38,943 nt of DNA, taken from contig JBQCEJ010000225.1 in the NCBI GenBank assembly GCA_051960355.1, positions 1-38,943 of the forward strand, written 5' to 3'. Both the position numbers and the translations under genes were made by a program. Source of the DNA: Verrucomicrobiota bacterium. Its GTDB lineage: Bacteria > Verrucomicrobiota > Verrucomicrobiia > Limisphaerales > DASXHY01. Positions within the stretch are counted from its first letter, which is position 1, and the number at the start of each line of letters is the position of its first letter. Under the pieces are notes generated by a model, which was not told where the DNA came from, made no database searches, and worked only from the letters and a program-made list of their open reading frames with translations. Positions 1-38,943 of the stretch are shown piece after piece.

Positions 1-1
1 G

Positions 2-1195
2 AACTTCCTTAACCGGAAGAACGAGGCAGACCAGCGGGTCTATGAGTTACTGGCCCAAAAATTCCAGCTTTTCGAAGGTGTCTTTGGCGCGAGCGACGAA
101 GTCCTGGGTGCCATTGAATCCGGCGTGGATTTCGAGAAGCGCATCAATGACATTTACCAGCGGTGTCGCAAGCACGAGGAAATCAAAACCGCCTTCGACA
201 AACTACAACTTGAGTTAAATCTGGAAATCAATTCGGCGATGACGCAAACCCGCCGCAAGCTGCTGGAGAACTTCGACGACGATGTTCGCGACAAGCTGAA
301 AATGCGGGACGAGAAGTCCAGGGCCTCTCTGAACAAGTTTGAGCGGTTGCTGATGCAACTCACACGGCACGAGTTGAGCGGTCACGCTGAGTTCGCAGAT
401 GATTCTGAATTCACACTGAAGTCTTGTCCATTTCCCGGTGAGATTCCGTTAGGCCGCTATGAGTTACCGCGTCGTTCTGGAGAAGCGCATCTCTATCGAC
501 TCGGCCATCCGCTCGCAGAATCAGTTCTCGCGCAGGCAAATAGACGGGAACTTTCTCCGGCGGAAATTCAGTTCGATTATTCCGCACACGATGGAAAGAT
601 CTCACTTCTGAAACCGTTGGCCGGCGAATCGGGATGGTTGACGCTCTCGCTATTCAGTGTTGAATCGCTGCACCAAACGGAAGACCGATTGATTTTTTCA
701 GCGATGACAGATGGCGGGCACGTTTTGGACGAAGAAATATCTCAACGACTGTTTTCCCTGGCTGGCTCGACGGAATCGCGTGTGTTCAATGTTCCGCCAG
801 GCGAACTGGAAACCGTCACACAGCAACGGAAAGCGACCATTCAGCGAGAAATTACCGAGCGGAACGCACAGTTCTTCGAAGCCGAAGCCGACAAACTTGA
901 AGGCTGGGCAGACGATATTAAGCTGGGGCTCGAACGGGAAATCAAAGAGCTTGACCGCCAAATCAAAGAGGCACGGCGGACCGCGACGCTGGCGCTCACT
1001 TTGGAAGAGAAGTTGGCAGGACAGAAACTGATCAAGGCACTGGAGGCGCAACGTGGCAACAAGCGCCGTTCCCTCTTCGATGCACAGGACAAGGTGGATA
1101 AACAACGCGATGAGTTGATTGCCAACATTGAACGAAAGTTAACGCAAAATGCCGCGCTGTTACGGCTTTTCACGGTTCGTTGGAAAGTGGTTTGA
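2..1195 (+). CDS. C-terminal part of a large SF2 (probably SNF2-like) helicase; 5' end lies outside the window
   Basis: Frame 2 is open from nt 2: NFLNRKNEADQRVYELLAQKFQLFEGVFGASDEVLG precedes the listed GTG at 125, so the gene enters the window truncated. It has a long C-terminal coiled-coil (EAEADKLEGWADDIKLGLEREIKELDRQIKEARR...). No helicase motifs fall inside the window. The SNF2 assignment rests on my recollection of this type of tail in defence-associated SNF2 helicases. Confidence 0.5.
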   Translation, partial: NFLNRKNEADQRVYELLAQKFQLFEGVFGASDEVLGAIESGVDFEKRINDIYQRCRKHEEIKTAFDKLQLELNLEINSAMTQTRRKLLENFDDDVRDKLKMRDEKSRASLNKFERLLMQLTRHELSGHAEFADDSEFTLKSCPFPGEIPLGRYELPRRSGEAHLYRLGHPLAESVLAQANRRELSPAEIQFDYSAHDGKISLLKPLAGESGWLTLSLFSVESLHQTEDRLIFSAMTDGGHVLDEEISQRLFSLAGSTESRVFNVPPGELETVTQQRKATIQREITERNAQFFEAEADKLEGWADDIKLGLEREIKELDRQIKEARRTATLALTLEEKLAGQKLIKALEAQRGNKRRSLFDAQDKVDKQRDELIANIERKLTQNAALLRLFTVRWKVV

Positions 1196-1200
1196 ATCCT

Positions 1201-1377
1201 ATGGACACTCCATCTCAAAAACTCGCGTCGAAAATCGTTGAGCGTCTTGTCTCAGAGAAGCTGCTCAACGTTGAAGCTGGGAAGAAGCTCCTGCCAAAGT
1301 TAATGGCTGGAAAACTCAATGCCGAAGATTGGCGATTGCCGATAGAAACCTCCGACAAAAAGGAGGCGAAACCGTGA
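1201..1377 (+). CDS. small hypothetical protein (58 aa)
   Basis: ATG at 1201 lies 5 nt after the helicase stop (TGA 1193-1195). Its stop TGA (1375-1377) overlaps the GTG start of the next gene (GTGA). No recognisable domain. Confidence 0.4.
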   Translation: MDTPSQKLASKIVERLVSEKLLNVEAGKKLLPKLMAGKLNAEDWRLPIETSDKKEAKP

Positions 1378-3704
1378 ACACAGCGCCATTGGCCAAGCTG
1401 ACGATTGCTCACCTTCGCGGCTCCGTGGTTCCATTCAACCTTCCATTTGAAAAGAATAAAAAACTGACTGTGATTTATGGCGAGAATGGTACGGGCAAGT
1501 CCACTATTTGCGATGCATTCGATTTCATTGGAAACGGCAAGGTAGGGTCTTTAGAGAACAGAGGGTTGGGCAGAACTTCCAAATATTGGCAATCCGTCGG
1601 AAAGAAGGCCACTGACTTGTCCGTCACCTTGGAAACCTTGTCTGCCGATCCAAAGAAACCTGATTCATGTCAGGCAATAGTAGGAAAAAGCGATGTCGTC
1701 GTAACTCCCTCGGCATTGCGTCCAAAGGTGGAAGTTTTGAGGCGCAGTCAGATTCTCGGACTGATCGAGGCCAAACCCGGAGATCGCTATGCGGCAATCA
1801 GTCGCTTCATTGACGTTTCGGGTATCGAGGCGTCAGAAGCGGCTCTTCGCGACTTGATTCGTGGTCTAAAAGAAAGCCGTGAAATTGCGATTGCTCGGGT
1901 GCAGGAAAATCTGGAGAGCTTGATCGTTTTTTGGGAAGCGGCTGGGAAACAAGGGAACGATCATCTTGCTTGGGCCGAGGAAGAATCCAAGAGAGCACCA
2001 GAAAATTCTGCTGAAGAGCTTTCAGCCTTGGACGGTTTGCAAACCGCTTTCAATCGTCTGACAGACTATCCAGCACAATTGAAAATCGCCGACCACAACG
2101 TGACCGTTGCGCAGCAGGCAGTGGTTGATGCGAGGAAGAAGTCAGAGGAGTGCGCCAAATCAATTGCTGCGGACGCAGGCGAGACAATGGGCATTCTCGA
2201 AACCGCCAGTGCCTTTTTTCACAAGCACCCCAATCCATCCACATGCCCATTATGTGATAGCTCCGAAAAGGTGGACGGACTGGCGCAGCGGATCAAACAA
2301 CGCCTGGAGCAGTTTTCTACGTTGCAGGCTGCTCTGCAAGATCAGAGGACAGCGGAGACCAGCCTACAGCGCGCCATCCAGCAATCGGATACTTTGAAAG
2401 GAAATGCCAAAAGGCACGCCCAGGATTTTGAAAAAGTGCGGGGAAGATTGACTGAGTGGCCAAAGGACATTGAACTTCCCAAGAGCGCTGCGCCTGAAGA
2501 CGCCGCCAGGTTAGCTGAATGGCTTGAGAAAAATGCCCTTCTTCCGACTCAATGGAAGAAAGTCGAAATAGCAAGGCAGGATCGGAAACAATTCCTAACC
2601 TCACTCAAGTCGGCGCTGAAAACCTTTCAGGATAATGTCAAAGCACAGAAGGAACTCGATGCATTGCTGCCCAAGCTGTCCAAGGCACTTGAGATCGTTG
2701 AAGAAGAGCGCAGAAAACTCACGGATGAAGTCCTTTCCAAAATCGCCGGTGAAGTTGGTCGCATCTACGAAATCGTTCACCCGGGTGAAGGGCTCAACAA
2801 AATTAGCCTGGAATTGGATCCCAAGAAGCGCGCATCCCTGGAAATCGGAACCGACTTCTATGGAGAAAAAGGCGCTCCGCCCCAAGCCTTTTTCAGCGAT
2901 TCGCATCTCGACACTCTGGGTCTTTGCGTTTTTCTCGCCCTGGCGGCGCTGGATGGGCCGGAGAAAACAATTCTGGTCCTCGACGATGTTCTTGCGAGCG
3001 TCGATGAGCCTCACGTCGAACGGTTAATCGAAATGCTCTACGCCGAAGCGGTGAAATTCCGGCATTGCGTCATTTCTACCCATTATCGGCCATGGAAGCA
3101 GAAGCTACGCTGGGGCTGGTTGAAAAACGGTCAATGCCATTTCATAGAACTGACCAGATGGACTGATCAGCGTGGCCTCACTCTTATCCGAAGTGTGCCG
3201 GATGCGGACCGCTTAAAGATTCTGCTCGCGGAGTCGCCGCCTGATCCACAGCTAGTTTGTGCCAAGGCGGGAGTGATTCTGGAAGCCATCCTCGATTTCA
3301 TTACCCAGATTTACGAATGCTCGATCCCGAGACGTCCGGGCGGCCTTTACACACTCGGCGATCTCTTGCCTTCCATCGACAAAAAGCTCCGTAATGCGTT
3401 GACCGTCGAAATCATGGCAAGGGACGAAGTCGGAACAGTCACCTATACATCCGTTAAGCTGGCGCCCATTCTCGACGAATTGATTCGAATTGCGCAAACC
3501 CGAAACGTTTTCGGATGTCACTTCAACACGCTCTCATTTGAACTGCTGGAAACGGATGCAATTGGTTTTGGAAAAAATGTCCTGCATTTGAGCGAAGCAA
3601 TCACTTGCCCTGAAGCGGGCTGGCCGAGAAGTGACAAGTCTGGAAAGTATTGGGCAACGTCCGGAGAAACGCGGCGTCTGCATCCTTTGCAACAACCGAC
3701 CTGA
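1374..3704 (+). CDS. SMC/Rad50-like ABC-type ATPase (AAA_13 / RloC-PrrC-like architecture) with a coiled-coil insertion and a C-terminal effector-like domain
   Basis: AGGAGG at 1361-1366 lies 7 nt before GTG 1374. Walker A GENGTGKST (1479-1505). About 300 aa of coiled-coil with CPLC at 2244-2255. Signature-like FSDSHLDTLGLCVFLALA. Walker B/D-loop ILVLDDVLASVDEPH (from 2970). ISTH H-loop. About 190-aa C-terminal domain containing RNVFGCH (3501-3521). Confidence 0.85.
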   Translation: MNTAPLAKLTIAHLRGSVVPFNLPFEKNKKLTVIYGENGTGKSTICDAFDFIGNGKVGSLENRGLGRTSKYWQSVGKKATDLSVTLETLSADPKKPDSCQAIVGKSDVVVTPSALRPKVEVLRRSQILGLIEAKPGDRYAAISRFIDVSGIEASEAALRDLIRGLKESREIAIARVQENLESLIVFWEAAGKQGNDHLAWAEEESKRAPENSAEELSALDGLQTAFNRLTDYPAQLKIADHNVTVAQQAVVDARKKSEECAKSIAADAGETMGILETASAFFHKHPNPSTCPLCDSSEKVDGLAQRIKQRLEQFSTLQAALQDQRTAETSLQRAIQQSDTLKGNAKRHAQDFEKVRGRLTEWPKDIELPKSAAPEDAARLAEWLEKNALLPTQWKKVEIARQDRKQFLTSLKSALKTFQDNVKAQKELDALLPKLSKALEIVEEERRKLTDEVLSKIAGEVGRIYEIVHPGEGLNKISLELDPKKRASLEIGTDFYGEKGAPPQAFFSDSHLDTLGLCVFLALAALDGPEKTILVLDDVLASVDEPHVERLIEMLYAEAVKFRHCVISTHYRPWKQKLRWGWLKNGQCHFIELTRWTDQRGLTLIRSVPDADRLKILLAESPPDPQLVCAKAGVILEAILDFITQIYECSIPRRPGGLYTLGDLLPSIDKKLRNALTVEIMARDEVGTVTYTSVKLAPILDELIRIAQTRNVFGCHFNTLSFELLETDAIGFGKNVLHLSEAITCPEAGWPRSDKSGKYWATSGETRRLHPLQQPT

Positions 3705-4158
3705 TCCTTTGAGCGAGAAGTTTACCGTCAACTTCAAGACCTCAACCGGGCATCACGTTCGGGTGACATTGGGATATTTTTGGCAGGAACTATCGGACTC
3801 CGACCGCCTCTTTGGATACAAACCCAAGCAGTTTCATGCGGTTCACGTTTATTCGACTGAAGACACCTTCCCGCGGCACTTGCAACTTCGGCATGAATAC
3901 CTGGCCGACAAGGATTACCAGCCCAAAATCGAAGCTGATTTGAAAATCTGGCTCGCCTCGATAATGAACGACAAACGGCATGGCGACTACGATTGTGTTG
4001 AAGACTTCCTGATAGATTTGGCAGACTCTTTCGAGCATCTGGCTGCTGAAACTGGCGATCTCATCCATCATCTGGCAGACCCTAGCATGGAAAACGATCC
4101 ATCGCTGCTTGGGTTTGAAGTGGATGACGAGCCGAAGGAAGAAGAGCCAGAACGTTGA
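3631..4158 (+). CDS. hypothetical protein with an acidic C-terminal tail (start uncertain; alternative TTG at 3709)
   Basis: ORF in the operon frame. GTG 3631 overlaps the ATPase gene by 74 nt. The in-frame TTG 3709 lies 5 nt after the ATPase stop. The C-terminus is EVDDEPKEEEPER. The stop TGA (4156-4158) overlaps TTG 4155 of mod. No domain recognised. Confidence 0.55.
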   Translation: MTSLESIGQRPEKRGVCILCNNRPDPLSEKFTVNFKTSTGHHVRVTLGYFWQELSDSDRLFGYKPKQFHAVHVYSTEDTFPRHLQLRHEYLADKDYQPKIEADLKIWLASIMNDKRHGDYDCVEDFLIDLADSFEHLAAETGDLIHHLADPSMENDPSLLGFEVDDEPKEEEPER

Positions 4159-4163
4159 GTGCG

Positions 4164-5888
4164 ATGATTTCAAAGAAGCAAAAACTTGAACTGACGTGGA
4201 TTGGGAAGGAAAACCGACCACGCCTGGAGCCGCGCATCCTGCTGGAGGACGCGGAGAAATCCTATCACGCCAAACACCGCGTCACCGACAATGATCTGTT
4301 CGATAACCGGCTCATTTTTGGCGACAATCTGCTCGCCCTCAAAGCGCTCGAACAGGAGTTCGCCGGCAAGATCAAGTGCATCTTCATTGACCCGCCTTAC
4401 AACACCGGCAGCGCTTTCAGTCATTACGATGACGGCATTGAACATTCCATTTGGCTTTCGCTAATGCGTGACCGACTCGAATTGCTACGCAAACTGCTTT
4501 CAGAGGACGGGGTGATATGGATTACTATTGACGACAACGAATGCCATTACCTCAAAATCCTTTGCGACGAAGTTTTCGGACGGGAAAATTTTGTCGCAAA
4601 CGTAATTTGGGAGAAGAAATCGTCATCGCAGTCTAACGCACAATGGCTTTCTGATTCCCACGACCATGTTCTAGTCTTTGCGAAAAACAAAGAAATTTGG
4701 CGTCCGGCAAAACTCGCAAGAACGGATGAGCAGAACGCAATTTACAAACACTGTGACGAATACGATGGAATAGACGCTAAAGGAAAAAGATATGGACGCG
4801 GTCCGTGGTTCCCTGGGGATTTCACAATCAGTCTTACAACCGGCCAGCGCGGGAAACAGTTTGCCAAAACAGGCGTCTCCGCAAATTTGTATCCAATCAC
4901 CACTCCCTCCGGGCGCGAGGTGATGCCTGCAAAAGGTAGGTGCTGGGCATACACAAAAGATTCGTTTGAACGTCTAAAGGCCGATAAGAGAGTGTATTTT
5001 GGCAAGGATGGAAGCAGCAAGCCAACGATCAAAAGATTCTTGTCCGAAATTGAAGACCAAGGAGTCGTTTGTCCAACCGTTTGGCACTATTCAGAAGTTG
5101 GCGAAAACCGAATTGCAGCAGTCGAAGTCAAAGCCTTCAACGAAGCGGATCCTTTTTCGGCCCCGAAGCCCGAACTGCTCCTTAAACGAGTTTTGGAACT
5201 TTCTACTAGCCCTCTTGATTGGGTTCTCGACTCCTTCGGCGGTTCAGGCACGACGGGCGCAGTCGCTCACAAAATGGGCCGTCGGTGGATCATGGTTGAG
5301 TTGGGTGAACATTGTCACACGCACATCATTCCCCGGCTCGAGAAAGTGATTGATGGTGCAGACTCCGGCGGGATTACAGAGGCTGTCGCCTGGAAAGGCG
5401 GCGGCGGGTTCCGTTATTACCGGCTCGCACCGTCGCTCCTGGAAAAAGACAAGTGGGGCAATTGGGTCATCAGCAAGGAGTTCAACGCCGCCATGCTCGC
5501 TGAGGCGGCTTGCAAGCTGGAAGGTTTCCAATACGCGCCCAGCGACACAGTGTATTGGCAGCACGGTCACTCCACTGAGCGGGATTTTATTTACGTCACC
5601 ACCGCGCACCTGACCGCTGACCAACTCGCGCAATTGAGCGATGAAGTCGGGCCAGAGCGCACGCTGCTGGTCCTTTGCGCCGCCTTCCGCGCAGGCACCC
5701 AGAACGTCACCGACCGGTTTCCCAACCTGACCGTGAAGAAGATTCCGAAACAGGTCCTCTCCCGCTGCGAATGGGGTCATGACGATTACAGCTTGAAAGT
5801 TGAAAACCTACCCAAAGCGCCGCCTCCGCTCCCGGCGGTGGACAAAAAGGGTCAGCAAACCCTGTTTTCAGAGGAGCCCGGTCGATGA
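4164..5888 (+). CDS. mod: Type III R-M Mod subunit; beta-class N6-adenine (or N4-cytosine) DNA methyltransferase
   Basis: Motif IV IFIDPPYNTG (DPPY at 4389-4400) precedes motif I DSFGGSGTTG (5235-5255), which is the beta-class order typical of Type III Mod. About 270 aa between them could be a target-recognition region. The N-terminal KLELTWIGKENRPRLEPRILLED is typical of this family. The start is ATG 4164, or TTG 4155 overlapping the upstream stop. Confidence 0.9.
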   Translation: MISKKQKLELTWIGKENRPRLEPRILLEDAEKSYHAKHRVTDNDLFDNRLIFGDNLLALKALEQEFAGKIKCIFIDPPYNTGSAFSHYDDGIEHSIWLSLMRDRLELLRKLLSEDGVIWITIDDNECHYLKILCDEVFGRENFVANVIWEKKSSSQSNAQWLSDSHDHVLVFAKNKEIWRPAKLARTDEQNAIYKHCDEYDGIDAKGKRYGRGPWFPGDFTISLTTGQRGKQFAKTGVSANLYPITTPSGREVMPAKGRCWAYTKDSFERLKADKRVYFGKDGSSKPTIKRFLSEIEDQGVVCPTVWHYSEVGENRIAAVEVKAFNEADPFSAPKPELLLKRVLELSTSPLDWVLDSFGGSGTTGAVAHKMGRRWIMVELGEHCHTHIIPRLEKVIDGADSGGITEAVAWKGGGGFRYYRLAPSLLEKDKWGNWVISKEFNAAMLAEAACKLEGFQYAPSDTVYWQHGHSTERDFIYVTTAHLTADQLAQLSDEVGPERTLLVLCAAFRAGTQNVTDRFPNLTVKKIPKQVLSRCEWGHDDYSLKVENLPKAPPPLPAVDKKGQQTLFSEEPGR

Positions 5889-5927
5889 AACCCTGCCTTG
5901 TCAAAGCCCCCGAGCGGAGTTAGCGTC

Positions 5928-6719
5928 ATGCCTAGTGAAGAGCCAGACAAGACAGTTTCAACCAGTCAAACCGCTTCTCACCCAGAAGCAGCTTGCGCAG
6001 ATCTTGTCCAATCGGCGCTCCATTTCCTCCGCCGAAGCTCATCGCCAGATGGCCGCCCACTTGGGCCGTCCTCTGTCGCCAGGCAGAAAGCTGACCTTCG
6101 TCAATGGGCGCAAGGTCTGGGCTTGCTGCTGACGCCGGACTGGCTTCCCACTATTCCGCTTCGAGGCGGACAGGAACACGATCTCTATCACGACACGCTG
6201 TCGGACCGCTATTTCAAGGTCACCCGCGAGGGCGTTTTCGGCTTCTCCCCCGGTATTGAACTCGCGCTGGTTTCCTCTGGCGAAGACGCCCGGCGTTTTC
6301 ATCTCTGGGAAGCCACCCCCGTGGAGTATTTGGAACGCCTCGCCCTGCACAACCAACTTGTCCCGGAAATTAACCGGCTGGAAGGCGTCTTGGATCAACC
6401 CGATGGCGACATGGCCGTCGTCACCTCCCAGCCGCGGTTCGATATTGTACCGGTTACGGAGTCGGAAATTGACGCGTGGTTTGCCGGACTGGGCTTCACC
6501 CGAATTACGCGCTCCGCCTATTACCGTGCCGACGACAACTTGGGAGTGTTTGACGCCCACGACAAAAACGTCGTTCGTGCCGGGACTTCGTTGATCCCAT
6601 TTGATATCATTCCCTGCCGCCCGGCCGAAGGGTTCCTGAAGTTCATCGAAGACACCCTGGCCGCAGGGCATACCCTCACGGCGCAGCGCACTGCCACCAC
6701 TTCATCTCGTTCAAAATGA
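5928..6719 (+). CDS. protein-kinase-fold protein (polyvalent-protein-type kinase-like) inserted between mod and res
   Basis: Motifs occur in kinase-like order and spacing: RGGQEHDLY (Gly-rich, from 6162), YFKVT Lys (6216-6218), FDAHDKN giving D-x4-N (6549-6569), and PFD 12 residues after the Asn (6597-6605). The stop overlaps the res start (ATGA 6716-6719). The start is ATG 5928 or TTG 5898. Confidence 0.6.
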   Translation: MPSEEPDKTVSTSQTASHPEAACADLVQSALHFLRRSSSPDGRPLGPSSVARQKADLRQWAQGLGLLLTPDWLPTIPLRGGQEHDLYHDTLSDRYFKVTREGVFGFSPGIELALVSSGEDARRFHLWEATPVEYLERLALHNQLVPEINRLEGVLDQPDGDMAVVTSQPRFDIVPVTESEIDAWFAGLGFTRITRSAYYRADDNLGVFDAHDKNVVRAGTSLIPFDIIPCRPAEGFLKFIEDTLAAGHTLTAQRTATTSSRSK

Positions 6720-9406
6720 AACCCCAGGTAAATGCCATCTCCGGTCGTCTGAGTCTGCGCCCGCCGCAACGTCGTTCGCTCGAAATCCTCGACCGGCTCA
6801 CGGAAATCGTCCCACCAAACAAGGGTTATGATCTGCCCGCCGCGCTGGAGATCATCAAGGGCGAGTTCCCGACGGTAAGCGATTTCGAGCGCGAGTTTCC
6901 CTCCCTTTGCTTTGCGCTGGCGACCGGCGTTGGCAAGACACGGCTCATGGGTGCTTTCATCAGCTACCTGCACCTCGCGCACGGCATCAACAATTTCTTC
7001 GTCATGGCTCCGAACCTGACGATTTACAACAAGCTGATTAACGACTTCACGCCGAACACGTCCAAATACGTGTTCAAAGGCATCGCCGAATTCGCCACCG
7101 ATTCACCGGAGATCATCACCGGCGACAACTATGAAGCCAAGGCAGGCACGCTGTTCGACCAGGTGCTTCGGTGCAAGATCAACATCTTCAACATCTCCAA
7201 GATCAATTCCGAGGTTCGCGGCGGCAAATCCCCGCGCATCAAACGTCTCTCGGAATACATTGGCGAAAGCTATTTTGAATATCTCGCCGCGTTGCCCGAC
7301 CTCGTGCTCATCATGGATGAGTCCCATCGCTATCGCGCCAGCGCTGGCGTGCGGGCGATCAACGAGTTGAAGCCGGTCATCGGCTTGGAATTGACGGCAA
7401 CGCCGATGGTCGAAACCTCCAAAGGCGCGGTGCCGTTCAAGAACGTCATTCTCGATTATCCGCTCGGCAAGGCGATGGCCGACGGATTCGTGAAAGAGCC
7501 AGCCGTCGTCACGCGCAAGAATTTCAATCCCGCCGGAATGACGCCGGAGGCCATCGAGCAGATGAAGCTCGAAGACGGTATTCGCTTGCACGAAAGCGTG
7601 AAGGTCGAACTGGAGACCTACGCTCGGGAGAGCGGCAACGCCATTGTGAAACCGTTCGTCCTCGTGATCGCCCGCGATACCACGCACGCCGGGCAGTTGA
7701 TGAAGCTGATTCAGTCCGAGGATTTCTTCAAAGGCGCATACAAGTCCAAGGTCATCCAGGTGGACTCCAGCAGGACCGGCGCGGAGGAAGACGAAATGGT
7801 CGAGCGTTTGTTGAAGGTAGAGCACAACGATGAGCCGACCGAAATCGTCATTCACGTGAACATGCTCAAAGAAGGGTGGGACGTGACGAATCTTTACACC
7901 ATTGTCCCGCTACGCGCCGCCAACGCGCGCATCCTGATCGAGCAGTCCATCGGGCGCGGCTTGCGTTTGCCGTACGGCAAGCGCACCGGGGTCAATGCAG
8001 TGGACCGCCTGAACATCATTGCGCACGACAAGTTTCAGGAAATCGTGGATGAAGCGAAAAAGCCCGATTCGGCCATTCGTCTGCAACAGGTCATTCTTGA
8101 GCCTGACAAACTGACCGAGAAAACCGTCACCGTCGTTTCACAGCCGCAACTGGCGAGCAAGCTCGGCTTTCAACCCGAGCAGACCACAGCGAGCACCCTT
8201 GTTCCCCAATCCGCCGAGTCGCCGGTGTTTACCACGCCGGAAGATCAGAAGGTTGCTCAAATCACCTACGAGGTGATCCGCAAGCTGGAAAATCAGCCGC
8301 AGAAGTTGCCGAGCGTCTCATACCTGTCCAAACCGGAAGTGCAGGCAGCGGTGTTGAAGGAAGTCCAGACGCAGTATCGGCCATCCCAACTGGAGATCGA
8401 AGGCGTGGCCAAGCAGCCAGATTTCGCGGCCATCGTAGCCAGAACCACGGAAGTCGTGATTCAGCAGACGATTGATATTCCGCGCATCCTGGTCGTGCCG
8501 ACCGGCAAAGTGCAATCCGGCTTCAATCCGTTCACCTTGAATCTCTCGACAATCAAATATCCGGTCGTTTCAGAAGAGCTTTGGGCCAAGCATCTGCGAA
8601 CGGATCAGGTGGACGTGATTGCCATGGGTAAAGGCGGCATCGAGGAAGCGCGTCTCGAAGACTACGTTGTAAGCGGCTTGGTGGATTTTGACGATGTTTC
8701 CTACGACGCCCATGCCGACCTGCTTTATGACCTCGCAGCCCAGGTCGTGAAGCATCTCCGCAGCTACCTTCCTGACGAGCACGAGATCAGCAAAGTGCTG
8801 CGCTGTTACCAGCGCGACATCGCCCGCTTCGTCCACGCGCAGATGCAGGAACACTATTGGGAGAAGGCTACCGGCTACGAAGTGAAAATCAGCAAAGGCT
8901 ATTCAGAATTAAAGCCCAGCGCATACACCGCCTCGGCCGCCGAGCCGGTGCTCGATTATCGCCAACCGCCTTCCGACAAGAGCAACATGGCCAAGTATTT
9001 GTTCGGTGGCTTCAAACGGTGCCTCTACCCGGTGCAGAAGTTCCAATCCGACAGCGAACGCAAACTGTCCGTGATTTTGGAGCGTGAAGCCGCAAAGTGG
9101 TTCAAGCCAGCAAAGGGGCAATTCCAGATCTTCTACAAATCGGGCGCTGACCATCTCGAATACCAACCCGATTTCGTCGCCGAAACCGACGGGGTGATTT
9201 ACATGCTTGAGCCCAAGGCAAAGAACGAAATGGCCGACGCCGAGGTTGTCGCCAAAAAGGAAGTGGCGGTGAAATGGTGCGGGCAAGCCAGTGATCATGC
9301 CGCTACGCATACCGGCAAGAAATGGCATTATCTTCTGATCCCCCACGACGCCATCGCCGAAAACATGACGCTGGAAGGTTTGGCGAAGCAATACAAAGTG
9401 AACTGA
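6716..9406 (+). CDS. res: Type III restriction enzyme Res subunit (SF2 helicase plus C-terminal PD-(D/E)xK nuclease)
   Basis: Motif I ALATGVGKTR (6923-6940). Motif II LIMDESHR. Motif III LELTATP. HVNMLKEGWDVTNLY. Motif VI QSIGRGLRLP. C-terminal YQPDFVAETDGVIYMLEPKAKNE, i.e. PD...EPK (9167-9217). Confidence 0.9.
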   Translation: MKPQVNAISGRLSLRPPQRRSLEILDRLTEIVPPNKGYDLPAALEIIKGEFPTVSDFEREFPSLCFALATGVGKTRLMGAFISYLHLAHGINNFFVMAPNLTIYNKLINDFTPNTSKYVFKGIAEFATDSPEIITGDNYEAKAGTLFDQVLRCKINIFNISKINSEVRGGKSPRIKRLSEYIGESYFEYLAALPDLVLIMDESHRYRASAGVRAINELKPVIGLELTATPMVETSKGAVPFKNVILDYPLGKAMADGFVKEPAVVTRKNFNPAGMTPEAIEQMKLEDGIRLHESVKVELETYARESGNAIVKPFVLVIARDTTHAGQLMKLIQSEDFFKGAYKSKVIQVDSSRTGAEEDEMVERLLKVEHNDEPTEIVIHVNMLKEGWDVTNLYTIVPLRAANARILIEQSIGRGLRLPYGKRTGVNAVDRLNIIAHDKFQEIVDEAKKPDSAIRLQQVILEPDKLTEKTVTVVSQPQLASKLGFQPEQTTASTLVPQSAESPVFTTPEDQKVAQITYEVIRKLENQPQKLPSVSYLSKPEVQAAVLKEVQTQYRPSQLEIEGVAKQPDFAAIVARTTEVVIQQTIDIPRILVVPTGKVQSGFNPFTLNLSTIKYPVVSEELWAKHLRTDQVDVIAMGKGGIEEARLEDYVVSGLVDFDDVSYDAHADLLYDLAAQVVKHLRSYLPDEHEISKVLRCYQRDIARFVHAQMQEHYWEKATGYEVKISKGYSELKPSAYTASAAEPVLDYRQPPSDKSNMAKYLFGGFKRCLYPVQKFQSDSERKLSVILEREAAKWFKPAKGQFQIFYKSGADHLEYQPDFVAETDGVIYMLEPKAKNEMADAEVVAKKEVAVKWCGQASDHAATHTGKKWHYLLIPHDAIAENMTLEGLAKQYKVN

Positions 9407-9475
9407 CATTGAAATCCACGGCTTACCTGGTCGAAACCGTGGGACAGTCAGGGAAAAGGCATGGGAACTTGAAAG

Positions 9476-9550
<75 letters not shown>

Positions 9551-9566
9551 AACCGGTAGAGCGGAG

Positions 9567-9595
9567 AAGATTGTCGCCCGCAGGACGTTTGTCAA
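9567..9595 (-). promoter_or_regulatory. candidate sigma70-type promoter for the tRNA-Lys gene
   Basis: On the minus strand: TTGACA (9590-9595), a 17-nt spacer, then AATCTT (9567-9572). The -10 element ends 16 nt upstream of the mature tRNA 5' end. The -35 is perfect and the -10 is weak. Confidence 0.35.
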
Positions 9596-9723
9596 TCTTC
9601 GGATAGACCAATGACCGTTTTTTCTTGAAGCAAAATCTTCGCTCCGAATTCCCGCTTGCAAGCATTCAAGCTTGATTGCATGCGTCACTCAGATCGAAGT
9701 TCCAGCTTCCGCCGATCCTCCCT

Positions 9724-11961
9724 TTATTTTTCCGTAGTCAGGGTGCCGCTGAGTTGAACCGATTTACCCGCTTTGAGTTTGAGATCAGCAGTGAGATCGC
9801 CATAGCGCACTTTGCCGCCCGTGCCGGTCACGCTGCGAATCACGGCGTTCTTCAACTTGCCGCCAGCCCAGGTCAGGTCCACTTCGAAACCGCCGCGGGC
9901 GCGCAGCCCTTTCACGGAACCGGATGGCCAGACTAATGGGATTGCGGGCAGAAGATTGATTTCGCCTTCGTGACTTTGCACGAGCATTTCCGCCATGCCA
10001 GCTGTGACTCCAAAGTTGCCGTCCGCCTGCATTGGCGGGTGCAGCCCGAACAAATTCGGACAGGTGTTCCGGGCAGAGAAGAGCTGCTGCAACATGCGAT
10101 GCGCATTGTCGCCGTCGTGCAACCGCGCATACAAAGCCGTGCGCCATGCAAAGGACCATTCGCGCACGTCGCTCGCAGCATCAATTCCCCGAGCGTCGAG
10201 CGAAACTCGGGCGGCTTTCGCCAATTCCGGCGTCTTCACGATGCTAATCTGATTACCAGGGTAAACCGCGAAGAGATGCGACGTGTGGCGATGATGATCG
10301 TTGGGCGTGTCGAGTTCCGGATTTTTCGAAACAGCGTTGGTTCCGGTCTTCTCGGTCATCCATTCGAGCAATTGTCCCCAGCTTCCAATTTTTGGCGTGA
10401 CCAGCTTATCGCGCATGGTGGCGATTTTATCGCGATAAGCCCGATCCACACCCAGCGCATCGCTGGCCTGAATGTAGTTGTTGAACAAATCCCAAACAAT
10501 TTCCTGGCTGTAACTCACGCCATCTTCCTCGGGACCGTGTTCTGGCGACCACGCATTCGGAACGATCAGACCGCCGTCGGGCATGGTTTTCAGATGATCC
10601 TCCCAGAATTCGCAAGTTTCCTTGAGAATCGGATACGCAACCGTCCGGAGATACTTCTTGTCACCGCTGAATGCGTAATGTTCCCACAGATGCTGGCAGT
10701 ACCAGGCATTCGCGGTCTTGTCCCACTTCCATCCCATGCCGCCCATGACGTTGTGCGATGTGCGGATGGCAAACCCGCGGGAGGTCATCGCGCCTGAAGT
10801 TGTTTTGAAATCCGGCGACGCGGCGGTGGCCTTGCGCCAGGCGGGAAGCTGGCTGGCGATCAGGTCAAAGAACGGCACGTGACACTCGGCCATGTTCGCG
10901 ACTTCGGCAGGCCAGTAATTCATCTGCACGTTGATGTTCGCATGGTAATCGGAATGCCAAGGCGGATCGTTGCGATCGTTCCACAGGCCCTGCAAGTTCG
11001 CTGGCAAGCCGCCGGGACGCGAACACGAGATCAACAGATAACGGCCATATTGAAACAGCAGTTCCTCCAGCTCAGGATCCACGGTGTGGACCGCGGCGAG
11101 TTTGCGTTTGTCTGTCGGTTGCGAATTTTGTTCCGGCGACGATTTTCCAAGGTCGAGCGCGACGCGGTTGAAGAGTGATTGAAAATCTCTGACGTGTTCC
11201 GCCTTGAGCGTGGCAAAGCTTTTCCGCGAAGCCGCCGTCAATGCCGCGCTCAGGCGTTTGTGCGGCGGCTCACCGCGATAATGCTTCACGTAGTCCATCG
11301 CGTAGTCCGTGCCTGCAACGATCAGGAAGGTGAGGCGATTGCAGTTCTTGAACTCCAACGTCGTCCCGCTGGCCCGGAGCGAACCGCCCTCATGCAACGC
11401 GAGTAGTTGCCACTCAAATTTCAAACCATTGTCCAGCGCGCCGGAAACGATCAGCCGATTGCCTTCCGCTGCGACGCGGGCATTGTGCGAATCGGCCAAT
11501 TCGATCGTTCCCGTATAGCTGCCGGGCTTATCCGCAGTGAATTCCGCCGCGAGCACGTCCGCGGGATGACTGCACAAATATTCGCGCTGAAAGGTCACAC
11601 CGTGCGATTGATAAACGACCTTGGCCACGGCGTTGCTGAGATCCAGTTCACGGCGATAGTTGGAGTTGGTTTCATGGCCGGGCAAATTGATGAAGATGTT
11701 TCCAAACGTCTGATAGGAGCCCATTTTTTGATAGTCGCCCGAGAGGTTTTCGTCGCCGGTCCAGAGGCTGTTCTCATTGATGTTGATTCGTTCACGCTCA
11801 GGCACGCCGAAGATCAAACCACCGAGACGTCCGTTGCCGATCGGCAGCGCTTCGTTCATGGGATTTTTGGCCGGCTGCTCAAACCAGAGGGTCAAGTCCG
11901 CAGCGAAGCTGGTTTGGATCAACTGCCAAATAACGACGGCGCCTATAAATAACTTTTTCAT
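9724..11961 (-). CDS. glycoside hydrolase family 95 (alpha-L-fucosidase-like), secreted
   Basis: N-terminal signature [48 protein letters not shown], following the signal peptide [21 protein letters not shown] prefer the ATG at 11961 to the ORF-track start 12030, which overlaps the crp gene. Confidence 0.85.
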
Positions 11962-12019
11962 GATCTGCTTGCTGTGCGTCGGTTTGGACGGAACAGCGGG
12001 CGGCTCATTCACGCCCGGG

Positions 12020-12739
12020 TTACTCGCCAAGGTTGCGGCGCAGCAGCGCGTTCAAGCGGGCCGGCGAGAGGATCGTCACGGTCTTGTCTTTGACGGTCAG
12101 AAGCTTTTGCTGCCGGAACTTGGCCAATGTGCGGGAAAACGTTTCGCTGACCGTGCCGAGTTCGGCCGCCAGCACGCGCTTGGTCATGGTCAATTCGATG
12201 CGCGCCGGCTGTTCGCTGGCGGGATTGGGACAGCGCTTGATCAGCCAGTTGGCCAGCCGGGTTTCCACATCCTTCAAGGTCAGGTCTTCGAGTTGGCCGA
12301 CGAGCACGCGCAGATGACTGCTCATCGAGCCGAGCATGCGCAGCGCGAGTTCCGGCTGGCGTTGCAGCAGGGCGAGAATGCCGGCCTTTTGAACGAGCAG
12401 AACCTGCGAGGCCTCAAGTGCACGCGCATCGGCGGGATAACCCTTTTCGGAAGCCAGCGCCACTTCGGCAAAAGAATCGCCGGTGCGGAAGACGTGGATG
12501 ATCTGTTCCTTGCCCGCGGCGCTGACGCGATGAACGTTCACCGCGCCGCGCTGCACAATGTAAAAACCCACAGCGGGATCGCCTTCGTGAAACAAATAAT
12601 CCCCTTTATCAAGCGCCTTCACCACGGTCACGGCGGCGATATTTTCCAGATCCTGCAGCGGCAGTCCGGTGAACAACTGACAACTTCGGAGCGTGTTGAC
12701 GATGGCAATGGTTTTGAATTCGTTCAGAGCGGCGGACAT
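12020..12739 (-). CDS. Crp/Fnr-family transcriptional regulator (DNR/NnrR-like; no FNR-type Cys cluster)
   Basis: cNMP-binding fold ([23 protein letters not shown]...GDSFAEVAL) and a C-terminal HTH ([23 protein letters not shown]). It has a single N-terminal Cys. It lies in the nirK operon. Confidence 0.85.
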
Positions 12740-12748
12740 GCGAACGAT

Positions 12749-12997
12749 TCAAGCAGTTTCCCGCCAAAAGTAAACCAGCCAGTCCGCCCCTGCCCCACGC
12801 TCAACCTTGGATGCAAAACCTTCACTGCTCAATTTCTCAATCAACGGCGAGGGCAGAAAGGGTGCGATGACCAGCAAGCCTTTGCCCGCAGGCAGCGCGT
12901 CCACGCGCTTGCGAATTTCAGGAAAGGGCTCGGTGCCGCCGCGAATCATCTCGCGCACGTCGAACCGCTTGAAAGCAGTGATCGGAGGAGTGCTCAT
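12749..12997 (-). CDS. DUF2249 domain protein
   Basis: An 82-aa ORF with a DUF2249-like pattern (FDVREMIRGGTEPFPEIRKRVDALPAGKGLLVIAPFLPSPLIEKL). Its start overlaps the sco stop (ATGA at 12994-12997). Confidence 0.65.
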   Translation of the reverse strand: MSTPPITAFKRFDVREMIRGGTEPFPEIRKRVDALPAGKGLLVIAPFLPSPLIEKLSSEGFASKVERGAGADWLVYFWRETA

Positions 12998-13620
12998 TGG
13001 CTGTTCATGGTTTTAAGTTTTTCGATAACACCGTCCGTCGGGAGATTCAAGCCCGGCTGTTGAAACACGATTTCACCCTCGGCATTCAATACCGTGATGA
13101 GATTGGAATGCGCGAATTGCCCGCTCGCATCCTTCCGATAATTCACGCCGAGCAAAGCCGCCAGTTCACGCACATTGTCCGGCTCACCCCGCAACAGCGT
13201 CCAGTCGGCCTTTGGCAGATCGCGTTCAATCCGCATCGCGTGCAGAGCCTCTGGCGTGTCGCGCTCGCTGTCAAACGAGATCAGCGTGAAACCCACGTTC
13301 GTGCGCAACGCTTCCGGCAAGGCGCTGGCAATGCGCTTGAGGTCGTTCACCAGGATGGGACACGTGTACTGGCAACTGGAGAAAAACATGATCACGACCT
13401 GCGGCTTGCCGCGCAAGGCGCCGAGCCGGATCGGCTTCGCTTCGTCTGTCGTCCAGATCGAATCAATTTGATAAAGCGACTTGTCGGTGAACGTCGCCGG
13501 CGCGAGTGTTTTGGAGCAGCACGCAGGCAAATCAGGACTGCTGTTCCTTTCCGGGGCTGGTGCGGCGCCTGCAATCGACCAAGCCAAAGCGGCGGCCAGC
13601 AGAATTGTTGGAGTCTTCAT
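12994..13620 (-). CDS. SCO1/SenC-family copper chaperone (thioredoxin fold)
   Basis: CxxxCP motif (SCQYTCP) plus a downstream His (FAHSN). Signal peptide MKTPTILLAAALAWSIAGA. The ATG at 13620 overlaps the nirV stop (ATGA). Confidence 0.8.
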   Translation of the reverse strand: MKTPTILLAAALAWSIAGAAPAPERNSSPDLPACCSKTLAPATFTDKSLYQIDSIWTTDEAKPIRLGALRGKPQVVIMFFSSCQYTCPILVNDLKRIASALPEALRTNVGFTLISFDSERDTPEALHAMRIERDLPKADWTLLRGEPDNVRELAALLGVNYRKDASGQFAHSNLITVLNAEGEIVFQQPGLNLPTDGVIEKLKTMNSQ

Positions 13621-14411
13621 AAATCTTTGGCGCAACGGAAGCCCAAGTTGTGAACGGAATAATCTGCCTTGAGGCTGCTGCGAAATCCGTAGCGCATGAA
13701 CGCGGGAAAATTTTCGACGTCTTTCGCTCCAACCGATCCAGCGCCGCAGAAGCGTTCTCGGTCAAGCCCGCTGTCGTTGCGCGCGTCGCCAGTGACGGTG
13801 GCGGTGTTAAAGTCGGAAACCCATTCCCAGACCAGCCCATGCAGATCATGCACGCCCCAGAGATTCGCACTGTCCAGACCGACGTCGTTCAATTTCGCGG
13901 GAGTTGGTGTGGCATACCATTGGAACACCTGCCGCTTGAAGGCGGCATCGTTCTCGCCGTCCGCGCGCGTTGGGCTGGCAGCGGCGGCGTATTCCCACTC
14001 GGCCACCGTTGGCAGACGTTTGCCCTTCCATTGCGCGTACGCTTTGGCGGCAAACCAGGACACGCGAGTCACGGGAGCGTTTGGCGGCGCATTGGTGCCG
14101 AGGTCCAGGTCACCGGCCCAATGTTTTAGATACGATTCGTCAGCGAAAATCCGTTTCACCTGTGACCGTTGCCAACGCGGATTGGCGCGGACGAATTCCA
14201 GGAACTCGCTGTTCCTGACCGGCAGCACGTCGAGATAAAAACCTTTGACCGGCACTTCCTTGAGATCCGTCAGCGACCGAAACAATGGCCGATAAACGCC
14301 GTCAGGAATTCGCGCCATGCCTGCCGGAGGCAATTCTGCGCCCCACGCGCTGCTCATGACTGCGCTGGCGAGCAGTGCGGCAAGGCAAATGGATCGGCGG
14401 ATTCCTGACAT
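13617..14411 (-). CDS. nirV: formylglycine-generating-enzyme (SUMF1) family protein, NirV-like
   Basis: FGE-sulfatase domain signatures (VTRVSWFAAKAYAQWKGKRLPTVAEWEYAA; LWGVHDLHGLVWEWVSD; NLGFRCAKDL). It lies immediately downstream of nirK, as nirV does in other denitrifiers. I prefer the start at ATG 14411 (MSGIRRSICLAALL...). Confidence 0.8.
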   Translation of the reverse strand: MSGIRRSICLAALLASAVMSSAWGAELPPAGMARIPDGVYRPLFRSLTDLKEVPVKGFYLDVLPVRNSEFLEFVRANPRWQRSQVKRIFADESYLKHWAGDLDLGTNAPPNAPVTRVSWFAAKAYAQWKGKRLPTVAEWEYAAAASPTRADGENDAAFKRQVFQWYATPTPAKLNDVGLDSANLWGVHDLHGLVWEWVSDFNTATVTGDARNDSGLDRERFCGAGSVGAKDVENFPAFMRYGFRSSLKADYSVHNLGFRCAKDL

Positions 14412-14433
14412 GGCTTGTTTCTTTCGTTTCGGG

Positions 14434-15972
14434 TTATTCGAAACTGCTCTTGGCTGGGGGTGGCGGCGTTTCCTGACGGATCCGGGCGACTTCCTGAACA
14501 GTGACCGCATCACCGCTGTTGCCCCAACTGTTGCGCACATAGGTCAGCACGTTGGCGATTTGTTCGTCCGTCAGATAAGCCAGCGAGATCATTGTGCCAT
14601 TGTAGGTCTTGCCATTAACGGTGATCTCGCCTGTGCGTCCGGCGATCACGCCTCGAATGATGTCATCCTTGTCCTTGGCTGAAAGAAAATCGGATTTGGC
14701 CAGCGGCGGAATCTGGTTCGGAACACCCTGTCCTTCGAGTTGATGGCAGACGAAGCAGGTTTGCGCATAAACCGATTTGCCTTTCTGGATTTGGATTTCC
14801 TTGGTCAACCCGGCGATCTTGGGATTGCTTTTGATTTCGTGGGCAACCTCGGCCTTGAGGGCGGCAACGCGCTTTTCCGTCTCGCCGCCTTCCACGGCCT
14901 TGCCGAGATAAACCGCGTCCACTTCCTTGCCGGAATAGACGATTTGATTTTGTGGACCGTCCACTTTCAACATGCCGAGCGCGCCTTTGTTGAACGCGCG
15001 GAACAGCGCGTGGTCCACCAACACGTAGGTTCCCGGAATTTCCACCTCGAATTCCAGCATCACCGCGCCGCCAGCCGGAATGGTCGTCGTCTGCACATTG
15101 TGCTGGCTGGGCGTGGTGCCGCCTTCCTGATAAACGGTGTCGAAGATTTCGCCGATGACGTGGAAGGACGACGTGAGATTGGGACCGCCGTTGCCGACAT
15201 ACAAACGGATTTTCTCACCCACTTTGGCCGTGAGCGCCTTGTCGCCCACCAATGATCCGACGGAACCGTTGAACACCACGTAGGTCGGTCGCTCGTCCGT
15301 GGCTTTGTTCATATCGAAACCCTGCAAGCCTTCCTCGCCATAACCACCGATCGTATAAAACTCGCCTTGCATCACGTAATATTCATGGTCCACGGGCGGC
15401 AAACCTTCCTTCGGCTCGACGAGAATCATTCCATACATGCCGTTGCCGACGTGCATGCCGACCGGTGCGGTGGCGCAATGATAGATGAAGATTCCGGGAT
15501 TAAGAGCCTTGAACGTAAACTGCGAGCTGTGACCGGGCGCCGTGAATGATGATGCCGCGCCGCCACCGGGCCCGGTGACCGCGTGGAGATCGATGTTATG
15601 CGGCATCTTGTTGTCTTGATGATTGTTCAAATGGAACTCCACCTCGTCGCCCTCGCGAATGCGAATGAAGCTTCCCGGGACATTCCCGCCGAACGTCCAG
15701 AAAACATAATCGACGCCATCAGCCAGTCGCTTGGTAACTTCAATCACTTCCAGGTTCACGACCACTTTGGTCGCATGCTTGCGCGTGATCGGCGGCGGCA
15801 CCTGTGGCGCTTGCGTGAGCACGGCATTTTCAACACCTTGGATTTCCGGATCGGTGAGTTTGCCGGCTGGGGCCTTCACTTCCGATTCCGATGAGTGCGC
15901 GATGCTCATGGTCAAGCACAGGCCAGCAGTGGCGACGCAGAGTTTTTTCCTGAGAGCGGGGCTAATTTTCAT
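14434..15972 (-). CDS. nirK: copper-containing nitrite reductase NirK with a C-terminal cytochrome c domain
   Basis: Cu-ligand motifs [15 protein letters not shown] and [20 protein letters not shown]-terminal extension of about 150 aa with the heme c motif CFVCH (14743-14757). Signal peptide present. Confidence 0.9.
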
Positions 15973-16137
15973 AGTTCACTTTGTTTTTGGAAATCTAGTT
16001 TGGGATTGCGGGTTTAAGCCATCAACAGTCAAGGGCGCGAACGCCACCACCGGGGAGATCGCGGCGAGCACCAGTCTGTTTCGGCTCTCTGAGATCTGAG
16101 ACATGAGTGAAATTTAGCATTGTCGAAAGCTGCCGCA

Positions 16138-16151
16138 TTGACTTTCGTCAA
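16138..16151. promoter_or_regulatory. candidate Crp/Fnr (FNR/DNR-type) binding box
   Basis: Perfect palindrome TTGAC-TTTC-GTCAA in the divergent intergenic region. It lies about 166 nt from the nirK start and about 138 nt from the start of the NarI-like gene. The FNR/DNR consensus is TTGAT-N4-ATCAA. Confidence 0.5.
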
Positions 16152-16288
16152 AGACAGGAAGCTTCAGACTCGGCATCTTGAGACGCAGATGGAATGAAAA
16201 TCTGAAACAACGCCGTGGAAATTCAGTGCTAGATTTTTGACTCCAGCAGCATTACTTGTTTCAACTCAGAAAGCCGAAAACATCAATC

Positions 16289-17335
16289 ATGTTTAACACC
16301 CTGAATTTCCGCGCTGCTCTGGTCGCCGGCGCCGCCACACTCCTGCTGGTGATCATGATTCTCGTGGGTTCGCGCAACCTGGGAAATTTCGATCCCGCCC
16401 TGATCGCTTACCTCTTTGGCTGCATCTTCGCCTGTTTCGGCGTGGTTTACCGCTACAGCGTCTGGCTGCAACGCGCACCGACCTGGCGTTACTTTGTGCG
16501 CGGCTGGCAATTGTTCTTCACCGGCCGAACGATTGCCTACGGCTGGGAGTTGACCAAACATTTCGTGATTCAGTTTCTCGGCCAGAAATTCATTCGCAAT
16601 CGCGGCAAGACGCGCGGTTACGGGCACATGCTCATGGCCTGGGGCTGCATGCTCGCCTTTGCGATTACCTTCCCGCTCGTGTTCGGCTGGATTCACTTTG
16701 GGCTCAAGCCGGGCGGCATTGACACCTACGAGATTTTCACCTTCGGCTTCAAAGTGATGGAATTTCCGCTGCACACCTGGCTGGCTGAAATCATTTTCAA
16801 CGGCCTGAACTGGTCGGCCATTCTGGTGATTGCCGGCGTGATGATCATGATGCGCCGCCGTCTGACGCATGCGGGCCAAATCGCGATTCAGACGTTCGAA
16901 GGCGATTGGCTGCCGCTCTTGCTCCTGCTGGCGATCTCGTTGACCGGGCTGGGCATCAGCCTCGATTACAAATTCATGGAGGGCAAAGCGCATCAGTTCA
17001 TGGCCATCACCCACGCGATCACCGTGATTTTATTCCTGCTCTGGATGCCGTTCGGCAAGTTCTACCACATCATTCAACGCCCGGCCCAACTCGGCGTTTC
17101 CATCTATCGCAAAGCCGGCGCGGAAGGTCCGCAAGCCGTTTGTCCGCATACGAAACAACCGTTCACTTCGCAGATGCACGTGAACGATCTCAAAGACGTG
17201 ACGGCGCAACTCGGCTTTGATTTCAAGCGCAAGGACGGTTCAACGCATTTGGATTACAGCCCGCAGGGAAAGCGCGCTCTGCTGGCCAAGGCGCATCTCC
17301 AGGCGCGGCAGAAATCCGGTTCACTCTTTGGATAA
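16289..17335 (+). CDS. NarI/DsrM-like integral membrane b-type cytochrome with a cytoplasmic C-terminal tail
   Basis: Multiple TM helices with conserved His residues (GYGHMLMAWG, RRRLTHAG, AITHAI). NarI-family motif LWMPFGKFYHIIQRP. First gene of the operon. I prefer ATG 16289. Confidence 0.65.
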   Translation: MFNTLNFRAALVAGAATLLLVIMILVGSRNLGNFDPALIAYLFGCIFACFGVVYRYSVWLQRAPTWRYFVRGWQLFFTGRTIAYGWELTKHFVIQFLGQKFIRNRGKTRGYGHMLMAWGCMLAFAITFPLVFGWIHFGLKPGGIDTYEIFTFGFKVMEFPLHTWLAEIIFNGLNWSAILVIAGVMIMMRRRLTHAGQIAIQTFEGDWLPLLLLLAISLTGLGISLDYKFMEGKAHQFMAITHAITVILFLLWMPFGKFYHIIQRPAQLGVSIYRKAGAEGPQAVCPHTKQPFTSQMHVNDLKDVTAQLGFDFKRKDGSTHLDYSPQGKRALLAKAHLQARQKSGSLFG

Positions 17336-17341
17336 TTCACC

Positions 17342-19557
17342 ATGGCCACACTACCTGTTTCCGCTGAAGAAGTGATTGCCCGTTTCGGGCCGTCCCTGAA
17401 TTTCCCACCCGCCCAGGGCATTCCCGGACGCGACGAACCAGATCAAGTCGTCAAGACGCACTGTTGTTTCTGCGGCATGCAGTGCGGAATCAAACTGCTG
17501 GTGAAGGAAAACCGCGTGGTCGGATTCGAGCCTTGGGAGGAATTTCCCTTCAACGAAGGCCGGCTTTGCCCGAAAGGCGTGCAGCGCTACTTGCAAAATA
17601 ATCATCCCGATCGCCTGCTCGATCCGATTCAGCGCGTCGAAGGGAAAGGCTTTCTGCCCATCAGTTGGGATGCGGCGTTCGAGCAGATGATTCCGGAGAT
17701 CCAGCGCATCCAGGGGAAATACGGCAAGGACGCGTTCGCAATGCTTTCCGGCGTGTCGCTGACGAACGAGAAAAGTTATCTCGTCGGCAAATTTGCGCGC
17801 GTCGCGCTCAAGACCAAGAATCTGGATTACAATGGCCGGCTATGCATGGTCAGCGCCGGTGCGGGAAACAAGAAAGCCTTTGGGCTCGATCGCGGATCAA
17901 ACAATTACTCCGATCTGGCGCACGCCGAGGTCATCATGATCTGCGGCACAAACGTGAGCGAAACCTTTCCGACGCTCACGCACTGGATCTGGCAGGCTCG
18001 CGATAACGGCGCCAAGCTCATTGTCGTGGACCCGCGCCTCACGCCCATTGCGCGGACCGCGGATCTGCATCTGCCGATTCACCCGGGTCGCGACTCCGCG
18101 CTCTACGGCGCGATTCTGCATCAACTGATCAAGCATGATTGGCTGGACCATGAATTCATTGCCAACCACGCGAGCGGCTTTGAAGAGGCCAAGAAAGCCG
18201 TCGAGTCCTACGACCTCGATTGGGCCGAGCGCACCACCGGCATTCCGAAAGAGAAAATTCTGCAAGCGGCCAAATGGTGGGGCCCAGCCAAGACCAGTTT
18301 TCTGTTGCACGCCCGCGGCATTGAACATCAGAGCAAAGGCGTGGAAAACGTGCTCGCCTGCATCAACCTCGTGCTCGCCACCGGGCGCATTGGAAAACCC
18401 TACTGTGGTTATGCCACGATCACCGGCCAAGGCACGGCCAGGGTGGCCGCGAGCACGGACACAAGTGCGATCAACTGCCCGGCAACCGCGACATTGAAAA
18501 TCCGGAACATCGCAAATACATCAGCAGCGTTTGGGGCATCGATGAAAAAGAACTGCCCGGCAAAGGCCTCACTGCATATGAAATCATGGAGGCGATTCAT
18601 CGCGGCGAAATCAAAGGGCTGATCAGCATCTGCTTCAACCCGCTGGTTTCGTTGCCCAACAACAACATGATTCGCGAGGCTTTGGAGAAGCTCGAATATT
18701 ACGTCTGCATTGATTTCTTTCTCAACGAAACCGCCCGCCACGCAAATCTCATTCTGCCCGGATCGCTCCAGGAGGAAGAGGATGGCACCGTCACCACGGC
18801 CGAGGGCCGCGTGGTGCGCATTCGCAAAGCGGTCAACCCGCCTGGCAACGCCCGCACAGACACCAGCATTCTATTGGAAATTGCCAAGCGCCTCGGCGCC
18901 GAAAAACATTTCACTTACAATTCCTCAGAGGAAATTTTCAATGAATTGCGCGTCGCTTCCAAAGGCGGCACAGCGGACTACTTCGGCATCACTTACCAGA
19001 AGATCGAAGACAACATGGGCGTCTTCTGGCCCTGTCCTTCCGAGGATCATCCCGGCACGCCGCGCTTGTGGGAAGATCGCAAATTCAAAACGCCGGATGG
19101 CCGCGCGCATTTTCACGGCGTCCCTTATCGTGATCCGGCCGAACTTACTGATGCCGATTACCCAATGATCCTGACCACCGGGCGCGTGGTGTCCCAATAC
19201 TTGAGCGGCACGCAAACCCGCCGCATCGGCAAGCTGGTGGGCCAATATCCCGAGCCGCTGCTGGAAATTCATCCCATGACGGCGGCGCGCTACGGCATTC
19301 AGGAACGCGAACTGGTTCGTGTTTCGACGCGGCGCGGTTCCGCCGAATATCCGGCACAACTGGTCGAGACCATCCGAGAGGACACGGTCTTCGTTCCGTA
19401 TCATTGGCCGGGCCGCAAGTCAGTGAATCAGTTGACGTCCGGCCATCTCGATCCGGTCTCTAAAATTCCCGAATTCAAAGTGTGCGCCTGCCGGCTAGAG
19501 CCGTTGGGACGTCCCGCTCCATCCGCCGAAGTCACCAAAGCTTACGCCAGCGCATGA
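17342..19557 (+). pseudogene. molybdopterin (bis-MGD) oxidoreductase catalytic subunit, NasC/NarB-like nitrate reductase family, interrupted by an apparent 1-nt frameshift near 18434
   Basis: N-terminal 4Fe-4S motif [10 protein letters not shown]...LCPKG and no Tat signal. ORF 17342..18622 loses family similarity after ATITGQG. From 18439 the +1 frame reads [61 protein letters not shown] and runs straight into ORF 18586..19557. The observed ggcacggcc versus the expected ggcaacggcc (GNGQGG) implies one missing A. Confidence 0.8.
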
Positions 19558-20129
19558 TCACAACGACCTTCCGCACTGATCAGGAATTTTTCTTTGACCC
19601 GCAGCGTTGCATCGGCTGTCACGCCTGTGAAATGGCCTGCGCTGAATGCGAAACCAACGGCCAGACCGCGATGATCCATGTCGATTACGTGGATCGCTTT
19701 CTCACGACGCAAACGTCCGTCCAGGTTTGCATGCATTGCGAAGACCCGGCGTGCGCGAAGGTTTGTCCGGCTGACGCGATCACCAAGGATGAGTTTGGAA
19801 TCGTGCACAGCGCCAACACCGCGCGTTGCATTGCCTGTTCAAACTGCGTCCAAGCCTGTCCGTTCGGTGTCCCGAAGAAAGTCGAGCCGTTGGACCTGAT
19901 GATGAAGTGCAACATGTGCTACGACCGCACCAGCGCGGGCAAGAAGCCGATGTGCGCCACGGTTTGCCCCAGCGGCGCCCTCTTCTACGGCACGCGTGAA
20001 CAAATCAGCCGCAATCGCCCGAACAGCACGCCGGTCAATCAATTCCGGTTTGGCCAGCAATCCGTCAAAACCAAAGTCAATATCATGATGCCCAAAGGCG
20101 CCACGGAACTCGTGGTGGACAGCGAATGA
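19554..20129 (+). CDS. 4x[4Fe-4S] ferredoxin-type electron-transfer subunit (DmsB/HybA-like)
   Basis: Four Cys clusters: [37 protein letters not shown] and CNMC...CATVCP. The ATG at 19554 overlaps the molybdoenzyme stop (ATGA). Confidence 0.85.
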
Positions 20130-20635
20130 ACTCCCCCAGCAAACTCCCCGAAAAGTCCGCGCCCGAAGTCGATTTCCCGATCGAACGCGTCGAAGCTGAA
20201 CACGTTTCGCGCCGCGAATTCACCAAATTTCTCTGTCTGGTATCCGGTGGAATGGCCGTGGGCAGCGGTTGGGTTGCGGTCAAAGATCGGTTGTTTCTGC
20301 CGCATCGAATTCAGGGCGAAGAGTTCGTCTGCCGGATCGCGGACGTTCCGCTCGGCGGCACGCATGCCTTTACCGTCGCCGGTTCCAAGACGCCGTTTAT
20401 TTTGATTCATCTCAATGACGGGAGCTGGCGCGCTTACGAGCAGAAATGCACGCATTTGTCCTGCGCTGTCTTCTATCAGCCGCAAACCGACAGGATTCAA
20501 TGTCCGTGTCACAACGGCTGGTTTGACGCCCGCACCGGCAATGTCTTGCAAGGCCCGCCGCCGCGTCCGTTGCCACATTTGGAAGTCATCGTCAAAGGCG
20601 AAGAGATTTACGTCACTGAACCGAAAACCGCATGA
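20126..20635 (+). CDS. Rieske [2Fe-2S] protein with an N-terminal twin-arginine motif and hydrophobic anchor
   Basis: CTHLSCAV...CPCHNGWF Rieske ligands. SRREFTKFL (20207-20233) followed by [20 protein letters not shown] overlap with the upstream gene. Confidence 0.85.
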
Positions 20636-22146
20636 GCACGTTTCGCGAAGCCCAACGTCAGGCGCACCCGACCAAAACCAACACGCTGCTGCTGGGTGTG
20701 ATGTGCGTGCTGATCCTCATTCTCATCATGCAGGTCTGGCTGCTGACCGTGGCGTTGAATGAATCCCTCGACGGAGACAACGCGGTCAAGTGGCCCGCCT
20801 TCTGGGTGTCGTTGGCGTTGTTCGGTTCCGGAGCCGCCTTGCTGCGGTATCTCCCCTCACCCATTCGCCTGCCCAAAAGCGTCGTGGTGCCAGAAGCGTT
20901 CCCACAAGCCGCTCTGGCCTGGCGCACCTTGGGAATCAGCGCTGTTTCTCTGGCACTCGCGTTTGCCGTGTGGTTCATGTGGTCAGCCATTCCGCTGCGG
21001 TTGAAGGACGCCGGGTTCCATTTTTCGCGCCAGCAACTCTTCTGGCTCACGGCCACGCCGGTCTTGCTCGGATCGTTCCTGCGCATTCCGTATGGCCTGA
21101 TTGTTTCCACCTTCGGCAGCCGGCGCAGTTACGCGTTTGTCACCCTGTTGCTGCTGCTGCCTTGCATCGCAACTGGATTTGCGGTCAAAGATCCCACCAC
21201 GCCTTATTGGTTTCTGCTCGCCTGCGCCGCGCTCACCGGCATCGCCGGCGCGAACTTCGCGACCTCCATGGGCGTGATCAACCTCTGGTTTCCCAAGCAA
21301 ACGCAAGGCACCGCGCTGGGAATCAATGGCCTTGGAAATTTCGGTGTAACGATCGCGCAATTTACCATCCCGCTCGTGATCGGCTTTGCCATTATCGGCG
21401 GTTCGGAAACTTCTCCCGGCACAACTGTCCGCCCCGTGCACATCGAGAATGCTGCGTTTATTTGGATTCCGTTCATCCTGATTTGTTCCGCCGCGATCTG
21501 GTTTGGAACCAAGGACAATGCGGCTCCCGCCAAAACCTTGGCGTCCCAACTCGTCGCAGGTAAACGCCGGCACACCTGGGTGCTTTCGTTTCTGTATTTT
21601 CTCACGTTCGGCTGCTTCGTTGCAATGGGAGCCTCGCTGCCGCTGATCATCAAAGAAGTGTTTGCCAATGCGCCGGGTGGAGCGCCCAATCCGATGCTCT
21701 TTGCACCCTGGGCTGCGGCAGTTGCAACGATCATGCGTCCCATTGGCGGCTGGCTGGCGGACAAATTCGGCGCGGGATTGATCACCTCGATTGCGATTGG
21801 AACGATGGCTTTGGGCGGCTTCAGTCTTTCGGCTTTTTTGCAGCCCAATCAGTTCGCCGGATTTTTCACCATCATCCTGATCATCTGTGCCGCCGCCGGA
21901 CTGGGGAACGGCAGCATTTTCAAAATCATTCCTCTCGTGCTTACCAAAGAAGCCGGAGCGGCGATTGGCATTGTCAGTTGCCTGGGCGCACTCGGTGGAT
22001 TTGTGCCGCCGCTCTTGCTCGGCTGGACTCTTGACCACCTCGGCAGTCCGGCCTGGGCCTACACGTCGATGGCCTTTTTTGCGCTGCTCTGTCTGGGTGT
22101 CAACGGCTGGTATTATCACCGCCGCACCTCGCCGACGTGTTGTTAA
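20632..22146 (+). CDS. narK: MFS nitrate/nitrite transporter (NarK family) with an N-terminal extension of about 95 aa
   Basis: NarK-like core begins near WRTLGISAVSLALAFAVWFMWSAIPLRLKDAGF...LRIPYG. Two extra predicted TM helices precede it. ATGA overlap with the Rieske gene. Confidence 0.8.
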   Translation: MSTFREAQRQAHPTKTNTLLLGVMCVLILILIMQVWLLTVALNESLDGDNAVKWPAFWVSLALFGSGAALLRYLPSPIRLPKSVVVPEAFPQAALAWRTLGISAVSLALAFAVWFMWSAIPLRLKDAGFHFSRQQLFWLTATPVLLGSFLRIPYGLIVSTFGSRRSYAFVTLLLLLPCIATGFAVKDPTTPYWFLLACAALTGIAGANFATSMGVINLWFPKQTQGTALGINGLGNFGVTIAQFTIPLVIGFAIIGGSETSPGTTVRPVHIENAAFIWIPFILICSAAIWFGTKDNAAPAKTLASQLVAGKRRHTWVLSFLYFLTFGCFVAMGASLPLIIKEVFANAPGGAPNPMLFAPWAAAVATIMRPIGGWLADKFGAGLITSIAIGTMALGGFSLSAFLQPNQFAGFFTIILIICAAAGLGNGSIFKIIPLVLTKEAGAAIGIVSCLGALGGFVPPLLLGWTLDHLGSPAWAYTSMAFFALLCLGVNGWYYHRRTSPTCC

Positions 22147-22167
22147 GCGGCGCAGAAATTTAAATCT

Positions 22168-23352
22168 TCAAGATTCGCGATCGACCGAACGGCCGGAAAT
22201 ATCCAATCCCATTCCGCGGCCGGTTGCGAGCGGCAGTTCGTCATCGCGCTGAATGGATTTGTTCTCTGCACGTATCTTGGCTGACTTCAGCTCCCGAACG
22301 AATTTCGACAAACTCGACTGATACCAGCTTTTGATTCCGGGAAACCACAGCGGTTGCGGCAAACTGAGCGCTGGGACGCTGCCCGCTTCGAACCCGCGAG
22401 CAACGACATAACCGCAAATCGCCGTGAACGCACCGGCGAGCACATCGACCGAATAATGGTAGCGCAGATAGACCGTCGAAACCCAAAGAACCGCGCACGG
22501 CAGCGCCAGCCAAACAAAGCGGCGACGATAACAGTGCGCATCGAACATCAGCAGATAAAGAGAGACGGCGACGTGAATGCTGGGAAAGACGTCCACCCCA
22601 TTGCTGCCGCCATCCACCCACGGTTTTGAAATTTCTGTTATCCAGCCGCCGGTCAAAGGTTGCGCAAAATGCAGGAACGCATGCGGGCCTCCAGCCGGGA
22701 AAAATGTGTATCCGATAAATCCCACTCCATAAACCGTGAACAGCCCGACGAAGCACTGGCGAAACCGATCCAAGTCGCGAAAGAAAAAAACCGCCGGCCC
22801 GAGAACGAGGTACAAAAAGAAAAACAAATAGCCGACCATCATCAGATCGGTCAGCCACGGAAAACTCCCAAATTGAGTTGAAAGGTCCACGTTCCCCACC
22901 AGCGCATAATCCCAGTTGGCCAGCACAGGATCGGCGCTGGGCACTGCGAGAACTCCCATGGCAGCCGGCAATGTGTAAAACGAAATCCCCATCAACACCG
23001 GATAGAGCAGCAATCGACAACGCCAGCGAAAAGATGTTGGCTGACGCCCGGCCCACCGGATCACCACCAGACTTCCAATCAGAAAGAAAAAGAAAGCAAC
23101 CGCCGGCGCGCTAAGCGGTCCGGCCTTCAGGACGAGCCGCAACCAGGTGAGCGCTAGAAAAAATCCGAAGACACACTCGTGCGGCAGAAGCCGGCTGGTT
23201 GCGCGTTGCTCAGGTCGGGAATTCACGCGAACTCCTTTTTTGCTCGAGAGCCGATCAGGCGAACGCGAACGATCGCAATCGATCGCTGGACCTGGAACGC
23301 ACAGCGTTCGAGTGAGTGGTTCAACAGTTTCATGAGTGGCAATGAACTTCAC
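22168..23352 (-). CDS. PAP2-superfamily membrane phosphatase/phosphotransferase (PAP2_3-like)
   Basis: Polytopic membrane protein with FPSIHVAVS and YLRYHYSVDVLAG (PAP2 motifs). Start codon uncertain. Confidence 0.7.
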   Translation of the reverse strand: MKFIATHETVEPLTRTLCVPGPAIDCDRSRSPDRLSSKKGVRVNSRPEQRATSRLLPHECVFGFFLALTWLRLVLKAGPLSAPAVAFFFFLIGSLVVIRWAGRQPTSFRWRCRLLLYPVLMGISFYTLPAAMGVLAVPSADPVLANWDYALVGNVDLSTQFGSFPWLTDLMMVGYLFFFLYLVLGPAVFFFRDLDRFRQCFVGLFTVYGVGFIGYTFFPAGGPHAFLHFAQPLTGGWITEISKPWVDGGSNGVDVFPSIHVAVSLYLLMFDAHCYRRRFVWLALPCAVLWVSTVYLRYHYSVDVLAGAFTAICGYVVARGFEAGSVPALSLPQPLWFPGIKSWYQSSLSKFVRELKSAKIRAENKSIQRDDELPLATGRGMGLDISGRSVDRES

Positions 23353-23582
23353 AGTTCATCAAGCCCGTCTGCAAGGCACCCACTGTGGTTAACGTGTATC
23401 ACTTCACTCTCGCTAATCAATAAACACGCTTCCCCAAGCTTGGTTCTTAACAGATGGACAGCGCCTAAGTTGACCGAGAAAACAGTTGGGTCCAAGCCAA
23501 ATTCTCAGGCGAACGCGTGCGGTTCGGCTTGTTTCAGCAGCGTGGCCAGACGTGGAGCGAATTGCAGAACCGGCACGAAATC

Positions 23583-26288
23583 TCATCTGCCGTGGAGGCG
23601 GATCAAGCGTTTCAGATTCTCGTTGAAAGCAGTCGCGCCCAGCAGATTCTCCAGCGACAAGTGCATTCGGTAACGCCAGTAGTGCTTCGGATTGGCAGGA
23701 ACGTTGATCCGCTCGGCTGCGATTTCAGAACGGCGCAAGCTCTCAGACATGCCCAGCAAATCCTGCAGTTGAAAAATGCTCCACATTGCGGGAGACGCCA
23801 GATGTTGCCCGACGATTTGCCCGTTGATTTCAGGCGTGCATTGTTCTGGAGCGTCGCCTGATTGCTGCAGTTCACGATTGAAAAACCTTTGCGTGAAGCT
23901 TCGGTCTTCTTCCCACCAAGCGCGAATTGTGTTCATGTCGTGAGTCGCCGGCGTGACCACGCTGAGATAAGGCGCTTCCTCCGGTCGCGACCATTCCTGC
24001 CCGAGTTGCTTCGGCATGCGTTGGATTTCCAGGCTTAAAAGGCCCAACTGCTTCATCACCTCCGGCACACACTCCGGCACGAGCCCGAGATCTTCACCGC
24101 AAACCAGCATGTTCGTGACGCGCTTCAACGCCGGAAGCTTTTCCATCGCTTCACGCCGCCAAAATTCGTCCTGCCGTCGAAAGAAATAGTCCACGTAAAG
24201 CTCGCGAAGTTGCGCCTGCGTTTTTGGATCGAGGTGTCTGAACGAGCTGGTGTTCTCGATGGCGAACCGGAAATGAAATTCCAATCCGTGCGCACCGGCG
24301 ACTTCCAGTAAAATGACGTTGCTGATCAGATCGAACAGCCCTTGCCGGATCGCAGCATTGGCTGGCGTATTTTTCTGAGTGGCGAAATAACTTTCCACCT
24401 GCCGCTGGGTTGCAAACTCCGGTTTCAGCGAATAACGACTGGCCTGATCTGCCACCAGAAATTCCCGCTGCACCAGTTCGCGGGATTCTCCGAACAACTC
24501 CGCCAAAACGTCAGCTGTGATGAACGGCGTTACATAGCGTTCCCGATTGAATGGAATTCCGCGACTGCGAAACTCCTCCGCACGGACTGGCATCGCTGGC
24601 ACGAAATAGCCCAGAATACCTTCCACTGCATGCGCGGGAATGCTCCAGATGCGAAAGAAACCCAGAATGTGATCAATTCGAAACGCGTCGAAATAATTGC
24701 TCATCTGCCCGAAACGTTGTTTCCACCAGCGAAAACCGTCCTCCTTCATTCGCGGCCAGTTGTAGGTCGGAAAACCCCAGTTCTGGCCTTTGGCGGAAAA
24801 CGGATCCGGCGGAGCGCCCGCCTGTAGATTCAGATGATAAAGCTCCGGCTCTTGCCAGACATCGGCGCTGTGACGATACACTCCGATGGCGATGTCTCCT
24901 TTGAAAATGAGTCCTTTGCCGTGCGCGTACTCGCACGCTTCTCGGAGTTGCAGGTGCAGATGAAACTGAATGAAAAAATGGAGCTCGATCTCATCGTGTG
25001 TGGTTGAATCTTTGGCCAGAAGCGGTGCGACTTCGTCCAGATTATAACAGTCATGAGCCGGCCATGAATTGAAATCCGCGGTGCCAAACTTGTCGCGCAG
25101 AAAACAGAAAGCCGCGTAAGGCACCAGCCAGTGTTGATTCTGCTCGAAGAATTCCCGATACGCAGCGCTCTCGAAAGTTTCCTCTTTTTGAGATGGGAAA
25201 ATCTCTTTGAGGAACTTCAGCTTGGCTTTCATCACGGCCTCGTAATCGACAGCTTCAAGCGCGTTCAACCGCTTTCGTTCCGCTTCGATTTTTTTGAGCC
25301 GCTTCTGGTTCTTGCCATTGGCCACACGGCTGAGATTGAGATAGAGCGGGTGCAACGCAAAAGCCGAGATGGCGGCGTAAGGATAAGAATCCAGCCAGCT
25401 ATGCGTGGCGCTGGTGTCGTTGACCGGAAGAATCTGAATCAGCCTGAGCCCGGCTTCGGCCGCCCAATCAGACAGCAGTTTTAAATCGGTGAATTCACCC
25501 ACGCCAAAACTCTGTTCGCTTCGCAGGCTGAAAACTGGAATCGCAACGCCAGCGCCTTTCCAAGCGGGAGTGGGCAAGCGCGCAAAACCGTCGTTGACGA
25601 TCGTGTGCCGACCCGGCGTGGCGATGTCGTGGAACGTGCGATTGTCACCGTCTTCATAGCGGACGAAAACGCCCTGTGTCACATCGTAAACGCCATATTT
25701 GTAGGCGACCGGAAACGCTTCGCGGCTAAGGTCCAGTTGCACGCTGAAGAATTCTTCTCCGACGATTCGATTCAACAGGATCGGCGAACTGGTGTTCCAA
25801 TTTCCAAGCGCTGCGTTCTCGCCCAGCAGGCAAAGGGTCTGGCCTTTCTCCAGCAATGGCGCTTTGACCTTGAACGTGTGCGTCGCGCCCGGCAGCCTTG
25901 TCACAGGCACGTCCGTTTGGCATTCCCGCAACAACACATTTTGAAACGGCTCCGTATAAAAAACGTTCTCCACCGCGCCCGCATCATTCCACGAATCCAG
26001 GATCAGCACTTCACCCGCATTCAATGAACTCGGCTGAATGAACCGGTCATTGCCCCAATCTTGAATGAGCGAACCGTCCGGGTTCCGGAGGATGTAATGA
26101 TAGCTGATGCTCGTGTTCGGACCGGCAGCATCCGGCCAGTCCAGCGCGACTTCCCAGAATTCATGGTTGAGATAATGCAACGGCACGGCTTGCTCGGAAT
26201 TTGAATCGCCCAGCAATGGATGCGCGCCTGAAACGAACAAAGACTGGCCGAACCTCGTGAAAAAGCGTAATCGCAGCGTGAGTTTCAT
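23583..26288 (-). CDS. malQ: 4-alpha-glucanotransferase (GH77 amylomaltase), DPE2-like, with two N-terminal CBM20-like modules
   Basis: GH77 signatures GVAIPVFSLRSEQSFGVGEFTDL, RIDHILGFFRIWSIP, CGEDLG and ATHD. The N-terminal segments MKLTLRLRFFTRFGQSLFVSG and HTFKVKAPLLEKGQTLCLLGENAALGNW resemble starch-binding modules. Confidence 0.9.
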   Translation of the reverse strand: MKLTLRLRFFTRFGQSLFVSGAHPLLGDSNSEQAVPLHYLNHEFWEVALDWPDAAGPNTSISYHYILRNPDGSLIQDWGNDRFIQPSSLNAGEVLILDSWNDAGAVENVFYTEPFQNVLLRECQTDVPVTRLPGATHTFKVKAPLLEKGQTLCLLGENAALGNWNTSSPILLNRIVGEEFFSVQLDLSREAFPVAYKYGVYDVTQGVFVRYEDGDNRTFHDIATPGRHTIVNDGFARLPTPAWKGAGVAIPVFSLRSEQSFGVGEFTDLKLLSDWAAEAGLRLIQILPVNDTSATHSWLDSYPYAAISAFALHPLYLNLSRVANGKNQKRLKKIEAERKRLNALEAVDYEAVMKAKLKFLKEIFPSQKEETFESAAYREFFEQNQHWLVPYAAFCFLRDKFGTADFNSWPAHDCYNLDEVAPLLAKDSTTHDEIELHFFIQFHLHLQLREACEYAHGKGLIFKGDIAIGVYRHSADVWQEPELYHLNLQAGAPPDPFSAKGQNWGFPTYNWPRMKEDGFRWWKQRFGQMSNYFDAFRIDHILGFFRIWSIPAHAVEGILGYFVPAMPVRAEEFRSRGIPFNRERYVTPFITADVLAELFGESRELVQREFLVADQASRYSLKPEFATQRQVESYFATQKNTPANAAIRQGLFDLISNVILLEVAGAHGLEFHFRFAIENTSSFRHLDPKTQAQLRELYVDYFFRRQDEFWRREAMEKLPALKRVTNMLVCGEDLGLVPECVPEVMKQLGLLSLEIQRMPKQLGQEWSRPEEAPYLSVVTPATHDMNTIRAWWEEDRSFTQRFFNRELQQSGDAPEQCTPEINGQIVGQHLASPAMWSIFQLQDLLGMSESLRRSEIAAERINVPANPKHYWRYRMHLSLENLLGATAFNENLKRLIRLHGR

Positions 26289-26687
26289 GAACCCTTGCAG
26301 CTTGAATCAAAACCGCGAAGATCGCAAATGCTCACGCGAGATTTTGAAATGCAGGCAGCACGGTCTGCGGCGAAACGCCCGAATCCAAGCGGTCCTTCGC
26401 TGTTCGGCCATGAACTCGAAAAGTGGTTTCCACGCCTGCTACGTTGAAACCGTGGCGGCAGTGTGTGGGCGGATCGGAACCGCACAGCACATCTGAGTGG
26501 AGCGAAACTCTTCACGCCGAATGATTCGGGCGCAGCTTGGAAATTGCAAAGCGAGTGTCCATCAGAAAGCAAAAACCCGGATCGCCCTTGTTTGACAGGC
26601 ATTTCGTGGCGGGCAGCGGCAAAAAATAGTTAAAGATTTTTCGTTCTTTCTCTTGAAACACTGAGGAAATCCGCTAATTCTTTGCGC

Positions 26688-26975
26688 ATGGCAAAAGCTC
26701 TAACTAAATCACAAATCGCCGCCTCTGTTGCGGAAACTGTTGGTCTGACCAAAAAACAAGCTACGGAAACGATCGAAGCGATCGTAGCGTTGGCTTACAA
26801 AAACGCTAAGAACACCTTCACCTTTCCTGGTCTGGGAAAACTGGTGCTCGTCAACCGCAAAGCCAGAATGGGACGCAATCCCGCGACTGGCGAAACCATC
26901 AAGATTGCCGCTAAGCGCGTGGTGAAATTCCGCGTTGCCAAAGCCGCCAAAGACGCAATTTTGGGCAGCAAGTAA
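26688..26975 (+). CDS. HU/IHF-family DNA-binding protein
   Basis: MAKALTKSQIAASVAE...GLGKLVLVNRKARMGRNPATGETIKIAAKRVVKFRVAKAAKD is a typical HU fold sequence with its beta-arm. Confidence 0.9.
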   Translation: MAKALTKSQIAASVAETVGLTKKQATETIEAIVALAYKNAKNTFTFPGLGKLVLVNRKARMGRNPATGETIKIAAKRVVKFRVAKAAKDAILGSK

Positions 26976-26997
26976 CAGCCAATTCAATTGAGTTGTC

Positions 26998-27032
26998 GGG
27001 CGGAGGAAGTTCCTCCGCCCTTTTGTTTTTTT
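26998..27032 (+). terminator. rho-independent terminator downstream of the HU gene
   Basis: GGGCGGAGG-AAGTT-CCTCCGCCC stem-loop followed by TTTTGTTTTTTT. Confidence 0.8.
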
Positions 27033-27186
27033 ACCAAGCCTTCGAAGATCACGACGGCGCGCTCAGGCCCACAGCGCGATTCCCAATCCTTCCAGTCGAA
27101 CAGCGCGACCTCTTCCGCAACACGCGCAAACGCGTGCGTTCCCATGTCCAACTGCATCGTTCCGACTGAACGCCCTGCCCTTGGAT

Positions 27187-28206
27187 TCACTCGCGACCGC
27201 ACGCAAGCAGCAGCGGCTTCAATTGCTGCATGAGTTGCGCAAAGCCGTCCAACGAGAGTTGCTGCGCGCCATCGCTCCAGGCTTCAGCTGGATTCGGATG
27301 CACTTCGATGAGCAACGCATCCGCGCCCATCGCCACAGCGCCCCTGCACATCGCGGCGACCAGATCGGCGCGGCCTGCGCCCTGGCTGGGATCAATGACG
27401 ATCGGGCAATGCGACTCGCGTTTGATGATGGGAATCGTCGAAAGGTCGAGAGTGTTGCGCGTGTAGGTCTCGAAAGTGCGAATGCCGCGCTCGCAGAACA
27501 TGAGGTTCGGGTTTTCATTGGCGAGCACGTATTCGCCCGCGAGCAGCCACTCCTCGATTTTCATGGAGAGCCCGCGCTTGAGCAGCACCGGCTTGCCAGT
27601 TTTGGCGGCGGCGATGAGGAGTTGAAAGTTCTGCGCGTTGCGGGCACCGATCTGAATGATGTCCGCATACTCGGCCACAAGCTCGGCGTGTTGCTCGGAG
27701 AGCAATTCAGTGATGATTGCCAGCCCGGTAACCCGACGCGCTTTGGCCAGCAACTTCAAACCCTTTTCGCCCAAGCCTTGAAATTCATACGGCGAAGTGC
27801 GCGGCTTGAAAGCGCCGCCGCGGAGAATCGTCGCGCCCGCGGCTTTGACGGCCTCGGCTGTGTGCAGCAACTGTTTTTCGCTCTCGACCGAACAGGGTCC
27901 GGCCATGATCTGGAGTTTTTTTCCGCCGATCAGATGTTCACGCACGCGCACGGTTGAATCGCCGGGATGGGCGGTTCGGCTGACCAGCTTGTAGCGCTTT
28001 TGAATGGGCGTCACGCTCTCCACGGCATTGGGAAACAATGCGACCAGGCTTTCGAGGCTCGATTGTGTGAGTTCGTCGCCGATGGCACCGATGACGGTGC
28101 GCGCGACTCCGCGCATGACGTGCGGCGTGTAACCCAGCTTGCGGATTTCGGACAGAACGGCGCGCTCATCCTTTTTCAGGATGGCTGGTTTGAGAACGCT
28201 GATCAT
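27187..28206 (-). CDS. aroF: 3-deoxy-7-phosphoheptulonate (DAHP) synthase, type I-beta, with an N-terminal regulatory domain
   Basis: LQIMAGPCSVES, GAFKPRTSPYEFQGLG, IQIGARNAQN and VIDPSQGAGR motifs. The roughly 70-aa N-terminal extension resembles the Thermotoga-type regulatory domain. Confidence 0.85.
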   Translation of the reverse strand: MISVLKPAILKKDERAVLSEIRKLGYTPHVMRGVARTVIGAIGDELTQSSLESLVALFPNAVESVTPIQKRYKLVSRTAHPGDSTVRVREHLIGGKKLQIMAGPCSVESEKQLLHTAEAVKAAGATILRGGAFKPRTSPYEFQGLGEKGLKLLAKARRVTGLAIITELLSEQHAELVAEYADIIQIGARNAQNFQLLIAAAKTGKPVLLKRGLSMKIEEWLLAGEYVLANENPNLMFCERGIRTFETYTRNTLDLSTIPIIKRESHCPIVIDPSQGAGRADLVAAMCRGAVAMGADALLIEVHPNPAEAWSDGAQQLSLDGFAQLMQQLKPLLLACGRE

Positions 28207-28233
28207 GATGGTGTCAGGTTTGACCGAGCTGGA

Positions 28234-28267
28234 GATGAAAACACCGCAGGCGAGATTAAGCCTGCGG
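28234..28267 (-). terminator. hairpin plus short U-run in the leader of the DAHP synthase gene (terminator or attenuator candidate)
   Basis: On the minus strand: CCGCAGGC-TTAATCTC-GCCTGCGG followed by TGTTTTCAT, about 30 nt upstream of the aroF ATG and about 190 nt downstream of the preceding gene. Confidence 0.3.
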
Positions 28268-28456
28268 CAACGTTGTTGTTCAAAATCGCACTGAATCCGC
28301 AGTTCCCACGGCGGCCCGCGCCAGGGAAACGTGGGAAAGCCAAATCATTTTAGCTGCATGCGATTTCACTGAGGCCAGCCTATAACAAGTCGAAGGCCAG
28401 TCAAGAGCCCGCCGGGCTTGGGTCAACTGACGTTCGCTGCGCCGGCCTGAAGAGTA

Positions 28457-29452
28457 TCAGTGCGCGTGCAGCTTCAGTCGGATGGCGGGACGGGTTTTCT
28501 TTTGCTTTAACTGACGCGCCCGAAAGCGGCCCAAGGAATGCGTCGCCAGGCCTTCCAAAAACAGATCGCGATTGATGGCTTGAGCGGCGGTCGCTCCTTG
28601 ACCGGCGGCGATGATCATCTGGCAATTGGCCGGGGTCACGCAGCCTGCCGCATACAGTCCCGTCACGTTGGTTCGCATGTCGGCATCCACAGCGATTTCT
28701 CCAGTTTCGTTGAGCTTTGCGCCAAGGGCCCGTCCCAGCTTGTTCCAGTAGAGATCGCCCCGCGTTGTAAACAACGCATCAATCACCAGCTTCGCGCCCT
28801 CCGAAAACTTCAAGCCTTCGAGCTGAGTTCCGCGCCGGCTCACGCCCACGATCTCGTGCAGGTAAATTGGAATTTCGTACTCCCGAATCAACTCCGCGTG
28901 CTGCTGGTCCCAATGCGGTTCGTGCCCGTCAGTCACGATCGCAACGCACGGCGAATAGAGCAGCATGCCCAAGGCATATTCCACCGTTTCATTGGTCCAA
29001 CCGTAAGCGGCCACGGACTTGCCCTGAACGCGGTAACCATCGCAGTCCTTGCAGAAAAACAGGCTATGGCCCAAGCATGGTTTGATGCCGGGAATGTCGG
29101 GTGGAATATGAAAAATGCCGGTGGCGAGCAGCAAGCGTTTGCAACCGTAACTCCCCTTTTCGCCTTTCAAGGTGAAGGTGTCGCCGGGGGAATGTTGAAC
29201 TTCAAAGATCTCGTCCTGCTTGAAACGGATTCCATAACGCCGCGCCTGCTCCCGACCGCGCTCAAGCAATCCATCACCGCTGATGCCTTCCGGAAAGCCG
29301 AGATAGTTTTGCACGTCCGGTTCCCATCGCGCCATCGATTTGCTGGAATCCAAGATGAGTGTTTCCCGCTTGGCGCGGCCCAGATAAATCGCAGCCGACA
29401 AACCCGCCAAACCACCTCCGACGATGAGAACCTGAGATTCTATATGCTTCAT
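28457..29452 (-). CDS. NAD(P)/FAD-dependent oxidoreductase, thioredoxin-reductase-like
   Basis: FAD motif VLIVGGGLAGLSAAIYL, redox CxxC (FCKDCDGY) and C-terminal GLYAAGC. Confidence 0.75.
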   Translation of the reverse strand: MKHIESQVLIVGGGLAGLSAAIYLGRAKRETLILDSSKSMARWEPDVQNYLGFPEGISGDGLLERGREQARRYGIRFKQDEIFEVQHSPGDTFTLKGEKGSYGCKRLLLATGIFHIPPDIPGIKPCLGHSLFFCKDCDGYRVQGKSVAAYGWTNETVEYALGMLLYSPCVAIVTDGHEPHWDQQHAELIREYEIPIYLHEIVGVSRRGTQLEGLKFSEGAKLVIDALFTTRGDLYWNKLGRALGAKLNETGEIAVDADMRTNVTGLYAAGCVTPANCQMIIAAGQGATAAQAINRDLFLEGLATHSLGRFRARQLKQKKTRPAIRLKLHAH

Positions 29453-29473
29453 GCCGCTCTCTTCTGATCAGCA

Positions 29474-29504
29474 AACGGCAATCTGCAAATCGCAGATTGC
29501 CGTT
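29474..29504. repeat. perfect 13-bp inverted repeat (hairpin) between the PRC-barrel gene and the TrxR-like gene
   Basis: AACGGCAATCTGC-AAATC-GCAGATTGCCGTT. It lies 25 nt downstream of the PRC-barrel stop. No flanking U-run. Confidence 0.6.
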
Positions 29505-29528
29505 CAGATGCCAACAAACGAACTCGAA

Positions 29529-30458
29529 TCACTTGGACTGATCGGGCTCGTGATAGATGCGTTCCAGAGCGTTGGTCCGATTCGACGTCGGTTGCAGTGA
29601 ACCGTTTTCGAAATAGGGCTGCTTGCCGTAGAACTGATAGATCTTGCCGGCCAGACTCTGATCCGAGAGGTTCGGCCAGTTGTCCTTGTTGAAGTGCGGC
29701 GCCGACGCCAGCTTGTTCTCATCGATGCCGGTGTTCAGGCTCTTGCCATCGCTCGAAAGCGTCAGAGCGTTTGGCGGTAGCGCATAAAGATTGTCTTTGA
29801 GATTCAGGCTGCTGTCCGGCTCCAGCACGACGTAAACCACCCGGCTGCTGGGCAGATCGACAACGATGTTGTTCACTTCGCCAATGGTCCGGTTGGCCAC
29901 ATTGTGGACATCCATGCCAATCAAATCGCTGGCCTTGTGCACGTTCCCGAATTTTTCCGCCATCTTTCCCTCCGCATTTTGGAACCACGAACTGCTCTGA
30001 CCAAAATACTCGTTCACTCGGCTGACGAACTGAGGCGTGAGCTGAGTTTTTACATCCTCATTTTGGGAGAATTGCGGAGCGTCCATCAGCTTGTCTTTGT
30101 CAGCATCCAGCCGCAGTTGCTTGCCTTTCTCGGTAACGGCCGAGGGCGGCACAGCAATCTGACGATCACCTATGCCAAGGAAACCGCCGACCGAAACAAC
30201 CGTGTAAAGAATTCTTCCGGATTCAAGGTCGACCACCAGATCCTCCACTTTTCCGAGGCGCTGGTTGTCATTGTTGCGGACTTCGCGGCCCGTGATTTTG
30301 TTGACGAGTTCTGGATTCGACAATTCTCGCTGGCTCGAAGTTGCCGAAAGCGAGTTGGTGTCGGAGTCATCAGCAAACGCTGTGGTTGCAGCCACGTAAA
30401 AGGTCATCGCGGCGACCGCGGACCAGGTTGTCAGGTTTAGTTTTTTGTTCACTTTCAT
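29529..30458 (-). CDS. secreted protein with two PRC-barrel domains
   Basis: Signal peptide MKVNKKLNLTTWSAVAAMTFYVAATTAFA. Two PRC-barrel-like repeats: LGKVEDLVVDLESGRILYTVVSVGGFLGIG and IGEVNNIVVDLPSSRVVYVVLEP. Confidence 0.7.
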   Translation of the reverse strand: MKVNKKLNLTTWSAVAAMTFYVAATTAFADDSDTNSLSATSSQRELSNPELVNKITGREVRNNDNQRLGKVEDLVVDLESGRILYTVVSVGGFLGIGDRQIAVPPSAVTEKGKQLRLDADKDKLMDAPQFSQNEDVKTQLTPQFVSRVNEYFGQSSSWFQNAEGKMAEKFGNVHKASDLIGMDVHNVANRTIGEVNNIVVDLPSSRVVYVVLEPDSSLNLKDNLYALPPNALTLSSDGKSLNTGIDENKLASAPHFNKDNWPNLSDQSLAGKIYQFYGKQPYFENGSLQPTSNRTNALERIYHEPDQSK

Positions 30459-30790
30459 GCTTTTCCTTTCGTTTTATTTTGGCGTTTCGATCGCGGACGG
30501 CCTCGGCCTTCTACTTGAAAGTGCGAGCCGGGGCCGCGTTCATATTCAATCTCCACCACCGGATTGCCCTGCCTGCGGCGTCCGCGGGTTTCGGCTTCCG
30601 GTGGCGCTGATGTTTCCGCGCGCTCCCAATCGGGCTCATTCCCGACTGTGGCTCGTTCGCGGGCGGGCAACGACTCGCCAGCGCGACCGTGGAGATCGCC
30701 GCCGACATTGCCGTTTTTCCGTTTTGCTGCTGGCCGCGCGCTTGACTGCGTTTCGGAACTGCGGGCCGCGGATTGTTTTGCCTTTGCCAT
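30455..30790 (-). CDS. hypothetical basic, low-complexity protein
   Basis: A 111-aa ORF rich in R, G, E and A. Its stop overlaps the PRC-barrel start (ATGA at 30455-30458), and it starts 20 nt after the BON gene stop. No domain and no clear SD. Confidence 0.35.
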   Translation of the reverse strand: MAKAKQSAARSSETQSSARPAAKRKNGNVGGDLHGRAGESLPARERATVGNEPDWERAETSAPPEAETRGRRRQGNPVVEIEYERGPGSHFQVEGRGRPRSKRQNKTKGKA

Positions 30791-30809
30791 ATCAGGACGC
30801 TGAGAAGAG

Positions 30810-31718
30810 TTATGGGTTGATGGGCGCAGATTGATCTCCGTTCACCCGTAATTGATTATCCACGCTGGAAACGCCTGTCGCTCGTTGAATGGCCGCTTCG
30901 ATTTCGCGCTTTTGTTCGGCGTTCTTGACCGCACCGCGCACGGTCACCTGTCCATCGACGACGGAAATGCTGACCTGGGAAATCGCGGAAGCGAGGGAGG
31001 CGTTGGTTCGCAGCTCCTGACTGATTTGCTGGGCAAGTGTGCGGTCCGATTGACTGCTGCCCTGAACGTTCACCACCACCGGTCCGTTCCGACCAGATTC
31101 AGCGGAAGCGTTTTCATTCGTGTTGCCCTCACTGGGACGAGTCGCCGTCGGCGTCAACGGTTCGGTGGCTGTTTCCACCTGGTTGGAACCAGGCGGGTAA
31201 ACCGCGCTAAGACTGTTGGTCCGCGAAGTCGGAACGAGGGCTTCGTCAGCCGTTGATTCAGCGCTTTCCAATGTGCTGCCCGGCGTTGCTGAACCCGATT
31301 GGACCGCAGCCGTTTCGCTGGATACCTGCAATCGATTGTTTACGGCAGCCACACCGCTGATCTGCTGGACCGCCGATTCGACGGCTTGTTTTTGTTCATC
31401 GCTGGTCACACTGCCGGAAAGTGTGACTACTCCGTTGTCAGCGCTGATGTTTAGCGTTGGAAGCAGCGGCGCTGTGTTTGAGTCCTCGATCAATGCCTGC
31501 GTGACGCGCGACACCAACGCACTGTCCTCTGAGTTGGCCGCGTTTGAATTAGGAAAGCCAAGGGCGGTAGCGCTCGGGTAAACAGGTGGCGCCGCTTGTG
31601 AGGCAAACGCCGGCGTGTAAAGCGTGTCGTCAAATCTAGCTTGCTGCTGGTCGTGATGAGCGCAGCCGACGACTGCTAAAATGAATGTCCCCAGGAAGAA
31701 AAGTTTTGGTGATTTCAT
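30810..31718 (-). CDS. lipoprotein with two BON domains
   Basis: Lipobox LAVVGC after MKSPKLFFLGTFI. BON repeats VTLSGSVTSDEQKQAVESAVQQISGVAAVNNRLQV and VTVRGAVKNAEQKREIEAAIQRATGVSSVDNQLRV. Confidence 0.8.
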   Translation of the reverse strand: MKSPKLFFLGTFILAVVGCAHHDQQQARFDDTLYTPAFASQAAPPVYPSATALGFPNSNAANSEDSALVSRVTQALIEDSNTAPLLPTLNISADNGVVTLSGSVTSDEQKQAVESAVQQISGVAAVNNRLQVSSETAAVQSGSATPGSTLESAESTADEALVPTSRTNSLSAVYPPGSNQVETATEPLTPTATRPSEGNTNENASAESGRNGPVVVNVQGSSQSDRTLAQQISQELRTNASLASAISQVSISVVDGQVTVRGAVKNAEQKREIEAAIQRATGVSSVDNQLRVNGDQSAPINP

Positions 31719-31889
31719 AAATTCTTCATCGTATTCCATTTGGACACTCGGCTGGGGTTTCCATCGATTCCATAGGGTTCAGTCCCCAAAAGCGCTTCCC
31801 GAATTCGGCGATTGAGATCGGTTCCAAGGAAAAGGCGCAGGACGTGTCCTGCGCCTTTCAAAGGAGCCATCGCTCACTATTCGGCGATG

Positions 31890-32030
31890 CTACTTAACAT
31901 TCCGCTGGATCGAATCACCGGCATTTTCCATGTCTTCACCGAACCCGTGGGCGGTGCGACAACCTGAAAATGCGGCAACACCGGCTACCAGTAGAAACAG
32001 GCAGATAATGGATTTTCTCAGATTTTTCAT
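31890..32030 (-). CDS. entericidin A/B-family small lipoprotein (46 aa; below the ORF-track length cutoff)
   Basis: Hand translation of the minus strand gives MKNLRKSIICLFLLVAGVAAFSGCRTAHGFGEDMENAGDSIQRNVK*. It has a lipobox (FSGC) followed by the family-typical T/A-x-G-F-G-E-D segment. Confidence 0.7.
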   Translation of the reverse strand: MKNLRKSIICLFLLVAGVAAFSGCRTAHGFGEDMENAGDSIQRNVK

Positions 32031-32090
32031 TTTTCCTTTCTCTTCTCTCTTCGTTGTTTTGGTTAACTCAGATTTGCTGGTTTTCGGCAG

Positions 32091-32249
32091 TCAAATCCGT
32101 CCCATGAGTGCCAGGATGATGACTACGATCAGCAACAACCCGACGAGTCCTCCCGGCGCATAGCCCCAACTGCCGCTGTAACCCCATGTTGGCAGCACAC
32201 CGATTAGCGCAAGTATCAGGAGAATGATCAGTATAGTTCCTAGGCTCAT
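32091..32249 (-). CDS. DUF3309-family small membrane protein (52 aa; below the ORF-track length cutoff)
   Basis: Hand translation gives MSLGTILIILLILALIGVLPTWGYSGSWGYAPGGLVGLLLIVVIILALMGRI*. This is the characteristic DUF3309 pattern of two TM segments around PTW.YS..WGY.P. Confidence 0.7.
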   Translation of the reverse strand: MSLGTILIILLILALIGVLPTWGYSGSWGYAPGGLVGLLLIVVIILALMGRI

Positions 32250-32526
32250 AATTTTTCTTTGTGCGGCTTATCGTTCACACAAGCCGGACATCGAACCATA
32301 GATCACCGACGCGCTTTCACTACTAGGGTGTTATGCCCAAACGTGTTTGAAATAGTTCTCCGCAAGAACCTGAACGGGAACTTCATCTGTAAAAACGCAG
32401 TCCGCTCGGCAAAAAAGCTGAGGATGAAAGGCGGGCAAAATTGGAAGAGCTTTCTCCACCCGATTGGAGCGGGTTGAAAATCGCGGTGCAGCGACCCGGC
32501 TTCGATGCGCGCGTTGGGTGGTTCGC

Positions 32527-33213
32527 TTACACAGAGCCTTGCACTTCAACCCAGCGAACGGCGTAACGCACCAGATCGGTTGCAGTTTTCAGAGCAAGCT
32601 TTTGTTTGATGTTGGCGCGATGGACTTCCACGGTCTTCACACTGAGATGCAGATGCTCGGCGATTTGACGTGTGCCGCGGCCTTCACCGATCATCTGGAA
32701 CACTTCGAATTCACGATCCGAAAGGCGTTCCACTGGCGAACTGCCGGTCTGGTTGCGGCGGCCTGAAAATATTTCCAAAATTTTCGCCGACATTTTTTCG
32801 CTCACATAAATCTGACCGCTCAGCACCTGGCGGATGGCTTGCCTCAACTTCTTGCCGCCTTCTTGTTTCATAACGTAGCCGCGGCCGCCGGCGCGCAGGA
32901 CGCGCTCGGCATACAGCGACTCATCGTGCATCGACACCACTAAAATCAAAATGTCCGGACACAACACGTGAACATCCTTGATCAGTTCGAGACCGTTCTT
33001 GTCGGGCAGTGAAATATCCGCGATGAGAATATCGGGCTGGCTGGATGAAACGAGATTCAACGCCTCGCCTGCCGTGTCGGCCTCCCCGCAAACCGTCAGG
33101 TCCGGCTCATTGTTGATCAATTGCGCAAGTCCCTGGCGCATCATCGGATGATCATCAACCACGAGAATACGCGTTTGAGATTTAGGCTTTTTGCGTTTTG
33201 CGGCCGTTTTCAT
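32527..33213 (-). CDS. NarL/FixJ (LuxR)-family response regulator
   Basis: REC domain (RILVVDDHPMMRQGL...ILIADISLPDKNG) plus LuxR HTH (LSDREFEVFQMIGEGRGTRQIAEHLHLSVKTVEVHRANIKQKL). Confidence 0.9.
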   Translation of the reverse strand: MKTAAKRKKPKSQTRILVVDDHPMMRQGLAQLINNEPDLTVCGEADTAGEALNLVSSSQPDILIADISLPDKNGLELIKDVHVLCPDILILVVSMHDESLYAERVLRAGGRGYVMKQEGGKKLRQAIRQVLSGQIYVSEKMSAKILEIFSGRRNQTGSSPVERLSDREFEVFQMIGEGRGTRQIAEHLHLSVKTVEVHRANIKQKLALKTATDLVRYAVRWVEVQGSV

Positions 33214-34648
33214 TTTTAATCTTTCGGGAGCTCTCAGCTAAAGTCACTGTGCATGTGACACAAACTCCTCCCGCCGGGTGGTTCGCCACGTCCAACGTTC
33301 CCCCGATCATGCCGGCGCGGGATTGCATGACTTGCAGGCCCATCCCTTTTTGACTCGCGCTGGTGGCGGAAAAGCCGCGCCCGTCGTCCGTGATTTTCAG
33401 AACGAGTTTCTCGGCTTCGCGCTTGATGTAGATGGAAATTCGCGTGGCTTTGCCATGCTTCAACGCGTTGGCGACCGCTTCCTGCGCAATCCGGAAAAGA
33501 TGCGTGGCCGCCGCCTGATCCTCGATCAGAACCGGCGCATCGCATTCCAGCAAGCAACTCACCCCGAACATCGATTCCGTGTTCAATGCCAGCTCCTGCA
33601 ATCCCGATCTCAAGCCTTCCGGATCGAGCAAAATGGGCGAAAGTCCCCGCGCCATCAATCGAGTCTGGCTGATGGCTTCGCGAACGTGGCCGGCAATCTC
33701 ACCAATGCGAGCCGCATCGCTTTTGGATATGGCGGCGATTTTCTGTTCGAGCACCTGGCTCATGAACTCAATCCCGGCAAGCTGCTGGCACAATCCGTCG
33801 TGAAGATCCTGCCCAATGCGGCGTTGCACACGATCATTGATTTCAAGAATTTCCTTTTCCAGGCGTTTTCGCTCAGTGACATCACGCAGGATCAGCAGCC
33901 AGTTGGTGATGCGACCGGCCTTGTCTTTCACGGGTCCGATGCGCCATTCAGCCCAGCGTTCTCCCGCCGCACTCTGATAAGGCGAGGAGCGTTCCATGAA
34001 CGCCTCCGACTCGGGGATGCCCTGGCGCAACTGTTCCTGCACGGCGGTTAAACCCATCAATCGACTCAGCGGCTGGCCCAGCATCTGGTCGGCGGAAGAA
34101 CCGAGCAGCTTCGTGAAAGCGGGATTGATATAAACGATCTCGGGATCGGGCAGATCAGGGCTGGCGATTAAAACCGCGCTGAATCCGTGTTCCACCACGC
34201 TTTGAATCAGATTCACCTGCTCTTCGGCTGCTGCCAGGCGACGCTCCGTTTCAATCTGTTCCATCACGTTCGCCACCACTTCAGGAACGAACTGAAGGAA
34301 CTCCACGTCTTTCACGAGATAATCCCGCGCGCCCCGTTTCATCATCTCAACGGCAACTCGCTCATCGCCCTGGCCGGTGATGATGATGAACGGCGGCGCA
34401 CCTTTAACCTGTTTCAACTGATCGATCAGTTCCTTGCCTTGGATATCCTCCAGTTTGAGATCAAGCAGAAGCAGGTCGGCGTGGTTTTTCGACAACCACA
34501 CGATCGCATCCTGCCCCGAAGCGGCTGTGTCAGTCGCAAAGCCAACCCGCTGCAACGCCTTTGCGATGAGTCGTAGCAGACCCAAATCGTCATCAACAAT
34601 CAGGATTTTTCGCGGGGTCTCGCCGCTTTTCATGAGCGCCGAATTCAT
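33182..34648 (-). CDS. hybrid REC-PAS-histidine kinase (HisKA_3/NarX-DegS type)
   Basis: N-terminal REC (KILIVDDDLGLL...LLLLDLKLEDIQG), a PAS-like middle region, the H-box RIGQDLHDGLCQQLAGI, and an HATPase_c C-terminus. Confidence 0.85.
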   Translation of the reverse strand: MNSALMKSGETPRKILIVDDDLGLLRLIAKALQRVGFATDTAASGQDAIVWLSKNHADLLLLDLKLEDIQGKELIDQLKQVKGAPPFIIITGQGDERVAVEMMKRGARDYLVKDVEFLQFVPEVVANVMEQIETERRLAAAEEQVNLIQSVVEHGFSAVLIASPDLPDPEIVYINPAFTKLLGSSADQMLGQPLSRLMGLTAVQEQLRQGIPESEAFMERSSPYQSAAGERWAEWRIGPVKDKAGRITNWLLILRDVTERKRLEKEILEINDRVQRRIGQDLHDGLCQQLAGIEFMSQVLEQKIAAISKSDAARIGEIAGHVREAISQTRLMARGLSPILLDPEGLRSGLQELALNTESMFGVSCLLECDAPVLIEDQAAATHLFRIAQEAVANALKHGKATRISIYIKREAEKLVLKITDDGRGFSATSASQKGMGLQVMQSRAGMIGGTLDVANHPAGGVCVTCTVTLAESSRKIKNENGRKTQKA

Positions 34649-35100
34649 TATGATCGCAACCCGATCTCCGGCACCTGCACGAGCGAAATGTAGAGGCCAA
34701 GATTGTTCATCGCTTCGGCGAATTTGTTGTAATCGACCGGTTTGACGATGTAGCTGCTACAGCCGATTTCGTGGCAACGATCCACTTCGCGGGGATCGTC
34801 GGTGGTGGTCAACATGATCACCGGGATTTTGCGCAGTTCGCTGTCGGCCTTGAGCTGACGCAGAACTTCAACGCCATCTACCTGAGGCATGCGGATGTCG
34901 AGAAGAATGAGATACGGTGCTTCCAATGCACGGTGAGGTCCCGGCCCGCGACGGAACAGAAAATCGAGAATCCTCTGCCCATTTTCAAAGCGCTGGATGC
35001 GGTTCGGCATGCCGGCACGCATCAGGTTTTTTTCGATGAGACGCGCATGTCCGGCGTCATCTTCGGCAATCAAAATGATGATATCAGGCTCCCGACTCAT
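34648..35100 (-). CDS. single-domain (CheY-like) response regulator
   Basis: IILIAEDDAGHARLIEKNL...LILLDIRMPQVDGVEVLRQLK...IPVIMLTT. Its stop overlaps the start of the downstream kinase gene (TAATG). Confidence 0.9.
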   Translation of the reverse strand: MSREPDIIILIAEDDAGHARLIEKNLMRAGMPNRIQRFENGQRILDFLFRRGPGPHRALEAPYLILLDIRMPQVDGVEVLRQLKADSELRKIPVIMLTTTDDPREVDRCHEIGCSSYIVKPVDYNKFAEAMNNLGLYISLVQVPEIGLRS

Positions 35101-35103
35101 GCC

Positions 35104-36753
35104 CTATCTTGCCTGCGGCAAGGCGAGCAAGGAAACAAAAAATACCGCGCCCTGATCCGGCTCGGACTCAACCCAGATCTTGCCATTATGGCGTTCCAGA
35201 ATCCGCTGGGTGATCGTCAGTCCAAGCCCCTCGCCTTCGCTCTCGCGCGGATTCAGCCGGTGAAATATTTCAAAGATCTTGCCCTGATGCTCCGGGGCGA
35301 TGCCAACGCCATTGTCGCGCACACTGTAAATGGCCCGGCCTTTCTCGACACGCCCGCTGATGGTGATTTTTCCCGGGCGCTTTGGGCTGAGATATTTCAG
35401 CGCGTTTTCGAGGAGATTGGTAAAGACCTGATTGATCAGTGTGGCATCACCAAGGCAGTCCGGCAGTTTCTCAATCTGAAGATCGACTCCTGAGCGTTTC
35501 ACCTGGAATTCCATCGCCTGCACAATGGTCGAAAGCATGGCATTCACATCCATGGGTTCGATTTTCAGAGCGGCCCGGCCCAATCGCGAATAGCGCAGGA
35601 ACCCGGCCAGCAGCGTGTCGATCTTGACGACGCCGGCTTGAATGAATTCCAGAGCTTCGGGTATTTCCTCCACCAGCAGGCGTTGAACATCAGCCAGCTC
35701 AGTCGCACCGGTTTCGCCCGTCGCAAGGCGCTGGCGCAAGGTATGGCAGGCATGGGACAGTTCCTGGCTGAACCCCTGAATGTTCACCAGGGGCGAACGC
35801 AGATCGTGCGATGCGATGTAAACAATCGTCTCAAGTTCCTTGTTTTTTTCCGCCAGTGTCTGCGCCAGGAATGCGAGCTTTTCTTCCGCCCGCTTCCGCT
35901 CGGTGATGTCACGCGCCACTTTTGACGCCCCAATGATCGCGCCGTCTGGCGCGCGAATCGGAGAAATCGTCACCGAAATTCCAATGAGCTTGCCGTCTTT
36001 TCGGCGCCGCATGGTTTCATAGTGTTCCACCGATTCACCTCGTGTGATTCGCTGGATGATGGCCGATTCTTCATCAGCATAATCGGGGGGAATCAAAATG
36101 GAAATCGGCTTGCCGATGATTTCTTCGCGGGAATAGCCAAACAAGGTCTCGGCCCCTTTGTTCCAACTGGTGATGAGCCCATCGAGCGTCTTTCCGACCA
36201 CCGCGTCTTCCGTGGATTCAATGATTGCGGCGTAATACGAAAGCGCCTTCTCGGCTTCTTTGCGTTCGGTAATATCGCGAACGAAACCGGTGAACAATCG
36301 ACGTCCCGCGAGGCGCACTTCACTGACCGAAAGATCGAGCGGAAAGATCGATTTGTCCTTGCGTTGGCCGAGCACCTCCCGTCCCTTGCCGATGACTTTC
36401 GCGTGCCCGGTTTGAACGTAGGCGCCCAGATAATCATCGTGAGCTTCGCGATAAGGCGAAGGCATCAGCATGTTGACATTATGGCCAACGACTTCATCGG
36501 CCCGATAACCAAAAATGTTCTCCGCGGCACGATTCATCGACTCCACCAAACCCCGTTCGTCAATGGTGATGATCCCTTCAACCGCCGTTTCAAGGATTGC
36601 CCGCAAACGTTCTTCGCTGTCGAACAGTGCCGTATTGGAAAGCTGCGTCTGGGTATCCGTTACCGCCGAAGTGGATCGAGCCGCACTGCGCGTTTCCAAG
36701 GATTGAAGGCGCGCAATCAACTCGGCTTTGGTCATTCGTGAGTAGTCGGTCAT
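35104..36753 (-). CDS. PAS-PAS sensor histidine kinase (HisKA plus HATPase_c)
   Basis: Two PAS repeats (SEERLRAILETAVEGIITID...; YYAAIIESTEDAVVGKTLDG...), H-box ASHDLRSPLVNIQGF, and C-terminal ATPase motifs (DNGVGI, GLGLTI). Confidence 0.9.
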   Translation of the reverse strand: MTDYSRMTKAELIARLQSLETRSAARSTSAVTDTQTQLSNTALFDSEERLRAILETAVEGIITIDERGLVESMNRAAENIFGYRADEVVGHNVNMLMPSPYREAHDDYLGAYVQTGHAKVIGKGREVLGQRKDKSIFPLDLSVSEVRLAGRRLFTGFVRDITERKEAEKALSYYAAIIESTEDAVVGKTLDGLITSWNKGAETLFGYSREEIIGKPISILIPPDYADEESAIIQRITRGESVEHYETMRRRKDGKLIGISVTISPIRAPDGAIIGASKVARDITERKRAEEKLAFLAQTLAEKNKELETIVYIASHDLRSPLVNIQGFSQELSHACHTLRQRLATGETGATELADVQRLLVEEIPEALEFIQAGVVKIDTLLAGFLRYSRLGRAALKIEPMDVNAMLSTIVQAMEFQVKRSGVDLQIEKLPDCLGDATLINQVFTNLLENALKYLSPKRPGKITISGRVEKGRAIYSVRDNGVGIAPEHQGKIFEIFHRLNPRESEGEGLGLTITQRILERHNGKIWVESEPDQGAVFFVSLLALPQAR

Positions 36754-36878
36754 GAGCGCTTACATTCTGCAAAAAAGCGAAAGTGAATCCAACCGTCAAG
36801 TGGAGGCGCAGGACGGAAAAGACGAGCTGTAGGTGTAACGCGACGCGAAGGACGGCGCGTCAGCGACTGTGATGCTCT

Positions 36879-37073
36879 TCAGCTTTCTTCCGAGGCGATC
36901 AGTCTTACCGTTCCCAAGATGGGGTTGTCCGTGTAGAACGACCGCCAGTTGCCGCTGGAATCTCGATAAGCAAGCGAGCGAAATCCATCGCATTGGACGT
37001 AAACCGGCACTGGCAAAAACGCGGGAGCGTCTTCAACAGCGCGGCGGTCCTGATCTTTCGAACAATCCTTCAT
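36879..37073 (-). CDS. small hypothetical protein (64 aa)
   Basis: ORF only; no domain. It sits in a gap between the kinase and AraC genes, on the same strand. Confidence 0.25.
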   Translation of the reverse strand: MKDCSKDQDRRAVEDAPAFLPVPVYVQCDGFRSLAYRDSSGNWRSFYTDNPILGTVRLIASEES

Positions 37074-37100
37074 TCGGATAAACCGGGCCTAAATCAAACG

Positions 37101-38162
37101 TTAAGAACGGCTGAGCAACTGAGCGCGATACTCAGTCGGTGATTGACCTAGAATCTTTTTAAAAACACGATTGAAATGCGTCAGGGATTGGAAGCCCACT
37201 TCAAAGGCGATCTCGCTGACGCGCAGGTTGGGATTCAGCAGCAGATTTTTTGATTTCTCGATCCGCACGCGCGACAGGTAGTCGGTGAAATTGATTCCGG
37301 TGATCTTTTTGAAGATTTTGCAGAAATAAAACGTGCTCGTGTTTACCGCCCGGGCCACCTGCCCCAGCGACAGTTCTTCGGTCTGATGCTCGTGGATGTA
37401 TTCCTTGGCGCGGGTAATCACGGGCGGCTCGGCGTTTTCGTGTTGCACGACCACCTGATTGCTCAGCATCGAAAGGTGTTGCGCAAAAATGGAAAGCAGC
37501 TTCACCACGGATTCATGCTGCCGGCTGGAAACGACTTTCGTTGAGAAATAACTTTTCCGCAGCGTTTCAATGTCCACCCGCAGCCCCCATTCCGAAATCA
37601 ACTTTACCGTGCGCTCAAACTGCGCTTCCGTTGGTTTCTTTCGGAACAACTGTCCGGTCTGGAGGAAGCCGATCAGCTTGTCGCCCAACCGCACCGGCAC
37701 GGCGGTATCGCAGAGACCGGCCTGGCAGACGACCGTCTGCGGCTCCTGAGTGGCTCGTTCGGAAAGCACCTCCTGCACTTGCAAACAAGCGCCGCAGGCG
37801 CGGCTGCTCTGGGACAAGAACTGGCAGAAGGCGTTCTGATATTTTTTCCCATGGTGCGGCAACTGCCAGGATTCGACCGGCCGCAACGTCACCGGGAGCC
37901 CGGTGGCCTCGCTGAAGGCACGTTCGTAGTCCTGGTAAATCTTGGAGTTGGCCAGCGCTTCAATCAAGGCGCGGTTGCCGTTCCCATTGCCATTTCCATT
38001 TCCAGGAGCGGCATACGGGCTTTTGGCTTTGAAAACTGCCTCGCGACGCAGGCCATTTTCATGAGCGGTGAGGGCCACGGAAGTGGCAGGGACGGCCGCC
38101 TTCCGGAATTCAACAGGTGCCACCGCGGTTGCGACCTCTCGCCTACCAATTGTTGTTTGCAT
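37101..38162 (-). CDS. AraC-family transcriptional regulator with a PocR-type sensor domain
   Basis: PocR-like region (FCQFLSQSSRACGACLQV...VCQAGLCDTAVPVRLGDKLIGFLQTGQ). C-terminal AraC HTH (LSLGQVARAVNTSTFYFCKIFKK...VSEIAFEVGFQSLTHFNRVFKKILGQSPTEYR). Confidence 0.85.
   Translation of the reverse strand: MQTTIGRREVATAVAPVEFRKAAVPATSVALTAHENGLRREAVFKAKSPYAAPGNGNGNGNGNRALIEALANSKIYQDYERAFSEATGLPVTLRPVESWQLPHHGKKYQNAFCQFLSQSSRACGACLQVQEVLSERATQEPQTVVCQAGLCDTAVPVRLGDKLIGFLQTGQLFRKKPTEAQFERTVKLISEWGLRVDIETLRKSYFSTKVVSSRQHESVVKLLSIFAQHLSMLSNQVVVQHENAEPPVITRAKEYIHEHQTEELSLGQVARAVNTSTFYFCKIFKKITGINFTDYLSRVRIEKSKNLLLNPNLRVSEIAFEVGFQSLTHFNRVFKKILGQSPTEYRAQLLSRS
37975..38004 (-). repeat. imperfect hexanucleotide repeat encoding (Gly-Asn)5 inside the AraC/PocR gene
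   Basis: The minus strand reads gga aat gga aat ggc aat ggg aac ggc aac, encoding GNGNGNGNGN. Confidence 0.8.
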
Positions 38163-38366
38163 GGCAGCAAATTAGGAGGACAGAAAAAAAACTACAATTG
38201 GGGAACGGCCTGACTGGAACCTGCCGCCATTCACTACCAAGCCTAGGGGTTTCCCTTATGCCTCTTAAAGCAGTCTCGTTGCGCGCCGAGTTACGTGTGA
38301 AGGCAAACCTGCCAACCTGGAATTGCGCCGGAGCGGCGCAACTGTTGCGAAGCTTTTCAACCTCGA

Positions 38367-38723
38367 TCAGGTTCTGCGCCAGTGTTTGCACAATCGATTT
38401 ACGCGCAAAAAGAAAAGCCCAAAGAAAACTGCGCCACACGTATTCACACCGCAGGTGTAGCCCAGCTTGTATGGCACGCCAGTGTTGTTCTGGTTGTAAA
38501 TCGAAACGTCGTGCCCAACCACGAGGTTCGGCAAAGCGCAGGGCATCATTGCTCCTTGCAACATGCCGCGACCGAATCCGGCCGGAGCCGAACTTCGCTC
38601 CAACGCCGCCGATAAGTGACGAATGCCGTAGCCAAGCACGAACGCGACGACAACAATCGTCAGCACCCGCGAAAGGACTTTTCGCCAGGTTGGAGTCGTG
38701 GTTTTAGTTTGTGCAGCGATCAT
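38367..38723 (-). CDS. hypothetical membrane protein
   Basis: Taking ATG 38723 gives MIAAQTKTTTPTWRKVLSRVLTIVVVAFVLGYGI..., with an N-terminal TM helix and a C-terminal hydrophobic segment. No domain recognised. The longer ORF-track start (38891) is less convincing. Confidence 0.35.
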   Translation of the reverse strand: MIAAQTKTTTPTWRKVLSRVLTIVVVAFVLGYGIRHLSAALERSSAPAGFGRGMLQGAMMPCALPNLVVGHDVSIYNQNNTGVPYKLGYTCGVNTCGAVFFGLFFLRVNRLCKHWRRT

Positions 38724-38943
38724 TTTTCGTAGGCGAAGAGCATGTTTTTTTGGCGTCGCGCAAGGCAAGCAGAATCCTTGATCGGAGCGCGTAGGGTTCG
38801 GCAAAAACAGATCCAGTTGAATTCGGCAAACATCTCTAAACCTTACGTGAATTTGCGCCACCAGCGGAACCATCGCACCGTGTCCTGCCACGGATGAATC
38901 TTGCTCTGTTCTGTTTTGTAAATGACTGCGATCGGAACGAATT

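Follow-up and report, generated by a model that had tools for sequence, protein, structure and literature searches.

The seven genes at positions 1–9406 of the window (the whole 38,943-nucleotide stretch analysed) probably form a horizontally acquired defence island, organized as a single mosaic operon with a three-gene backbone and cargo in two slots. The backbone genes, conserved together, encode a DrmD-like SNF2 helicase and the Mod and Res of a type III system. Cargo is inserted at two fixed points: slot 1 separates the helicase gene from mod, and slot 2 separates mod from res. Here slot 1 was occupied by g2–g3 and g4, and slot 2 by g6.

All seven co-directional + strand ORFs proposed by an earlier, sequence-only reading were found when the sequence was read directly, and each of its six quoted junctions matched. 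The g1 stop (TGA 1193–1195) was followed by ATG 1201, the g2/g3 junction had AGGAGG (1361–1366) preceding GTGA 1374–1377, and the g3 stop (TGA 3702–3704) was followed by TTG 3709. Next came an overlap of g4 and g5 (TTGA 4155–4158), the g5 stop (TGA 5886–5888) followed by TTG 5898 and ATG 5928, and an overlap of g6 and g7 (ATGA 6716–6719). For g3 the start was GTG 1374, with a 776-aa product on record, and for g4 it was TTG 3709 (149 aa), as given by the gene call on an identical contig and by a homologue. For g6 it was ATG 5928 (263 aa), as in ~470 homologues. No + strand terminator-like sites were found inside the seven-gene string, and promoter-like sites within it were at chance level. Profile matches confirmed the domains recognized earlier (helicase, SMC-like ATPase, Mod, kinase fold and Res). 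On these points the proposal was supported: type III mod and res are the core of one compact defence operon whose genes all run the same way, and genes for an SNF2 helicase, a Rad50-like ATPase and a kinase-like protein are additional to them.

The first backbone gene, g1 (1–1195, + strand, frame from base 2), covered the last 397 aa of a DrmD-like SNF2 helicase of ~950 aa, its 5′ part lying beyond the window edge. The fragment matched the PADLOC DrmD model at 4e-37, and on contig L001 from the same organism g1 was longer, at 872 aa, and showed the SNF2-rel_dom and Helicase_C domains. Full-length relatives matched PADLOC DrmD at 5.5e-207, and reached 635–704 bits against NCBIfam DISARM_DrmD_b, below its 950-bit cut-off. 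In having a close DrmD relative first and an adenine-type methylase next, which would mark an asymmetric site, the operon resembles Class 1 DISARM (DrmD, DrmMI, DrmA, DrmB, DrmC). It differs in lacking DrmA, DrmB (DUF1998) and DrmC (PLD), in having a canonical type III Res as effector and a PF01555 rather than a PF13659 methylase, and in its helicase falling short of the NCBIfam cut-off. The view that DISARM hallmarks are absent needs qualifying in one respect, the helicase itself being DrmD-like.

The second backbone gene, g5 (4155–5888, + strand), encoded a type III Mod, a beta-class N6/N4 methyltransferase (PF01555 1e-46, PADLOC MTase_III 5e-216), with DPPY at 4389–4400 and FGGSG at 5235–5249. 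Its central target-recognition region was variable, with ~140 aa replaced in relatives, while the ends stayed 68–86% identical. The third, g7 (6716–9406, + strand), encoded an 896-aa type III Res (PF04851 1e-21, PADLOC REase_III 7e-215) with the SF2 helicase motifs TGVGKT, DESH and QSIGRGLR and a C-terminal PD-(D/E)xK nuclease (PDF...EPKAK). The catalytic motifs of g5 and g7 were intact. Judging from family membership, the pair would have restriction activity: Mod would methylate one strand at an asymmetric site, and the Mod-Res complex would cleave incoming DNA that lacks this methylation, once sites had communicated in an ATP-dependent manner.

Relatives of Res with 66–89% identity were found in 80 genomes from many phyla, among them Verrucomicrobiota, Proteobacteria, Cyanobacteria, Firmicutes and Chloroflexota. 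The same trio, at 48–52% identity and with Abi and AIPR cargo, occurred on E. coli chromosomes and Salmonella IncFIB plasmids. Two loci (L065, L067) had a compact SNF2-Mod-Res alone, with gene gaps of 4–12 bp, and one (L022) had Mod-Res without SNF2. A SNF2 homologue lay upstream of Res in 37 of the 48 loci with enough sequence. In the other 11 none was detected within 8–10 kb, so the helicase may be optional rather than core. It would probably act as an ancillary translocase.

A SNF2-associated type III system has already been described, namely EcoR22I (Silas et al., bioRxiv 10.1101/2023.04.06.535777). It too has a helicase related to DISARM DrmD before mod and res, and lies on a mobile element or hotspot. 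EcoR22I acts as an R-M system and can also couple to cell death, and its SNF2 helicase was dispensable for the phenotype assayed (bioRxiv 10.1101/2023.04.06.535777). In contrast with our operon, EcoR22I was described as three genes with no embedded cargo. Its Res, compared here by description only, is longer than the 896-aa protein in the window (catalytic D1024/D1043), and so probably belongs to another clade.

Slot 1 was filled in 35 of 38 loci, with up to 5.5 kb, and slot 2 in 39 of 69, with up to 2.4 kb. The cargo varied between genomes and included AIPR/AbiU, IetAS, DUF2130 with Old, HEC-01, Ppl, YhcG, PDDEXK_3, RhuM, MntA/HepT and Zeta. Much of the identified slot cargo, though not all, came from known defence or toxin families. 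Variable accessory defence genes between conserved modification-system genes are also found in the Campylobacter rlo genes, in BREX with embedded BrxU/GmrSD and in Ronin; here, however, the host operon is the SNF2/type III trio, with two defined slots and a distribution over many phyla.

Base composition was mosaic too. The G + C content was 49–52% from g1 to g4 and over the initial two-thirds of the Mod gene, which cover the N-terminal part and the target-recognition region; from the Mod C-terminus through the kinase gene to Res it was 56–59%. GC3 was 0.54 for g3 versus 0.73 for Res. A tRNA-Lys(CTT) gene predicted by ARAGORN (9476–9550, − strand), with its 3′ end facing the island, is the likely integration boundary; the genes past it were chromosomal housekeeping genes. 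The relative at locus L089 was on an integrase-bearing element, and an E. coli relative lay beside tRNA-Sec and an integrase.

The only extra with a specific, yet optional, association with the backbone was the g2–g3 module. Gene g2 (1201–1377, + strand) encoded a conserved 58-aa protein, its stop overlapping the g3 start. It gave no family match in profile searches, including PADLOC and NCBIfam. In relatives it was kept beside g3 (tblastn, gene calls, alignment), and it always came before that gene. The product of g3 (1374–3704, + strand) was an ABC ATPase resembling Rad50, SMC and RloC proteins, which combines a coiled-coil insert and a zinc hook with a C-terminal domain of its own. It matched AAA_13 (model positions 275–597 of 713), SMC_N, LmuB (3.6e-24) and, weakly, Rad50, and had 743 homologues. 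The Walker A, CPxC, signature, Walker B, D-loop and switch His were invariant in 13 relatives, down to 30% identity. The hook, C291-P-L-C294 (2244–2255, + strand), had C and PxC invariant in the alignment; a CXXC within a coiled-coil insert is the zinc hook of Rad50 and RloC (PMC2610378).

The C-terminal domain of g3 (~185 aa; 3147–3701, + strand), a putative effector, had an invariant R710-N-x-x-G-x-H716 (3501–3521). Its AF2 model was mostly helical, with a pLDDT of 69. Nothing significant was found with Foldseek, Pfam, PDB or a HepT-profile comparison: the best Foldseek TM-scores were to HEPN proteins, but with E > 1, and the HepT profile gave 7% probability. The basis of the HEPN/RNase reading is one motif, RNxxGxH.

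The module was found in 12–13 Res-anchored loci, and in five of five loci reached independently via g3 homologues, each time between SNF2 and Mod. All g3 contexts examined were slot 1 of the SNF2-Mod-Res backbone, with none seen outside it. Together with the overlapping, tight junctions, this confinement is compatible with physical integration into the restriction complex. It could mean that g2–g3 takes part in restriction itself, as a subunit in a five-gene subtype, and is not an abortive-infection back-up. The ATPase would then be a Rad50/SbcC-like tether or processor of DNA ends on Res-cut DNA, or a loader of SNF2, and the C-terminal domain would serve for docking or DNA binding. In line with this, g2–g3 was always downstream of SNF2, L088 was a clean five-gene operon (SNF2-g2-g3-Mod-Res), a HEPN fold had no structural or profile support, and in the best 150 of the 492 clusters matching the C-terminal domain, it formed the C-terminus of ~760–790-aa proteins or lay in apparent fragments. 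Nevertheless, we regard this explanation as unlikely. Most backbones were without g2–g3 and held unrelated cargo there, such as AIPR, IetAS or Old, the order of g2–g3 relative to AIPR varied (before it in L064, after it in L125), which fits a cassette, and the invariant motif resembles a catalytic signature.

Gene g4 (3709–4158, + strand) encoded an acidic near-orphan of 149 aa, with its stop codon overlapping the start of Mod, and was rare slot-1 cargo. Profile searches including PADLOC and NCBIfam gave no family match, and only three homologues were found among 5.8 billion proteins, one of them (47% identical) at locus L123 in the order SNF2-AIPR-g4like-Mod. Gene g6 (5928–6719, + strand) encoded a 263-aa minimal Ser/Thr/Tyr kinase of the Kinase-PolyVal family (PF18762 6e-10; 39.7 bits, cut-off 27). 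Residues E83, K97, Q168, D209/H211/N214 and D226 were intact, the catalytic ones invariant and in agreement with the family description (PMC5512222). Its 473 homologues, at 60–73% identity, all carried PF18762. DNA alignment showed the kinase cassette (5889–6715, + strand), extending exactly from the Mod stop to the Res start, as a clean ~830-bp insertion relative to L088 and to the closest relative, L089 (Res 92%, g3 82% identical), which lacked g4 as well. The kinase was at none of 80 Res loci, but in four independent type I operons it came immediately behind hsdM. It is probably independent cargo that landed directly after methylase genes several times, and would act as a further layer or regulator.

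That the extras, especially the kinase and g4, are instead hitch-hiking or selfish passengers with no defence role, shielded from loss by an addictive R-M operon, appears improbable. The near-uniqueness of g4 would suit such passengers, as would the kinase homologues among ordinary chromosomal genes on Verrucomicrobiota-type contigs (L003, L005, L116) and the failure to find the kinase in phage, plasmid and IMG/VR collections. However, chance hardly explains why the kinase gene directly follows the methylase gene both here and in at least four type I operons, and its invariant catalytic residues and the defence or toxin families of much slot cargo also argue against passengers.

That all seven genes are one integrated, MADS-related methylation-based defence machine, as the sequence-only reading proposed, is very improbable and largely refuted by gene distribution: minimal three-gene versions exist, the closest relatives lack g4 and g6, the kinase is distributed independently, and most extras are dispensable by this measure. 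The co-directional, near-abutting or overlapping genes with no internal terminator, the helicase, ATPase, methylase, kinase and nuclease inventory shared with multi-gene MADS (Maestri et al.; 10.1101/2023.03.30.534895), and a MAD1-annotated HTH gene before SNF2 in the E. coli relative pointed toward it, but such an HTH gene preceded few loci. Specific homology to mad proteins was missing: among the PADLOC matches (complete for five of the seven proteins, the best 25 each for g3 and g5) the sole mad model was mad3, weakly (5e-11), which scored better on unrelated ABC ATPases (Old, Ppl, HEC-01A); NCBIfam gave no MADS matches. Furthermore, the MADS methylase works with a specificity subunit on a bipartite site, MAD6-8 are mandatory (10.1101/2023.03.30.534895), and most MADS genes are required.

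Within the mosaic island, the g2–g3 module is the main point of interest. Like PrrC/RloC and other ABC-HEPN genes, which share R-M operons with RhuM and Doc, g3 is an ABC ATPase gene within an R-M operon; RloC also shares the Rad50-like coiled-coil insert, the CXXC zinc hook, a comparable size (658–897 aa) and occasional type III linkage (PMC2610378, PMC3710099). In contrast, the C-terminal domain of g3 does not match the PrrC/RloC part of Pfam AAA_13 and has RNxxGxH where PrrC/RloC have an Arg-x3-Glu...His triad, and g3, which has a 58-aa partner gene of its own, was seen only in the SNF2-Mod-Res backbone. The ATPase part is closest to the LmuB SMC-like ATPases of Lamassu (LmuA, LmuB, LmuC), but a gene for an LmuA effector is lacking, the putative effector is fused to the ATPase, and g3 sits within an R-M operon. 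As one possible reading, we tentatively suggest that g2–g3 forms a second line of defence, with a sensor and an effector that work as in PrrC/RloC. DNA ends, or else the condition of the restriction complex, would be detected by the Rad50-like head and the zinc hook. The C-terminal domain, for which the invariant RNxxGxH suggests a possible RNase activity, would then be released.

The seven plus-strand ORFs at 1–9406 were confirmed, and every junction quoted in the sequence-only reading could be read directly in the sequence. The gene for the C-terminal part of an SNF2 helicase (g1, 1–1195) is cut by the window edge, and an identical contig (L001) likewise stops within the helicase. It ends in TGA 1193–1195, followed by ATG 1201 of g2 (58 aa, 1201–1377). 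The ATPase gene g3 (1374–3704) follows with AGGAGG at 1361–1366 and GTGA at 1374–1377; its TGA at 3702–3704 precedes TTG 3709 of g4 (3709–4158), which meets mod (g5, 4155–5888) at TTGA 4155–4158. The mod stop (TGA 5886–5888) is followed by two candidate starts, TTG 5898 and ATG 5928, of the kinase gene g6 (5928–6719), and res (g7, 6716–9406) begins at ATGA 6716–6719. Three starts were refined: that of g3 to GTG 1374, with a 776-aa product already recorded on two other contigs, that of g4 to TTG 3709 (149 aa), and that of g6 to ATG 5928, giving 263 aa, the length of ~470 homologues. Scans of the seven-gene string found no plus-strand terminator-like sites inside it, and promoter-like matches only at chance level. 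The tight junctions and the lack of an internal terminator-like site fit the proposed single transcription unit, the scans being weak evidence.

All seven proteins were searched against Pfam, PADLOC and NCBIfam. The sole match of g1 was DISARM DrmD, and g2 and g4 had no match. The ATPase g3 was recognized as SMC/Rad50-like, of the ABC type (AAA_13, SMC_N, LmuB at 3.6e-24, and a weak Rad50 match), and g6 as Kinase-PolyVal (PF18762, 39.7 bits vs a cut-off of 27). The methylase and the restriction enzyme were a type III Mod (PF01555, 1e-46; PADLOC MTase_III, 5e-216) and a type III Res (PF04851, 1e-21; PADLOC REase_III, 7e-215).

In type III R-M systems, an asymmetric site is hemimethylated, and ATP-dependent cleavage needs two inversely oriented unmodified sites. 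Mod was a beta-class N6/N4 DNA methyltransferase of the type III kind, with intact DPPY (aa 79–82) before FxGxG (FGGSG, aa 361–365) and a target-recognition region between them; this central region differed between relatives. Res combined an SF2 helicase with a C-terminal PD-(D/E)xK nuclease, and its motifs TGVGKT, DESH, QSIGRGLR and PDF...EPKAK were intact. We looked for phase variation of mod and found no meaningful tandem repeats. The Mod C-terminus, the kinase and Res had a G + C content of 56–59%, vs 49–52% from g1 through the target-recognition region of Mod, and GC3 was 0.54 for g3 vs 0.73 for Res. Within mod the break was sharp, from 49% in the N-terminal part and target-recognition region to 58% in the C-terminal part, which suggests a recombination joint inside the gene. 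The operon is a recombinational mosaic.

A Res search over one genome per species recovered 590 relatives, of which the best 80, with 66–89% identity to the Res of the window, were used as Res-anchored loci. These 80 spanned Verrucomicrobiota, several proteobacterial classes, Cyanobacteria, Firmicutes, Chloroflexota, Planctomycetota, Acidobacteriota, Nitrospirota and others. Res is thus a strongly conserved and widely transferred gene. As tblastn queries against these loci we used the seven operon proteins and a full-length SNF2 helicase. Mod was found upstream of Res wherever the sequence allowed. Of the 48 loci with 8 kb or more of sequence upstream, 37 had an SNF2 homologue (58–85% identity) still further upstream, in the same orientation. 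The SNF2-Mod-Res backbone also occurred, at 48–52% identity, on E. coli chromosomes (102/5426 complete genomes) and on Salmonella IncFIB plasmids. Full-length helicases of close relatives matched PADLOC DrmD at 5.5e-207. Their NCBIfam DISARM_DrmD_b scores were 635–704 bits vs a cut-off of 950, with the C-terminal third unmatched; because of this, we consider the helicase a paralogue of DrmD rather than an equivalog.

The distribution of the genes speaks against the seven being one unit. Two relatives (loci L065 and L067) consisted of SNF2, Mod and Res alone, as compact three-gene operons with gaps of 4–12 bp. At least one locus (L022) had polA directly 5' of Mod and hence no helicase. Homologues of the kinase lay in other contexts. 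The genes beyond the backbone occupied two positions. The helicase-to-mod distance (slot 1) ranged from 4 bp to 5.5 kb, and the mod-to-res distance (slot 2) from 0 to 2.4 kb; slot 1 was filled in 35 of 38 assessable loci and slot 2 in 39 of 69. Slot ORFs were clustered and the cluster representatives scanned with profiles. By these scans, slot 1 carried AIPR/AbiU (16 loci), the g3 ATPase (12–13 loci), IetA + IetS, DUF2130 + Old, Ppl and HEC-01A, and slot 2 carried YhcG/DUF1016 (8 loci), RhuM (7), PDDEXK_3 (6), MntA/HepT and a Zeta-like ATPase. Fic-, ImmA/PIN- and HigBA-like genes in slot 1, and an Abi_2-like gene in slot 2, were assigned by eye from translations. RhuM-like and Fic/Doc-like toxins are among the families reported beside R-M operons (PMC3710099). 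Because the slot families overlap those, we see the operon as a carrier of interchangeable defence and toxin cargo.

Two further slot occupants were observed. In locus L009, another ABC ATPase (943 aa, 4364–7195), with a CPVC zinc-hook-like motif of its own and no BLAST similarity to g3, lay directly 5' of Mod, and no SNF2 was detectable in the locus. It may belong to a second Rad50-like cargo family, independent of that of g3. In L089, the closest relative of the window locus, an unrelated 260-aa protein (12641–13423) without a Pfam or PADLOC match took the position of g4, as uncharacterised slot-1 cargo.

The genes g2 and g3 travelled together. They were found in 12–13 Res-anchored loci, with members of just 30% identity among them, and in all five loci reached independently via g3 homologues (L087, L088, L089, L124 and L125). 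In all loci examined they lay between helicase and mod, and g2 preceded g3 wherever the small ORF was detectable (10 of 13 Res-anchored loci and all five g3-reached loci). L088 was a clean SNF2-g2-g3-Mod-Res operon. Their order relative to AIPR varied between loci, a cassette-like behaviour. The g2-g3 pair is therefore optional for the backbone, yet so far found nowhere else, in a small independent sample of g3 contexts (n = 5). Two g3-bearing operons were decayed: L087 had a truncated Mod (11273–12346) and no Res within 9 kb, and in L124 Mod was split in two ORFs (13036–14668).

The ABC head of g3 resembled that of RloC and PrrC, with Walker A, signature, Walker B/D-loop and switch His present, and AAA_13 scored 41.8 bits vs a Pfam cut-off of 36. 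In 13 relatives down to 30% identity, GENGTGKST, the signature-like SDSHLDTLG, LVLDDV...D544 and H570 were invariant. So was the C-P-x-C of a zinc hook (C291-P-L-C294), in an insert between the ATPase head halves, and R710-N-x-x-G-x-H716 in the last 185 residues. RloC is defined by a Rad50-like coiled-coil insert, a CXXC zinc hook and a length of 658–897 aa, and is occasionally linked to type I or III loci (PMC2610378). With its coiled-coil insert, its hook and its 776 aa, g3 agrees with the RloC-specific part of this definition.

The C-terminal domain is a different matter. The AAA_13 match ended at model position 597 of 713, and by its sequence the domain beyond does not look like the PrrC/RloC nuclease. 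RloC and PrrC act by cleaving tRNA anticodon loops. Their ACNase triad is Arg-x3-Glu...His, whereas the RNxxGxH of g3 falls within Rx4-6H, the signature of HEPN RNases (PMC3710099). An AF2 model of the domain was of moderate quality (pLDDT 69). Foldseek against the PDB gave nothing significant, the top TM-scores being HEPN proteins (2hsb, 1wwp and Csm6) with E > 1. Five divergent C-terminal domains, scanned leniently against Pfam, had no match, nor did a profile search of PDB sequences find one, and the hhalign probability for a small HepT alignment was 7%. In an exhaustive HMMER search the domain turned up in 492 clusters (50% identity). Among the best 150 of these it was C-terminal in proteins of ~760–790 aa, shorter matches being apparent fragments, and no informative fusions were seen. 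From the motif, the domain may be a HEPN RNase, a tentative assignment that we regard as less likely than not.

The neighbouring g4 is a near-orphan, with three homologues among 5.8 billion proteins. One of them, at 47% identity, sits in an SNF2-AIPR-g4like-Mod locus (L123).

The kinase g6 is predicted to be a minimal Ser/Thr/Tyr kinase without the C-terminal subdomain, in line with the description of Kinase-PolyVal. [quoted passage not shown] The g6 residues E83, K97, Q168, D209/H211/N214 and D226 were invariant in 23 homologues; identities of homologues were 60–73%. The AF2 model was moderate (pLDDT 70), Foldseek matched it best in the PDB to a Hanks kinase, with E = 0.2, and a search for PDB sequence relatives found none. 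The assignment is based on the Pfam match and the invariant residues.

None of the 80 Res loci (best 80 of 590; tblastn) had g6. In L089 (helicase 83%, g3 82% and Res 92% identical) mod and res overlap, and in the DNA alignment the kinase was a clean insertion of ~830 bp, exactly from mod stop to res start. Its homologues were found directly 3' of hsdM in four independent type I operons (L004, L093, L096 and L098), amid ordinary genes in L003, L005 and L116, next to a phosphatase/ADP-ribosylglycohydrolase gene in L111, and next to a Cas3-like helicase in L095, in a small context sample of ~15 loci. That the gene has landed repeatedly right behind a methylase gene, in R-M operons of two types, is notable, and undescribed in the literature we searched. 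Searches of INPHARED, PLSDB and IMG/VR had no match to the kinase and so gave no support to an origin from phages or plasmids. PTP-SAK-type phosphatases lay near the Kinase-PolyVal gene in L111 (8635–10308) and L004 (18549–19091), the former fused to the ADP-ribosylglycohydrolase and immediately downstream of the kinase; these may be kinase/phosphatase pairs.

The nearest described system is EcoR22I, from a P4 hotspot, in which a drmD-like SNF2 helicase accompanies type III mod and res. Besides restricting phage, it responds to Ocr by killing the cell, a phenotype for which the helicase is not needed (10.1101/2023.04.06.535777). The likeness is one of description. For back-up genes embedded in R-M operons, the layered-defence logic is the one of PrrC, RloC and Ronin. 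The helicase of the window is related to DrmD of class 1 DISARM, but its close full-length relatives fall below the NCBIfam cut-off, with the C-terminal third unmatched. DrmA, DrmB (DUF1998) and DrmC (PLD) had no match among the seven window proteins, and in the gene calls of relatives neither the operon nor its flanks had a DUF1998 gene or a PLD gene of the DrmC type. The earlier statement that the DISARM hallmarks DUF1998 and PLD are absent thus holds for the seven proteins and for the relatives, with the addition that the helicase is DrmD-related. In Lamassu, the SMC-like ATPase LmuB comes with a separately encoded LmuA effector; g3 resembles LmuB, but neither g2, g4 nor any neighbour matched LmuA or LmuC.

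The proposal of a MADS-like system was rejected. MADS is an eight-gene operon whose methylase works with a specificity subunit on a bipartite site, and its MacSyFinder model has MAD6, MAD7 and MAD8 as mandatory genes (preprint 10.1101/2023.03.30.534895). The methylase of the window is instead a type III Mod, and no specificity-subunit family was matched by the seven operon proteins in Pfam, PADLOC or NCBIfam. PADLOC-DB includes mad models. Those for mad6, mad7 and mad8 were found neither among all matches of g1, g2, g4, g6 and g7 nor among the best 25 of g3 and g5, and NCBIfam gave no MADS match for any of the seven. The sole mad model seen was mad3, weakly, on g3 (5e-11); Old (1e-15), Ppl (8e-18) and HEC-01A (2e-28) match it better, so this likeness looks generic to ABC ATPases. 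One link to MADS comes from a name. In E. coli strain 164 (L126, NZ_CP048367.1) a 66-aa HTH gene (1004–1204) overlaps the SNF2 gene start and is called “mads1 / MAD1” in RefSeq; despite this name the locus order is SNF2-Abi-AIPR-Mod-Res, not MADS. MAD1 is treated as a widespread regulator in the MADS preprint (10.1101/2023.03.30.534895). As a constant first gene of the backbone the HTH gene was rejected, since apart from E. coli and Salmonella just three loci (L047, L063 and L064) had it.

A tRNA-Lys(CTT) gene lies 70 bp 3' of res (9476–9550, minus strand), its 3' end toward the island. It is likely the integration site, with the other island boundary beyond the window. Past it, the window held only ordinary chromosomal metabolism and regulation genes. 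Among these, the catalytic subunit of a molybdopterin oxidoreductase (17342–19557, plus strand) was split into two overlapping plus-strand ORFs in different frames, 17342–18622 with Fe4S4 and Molybdopterin model positions 1–229, and 18586–19557 with model positions 252–353 and Molydop_binding. The split may come from a frameshift or an assembly error, or the gene may be a pseudogene. Genes for a 4Fe-4S subunit and an MFS transporter follow.

Of the integrated seven-part machine that had been proposed, a real single-operon defence locus stands, built around a type III R-M system and carrying unusual additional genes. The locus would be neither such a machine nor, by homology, MADS-like, and is best read as a mosaic on a known backbone. 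What appears to be new is the breadth of the backbone and its two-slot organisation, the uncharacterised g2-g3 module and the methylase-adjacent kinase. A further reading is that g2-g3 is an undescribed sensor-effector module acting only with the DrmD-like SNF2/type III backbone, that the kinase is a new R-M-linked class, and that the slots are a place to search; as a joint reading we regard this as possible and rather unlikely.

If it is true, g2-g3 defines a widespread five-gene subtype in which sensing of DNA ends or of the state of a complex is coupled to restriction, and the Kinase-PolyVal gene, repeatedly placed after type I and III methylase genes, is a new class of R-M-linked kinase. 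What the DrmD-like helicase does in type III restriction and in DISARM could be addressed in the backbone family, which offers many natural comparisons with and without it. The slots would be a ready-made search place for new defence genes, any slot gene being a candidate; the first uncharacterised ones are the g2-g3 zinc-hook ATPase module, the near-orphan g4 and the minimal kinase beside methylase genes. The picture of a seven-part machine is replaced by a testable one, in which a widely transferred SNF2/type III backbone carries interchangeable cargo at two fixed positions.

Follow-up and report, generated by a model that had tools for sequence, protein, structure and literature searches.

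A Rad50-class zinc-hook ATPase with a probable HEPN-type RNase tail is encoded in a widespread, unnamed operon alongside Type III restriction genes

The window analysed here, a 38,943-nt contig of a Verrucomicrobiota bacterium (JBQCEJ010000225.1), encodes a Rad50-like ATPase close to Type III restriction-modification (R-M) genes. The question raised by this locus is whether the ATPase is an RNA-cutting back-up to restriction of the RloC/PrrC kind, as an initial annotation proposed, or a protein of another sort. To our knowledge, PrrC with EcoprrI is the only case in which the backing of restriction by abortive RNA-targeting effectors is known in detail.

Translation of the ATPase likely starts at GTG 1374, 8 nt past AGGAGG, giving 776 aa (Table 1). 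Residue numbers in the initial annotation (C306/C309, R725/H731) count from the upstream TTG 1329 and are offset by 15; with this shift, the sequence features that it described were all recovered at the same positions in a 776-aa split ABC ATPase.

Table 1. Features of the ATPase and of the adjoining operon genes in the window (nucleotide positions are those of the window; residues are counted from GTG 1374).
Feature	Nucleotides	Residues	Strand	Remarks
DrmD-like SNF2 ATPase, C-terminal 356 aa	125..1195		+	Truncated by contig start; operon gene 1
58-aa small conserved protein	1201..1377		+	Stop overlaps ATPase start (GTGA)
ATPase gene	1374..3704		+	776-aa Rad50-like zinc-hook ABC ATPase, C-terminal HEPN-like domain
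Walker A GENGTGKST	1479..1505	36-44	+	
Antiparallel coiled-coil insert	1818..2777	149-468	+	AF2 helices 149-284, 303-468
CPLC zinc-hook candidate (C291, C294)	2244..2255	291-294	+	Apical loop 285-302
ABC head, second half	2892..3083		+	FSDSHLD, ILVLDDVLASVDEPH, H-loop H570
FSDSHLD, signature position		507-513		
Walker B/D-loop ILVLDDVLASVDEPH		533-547		
ISTH, H-loop H570		567-570		
HEPN-like helical domain	3201..3608	610-745	+	From secondary structure and conservation
RNVFGCH	3501-3521	710-716		In ~190-aa C-terminal domain
C-terminal tail	3609..3701	746-776	+	Homologous to CxxC...CxC zinc ribbon of many relatives
149-aa ORF	3709..4158		+	TTG start right past ATPase stop; acidic C-terminus; variable embedded gene
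Type III Mod	4155..5888		+	Pfam N6_N4_Mtase 9.6e-47; PADLOC MTase_III 5.2e-216
Kinase-PolyVal-type protein kinase	5898..6719		+	PF18762 6.4e-10; embedded between Mod and Res
Type III Res	6716..9406		+	Pfam ResIII 1.1e-21; PADLOC REase_III 7.2e-215

Two alignments were used to compare homologues. One, made with MAFFT, holds 125 full-length representatives from many phyla that share 30-47% identity with the query; the other (A2) holds 134 sequences, with a mean column identity of 34%. Just 22 columns of A2 are invariant, among them C291, P292, C294, E637, R710 and the ATPase motifs, and the conservation of C291, P292, C294 and R710 in 125/125 MAFFT-aligned homologues places the noted motifs beyond chance. 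In the head, G41 and K42 of Walker A and S508, H511, D537, D538, S542, D544, H547 and H570 of the second half are invariant among the 134 sequences. The Walker B motif is DD, not DE, and ATP turnover may therefore be slow. A Foldseek search of the PDB with the ATPase returned 190 matches at E<=0.001, including Rad50 (7zr1_D, 2.3e-13), Lamassu LmuB (9hqu_A, 1.2e-11) and SMC heads, the Rad50, SMC and LmuB head matches ranging from 1e-13 to 1e-8. These matches and the invariant motifs bear out the Rad50/RloC-style split ABC head that had been proposed.

The AlphaFold2 monomer model (pLDDT 93.0, pTM 0.76) contains a coiled coil of ~320 aa, with helices 149-284 running up and helices 303-468 running down. 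Because loop 285-302, the sole long loop between them, joins the up and down helices, its CPLC motif lies at the coiled-coil apex. All 125 aligned sequences and all 60 genome loci carry CP[VL]C. Invariant in homologues and apical in the model, the mid-coiled-coil CxxC thus stands as a zinc-hook candidate, and with both head motifs and apical CxxC present the ATPase belongs with the Rad50/SbcC-class zinc-hook ABC ATPases. Among the conserved neighbours there is no cluster of the Mre11/SbcD nuclease type.

LmuB is the top PADLOC match of the ATPase (3.6e-24 across residues 138-580), and the coiled-coil stretch 149-468 is matched by the LmuB and JetC profiles. Pfam AAA_13, a profile that takes in PrrC and RloC, passes its 36-bit cut-off with 41.8 bits, residues 280-595 aligning to profile positions 275-597 of 713. 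Because the match ends at position 597, the part of the protein after the head is left unaligned, and this post-head region lies outside the AAA_13 alignment in nine relatives as well. The AAA_13 family likeness that had been noted is therefore above cut-off but restricted to the coiled coil and the second half of the head.

In two AF2 models the C-terminal domain forms helices H1 (610-619), H2 (625-646), H3 (697-715) and H4 (726-743; DSSP assignments), with an insert (647-696) that includes a beta-hairpin separating H2 from H3. H2 carries E637 (nt 3282-3284), which is invariant among 134 sequences, and H3 closes with R710-N711-x2-G714-x-H716, that is, Rx5H with a polar residue after the Arg. 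The Arg-Asn...His motif singled out in the initial annotation is near-invariant in the MAFFT alignment (R710 125/125, N711 122/125, G714 124/125, H716 124/125). The published description of HEPN domains (PMC3710099) places Rx4-6H at the end of helix 3, a conserved acidic residue on helix 2 and an insert in the stretch that links these two helices; the helix order and motif places of the C-terminal domain agree with it.

Searches with the C-terminal domain (residues 586-776) gave no significant match to a known fold. Foldseek found nothing at E<=0.001 in the PDB (best E 0.37) and nothing significant in BFVD (best E 0.09). The highest PDB TM-scores go to HEPN proteins, all non-significant: 1wwp_A (probability 0.23, TMt 0.50, rmsd 7.4) and Csm6 6tug_A (TMq 0.36). 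A Pfam scan of 42 C-terminal domains detected no HEPN family, save HEPN_AbiU2 in one member (0.022), and NCBIfam and PADLOC scans (n=42) detected no HEPN profile. Alignment of the C-terminal profile with the HEPN RNase RnlA of E. coli K-12 (hhalign) gave no match. A PDB-sequence profile search with the C-terminal alignment returned chance matches only, the similarity to 'RNNAGGHYNH' of Fe/Mn superoxide dismutase being a coincidence of motif. The HEPN-like motif first proposed is upheld and the helix topology fits it, but the searches gave no significant fold match or HEPN profile match; on that motif and topology, the tail is probably an RNA-cutting domain of HEPN type. In the clade of the window the Cys ligands of the zinc ribbon are gone from the extreme C-terminus, and a few family members weakly match ribosomal L37ae zinc-ribbon models.

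The ATPase gene is part of a widespread, unnamed operon whose conserved order is DrmD-like SNF2, 58-aa protein, ATPase, Type III Mod and Res; its genes all run in one direction, with overlapping starts and stops. Gene order was counted over the 46 loci having enough flank: SNF2 lies 5' of the ATPase at 36, Mod 3' at 34 and Res 3' at 32, the last count including a second Res family (c9). The adjoining Mod and Res of the window are each recognised by both Pfam and PADLOC, and the Mod and Res counts confirm the suspected link to Type III R-M. SNF2, Mod and Res are all absent from 10/46 loci, so this coupling is frequent, not obligatory; the ATPase and its small partner occur without the three genes on Hymenobacter plasmids, among other places, and beside a DUF262 gene in Bradyrhizobium. 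The SNF2 fragment in the window matches PADLOC DrmD at 2.4e-13, and a full-length orthologue of 949 aa (locus L001) matches DrmD PDLC02619 at 4.2e-209 and contains Pfam SNF2-rel_dom and Helicase_C. Neither a Pfam match nor an obvious nuclease motif was seen in its C-terminal ~350 aa. Literature searches found no published description of the SNF2/58-aa/ATPase/Mod/Res operon and no experiments on any member of the ATPase family.

The stop of the 58-aa gene overlaps the ATPase start, which makes its product a probable obligate partner or regulator of the ATPase. BLAST clustering places its homologues immediately 5' of the ATPase at 36 loci, and a 58-aa profile finds a homologue somewhere in 60 loci; the protein itself has no match in Pfam, PADLOC or NCBIfam. 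In the relatives L084 and L085 (23-24% identical), too, the ATPase gene is preceded by a small ORF whose stop overlaps the ATPase start. Judged by eye, the L085 ORF seems homologous to the 58-aa protein. The conserved operon had gone unremarked in the initial annotation; SNF2 and the 58-aa ORF are the most constant partners of the ATPase.

The 149-aa ORF and the kinase are variable embedded genes. Profile searches found no family match for the 149-aa ORF, and neither gene clusters with ORFs of other loci. As it is not conserved across loci, the kinase was ruled out as a core component of the operon. At other loci the inter-gene slots hold RhuM, YhcG, Schlafen/AlbA_2, AIPR and other known defence or abortive-infection genes.

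In RloC, a Rad50-like anticodon nuclease that responds to zinc (Davidov & Kaufmann 2008; Klaiman et al. 2012), the nuclease is switched by the zinc hook and by an ATPase that depends on DNA (PMC2610378, PMC3458546). Compared through published descriptions and the AAA_13 profile, RloC resembles the ATPase in its split ABC head, its coiled coil with apical CxxC, its C-terminal domain of HEPN-superfamily type, its size (~800 aa) and its occasional linkage to R-M. RloC is the best working model for the action of the ATPase, that of a DNA- and ATP-dependent RNase switch. In PrrC with EcoprrI, too, an ABC ATPase is fused to an RNase of the HEPN family within an R-M operon with a second-line defence logic, but PrrC (~400 aa) has no coiled coil or hook and is embedded in a Type Ic rather than a Type III system; only for PrrC is it demonstrated that the R-M enzyme silences the nuclease and that the phage Stp peptide activates it.

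It is quite improbable that the ATPase is a RloC/PrrC-type protein proper. The shared overall architecture, the similar size (~780 aa vs 803 aa) and the AAA_13 score would fit such a protein, as would distant relatives in which helix 2 shows R-R-x-L-E and helix 3 ends in N-x3-(S)H, resembling the RloC/PrrC triad. This triad, R-x3-E-x36-52-H, often with Ser preceding His, is however absent from the ATPase as written: the near-invariant G633 (>=90%) stands at the triad Arg position, four residues before E637, the spacing from E637 to H716 is 78 residues, and the Arg is R710, adjoining N711 as in classical HEPN (E637...R710-N711-x4-H716). The AAA_13 alignment ends at the head, RloC is mostly solitary and R-M-linked in only 8/72 cases, as against Mod at 34/46 loci in the ATPase family, and no source calls any family member RloC. 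The 58-aa upstream partner, the ancestral zinc ribbon and the SNF2 and Type III operon set the ATPase family further apart. We give very little credence to a further alternative, in which the ATPase is an LmuB of the Lamassu system or a paralogue of SbcC/Rad50 with a housekeeping role in repair. LmuB, which detects DNA ends (PMC12663957), is the closest profile and among the closest structures for the ATPase part (Foldseek finds both LmuB and Rad50), and the hhhhDD Walker B and the CxxC hook of its long forms (PMC12663957) recur here. Yet no LmuA-, LmuC- or Mre11/SbcD-like gene occurs in the conserved neighbourhoods, which consist of R-M and abortive-infection genes, and the LmuB and SbcC/Rad50 families have no fused C-terminal domain. 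In Lamassu the effector LmuA is separate and accompanied by LmuC, whereas here a putative effector is fused to the ATPase and the partners are SNF2, the 58-aa protein and Type III Mod/Res.

The ATPase might instead handle DNA for the Type III enzyme as an accessory devoid of RNase activity, which we consider unlikely. On this account the ATPase, working with the SNF2 motor, would bring Mod/Res onto DNA, tether them there or license them, in the way that BrxC and MtsA serve their own methyltransferases, with the C-terminal domain as a nucleic-acid- or protein-binding module. The tight conserved operon with SNF2, Mod and Res would fit such a role, as would the want of a significant nuclease fold or profile match for the C-terminal domain and the C-terminal zinc ribbon, a common nucleic-acid-binding element, in many relatives; ATPase-dependent loading of a methyltransferase is documented for MANTIS. 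However, a near-invariant Arg-Asn...His and an invariant Glu, held at HEPN-typical places in sequences ~30% identical, point to catalysis and not to binding. The ATPase and its small partner are also found without SNF2, Mod and Res (Hymenobacter plasmids; the DUF262 neighbour), and the ATPase must therefore have a function of its own.

Several described systems share components with the operon. The initial annotation spoke of a Type III or MADS-like system; the Type III Mod/Res are present, but the MADS part did not hold, the mad3 match being weak (5.3e-11) and confined to the N-terminal P-loop half (residues 21-182), with SNF2 and Mod/Res as neighbours and no other mad genes. MADS itself is a mad1-8 operon with mandatory mad6-8 and a Type I-like specificity subunit. 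Class 1 DISARM combines DrmD with DrmMI, DrmA, DrmB (DUF1998) and DrmC; it was rejected here since, despite the DrmD-like SNF2, no DrmA, DrmB or DrmC occurs in the window or the conserved clusters. Hma and BREX-related Type 1 systems have a functionally similar set of parts, comprising a helicase of SNF2 type, an adenine (N6) methyltransferase and a large ATPase that often carries a HEPN domain and is predicted to act as a last-resort RNase; embedded defence genes occur in both kinds of locus. Their ATPase, however, is a STAND/ORC-type AAA+ protein (DUF499) whose HEPN lies at the N-terminus, where the ATPase described here is of the zinc-hook ABC class with the HEPN-like domain at its C-terminus, and the Hma helicase has its own nuclease, where the operon described here has a complete Type III Res. 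The SNF2 protein scores far higher against DrmD (4e-209) than against HmaA (1.5e-52), and Hma was ruled out on ATPase class. The Menshen and YprA systems are unrelated according to the literature. APECO1_4465 and ERFG_01251 (Anantharaman et al. 2013) also join an ABC ATPase to a C-terminal HEPN, in ERFG_01251 a classical one near the MNT-associated kind, which is also the kind of 1wwp, the best TM-score here. By their descriptions, ERFG_01251 has an additional N-terminal domain and occurs in CRISPR-linked contexts, APECO1_4465 is found in prophages, and neither is accompanied by SNF2 and Type III genes; the ATPase family may still coincide with one of the two.

On balance, we lean towards reading the ATPase as a zinc-hook protein of the Rad50/SbcC class with a HEPN-type RNase tail that backs Type III restriction in a module with the 58-aa protein; it is probably a back-up arm of phage defence. 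From the observed domain architecture, motif conservation, apical CxxC in a confident model and conserved operon, we infer Zn binding, dimerisation, DNA sensing, an RNase activity with its target, and an order of events. Two ATPase chains would meet at the hook through Zn held by C291/C294, and the DNA bound by their heads would most likely be ends or otherwise abnormal molecules arising from infection or Type III cleavage. ATP-driven engagement or disengagement of the heads would rearrange the paired C-terminal domains so that the E637/R710/N711/H716 site turns active. This site, in a metal-independent RNase domain of HEPN type that ancestrally shared the C-terminus with a zinc ribbon, would cleave tRNA or mRNA and halt translation, a second, abortive line of defence once DNA restriction fails. 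The 58-aa protein is a candidate silencer or adaptor, and would form with the ATPase a two-gene module housed, in most lineages, inside the operon of SNF2 translocase and Type III Mod/Res.

A broader reading, which we hold tentatively as one possibility, is that the five core genes constitute an unnamed, phylogenetically widespread defence system with a Rad50-type DNA sensor fused to an RNase. The small protein and ATPase would then be a portable two-gene module in a toxin-antitoxin-like arrangement, partnered by SNF2 and Type III genes, by a DUF262 protein (Bradyrhizobium) or by none (Hymenobacter plasmids). Its nuclease would be an evolutionary intermediate between R-x3-E...H, as in RloC/PrrC, and E...RNx4H, as in classical HEPN, with a relocated catalytic Arg.

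The ATPase family is large (513 clusters at 50% identity, E<=1e-30, many phyla) and is now annotated merely as 'AAA family ATPase' or 'hypothetical protein'; present defence-finder profiles do not recognise it as a system. Its compact, conserved setting unites a DNA sensor of Rad50 type with an RNase-like domain, a motor of chromatin-remodeller type and a Type III enzyme, so that coupling of restriction, DNA-end sensing and translation shut-off could be tested with point mutants. As this family shows, embedded defence genes occur in Type III R-M loci just as they do in those of BREX, DISARM, Hma and Type I systems.

The ORF of the ATPase opens with a TTG codon, and from its sequence context the likely start is the GTG at position 1374, giving a protein of 776 residues. 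An AGGAGG lies 8 nt before this GTG, which overlaps the stop codon of the 58-aa ORF within a GTGA. Each ATPase motif quoted in the initial annotation was found at the coordinates assigned to it; the residue numbers were offset by 15 because they had been counted from the TTG.

Features of the ATPase, its operon and two distant plasmid relatives (residues counted from GTG 1374; H1–H4 and insert from the C-terminal domain model)
Feature	Residues	Nucleotides	Strand or frame	Remark
58-aa ORF		1201-1377	+	stop overlaps ATPase start
ATPase ORF		TTG 1329 to stop 3702-3704	frame +3	
Walker A, GENGTGKST	36-44			
CPLC	291-294	2244-2255		
FSDSHLD	507-513			
ILVLDDVLASVDEPH	533-547			
ISTH	567-570			
H1	610-619			
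H2	625-646			long helix with invariant E637
Insert	647-696			two short helices and beta-hairpin (677-695)
H3	697-715			ends R710-N711-x2-G714-x-H716
RNVFGCH	710-716	3501-3521		
H4	726-743			followed by beta tail
149-aa ORF		3709-4158	+	between ATPase and Mod; strongly acidic C-terminus (DDEPKEEEPE)
Type III-slot kinase, Kinase-PolyVal (PF18762)		5898-6719	+	between Mod and Res
Distant plasmid ATPase, L084		5911-8367		
Distant plasmid ATPase, L085		6001-8451		

We modelled the ATPase with AlphaFold2 from an alignment of 134 family sequences (pLDDT 93.0, pTM 0.76). Between the N- and C-terminal halves of the head, the chain ascends through helices at residues 149–284, passes a loop (285–302) and descends through helices at 303–468, where an additional loop and helix (357–386) make the descending arm ~30 residues longer. 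The CPLC motif lies within the 285–302 loop, at the turn of the antiparallel coiled coil, and the monomer model thus bears out its proposed position at mid-coiled-coil. CP[VL]C is the hook consensus of Rad50 and SbcC. A Foldseek search of the PDB with the whole protein gave 190 matches at E ≤ 0.001, including Rad50 (7zr1_D, 2.3e-13), Lamassu LmuB (9hqu_A, 1.2e-11; also 9uxh_F), and cohesin, condensin and SMC heads. NCBIfam SMC-related and Rad50 models matched as well, every one below cut-off. Hinge SMCs have been distinguished from 'CxxC' SMC-like proteins, which have coiled coils a few hundred residues long and comprise Rad50, SbcC, long LmuB, the DndD/CxC clade and RloC (PMC12663957). The ATPase fits with the 'CxxC' group and not with the hinge SMCs, and we assign the 1374–3704 product to the zinc-hook ATPase class with high confidence.

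A word-indexed search with the ATPase returned 743 matches; the best 120 of these are all at least 60% identical to it, and the named sources among those 120 are Verrucomicrobia or Opitutaceae. When 1.84 billion cluster representatives were searched exhaustively with HMMER, 2646 homologues passed E ≤ 1e-3 and 513 passed E ≤ 1e-30; nearly all of the best 150 are 750–800 residues long, with 30–47% identity. Across 125 full-length representatives aligned with MAFFT, C291, P292, C294 and R710 are each present in 125/125 sequences, G714 and H716 each in 124/125, and N711 in 122/125. The 134-sequence alignment has a mean column identity of 34% and just 22 invariant columns, among them the ATPase motif residues G41, K42, S508, H511, D537, D538, S542, D544, H547 and H570 and, outside these motifs, the hook residues C291, P292 and C294 as well as E637, R710 and a few others. 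The CxxC and R...H motifs, for which the initial annotation had called for an alignment of homologues, are therefore under some of the tightest constraint in the whole protein. One 55%-identical homologue (L005, 10001–12325) carries RNLQGSP, with Pro replacing His; it has no SNF2 gene and no Type III methyltransferase (Mod) or restriction subunit (Res) gene nearby, and looks like a decaying solitary copy.

The C-terminal domain (residues 586–776) was modelled separately from a 42-sequence alignment (pLDDT 91.7, pTM 0.84). HEPN domains are four-helix bundles in which helix 3 closes with an Rx4-6H motif whose Arg is usually followed by N, D or H, helix 2 has a conserved acidic residue, and insertions often separate helices 2 and 3 (Anantharaman et al., PMC3710099). 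The model agrees with all four descriptors (motif position, post-Arg residue, helix 2 acid and insert). Foldseek gave no significant match for the domain in the PDB (best E 0.37) or BFVD; the two best TM-scores, both non-significant, were to the MNT-associated HEPN protein 1wwp_A (TMt 0.50, probability 0.23) and to Csm6 (6tug_A, TMq 0.36). Pfam, NCBIfam and PADLOC profiles matched the C-terminal domain in only one of the 42 members (HEPN_AbiU2, 0.022), and hhalign gave no match between the C-terminal alignment and RnlA. The proposed HEPN-like character is consistent with motif and helix layout, but no fold or profile search reached significance, and for this reason we grade an HEPN-type RNase domain as likely rather than established. 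The sole result of a search of PDB sequences with the C-terminal profile, a superoxide dismutase, was rejected as a motif coincidence.

A C-terminal CxxC...CxC zinc ribbon is present in 18 of 60 family members and in the distant relatives L066, L072, L076, L084 and L085. It follows the HEPN-like domain, as CxxC...CxC(G), in loci L021, L024-L027, L063, L066, L072-L076, L084 and L085. The window's clade has kept the ribbon segment (3609–3701, + strand) and lost its cysteines.

The window, a whole contig, starts inside the upstream gene. We compared it with homologous loci on longer contigs and with 79 loci from species-representative genomes of many phyla, using ORF calling followed by all-against-all clustering. 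The conserved, co-directional order is SNF2 (~950 aa), a small protein (58–80 aa), the ATPase, a variable slot, Mod, a second variable slot and Res. Among 46 loci where the ATPase is full-length and the flank sufficient, SNF2 lies upstream in 36, and Mod and Res lie downstream in 34 and 32, upholding the link to Type III restriction raised from the window alone; all three are absent from 10. The SNF2 protein matched the PADLOC profile for DrmD (4.2e-209) far above HmaA (1.5e-52) or BrxH. No DrmA, DrmB or DrmC accompanies it in the window or the conserved neighbour clusters, and its C-terminal ~350 residues match nothing in Pfam and show no obvious nuclease motif.

The 149-aa ORF begins at a TTG just past the stop codon of the ATPase and overlaps the start of Mod; it matched no family, and other loci do not conserve it. 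Elsewhere the variable slots hold AIPR, AbiEi/AbiEii, YhcG/DUF1016, RhuM, Schlafen/AlbA_2, DUF2130 and HNH genes. Since slot content varies between loci, we regard the kinase and the 149-aa ORF as embedded accessory genes, not core components. Embedded accessory genes have been described for Hma, BREX, DISARM and Type I loci, and Type III loci with the SNF2-ATPase operon carry embedded defence candidates. The right-hand boundary of the defence operon in the window is a GH95 alpha-fucosidase-type glycoside hydrolase gene (9724–12030, − strand). On the closest long contig (L001), positions 1–5203, just upstream of the system, hold genes for a tyrosine integrase, an HTH_17 protein and a Toprim/DUF3987 primase-like protein; because integrase and primase adjoin it, this arrangement suggests that the system is cargo of an integrative mobile element there. 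Locus L002 is a remodelled or decayed version, with Mod shortened to 357 aa (12273–13346), no Res after it, and an HSDR_N nuclease-domain gene ahead of the SNF2 gene.

The domain architecture, the conserved ATPase, hook, Arg, Asn, His and Glu residues and the conserved operon were observed directly. By analogy with Rad50, LmuB and RloC, two ATPase chains would dimerize through the zinc hook, and their heads would bind DNA ends or other abnormal structures arising from infection or Type III cleavage. HEPN RNases generally have a composite dimeric active site; ATP-dependent head movements could rearrange the pair of C-terminal domains so that they form an active RNase, and RNA cleavage would then arrest translation, giving Type III restriction an abortive back-up. 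The small protein encoded upstream is translationally coupled and occupies an antitoxin-like position; we propose it as a candidate silencer or adaptor, and the SNF2 motor might deliver or remodel the DNA substrate. We lean towards this overall reading, a zinc-hook DNA-sensing ATPase switching an RNase as a back-up to Type III restriction, and hold its back-up-RNase logic only tentatively. In the main rival, which we consider unlikely, the ATPase would be a DNA-handling accessory to the Type III enzyme with no nuclease activity: this reading accords with the Mod and Res neighbours and the non-significant fold searches, and the near-invariant R710...H716 motif speaks for a nuclease. A LmuB or SbcC paralogue is very improbable. 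In its favour, the PADLOC LmuB profile matches the ATPase (3.6e-24) over residues 138–580, and the Walker B is hhhhDD, as reported for Lamassu long LmuB (PMC12663957).

The domain architecture of the window ATPase is exactly that of RloC, in which a Rad50-like head and a zinc-hook coiled coil precede a C-terminal anticodon nuclease; in RloC, the hook and a DNA-dependent ATPase control that nuclease (PMC2610378, PMC3458546). The suggested resemblance to the PrrC/RloC (AAA_13) family holds for the head, with a Pfam AAA_13 match above cut-off (41.8 bits, cut-off 36), but the aligned stretch stops at profile position 597 of 713, and the part beyond the head was never aligned, in the window ATPase or in nine more distant relatives. 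Compared by published description, the RloC triad R-x3-E-x36-52-(S)H is absent from the window ATPase: the position 4 before E637 is G633, a nearly invariant Gly (at least 90%), 78 residues separate E637 from H716, and the Arg adjoins an Asn (R710-N711). We judge a true RloC orthologue improbable, more so than the accessory role. In the distant relatives L066, L072 and L076 and the plasmid genes L084 and L085 (22–25% identical to the window ATPase), helix 2 carries 'R-R-x-L-E' and helix 3 ends in 'N-x3-(S)H', resembling the RloC/PrrC triad. This likeness, at the level of sequence patterns and with RloC known by description, suggests that the C-terminal domains of the window family and of the RloC/PrrC type are related, and that the catalytic Arg may have relocated from the helix 2 position (now G633) to beside the Asn (R710).

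ABC-HEPN fusions near R-M systems are already known, among them PrrC, RloC, APECO1_4465 and ERFG_01251 (PMC3710099). Hma and BREX-related Type 1 systems likewise combine an SNF2 helicase, a methyltransferase and an HEPN-fused ATPase, but that ATPase belongs to another class. What appears to be new is the family of zinc-hook ABC ATPases, whose HEPN motif is of the classical type and whose zinc ribbon is ancestral, together with its probably obligate small partner and its conserved linkage to a DrmD-like SNF2 and Type III Mod/Res. We found no description of the family or operon in the literature; prior mention is possible in ABC-ATPase classification work.

No partner accompanies the ATPase more faithfully than the small protein: the 58-aa ORF is conserved immediately upstream across phyla, and its profile finds a homologue in 60 loci. 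It matched nothing in any of the family libraries. A small ORF with a stop/start overlap also precedes the 23–24%-identical plasmid relatives L084 and L085, and in one plasmid relative the next upstream gene encodes a DUF262 protein, not SNF2. Five Hymenobacter/Fibrella plasmids carry the ATPase with neither SNF2 nor Type III genes. PGAP labels a Hymenobacter plasmid ATPase just 'AAA family ATPase', and source annotations hold no more specific name for any family member. On Hymenobacter plasmid NZ_CP110140.1 (L082, 26414–28801), the neighbours are JAB/MPN, WYL and patatin-like phospholipase genes and a Fic/VbhA pair.

Follow-up and report, generated by a model that had tools for sequence, protein, structure and literature searches.

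A minimal Kinase-PolyVal-family gene between the mod and res genes of a Type III restriction-modification operon from a Verrucomicrobiota bacterium

The kinase gene and its neighbours

The window is a 38,943 nt stretch of DNA from a Verrucomicrobiota bacterium (GCA_051960355.1, JBQCEJ010000225.1:1-38943). Positions 5928-6719 of its + strand encode a 263 aa kinase-like protein and its stop codon, between the mod and res genes of a Type III restriction-modification (RM) system. The genes and features of this region are as follows.

2-1195: SNF2/DrmD-like helicase gene, C-terminal 398 codons, cut by the window edge
1329-3704, + strand: ABC/SMC-like ATPase of 791 aa with a C-terminal RNVFGCH (Rx5H); Pfam AAA_13 and AAA_21, PADLOC LmuB-like at 83.8 bits
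3631-4158, + strand: small ORF of at most 175 aa (putative start) between the ATPase gene and mod, without a family match
4155-5888, + strand: Type III mod, methyltransferase (putative start); PADLOC MTase_III (PDLC03636) at 716.8 bits, Pfam N6_N4_Mtase at 160 bits
5898-5926, + strand: promoter-like element recognised by comparison, TTGTCA (5898-5903), 17 nt, TAGCGT (5921-5926), ending 1 nt before the ATG
5928-6719, + strand: Kinase-PolyVal-family gene, a minimal kinase without the C-terminal subdomain; assigned from PF18762, relatives, the AF2 model and Foldseek against BFVD
6716-6719, + strand: ATGA, overlap of the kinase stop with the res start, read from the sequence
6716-9406, + strand: Type III res, helicase-nuclease subunit of 896 aa; PADLOC REase_III (PDLC03648) at 713.9 bits, Pfam ResIII
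9724 onward: metabolic genes of ordinary type

Mod, an N6/N4 methyltransferase, and Res, an SF2 helicase-nuclease, are encoded in one operon, the composition of a Type III RM system; relatives of Res align from residues 1-5 wherever their 5' end lies on the contig. The PADLOC assignments of the two genes (MTase_III and REase_III) agree with the placement of the kinase gene in the initial annotation, as does the ATGA overlap onto res that it had named. The 791 aa ATPase may be a RloC/PrrC-like ABC-HEPN protein of the same island; a homologue of it precedes mod in nine or more related loci, and the small ORF that follows it has a homologue in one other locus (L093). None of the BREX or Pgl models in PADLOC matches any of the six island proteins.

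The open frame spans 5898-6719 on the + strand, 273 codons counted from a TTG, and a product of 263-273 aa had been proposed; the kinase-like ORF is present, however the TTG start is not retained and the protein is 263 aa from the ATG at 5928. This ATG is almost certainly the start codon, because M1 is invariant in an alignment of 14 family members and the listed members, about 256-324 aa long, are mostly of about 260-265 aa. The TTG at -30 is conserved, but in-frame stops follow it in two other loci (L007 and L012), and it is therefore not a start codon. A GGAG at 5916-5919 was considered as a Shine-Dalgarno sequence and rejected, as it lacks conservation in other loci. The database gene call for the window kinase (P0001, 198 aa) was likewise set aside: residues 21-65 are conserved in the protein alignment, and therefore translation must begin at ATG 5928. 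The kinase gene is translationally coupled to res through the ATGA; the same overlap onto res is seen in two further loci (L042 and L089), while in Type I loci the overlap is onto hsdS, YhcG or another gene. A spacer of 39 nt separates mod from the kinase ATG.

This spacer contains a conserved pair of hexamers. A TTGnnn, a spacer of 16-18 nt and a TAnnnT ending 0-4 nt before the ATG are found in 59 of 76 family loci; the corresponding layout, TTG-N19-21-TAnnnT, was met with at only 1 of 642 starts of other ORFs and at 22 of 20,000 random positions. A promoter-like pair also precedes the genes of the more distant clade. A consensus promoter scan of the window leaves the element unflagged because TAGCGT matches only three of the six positions of TATAAT, and no conserved RNA structure is predicted at the kinase start (0 pairs). 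The element looks like a private promoter; it is too near the ATG for a canonical transcription start upstream of the start codon, and a very short or absent leader for the kinase transcript is one possibility.

Family membership and predicted fold

The window kinase matches the Pfam family Kinase-PolyVal (PF18762) at 39.7-39.9 bits (E 6e-10; gathering threshold 27), with an alignment covering profile positions 55-149 of 160; the profile also matches all 14 aligned family members (best E 7.9e-14). A family profile search of 1.84 billion representative proteins returned 1,042 relatives, which include stand-alone proteins of ~230-290 aa and giants of 1,700-6,000 aa. The whole kinase domain is matched near the C-terminus of the giants (E 1e-30 to 1e-19), and Kinase-PolyVal is also called by Pfam in four of five giants tested; no fusion of the kinase domain to methyltransferase or helicase domains was seen in these five, one of which has a GNAT domain. 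None of the PADLOC and NCBIfam models matches the kinase; one metagenome source already names a member after the Kinase-PolyVal family.

Kinase-PolyVal was defined by Iyer, Burroughs, Anand, de Souza and Aravind in 2017 through the loss of the kinase C-lobe; its further features are a conserved Glu N-terminal to strand 2, a conserved Gln in the last N-lobe strand and an insert that parts the conserved His of the phosphotransfer motif from its Asp (PMC5512222). Because the family is defined by C-lobe loss, the classic bilobal fold is not expected of the window kinase. The AF2 model (mean pLDDT 74, core 85-93) contains the strands of an N-lobe, a helix spanning residues 131-144 and a catalytic region rich in strands; past the DFG-equivalent it has only one helix (236-245) and one strand, the protein ending 37 residues beyond D226, and the whole C-terminal kinase subdomain is missing from the model.

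A search for a bilobal kinase fold had been proposed in the initial annotation. Among solved structures the three best Foldseek matches are kinases (PknS and APH(2'')-IVa), all non-significant (E 0.08-0.24, TM about 0.23); among the predicted viral structures of BFVD, however, the best match is a 'large polyvalent protein' (E 2.2e-12, TM 0.62, 253 columns), accompanied by a 'PolyVal Ser/Thr/Tyr kinase' (E 5.1e-8) and by a long weak tail dominated by viral Ser/Thr kinases. The fold comparison was thus significant for models of polyvalent kinases but not for solved structures; the Kinase-PolyVal assignment, suggested in the initial annotation, is borne out by these matches and by the Pfam score. 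A sequence profile search against PDB sequences gave no match to the kinase. Profile alignment by hhalign to six Hanks kinases from neighbouring genes is confined to the catalytic loop and non-significant (E 0.23); in this local register, D209, N214 and D226 align with the HxD...N...D of Hanks kinases.

The 62 relatives used to score conservation are diverse and take in kinase domains from the 1,700-6,000 aa polyvalent proteins. Residues are numbered on the 263 aa protein, which places them ten below the numbers used in the initial annotation. The predicted motifs are as follows.

6162-6182, + strand: R79-G-G-Q-E-H-D85, Gly-rich loop, then the family-specific Glu-His ahead of strand 2, from conservation and PMC5512222
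6216-6218, + strand: K97, predicted ATP-binding lysine of strand 3 (FKVTR), present in 61 of 62 relatives; predicted strand 94-99
6429-6431, + strand: Q168, Gln of the last N-lobe strand (162-169), present in 60 of 62; a family feature in PMC5512222
6552-6569, + strand: D209-A-H-D-K-N214, catalytic-loop equivalent (D-x4-N), D209 and N214 each in 61 of 62
6597-6605, + strand: P224-F-D226, predicted DFG-equivalent with the metal-binding Asp, D226 in 62 of 62

The Gly-rich stretch reads R79-G-G-Q-E-H-D-L-Y87 and its G80 lies 17 residues before K97 (YFKVT); E83 is present in all 62 relatives, H84 in 61 and G81 in 51, and G105 and Y134 are likewise invariant. D226 lies 12 residues past N214. D212 is variable among relatives and so is not the catalytic Asp. 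The order and spacing of the kinase motifs had been claimed from the single sequence, and the catalytic residues named there prove to be family-wide invariants; the motifs are evidently not a chance resemblance, conserved as they are across the 62 relatives. Both family-specific residues of Iyer et al. are present in the window kinase: in the AF2 model E83 lies directly ahead of strand 84-89, and Q168 within strand 162-169. A conserved Y199-R200, followed by eight residues to D209, is a candidate for the family's insert between the His and Asp.

The predicted ATP-binding and phosphotransfer residues (K97, D209, N214, D226 and the Gly-rich loop) are all retained, and the gene product is probably an active minimal phosphotransferase that has retained the N-lobe and the catalytic and Mg loops but not the C-lobe; its enzymatic activity would follow from this retained core. 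What it phosphorylates bears on a rival explanation, in which the protein would be a small-molecule or nucleotide kinase similar to the aminoglycoside or fructosamine kinases, with a nucleotide, a DNA end or a signal molecule as its substrate. The sequence of the catalytic loop, D-x-H-x-x-N, is that of APH/choline-kinase-type enzymes; the weak PDB matches include APH(2'')-IVa (ranks 2-3) and FN3K (rank 29), and the substrate-binding C-lobe of protein kinases is absent. However, all of these PDB matches are non-significant, the tail of BFVD matches consists mainly of viral Ser/Thr kinases, and the authors of the family judged its retained core to be closer to protein kinases (PMC5512222); a small-molecule substrate is considered improbable.

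The mod-res slot and the genomic company of the kinase

The initial annotation held an insertion between mod and res to be unusual, and this view is not sustained. Metagenomes yielded 584 relatives of Res, from which 80 loci with close relatives (66-86% identity) were sampled; mod lies upstream of res in 68 of these. The two genes are contiguous or overlapping in 27 of the 68 and are separated by 265-3,145 nt in the other 41, so the junction is a common cargo slot rather than an oddity. The cargo genes identified are as follows.

YhcG/DUF1016 PD-(D/E)xK nuclease: 14 loci
RhuM: 9 loci
Fic/Doc: 5 loci
PDDEXK_3: 4 loci
AAA_21 ABC ATPase with a partner gene: 3 loci
Abi_2: 2 loci
DUF3368 and others: fewer loci

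Most of these genes reach 3 nt into res and are coupled to it through an ATGA in the way of the kinase; YhcG begins 6-9 nt past mod in 8 of its 14 loci. The kinase is itself cargo in none of the 68 loci, and is thus a rare occupant of a common slot. The survey for the kinase between mod and res that was suggested earlier gave two such loci (L042 and L089) besides the window, and none among the 68 Res relatives. Toxins embedded in RM loci are an established theme of multi-level defence (Anantharaman et al. 2013, PMC3710099), and the mod-res slot is the Type III counterpart of the toxin-type genes within RM operons. The junction of this widespread Type III family is comparable to the cargo slots long noted in Type I loci, and is a convenient hunting place for new defence accessories.

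The window kinase has 473 homologues, of which the 120 listed are 61-73% identical to it, its own gene call aside; proteins of the loci taken from genomes span 46-74% identity. Within the tight family identity is 50-74% irrespective of the partner genes, and all but two of the named genomes with the kinase are of Verrucomicrobiota. The genomic context was surveyed in 87 dereplicated family loci, leaving out DUF1016 HMM matches inside the kinase ORF, as that HMM included an alternative-frame ORF overlapping the kinase. RM genes adjoin the kinase in 27-28 of the 87 loci (about 31%), in four arrangements that span two RM types (Type I and Type III); K denotes the kinase.

Mod-K-Res: the window, L042 and L089
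HsdM-K-HsdS: for example L002, L008 and L029
HsdM-K-YhcG: L009, L020/L086 and L067
HsdR-K-HsdM-HsdS: for example L006, L016 and L039

RM genes account for 31 of 128 ORFs adjoining the kinase and for 2 of the 246 found at distances above 5 kb, an enrichment of about 30-fold (Fisher p 7e-14, a value to be read with the loci not being independent). Elsewhere the kinase adjoins CRISPR-Cas (L092) or DpnI/HNH/IS200 genes (L083). Kinase and RM genes point in one direction, and in most cases the methyltransferase gene is the direct neighbour of the kinase; the next gene on the same strand is overlapped by the kinase or lies 3-4 nt away, the latter where the kinase precedes hsdM.

This tight packing speaks for an explanation in which the kinase would be a dedicated RM regulator. 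By phosphorylating Res/HsdR or Mod/HsdM it would postpone, permit or relieve restriction, for instance during the establishment of the system in a new host. The constant co-direction, the kinase stop that in several loci overlaps the start codon of the following gene (res, hsdS or another), the 3-4 nt spacing before hsdM elsewhere and the position beside the methyltransferase gene would all suit a regulator; its own promoter-like element would give a transcript of kinase and res apart from mod, and Pgl/BREX type 2 provides a precedent in which a kinase and a methyltransferase act together. Against this, one conserved kinase accompanies both Type I and Type III systems, the subunits of which belong to different families; most loci are solitary and under equal purifying selection, the other cargo of the mod-res slot is of toxin type rather than regulatory, and 27 of the 68 close Res relatives have no cargo at all. 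The activation switch of Res or Mod put forward in the initial annotation is therefore not favoured, since a switch dedicated to either protein agrees poorly with the presence of the kinase in unrelated operons of Type I and Type III, with about two thirds of the copies being solitary and with equal selection; a dedicated regulator is considered quite unlikely.

About two thirds of the family loci are without a nearby RM gene, which counts against reading the kinase as an RM-linked effector, as do the solitary copies that lie amid housekeeping genes with conserved local synteny (SecA-K-RluA, DapB-K, PyrG/K/VWA and LpxI) and a more distant stand-alone clade that resides in sugar-utilisation operons. 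A division into a separate RM-linked clade and a housekeeping clade was considered and rejected, as RM-linked and solitary kinases are interleaved in a neighbour-joining (NJ) tree. The dN/dS ratio is about 0.2-0.26 in RM-linked and solitary copies alike, with synonymous sites near saturation; the kinase is under purifying selection, equal in the two settings, and divergence of this degree at synonymous sites means that the copies did not hop recently. The RM genes around an intact kinase are in several cases decayed: an N-terminal remnant of Res is found in L005, a split or truncated hsdM in L009, L016 and L080, and a DEAD-box fragment in L092.

DNA similarity between loci of different contexts is confined to the ORF, the upstream element excepted, and the kinase reads as a self-contained unit made up of its own promoter-like element and ORF. 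Transposon or cassette flanks were considered and rejected, as DNA homology between contexts breaks off within the ORF; the kinase loci show neither a transposase nor terminal repeats nor conserved flanks. These features lend themselves to another explanation, in which the gene would be autonomous and self-promoted, either selfish or serving a cellular function of its own. It would land in permissive places, operon junctions among them, and RM operons would be frequent landing sites without any link to restriction. Homology that stops at the ORF borders, the private promoter-like element in 59 of 76 loci, the interleaving in the tree, the copies wedged co-directionally into housekeeping and sugar operons and the five loci with decayed or split RM genes beside an intact kinase are all in keeping with it. 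However, the means of mobility sought in the loci compared are lacking, the searched collections of viral contigs, phages and plasmids contain no member of the tight family, the divergence of synonymous sites speaks against recent hops, and RM genes are roughly 30-fold more frequent beside the kinase than beyond 5 kb; an autonomous gene of this kind is regarded as unlikely.

The relatives of the kinase within polyvalent proteins suggest a further origin, as a counter-defence gene left behind by a mobile element and acting against restriction: these relatives are domains of phage and conjugative-element proteins, predicted to modify host proteins on entry (PMC5512222). The tight kinase family is, however, chromosomal and sits inside intact RM operons, and it has no relatives in 2.9 million viral contigs, 50,697 phage records and 72,556 plasmid records; a counter-defence role is considered highly improbable.

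A possible RM-linked effector and its relation to known systems

The explanation we favour, to which we give about an even chance, is that the kinase is a protein-modifying accessory effector tied to RM, by analogy with Fic/Doc, RhuM and PrrC; each of the rivals above is judged less likely. The slot, the neighbours and the intact active site point towards an effector. The kinase fills the variable mod-res cargo slot of a widespread Type III RM family, coupled to res, a slot that in related systems holds toxin-type accessories (YhcG nuclease, RhuM, Fic/Doc, Abi_2 and an AAA_21 ATPase); as a second layer of defence it would phosphorylate a conserved cellular target once restriction alone fails, or possibly a component of the phage. 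We infer the protein substrate, the defence role and the trigger from this arrangement. The substrate is more likely to be a conserved cellular component than Res or Mod, because the kinase serves unrelated RM types, persists when solitary and is equally constrained in both settings. The lack of a conserved partner or immunity gene is awkward for a toxin-type effector. The effector reading is also weakened by the missing matches to defence models of PADLOC and NCBIfam, by the non-significant similarity to solved kinases, and by the D-x-H-x-x-N loop with its weak APH(2'') and FN3K matches, which leave room for a small-molecule substrate.

A bolder form of this proposal, which we hold to be doubtful, is that the kinase is a portable guardian module, made up of a single promoter and a single ORF, that plugs into any Type I or Type III RM operon beside the methyltransferase gene, senses the failure or inhibition of restriction and phosphorylates a target found throughout the Verrucomicrobiota to stop the infected cell, the solitary copies having outlived their RM partners. 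PrrC and PARIS have been described as RM guardians (PMC12707154), and the kinase shares the position of this class, lying within an RM operon where relatives hold alternative effector genes (the slot in Type III, the operons of Type I). If true, the module would be the first kinase-based RM guardian and would provide the first assigned function for Kinase-PolyVal. The literature searched describes no Kinase-PolyVal gene or similar kinase as cargo of a Type I or Type III RM operon, and no experimentally tested function for any Kinase-PolyVal member; with its 263 aa, the stand-alone, RM-embedded form is much easier to approach than the giants in which the domain otherwise occurs. If the kinase is an effector, it would add phosphorylation by a kinase lacking the C-lobe to the second-layer weapons linked to RM, namely nucleases, Fic/Doc, RhuM and HEPN RNases.

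With the Kinase-PolyVal domains of PMC5512222 the window kinase shares a score above the Pfam threshold, the loss of the C-lobe, E83, Q168, the K/D/N/D residues and a lineage bias towards Verrucomicrobia. It differs in being a stand-alone protein of 263 aa instead of a domain of a giant polyvalent protein, and in being chromosomal and embedded in RM, without a match in the phage and plasmid collections searched; the 2017 paper describes stand-alone versions for Bacteroidetes alone (PMC5512222).

In position the kinase parallels the RM-embedded Fic/Doc, RhuM, Abi2/AbiD and YhcG (PMC3710099): it occupies the mod-res slot that these genes fill in related Type III systems, and overlaps res. The kinase is of another fold and family, however, and has a private promoter-like element; 39 nt precede it, in contrast to the 6-9 nt between mod and YhcG in 8 of 14 loci, and about two in three of its copies lie elsewhere than in RM operons. 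Similar to Fic/Doc, it is predicted to be a protein-modifying enzyme. Doc itself is a kinase of EF-Tu.

PrrC (from the EcoprrI Type IC locus), RloC and PARIS are likewise products of genes in RM operons, and the kinase, as with these, could act when restriction is blocked; the Rx5H ABC ATPase upstream of mod in the window resembles RloC and PrrC. PrrC, unlike the kinase, is a tRNA nuclease of the ABC-HEPN type; its latency has been demonstrated and its trigger is known. A three-layer layout covering DNA, RNA and protein has been proposed for loci with PrrC/RloC plus Doc/RhuM (PMC3710099), into which the ATPase and the kinase of the window would fit.

Pgl/BREX type 2 resembles the window in having a kinase gene, pglW, beside a DNA methyltransferase in a defence system based on methylation. 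PglW, a large Hanks-type kinase of several domains, acts together with PglX, PglY and PglZ; these three partners are absent here, which separates the window from Pgl/BREX type 2. Precedents for the phosphorylation of many cellular proteins in phage-host conflict are provided by gp0.7 of phage T7, cited in connection with Kinase-PolyVal (PMC5512222), and by Stk2 of Staphylococcus; the former is a phage take-over factor and the latter a stand-alone abortive-infection kinase, and neither is cargo of an RM operon. The Pfam family and the theme of RM-embedded toxins are already known, and the kinase is most likely a new type of add-on within this known defence layout.

The mod-res junction

In the Type III family of the window, the junction between mod and res is a cargo slot. 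Genes are inserted at this position in 41 of 68 loci, these being drawn from the metagenomic loci that carry relatives of the window res gene at 6716-9406 (L093-L172); the inserted genes encode YhcG/DUF1016, RhuM, Fic, PDDEXK_3, AAA_21 with a partner gene, Abi_2, DUF3368 and unassigned products, and most of them overlap the res start through ATGA.

Sequence at the kinase start codon

The kinase gene is preceded by a promoter-like element, and a promoter-like pair is also found upstream of the genes of a more distant stand-alone Kinase-PolyVal clade:

window 5898-5926: promoter-like TTGnnn-N16-18-TAnnnT element 5' of the kinase ATG
L174 6001-6780 and L173 3179-3946: distant stand-alone Kinase-PolyVal members, 255-259 aa

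The element lies at a fixed distance before the kinase ATG, with its end 0-4 nt 5' of it, in 59/76 family loci, compared with 1/642 other ORF starts in which the same layout is seen; the spacing is too short for a canonical transcription start 5' of the start codon. The N-terminus of the kinase is conserved although the element abuts the ATG, and conservation at the DNA level is also present just 3' of the ATG, as AGTGAA or GAT. The distant clade genes are co-directional and are located between sialidase (BNR) and sugar-transport genes, with no RM genes near them in either L173 or L174.

Neighbours of kinase copies elsewhere

Decayed RM genes adjoin an intact kinase in five family loci (L005, L009, L016, L080 and L092). 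The N-terminus of Res survives as a remnant of ~25 aa in L005 (5934-6010), and L009, L016 and L080 each have a split or truncated hsdM; in L092 a 128-aa DEAD-box fragment (9581-9967) lies 5' of the kinase and adjoins a CRISPR-Cas locus.

Two further neighbourhoods were observed. In L001, three tandem paralogues of ~680 aa each (3651-9938), which have no Pfam match, lie immediately 5' of a solitary kinase copy. In L002, a PTP/dual-specificity phosphatase gene (18549-19091) is found on the opposite strand directly past a kinase-carrying Type I RM island; this placement may be due to chance, and no such phosphatase gene was seen in the window.

Composition and remaining genes of the island

The left part of the island, from the ATPase gene to mod, has a GC content of 49-53%, while the kinase gene is at ~59% and the flanking chromosome at 54-60% (window 1-5000 versus 5001-20000); this composition fits separate origins for the kinase and the rest of the island. 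Three further genes precede mod:

window 2-1195: SNF2/DrmD-like helicase gene, C-terminal 398 codons only, continuing past the left window edge
window 1329-3704: ABC/SMC-like ATPase, 791 aa (AAA_13, LmuB-like)
window 3631-4158: ORF with a maximum length of 175 aa, situated between the ATPase gene and mod and overlapping the ORF on each side

The helicase gene is cut by the window edge, and the defence island therefore reaches beyond the window. No family match was found for the 3631-4158 ORF; a homologue is present in L093, one of the metagenomic loci. Homologues of the ATPase occur upstream of mod in at least nine related Type III loci, and the RNVFGCH (Rx5H) motif near its C-terminus suggests a candidate ABC-HEPN nuclease similar to RloC/PrrC.

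Follow-up and report, generated by a model that had tools for sequence, protein, structure and literature searches.

The five genes at 16289-22146 combine a catalytic subunit that resembles soluble assimilatory nitrate reductases with partners known from membrane-bound respiratory complexes. Which reaction does the encoded enzyme catalyse, on which side of the membrane does it work, and does it serve respiration or assimilation? The window, meaning the whole stretch of 38,943 nucleotides analysed here from a Verrucomicrobiota genome, appears to encode a five-subunit, membrane-bound nitrate reductase, and the evidence leans modestly towards a quinol-linked, cytoplasm-facing dissimilatory enzyme.

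Gene order and state of the window copy

The features of the region are listed below.

12020-15972, minus strand: divergent nirK operon, with NirK-cytochrome c at 14434-15972, FGE/NirV-like protein at 13617-14540, SCO1/SenC at 12994-13635 and Crp/Fnr regulator at 12020-12739 (Pfam; NCBIfam).
16138-16151, no strand assigned: perfect dyad TTGACTTTCGTCAA, a Crp/Fnr-type box in the nirK/cytochrome b divergent intergenic region and the sole TTGAYN4RTCAA match in the window.
16289-17335, plus strand: six-TM, NarI/HdrE-fold cytochrome b-like membrane subunit of 348 aa with a cytoplasmic C-terminal domain (AlphaFold pLDDT 86.7; six hydrophobic segments).
17342-18433, plus strand: NasC-like Mo-bisPGD subunit, N-terminal 364 codons in frame A (Pfam Molybdop_Fe4S4 and Molybdopterin; NCBIfam NasC positions 17-350, 355 bits; Mo-ligand motif RLCMVSA).
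18434-18435, plus strand: frameshift site, where the Asn codon AAY has lost one A and 'AC' remains (DNA alignment; three-frame translations agree).
18436-19557, plus strand: catalytic subunit, C-terminal 373 codons in frame B, beginning GQGGREHG (NCBIfam NasC positions 352-707, 476 bits; Pfam Molybdopterin and Molydop_binding).
19554-20129, plus strand: four-cluster [4Fe-4S] electron-transfer subunit of 191 aa without signal peptide (Pfam Fer4_11 and others; four Cys motifs; ATGA overlap with the Mo gene).
20126-20635, plus strand: membrane-anchored Rieske [2Fe-2S] protein with the twin-arginine sequence SRREFTKFL and one TM helix (Pfam Rieske).
20632-20916, plus strand: DUF6755 domain with two TM helices, fused to NarK (Pfam PF20540, aa 16-74).
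20917-22146, plus strand: core of a NarK-family nitrate/nitrite MFS transporter (NCBIfam TIGR00886 258 and NarU 245 bits, both under cut-off; Pfam MFS_1).

Taken together, the module of the window joins a membrane cytochrome b of NarI fold to a Mo-bisPGD subunit resembling NasC, a protein with 4x[4Fe-4S], a Rieske protein of Tat type and a fusion of DUF6755 with NarK, the Mo-enzyme ORFs beginning downstream of the cytochrome b ORF. A previous reading made from the sequence alone had described five genes chained by ATGA junctions and divergent from nirK. The ORF coordinates and the three overlaps, at exactly 19554, 20126 and 20632, were reproduced, and nirK does lie divergent, as a NirK-cytochrome c fusion on the minus strand. 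The module genes may be co-translated stoichiometrically. The order cytochrome b-Mo-FeS-Rieske is kept in 5 related genomes. The survey of synteny across phyla proposed with that reading was carried out on more than 583 cytochrome b loci; among the best 80 of these, the order, with or without a following DUF6755 gene, is kept in every locus whose contig reaches far enough. Six or more phyla are represented among these best 80, namely Verrucomicrobiota, Bacteroidota, Acidobacteriota, Gemmatimonadota, Planctomycetota, Myxococcota and others.

The catalytic subunit had been taken for a single ORF that held the cluster motif ending in CPKG and the conserved downstream block together. In the window it occupies two frames, and the block sits in the second of these, which runs to 19557. 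Frame A covers 17342-18622 and then stops. At 18434 the window reads GGC-ACGGC against GGCAAYGG in 6/6 relatives (DNA alignment, L019-L025), in all six of which the Mo gene is intact, so the window copy carries a 1-nt deletion; the undeleted form of 18431-18438 would read GGCAACGGC. The orthologues are single ORFs of 720-757 aa. Because of this deletion, the window Mo gene appears to be either mis-assembled or freshly inactivated. A dead copy, in which the deletion is real and the operon of this organism no longer makes active reductase, is conceivable and rather doubtful. The deletion is unambiguous against the six relatives, frame A comprises 426 codons and lacks the Mo-binding domains of the C-terminus, and the site lies outside any long homopolymer. 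Assembly errors are commonest in long homopolymers. However, each half of the Mo gene still shares 91-92% identity with the intact protein of L019, no further stops interrupt frame B across 373 codons, the four neighbouring genes are intact, and the assembly is a draft of 690 contigs with 88% completeness. Given the identity of the halves, the open frame B and the intact neighbours, any inactivation would be very recent.

Family and active site of the catalytic subunit

The top-scoring model for the catalytic subunit is NCBIfam NasC (NF047855), on which intact orthologues reach 799-850 bits, under the equivalog cut-off of 1100 bits. As the sequence-only reading had stated, the N-terminus of the Mo subunit carries the 4Fe-4S cluster motif with CPKG, and no twin-arginine was found there or in the ferredoxin. 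Several other identities were rejected. For NarG (TIGR01580), the best match genome-wide lies inside the window Mo gene and gives 28.6 bits against a cut-off of 1084; for NapA (TIGR01706), the intact orthologues L019, L029, L044 and L081 give 235-295 bits against 930, and the N-terminus of the window Mo subunit has no RR motif. The claim that the architecture is neither NarGHI nor NapAB is upheld, and it is co-conserved across phyla. Formate dehydrogenase (Fdh-alpha, TIGR01591) was rejected at 573-622 bits against 666, with both catalytic residues replaced, and AioA (TIGR02693) at 125-165 bits against 359, with a Cys Mo-ligand present.

The motifs RLCMVSA and ITGQG(N)GQGGREHG occur in all family members in an alignment with NasA, NapA and FdhF references. 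Cys-Met is found where formate dehydrogenases have Sec/Cys-His, and Thr where they have Arg333; together with GGRE, this is the arrangement of NasA and NapA. Judged by this alignment, the catalytic subunit appears to carry the active-site signatures of a nitrate reductase and not of a formate dehydrogenase. The assignment of nitrate as substrate, made previously from family resemblance and the linked NarK, is strengthened by these residues of the Nas/Nap clade in place of FDH His141 and Arg333. The phylogenetic placement suggested as a check was made as a quick tree without Bacillus NasC or NarB references. At the split that sets off proteobacterial NasA and NapA (SH-aLRT 94), the family goes with the formate dehydrogenases, a point against the nitrate-reductase reading.

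A substrate other than nitrate, whether formate, chlorate, selenate or a further oxyanion, that the NarK-like transporter would carry would accord with that tree, with the Fdh-alpha scores lying only slightly under their cut-off, and with the nearest solved structures by sequence being formate dehydrogenases (490 bits vs 381 for NapA, in a comparison that returned no NasC or NarB structure). Nevertheless, such a substrate is very hard to credit. NasA and NapA have exactly the same replacements of the His beside the Mo ligand and of Arg333, Fdh-alpha scores clearly lower than the NasC model, the transporter belongs to the NarK family, and the module is linked to nirK and NO-stress genes. A nitrate-reduction phenotype in Apibacter also counts against it. 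Apibacter carries the cluster (bioRxiv 10.1101/2020.09.30.321786; locus L027), and the standard test for nitrate reduction is positive in A. adventoris (PMC7442301); A. mensalis is without NarG, NapA, NirK and NirB.

Membrane, iron-sulphur and transport subunits

The cytochrome b had been called NarI/DsrM-like, a description that the fold matches to NarI and EtfD sustain, but that sequence profiles reflect only faintly. No Pfam family matches at E <= 0.001, and the NCBIfam matches are all far under their cut-offs (QmoC 36.5, TmcC 24.7, TcuB 22.6 and DsrM 16.9 bits). The top structural matches of the model are EtfD (9ojn_A, Z 11.4, 224 residues aligned) and NarI (1q16_C, Z 11.0, rmsd 4.9, 181 of 224 residues aligned), where Z of about 11 is the grey zone for helical bundles; at sequence level the match to NarI lacks significance (E 2.9). 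Foldseek gives the two a probability of 0.99-1.0 (0.99 for NarI). No bc1/b6f cytochrome b was found among the top 50 fold matches. His113, His242 and His260 are invariant in 37/37 sequences, and the spacing of 18 between the latter two is that of NarI helix V. The model and its matches thus support a NarI/EtfD-type fold. The fourth haem-ligand His varies among the 37 sequences (His136 in 31, His171 in 26, His162 in 14), so the presence of two haems is uncertain.

On NCBIfam, the ferredoxin scores higher with HybA, DmsB and FDH-beta than with narH, all under cut-off, and its identity as NarH was rejected (TIGR01660, 36.7 bits vs 524). The Rieske protein has the features of the bc type, namely CxHxxC...CxCH boxes including the Cys pair of the disulfide, and an N-terminal Tat-type anchor; CTHLSC...CPCH shows no variation among 29 sequences, and conservation of RR in them is at least 90%. 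Its model consists of a helix at 29-56 and a Rieske beta-domain (pLDDT 87.7). The earlier likening to AioB did not hold. The best fold matches are Rieske proteins of Chlorobaculum and Kuenenia, and identity is about 31% to such Rieske/cytochrome b-complex proteins vs 17-21% to AioB; the AioB model TIGR02694 gives 27 bits against a cut-off of 95.65, and the PetC and QcrA models all stay under cut-off as well. A predicted complex of cytochrome b and Rieske protein scored 0.46 vs 0.01 for the best control, on a scale where the mark is reached by 58/80 solved complexes and 2/110 mismatched pairs, and at <=0.60 by only 7 of the 80 and both mismatches. At least 71% of contacts are common to the runs, and partner pLDDT is at least 73. 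This modelling gives weak support to an association of the two proteins.

The last gene does encode a NarK-type MFS transporter at 20632-22146, as had been read, but its N-terminus is a DUF6755 domain that most relatives encode as a separate gene. PF20540 matches the fusion with 47.9 bits (gathering score 27 bits), and the stand-alone Apibacter copy with 25.6 bits. In at least 29 loci DUF6755 is a gene of its own, of about 85 aa, placed after the Rieske gene; a Deinococcus plasmid carries a copy with the annotation 'DUF6755 family protein'. This small 2-TM protein, here fused to NarK, is the true fifth subunit. The same fusion is found in the window and 8 other loci. In other lineages NarK is joined to the cytochrome b (859 aa in G010 and 747 aa in G001; also L094, L095 and L097; representatives of 750-830 aa). 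Two independent fusions tie NarK to membrane subunits. In established structures the termini of NarK are cytoplasmic, and this places the N-terminus of the cytochrome b and both ends of DUF6755 inside the cell. The fusions argue for nitrate being used inside the cell.

Physiological role and comparison with known systems

The window NirK scores 354 bits on NCBIfam Cu_nitrite_red, above cut-off. In L042, L050, L053 and L064 the nirK-nirV-sco genes are likewise found upstream of the module, and nirK adjoins it in 5 of the best 80 loci. An FNR-type box shared with nirK had been proposed; a single box is present at 16138-16151 (0.28 matches to TTGAYN4RTCAA are expected per window), but it is not conserved in relatives, a box of this type being found upstream of the cytochrome b in only 4/80 loci. 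In the 80 loci the neighbouring genes include those for Moco, for a SLAC1/TehA channel and for ScdA accompanied by an Rrf2 regulator. The window's own genome, 88% complete, has NirK and a NosZ-like gene, and neither NarG nor NapA was found in it. Among 29 isolates with the module, NarG and NapA were each found in none, and NirK is above cut-off in 17.

In the dissimilatory enzyme favoured here, the NasC-like and four-cluster subunits would sit on the cytoplasmic face of the six-helix cytochrome b, and the membrane part would be completed by the Tat-exported, helix-anchored Rieske protein and the two-helix DUF6755 protein. The membrane module would oxidise quinol at its outer face, and electrons would pass through the cytochrome b haems across the membrane, along the FeS chain and on to Mo, where nitrate would be reduced to nitrite in the cytoplasm. 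The NarK-type transporter would bring nitrate in and probably let nitrite out, to supply the periplasmic NirK encoded divergently. Such an enzyme would work in the manner of the NarGHI redox loop.

The main rival is an alternative assimilatory nitrate reductase, which would provide cytoplasmic nitrite for NirB or NirA. Its electrons would come not from NADH or flavodoxin but from the quinone pool or from a chain of ferredoxin type. Heylen and Keltjens gave this reading for the nasC/Fe-S/Rieske cluster of Bacillus bataviensis (PMC3475470). NasC, the best curated match, is an assimilatory enzyme, JGI labels the relatives 'assimilatory nitrate reductase catalytic subunit', the active site is placed in the cytoplasm with NarK linked, and since 21/29 isolates have NirB, nitrite from the module enzyme could still be assimilated. 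However, neither NirB nor NirD was found by tblastn within 8 kb of the module in the 80 loci, and each of the NirB-positive isolates already has, near NirB, a Mo-NirB-like fusion of about 1170 aa, an NADH-type nitrate reductase. Eight isolates have the module without NirB, five of them with NirK. The module is linked to nirK, ScdA, an Rrf2 regulator and a Crp/Fnr box, and its members stay under the NasC equivalog cut-off. An assimilatory role is therefore considered unlikely. The context, with NsrR-like genes beside nirK, Crp/Fnr and ScdA, no NirB within 8 kb and a separate NADH-type enzyme in isolates, agrees with the denitrifying, putatively respiratory role proposed from the sequence alone.

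The topology could also be reversed, so that the signal-less Mo and FeS subunits ride out on the Tat signal of the Rieske protein and form an outward nitrate reductase anchored by its helix. In arsenite oxidase, signal-less AioA is exported with Tat-signal AioB. The same division of labour is seen here, the twin-arginine motif occurs only on the Rieske protein, at least 90% conserved, and AioB is among its fold matches. Against this, separate lineages have NarK attached to two different membrane subunits, which would be pointless if nitrate were reduced outside. The cytochrome b relatives NarI, EtfD, QmoC, DsrM and TcuB all serve cytoplasmic FeS partners, the C-terminal domain of the cytochrome b is conserved and cytoplasmic, and AioA-type features are missing (Cys ligand present; AioA model 163 bits vs cut-off 359). 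A periplasm-facing unit is consequently regarded as highly improbable. A point against the favoured reading is that the Rieske protein is without an obvious job in a NarGHI-like loop. With the Rieske protein, the complex could be a hybrid of a NarI-type redox loop with a bc-type Qo site: quinol oxidised on the outer side would pass one electron via the Rieske cluster to acceptors in the periplasm, such as the neighbouring NirK with its fused cytochrome c, and the other through the cytochrome b across the membrane to cytoplasmic nitrate. One complex would then feed two denitrification steps and stand in for bc1 where the lineage lacks one. This is a speculative and quite improbable extension of the cytoplasm-facing dissimilatory enzyme.

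The module appears to encode a widespread yet biochemically unstudied type of nitrate reductase, the parts of which have been noticed before from genomes only. No biochemistry of the enzyme, including activity, expression or localisation of any member, was found in the literature, as the phrase 'poorly characterised architecture' had implied; its parts, however, were already mentioned in genome papers on Bacillus in 2012 (PMC3475470) and Apibacter in 2020 (bioRxiv 10.1101/2020.09.30.321786), which read the cluster oppositely.

Compared with NarGHI and NarK of the E. coli type, the module shares a four-cluster FeS protein, a putatively cytoplasmic Mo-bisPGD subunit and a linked NarK, and its cytochrome b matches NarI in predicted fold (Z 11.0 to 1q16_C). 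It differs in a catalytic subunit that is not NarG (28.6 bits on TIGR01580) and has a Cys ligand vs Asp, in an FeS subunit of 191 aa vs about 500 for NarH, in the extra N-terminal helix and cytoplasmic tail of its cytochrome b, and in the additional Rieske and DUF6755 subunits; no narJ was seen. With the NasC of Bacillus and actinobacteria (NF047855) it has in common the Cx2Cx3Cx27C N-terminal motif, the Cys-Met Mo ligand, the conserved downstream block, a predicted cytoplasmic location and a length of about 740 aa. Unlike NasC/NasA systems, it has no NasB, NirB or NirD partner nearby and always occurs with membrane and FeS partners.

Like AioAB, the module combines a small Rieske subunit bearing a Tat signal with a large Mo-bisPGD subunit that has none; it adds the four-cluster ferredoxin, cytochrome b and NarK, and it has a Cys as Mo ligand, where AioA has no ligand from the protein (PMC10100899). 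EtfD, DsrMK, QmoC and TcuB likewise use a NarI-like cytochrome b to link the quinone pool to a cytoplasmic FeS partner; EtfD is the top structural match of the module cytochrome b, and QmoC, TmcC, TcuB and DsrM are its only matches at sequence level. The module differs from them in having no CCG/HdrD-type domain and a Mo enzyme as partner. In haloarchaeal pNar, cytochrome b is of bc1 type and NarGH faces outward. This system (NarGH, NarB Rieske, NarC cytochrome b), which belongs with other Rieske/cytochrome b modules joined to N-oxide reductases, also encodes a Rieske protein and a b-type cytochrome with its nitrate reductase, an analogy drawn in the Apibacter preprint (bioRxiv 10.1101/2020.09.30.321786), and the bc-type CTHLSC/CPCH boxes and Tat-type anchor of the module Rieske protein add to the likeness. 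Unlike pNar, and unlike bc1/b6f, the module joins its Rieske protein to a cytochrome b that is not of bc type and has the NarI/HdrE fold, together with a NasC-like catalytic subunit without a Tat signal.

Genes of the module and the missing base in its catalytic gene

The nitrogen-oxide genes of the window form an island at 12020-22146, in which the nirK operon and the module lie on opposite strands.

Genes and sites of the nitrogen-oxide island
12020-12739, minus: Crp/Fnr-family regulator, nirK operon
14434-15972, minus: NirK fused to cytochrome c, nirK operon
within the nirK operon, minus: FGE/NirV-like protein and SCO1/SenC
16138-16151: TTGACTTTCGTCAA, the sole TTGAYN4RTCAA match of the window, in the intergenic region between nirK and the cytochrome b gene
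16289-17335, plus: membrane protein (cytochrome b, cytb) of 348 aa, from the ORF listing; no Pfam family
from 17342, plus: catalytic Mo-bisPGD enzyme, best model NasC in the family scan
19554-20129, plus: four-cluster [4Fe-4S] protein (ORF listing, family scan)
20126-20635, plus: Rieske protein (ORF listing, family scan)
20632-22146, plus: NarK-family MFS transporter (ORF listing, family scan)

The flanking genes, at 9724-12030(-) and 22168-26288(-), are unrelated carbohydrate and lipid genes, with GH95 on one side and a PAP2 protein and GH77-CBM20 on the other. Several details of the sequence-only reading were recovered exactly: the three ATGA start/stop overlaps lie at 19554, 20126 and 20632, the TTGAYN4RTCAA site is located in the intergenic region common to the two divergent operons, and the catalytic subunit has no twin-arginine leader. 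The ferredoxin has none either.

The catalytic gene had also been described as one ORF; however, the frame beginning at 17342 reads to ITGQG and then meets a stop at 18622, and the conserved block quoted in that description sits in another frame, open to 19557. In the alignment, one A of an Asn codon is absent at 18434, where the window has GGC-ACGGC and all 6 of 6 close relatives have GGCAAYGG. The gene is broken by one missing base in assembly GCA_051960355.1. A programmed frameshift was rejected, as the needed shift would be -1 at GGC-A-CGG, no slippery heptamer is present and the relatives are all in frame; the lack of a slippery sequence indicates a deletion or an assembly error instead of recoding. 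Both halves are 91-92% identical to one intact relative and show no further lesion, suggesting that the break, if real, is very recent. The genome is a draft of 690 contigs and 88% complete. Over the stretch 18400-18470, GGCAACGGC would correspond to an assembly error, and GGCACGGC at full coverage to a true pseudogene.

Distribution and subunits

Intact orthologues arranged as cytb, catalytic subunit, ferredoxin and Rieske protein occur in five genomes from the window's genus or order. A species-level scan, with one genome per species, was based on alignment of cytb, the most specific marker, and gave more than 583 matching loci. Among the best 80 of these, the catalytic gene adjoins cytb in all 80, and the ferredoxin and Rieske genes come next wherever the contig reaches, so the gene order is kept across phyla. 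These 80 loci belong to Verrucomicrobiota, Acidobacteriota, Gemmatimonadota, Planctomycetota and Myxococcota, and to many cultured Bacteroidota (Flavobacterium, Chitinophaga, Chryseobacterium, Algoriphagus and Apibacter) as well as Capnocytophaga MAGs. The cytb family comprises 319 clusters at 50% identity (E <= 1e-30), and close relatives of the catalytic subunit number at least 8000 in the protein collection. The distribution within the window's own phylum is patchy, with cytb in 1 of 250 sampled genomes. A TTGA-N6-TCAA sequence at most 1.5 kb upstream of cytb was seen in only 4 of the 80 loci, which rules out the FNR-type box as a feature of the family. Additionally, the module is plasmid-borne in a cultured host, Deinococcus sp. 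NW-56 (NZ_CP026517.1, L108:5774-12201), where the genes carry generic names only, the gene just upstream of the catalytic gene is annotated as an MFS transporter and the cytochrome b is not annotated.

The NCBIfam matches of cytb are weak (QmoC at 36.5 bits, TmcC, TcuB and DsrM), and a cytb profile searched against PDB sequences brought up NarI alone, at a non-significant E of 2.9-4.5. In the AlphaFold model, which is confident (pLDDT 86.7, pTM 0.77), six TM helices precede a cytoplasmic domain at the C-terminus, and the outer loop (residues 135-160) contains a small beta-sheet. In an exhaustive structural comparison the top match was M. smegmatis EtfD (Z 11.4, 224 residues aligned), followed by E. 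coli NarI (Z 11.0, rmsd 4.9, 181 of 224 residues) and, at lower rank, other di-haem cytochromes b; a Z of about 11 is in the grey zone for helical bundles, yet NarI- and EtfD-type families also give the only sequence matches. Foldseek probabilities are 0.99-1.0 for both EtfD and NarI. The NarI-like cytochrome b proposed earlier is supported at the level of the fold; the DsrM match is weak in sequence. The model covers all of NarI from the second cytb helix on, and the extra first helix accounts for the N-in topology.

All 37 cytb sequences compared keep His113, His242 and His260, and the spacing of 18 between the latter two equals that of His187 and His205 in NarI. The place of a fourth His, on the outer face, varies: 31 sequences have it at position 136, 26 at 171 and 14 at 162. 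The presence of two haems is likely, although not certain. In 13 of the 37 sequences the cytoplasmic tail forms a ribbon with four Cys, CxxC...CPxC; in the window's clade the tail (window 17140-17335) is degenerate, CPHT...SPxGKR, and the first Cys alone survives. C285, P325 and R329 are invariant, and in this clade the tail looks like a conserved fold from which the metal site was lost.

NarK had been counted as the fifth gene of the module. The extension of the window's NarK is, however, a Pfam DUF6755 domain (47.9 bits), which most relatives encode on its own, in a two-helix gene of about 85 aa immediately 3' of the Rieske gene, and which is annotated by NCBI as 'DUF6755 family protein' in the Deinococcus plasmid operon. 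Because the gene stands alone in most relatives, the conserved fifth subunit is DUF6755 and not NarK; a literature search on 'DUF6755' found no paper. The window shares with eight other loci a NarK fused behind DUF6755. In two genomes of the window's genus, G010 (L015:11124-13703(-)) and G001 (L016:4536-6779(+)), NarK is joined instead to the cytb N-terminus in ORFs of 859 and 747 aa, MFS first and cytb second, and the same fusion occurs in Acidobacteriota loci and several cluster representatives of 750-830 aa. In established structures, NarK-type transporters have both termini in the cytoplasm, which places the cytb N-terminus and both ends of DUF6755 inside the cell.

The G010 and G001 loci represent another subtype of the module, with a Zn-ribbon tail and a catalytic subunit about 55-61% identical to that of the window. 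In the tree this subtype groups with the Deinococcus plasmid copy, and the window's copy with other Verrucomicrobia and Bacteroidota, a split within one genus that suggests either that the module was transferred horizontally or that a contig was mis-binned. Two same-order genomes have a PP2C phosphatase/Ser-Thr kinase fusion gene between narK and cytb (L013:3822-5957(+), L017:3247-4887(-)), whose product may regulate the complex or nitrate transport.

The Rieske protein begins with SRREFTKFL, followed by a hydrophobic helix, and its model (pLDDT 87.7) shows a helix of 28 residues before the Rieske domain. Across 29 sequences, CTHLSC...CPCH is invariant, with the disulfide pair typical of bc-type Rieske proteins, and the twin arginine is kept in at least 90%. 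The protein had been described as AioB-like in size; in sequence it is 17-21% identical to AioB of arsenite oxidase, against 31% for the best solved matches, Kuenenia kuste4569 and the Chlorobaculum Rieske ISP. The Tat-type motif and the positive-inside rule predict that the cluster domain lies on the periplasmic side. Prediction of a cytb-Rieske complex gives weak support, with a score of 0.46 (best control 0.01), where 58 of 80 solved complexes attain the mark, as do 2 of 110 mismatched pairs, and at scores of 0.60 or below just 7 of the 80 and both mismatches do. Contact agreement among runs was at least 71% and partner pLDDT at least 73. The protein permits a further, speculative reading, in which electrons would be divided in a bc-like manner, some going to acceptors in the periplasm and others to nitrate in the cytoplasm.

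Substrate and physiological role

Intact orthologues of the catalytic subunit score 799-850 bits on NasC (NCBIfam cut-off 1100), 573-622 bits on Fdh-alpha (cut-off 666) and far lower on NapA, AioA and NarG. Scores below the cut-off account for the generic NCBI name, 'molybdopterin oxidoreductase family protein'; JGI names the protein an assimilatory nitrate reductase. A substrate other than nitrate is a minor alternative, to which the closest solved structures by sequence lend some weight, being formate dehydrogenases before NapA, with no NasC or NarB structure among the matches. A quick ML tree recovers the family as monophyletic (support 100) and places it together with the FDHs, across the split from proteobacterial NasA/NapA (support 94). 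The references were plasmid-borne NasA, NapA and FdhF, and Bacillus NasC, cyanobacterial NarB and AioA were not included, so the placement is not settled by this tree; L038, L045 and L077 were left out of tree and alignment as wrong-strand ORFs. The active-site residues give a clearer picture than the tree: all family members carry RLCMVSA and a Thr-Gly-Gln...Gly-Gly-Arg-Glu block, resembling NasA and NapA, where the FDH references have Cys/Sec-His and Arg. From these active-site residues and the linkage to NarK, nitrate is most likely the substrate.

The window's own genome, G000, encodes a second Nas/Nap-like Mo enzyme at a contig end (C80:13-2313(+), 766 aa, motifs RQCMATA and ITGQCNAMGSR), with Fdh-alpha, NasA_Halo and NasC scores all at 400-485 bits. 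NarG and NapA were not found in this genome; NirK and a NosZ-like gene were, the latter a clade-II-like ORF of 627 aa (C213:5664-7292(-), 310 and 237 bits in two pieces). On this gene content the organism looks like a partial denitrifier.

Regarding the role, neither NirB nor NirD lies within 8 kb of the module in any of the 80 loci. Neighbouring genes include Moco biosynthesis (13-16 loci), ScdA/RIC with an Rrf2 regulator (12 loci) and, in 18 loci such as L030:6806-7864(+) and L029:12833-13885(-), a SLAC1/TehA-type anion channel, possibly for nitrite or nitrate. The nirK-nirV-sco set adjoins the module in L042, L050, L053 and L064, and nirK only in L080. Among 29 cultured carriers reached via the loci, none has NarG or NapA and 17 have NirK above the cut-off. 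NirB is found in 21 of them and absent from 8, and each of the 21 has a nearby protein of about 1170 aa. The one checked, from Flavobacterium polysaccharolyticum (L117:2090-5602(-)), consists of a Nas/Nap-like Mo domain (aa 1-698) and, fused to it, a FAD/NAD(P)H reductase domain resembling NirB (aa 707-1167), and its scores fall short of all NCBIfam cut-offs for nitrate reductases; this fusion is presumably the true, self-contained assimilatory nitrate reductase of the Bacteroidota carriers. Apibacter mensalis has none of NarG, NapA, NirK and NirB. In the genomes searched, the module is often the sole candidate for dissimilatory nitrate reduction.

Gene context and carrier data thus favour a dissimilatory role without amounting to proof, and a quinol-linked, cytoplasm-facing, dissimilatory enzyme is regarded as somewhat probable. 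An alternative assimilatory enzyme, in keeping with the NasC-like scores and the JGI name, appears rather unlikely. An outward-facing enzyme, whose leaderless catalytic subunit and ferredoxin would be exported by Tat hitchhiking on the twin-arginine Rieske protein, is a minor alternative.

Relation to known nitrate reductases

The module is a widespread, unnamed type of nitrate reductase, composed of a NasC-like catalytic subunit, a four-cluster FeS protein, a NarI-fold cytochrome b, a Rieske protein predicted to face outward and DUF6755, with NarK associated or fused. The architecture read from the sequence alone is largely borne out, except for the single catalytic ORF and NarK as the fifth gene. 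Literature searching found no biochemical work on the module. Heylen and Keltjens described nasC linked to FeS and Rieske proteins in Bacillus bataviensis and proposed an alternative assimilatory system (PMC3475470). An Apibacter preprint presents the cluster as a 'NAR' pathway of respiration that has no NarI but a Rieske protein in its place, three copies of narK and adjoining Moco genes (10.1101/2020.09.30.321786); cytb was missed there, although Apibacter mensalis (L027) has it. For Apibacter adventoris, the nitrate-reduction test gave a positive result (PMC7442301). According to a 2026 paper, nitrate reductase genes are absent from all (human oral) Capnocytophaga (PMC13228040), with which the Capnocytophaga MAGs L071 and L072, carrying the complete module and narK at 8001-12530, are at odds. 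The Nap/Rieske cluster of Caldithrix was considered and is a different system.

The genes counted in surveys of denitrification and nitrate respiration are narG and napA, and the present enzyme, under its assimilatory or generic label, is common among Bacteroidota, Verrucomicrobiota and Acidobacteriota from soils and hosts. Several cultured hosts make the enzyme type directly testable; carriers without NarG and NapA include Chryseobacterium balustinum, Epilithonimonas bovis, Apibacter spp., a Flavobacterium or Chitinophaga species and Chthoniobacter flavus. Should the enzyme prove respiratory, many 'truncated denitrifiers' with nitrite as their first substrate would not be truncated, and a fourth nitrate reductase architecture, one with a Rieske subunit, would enter the textbooks.
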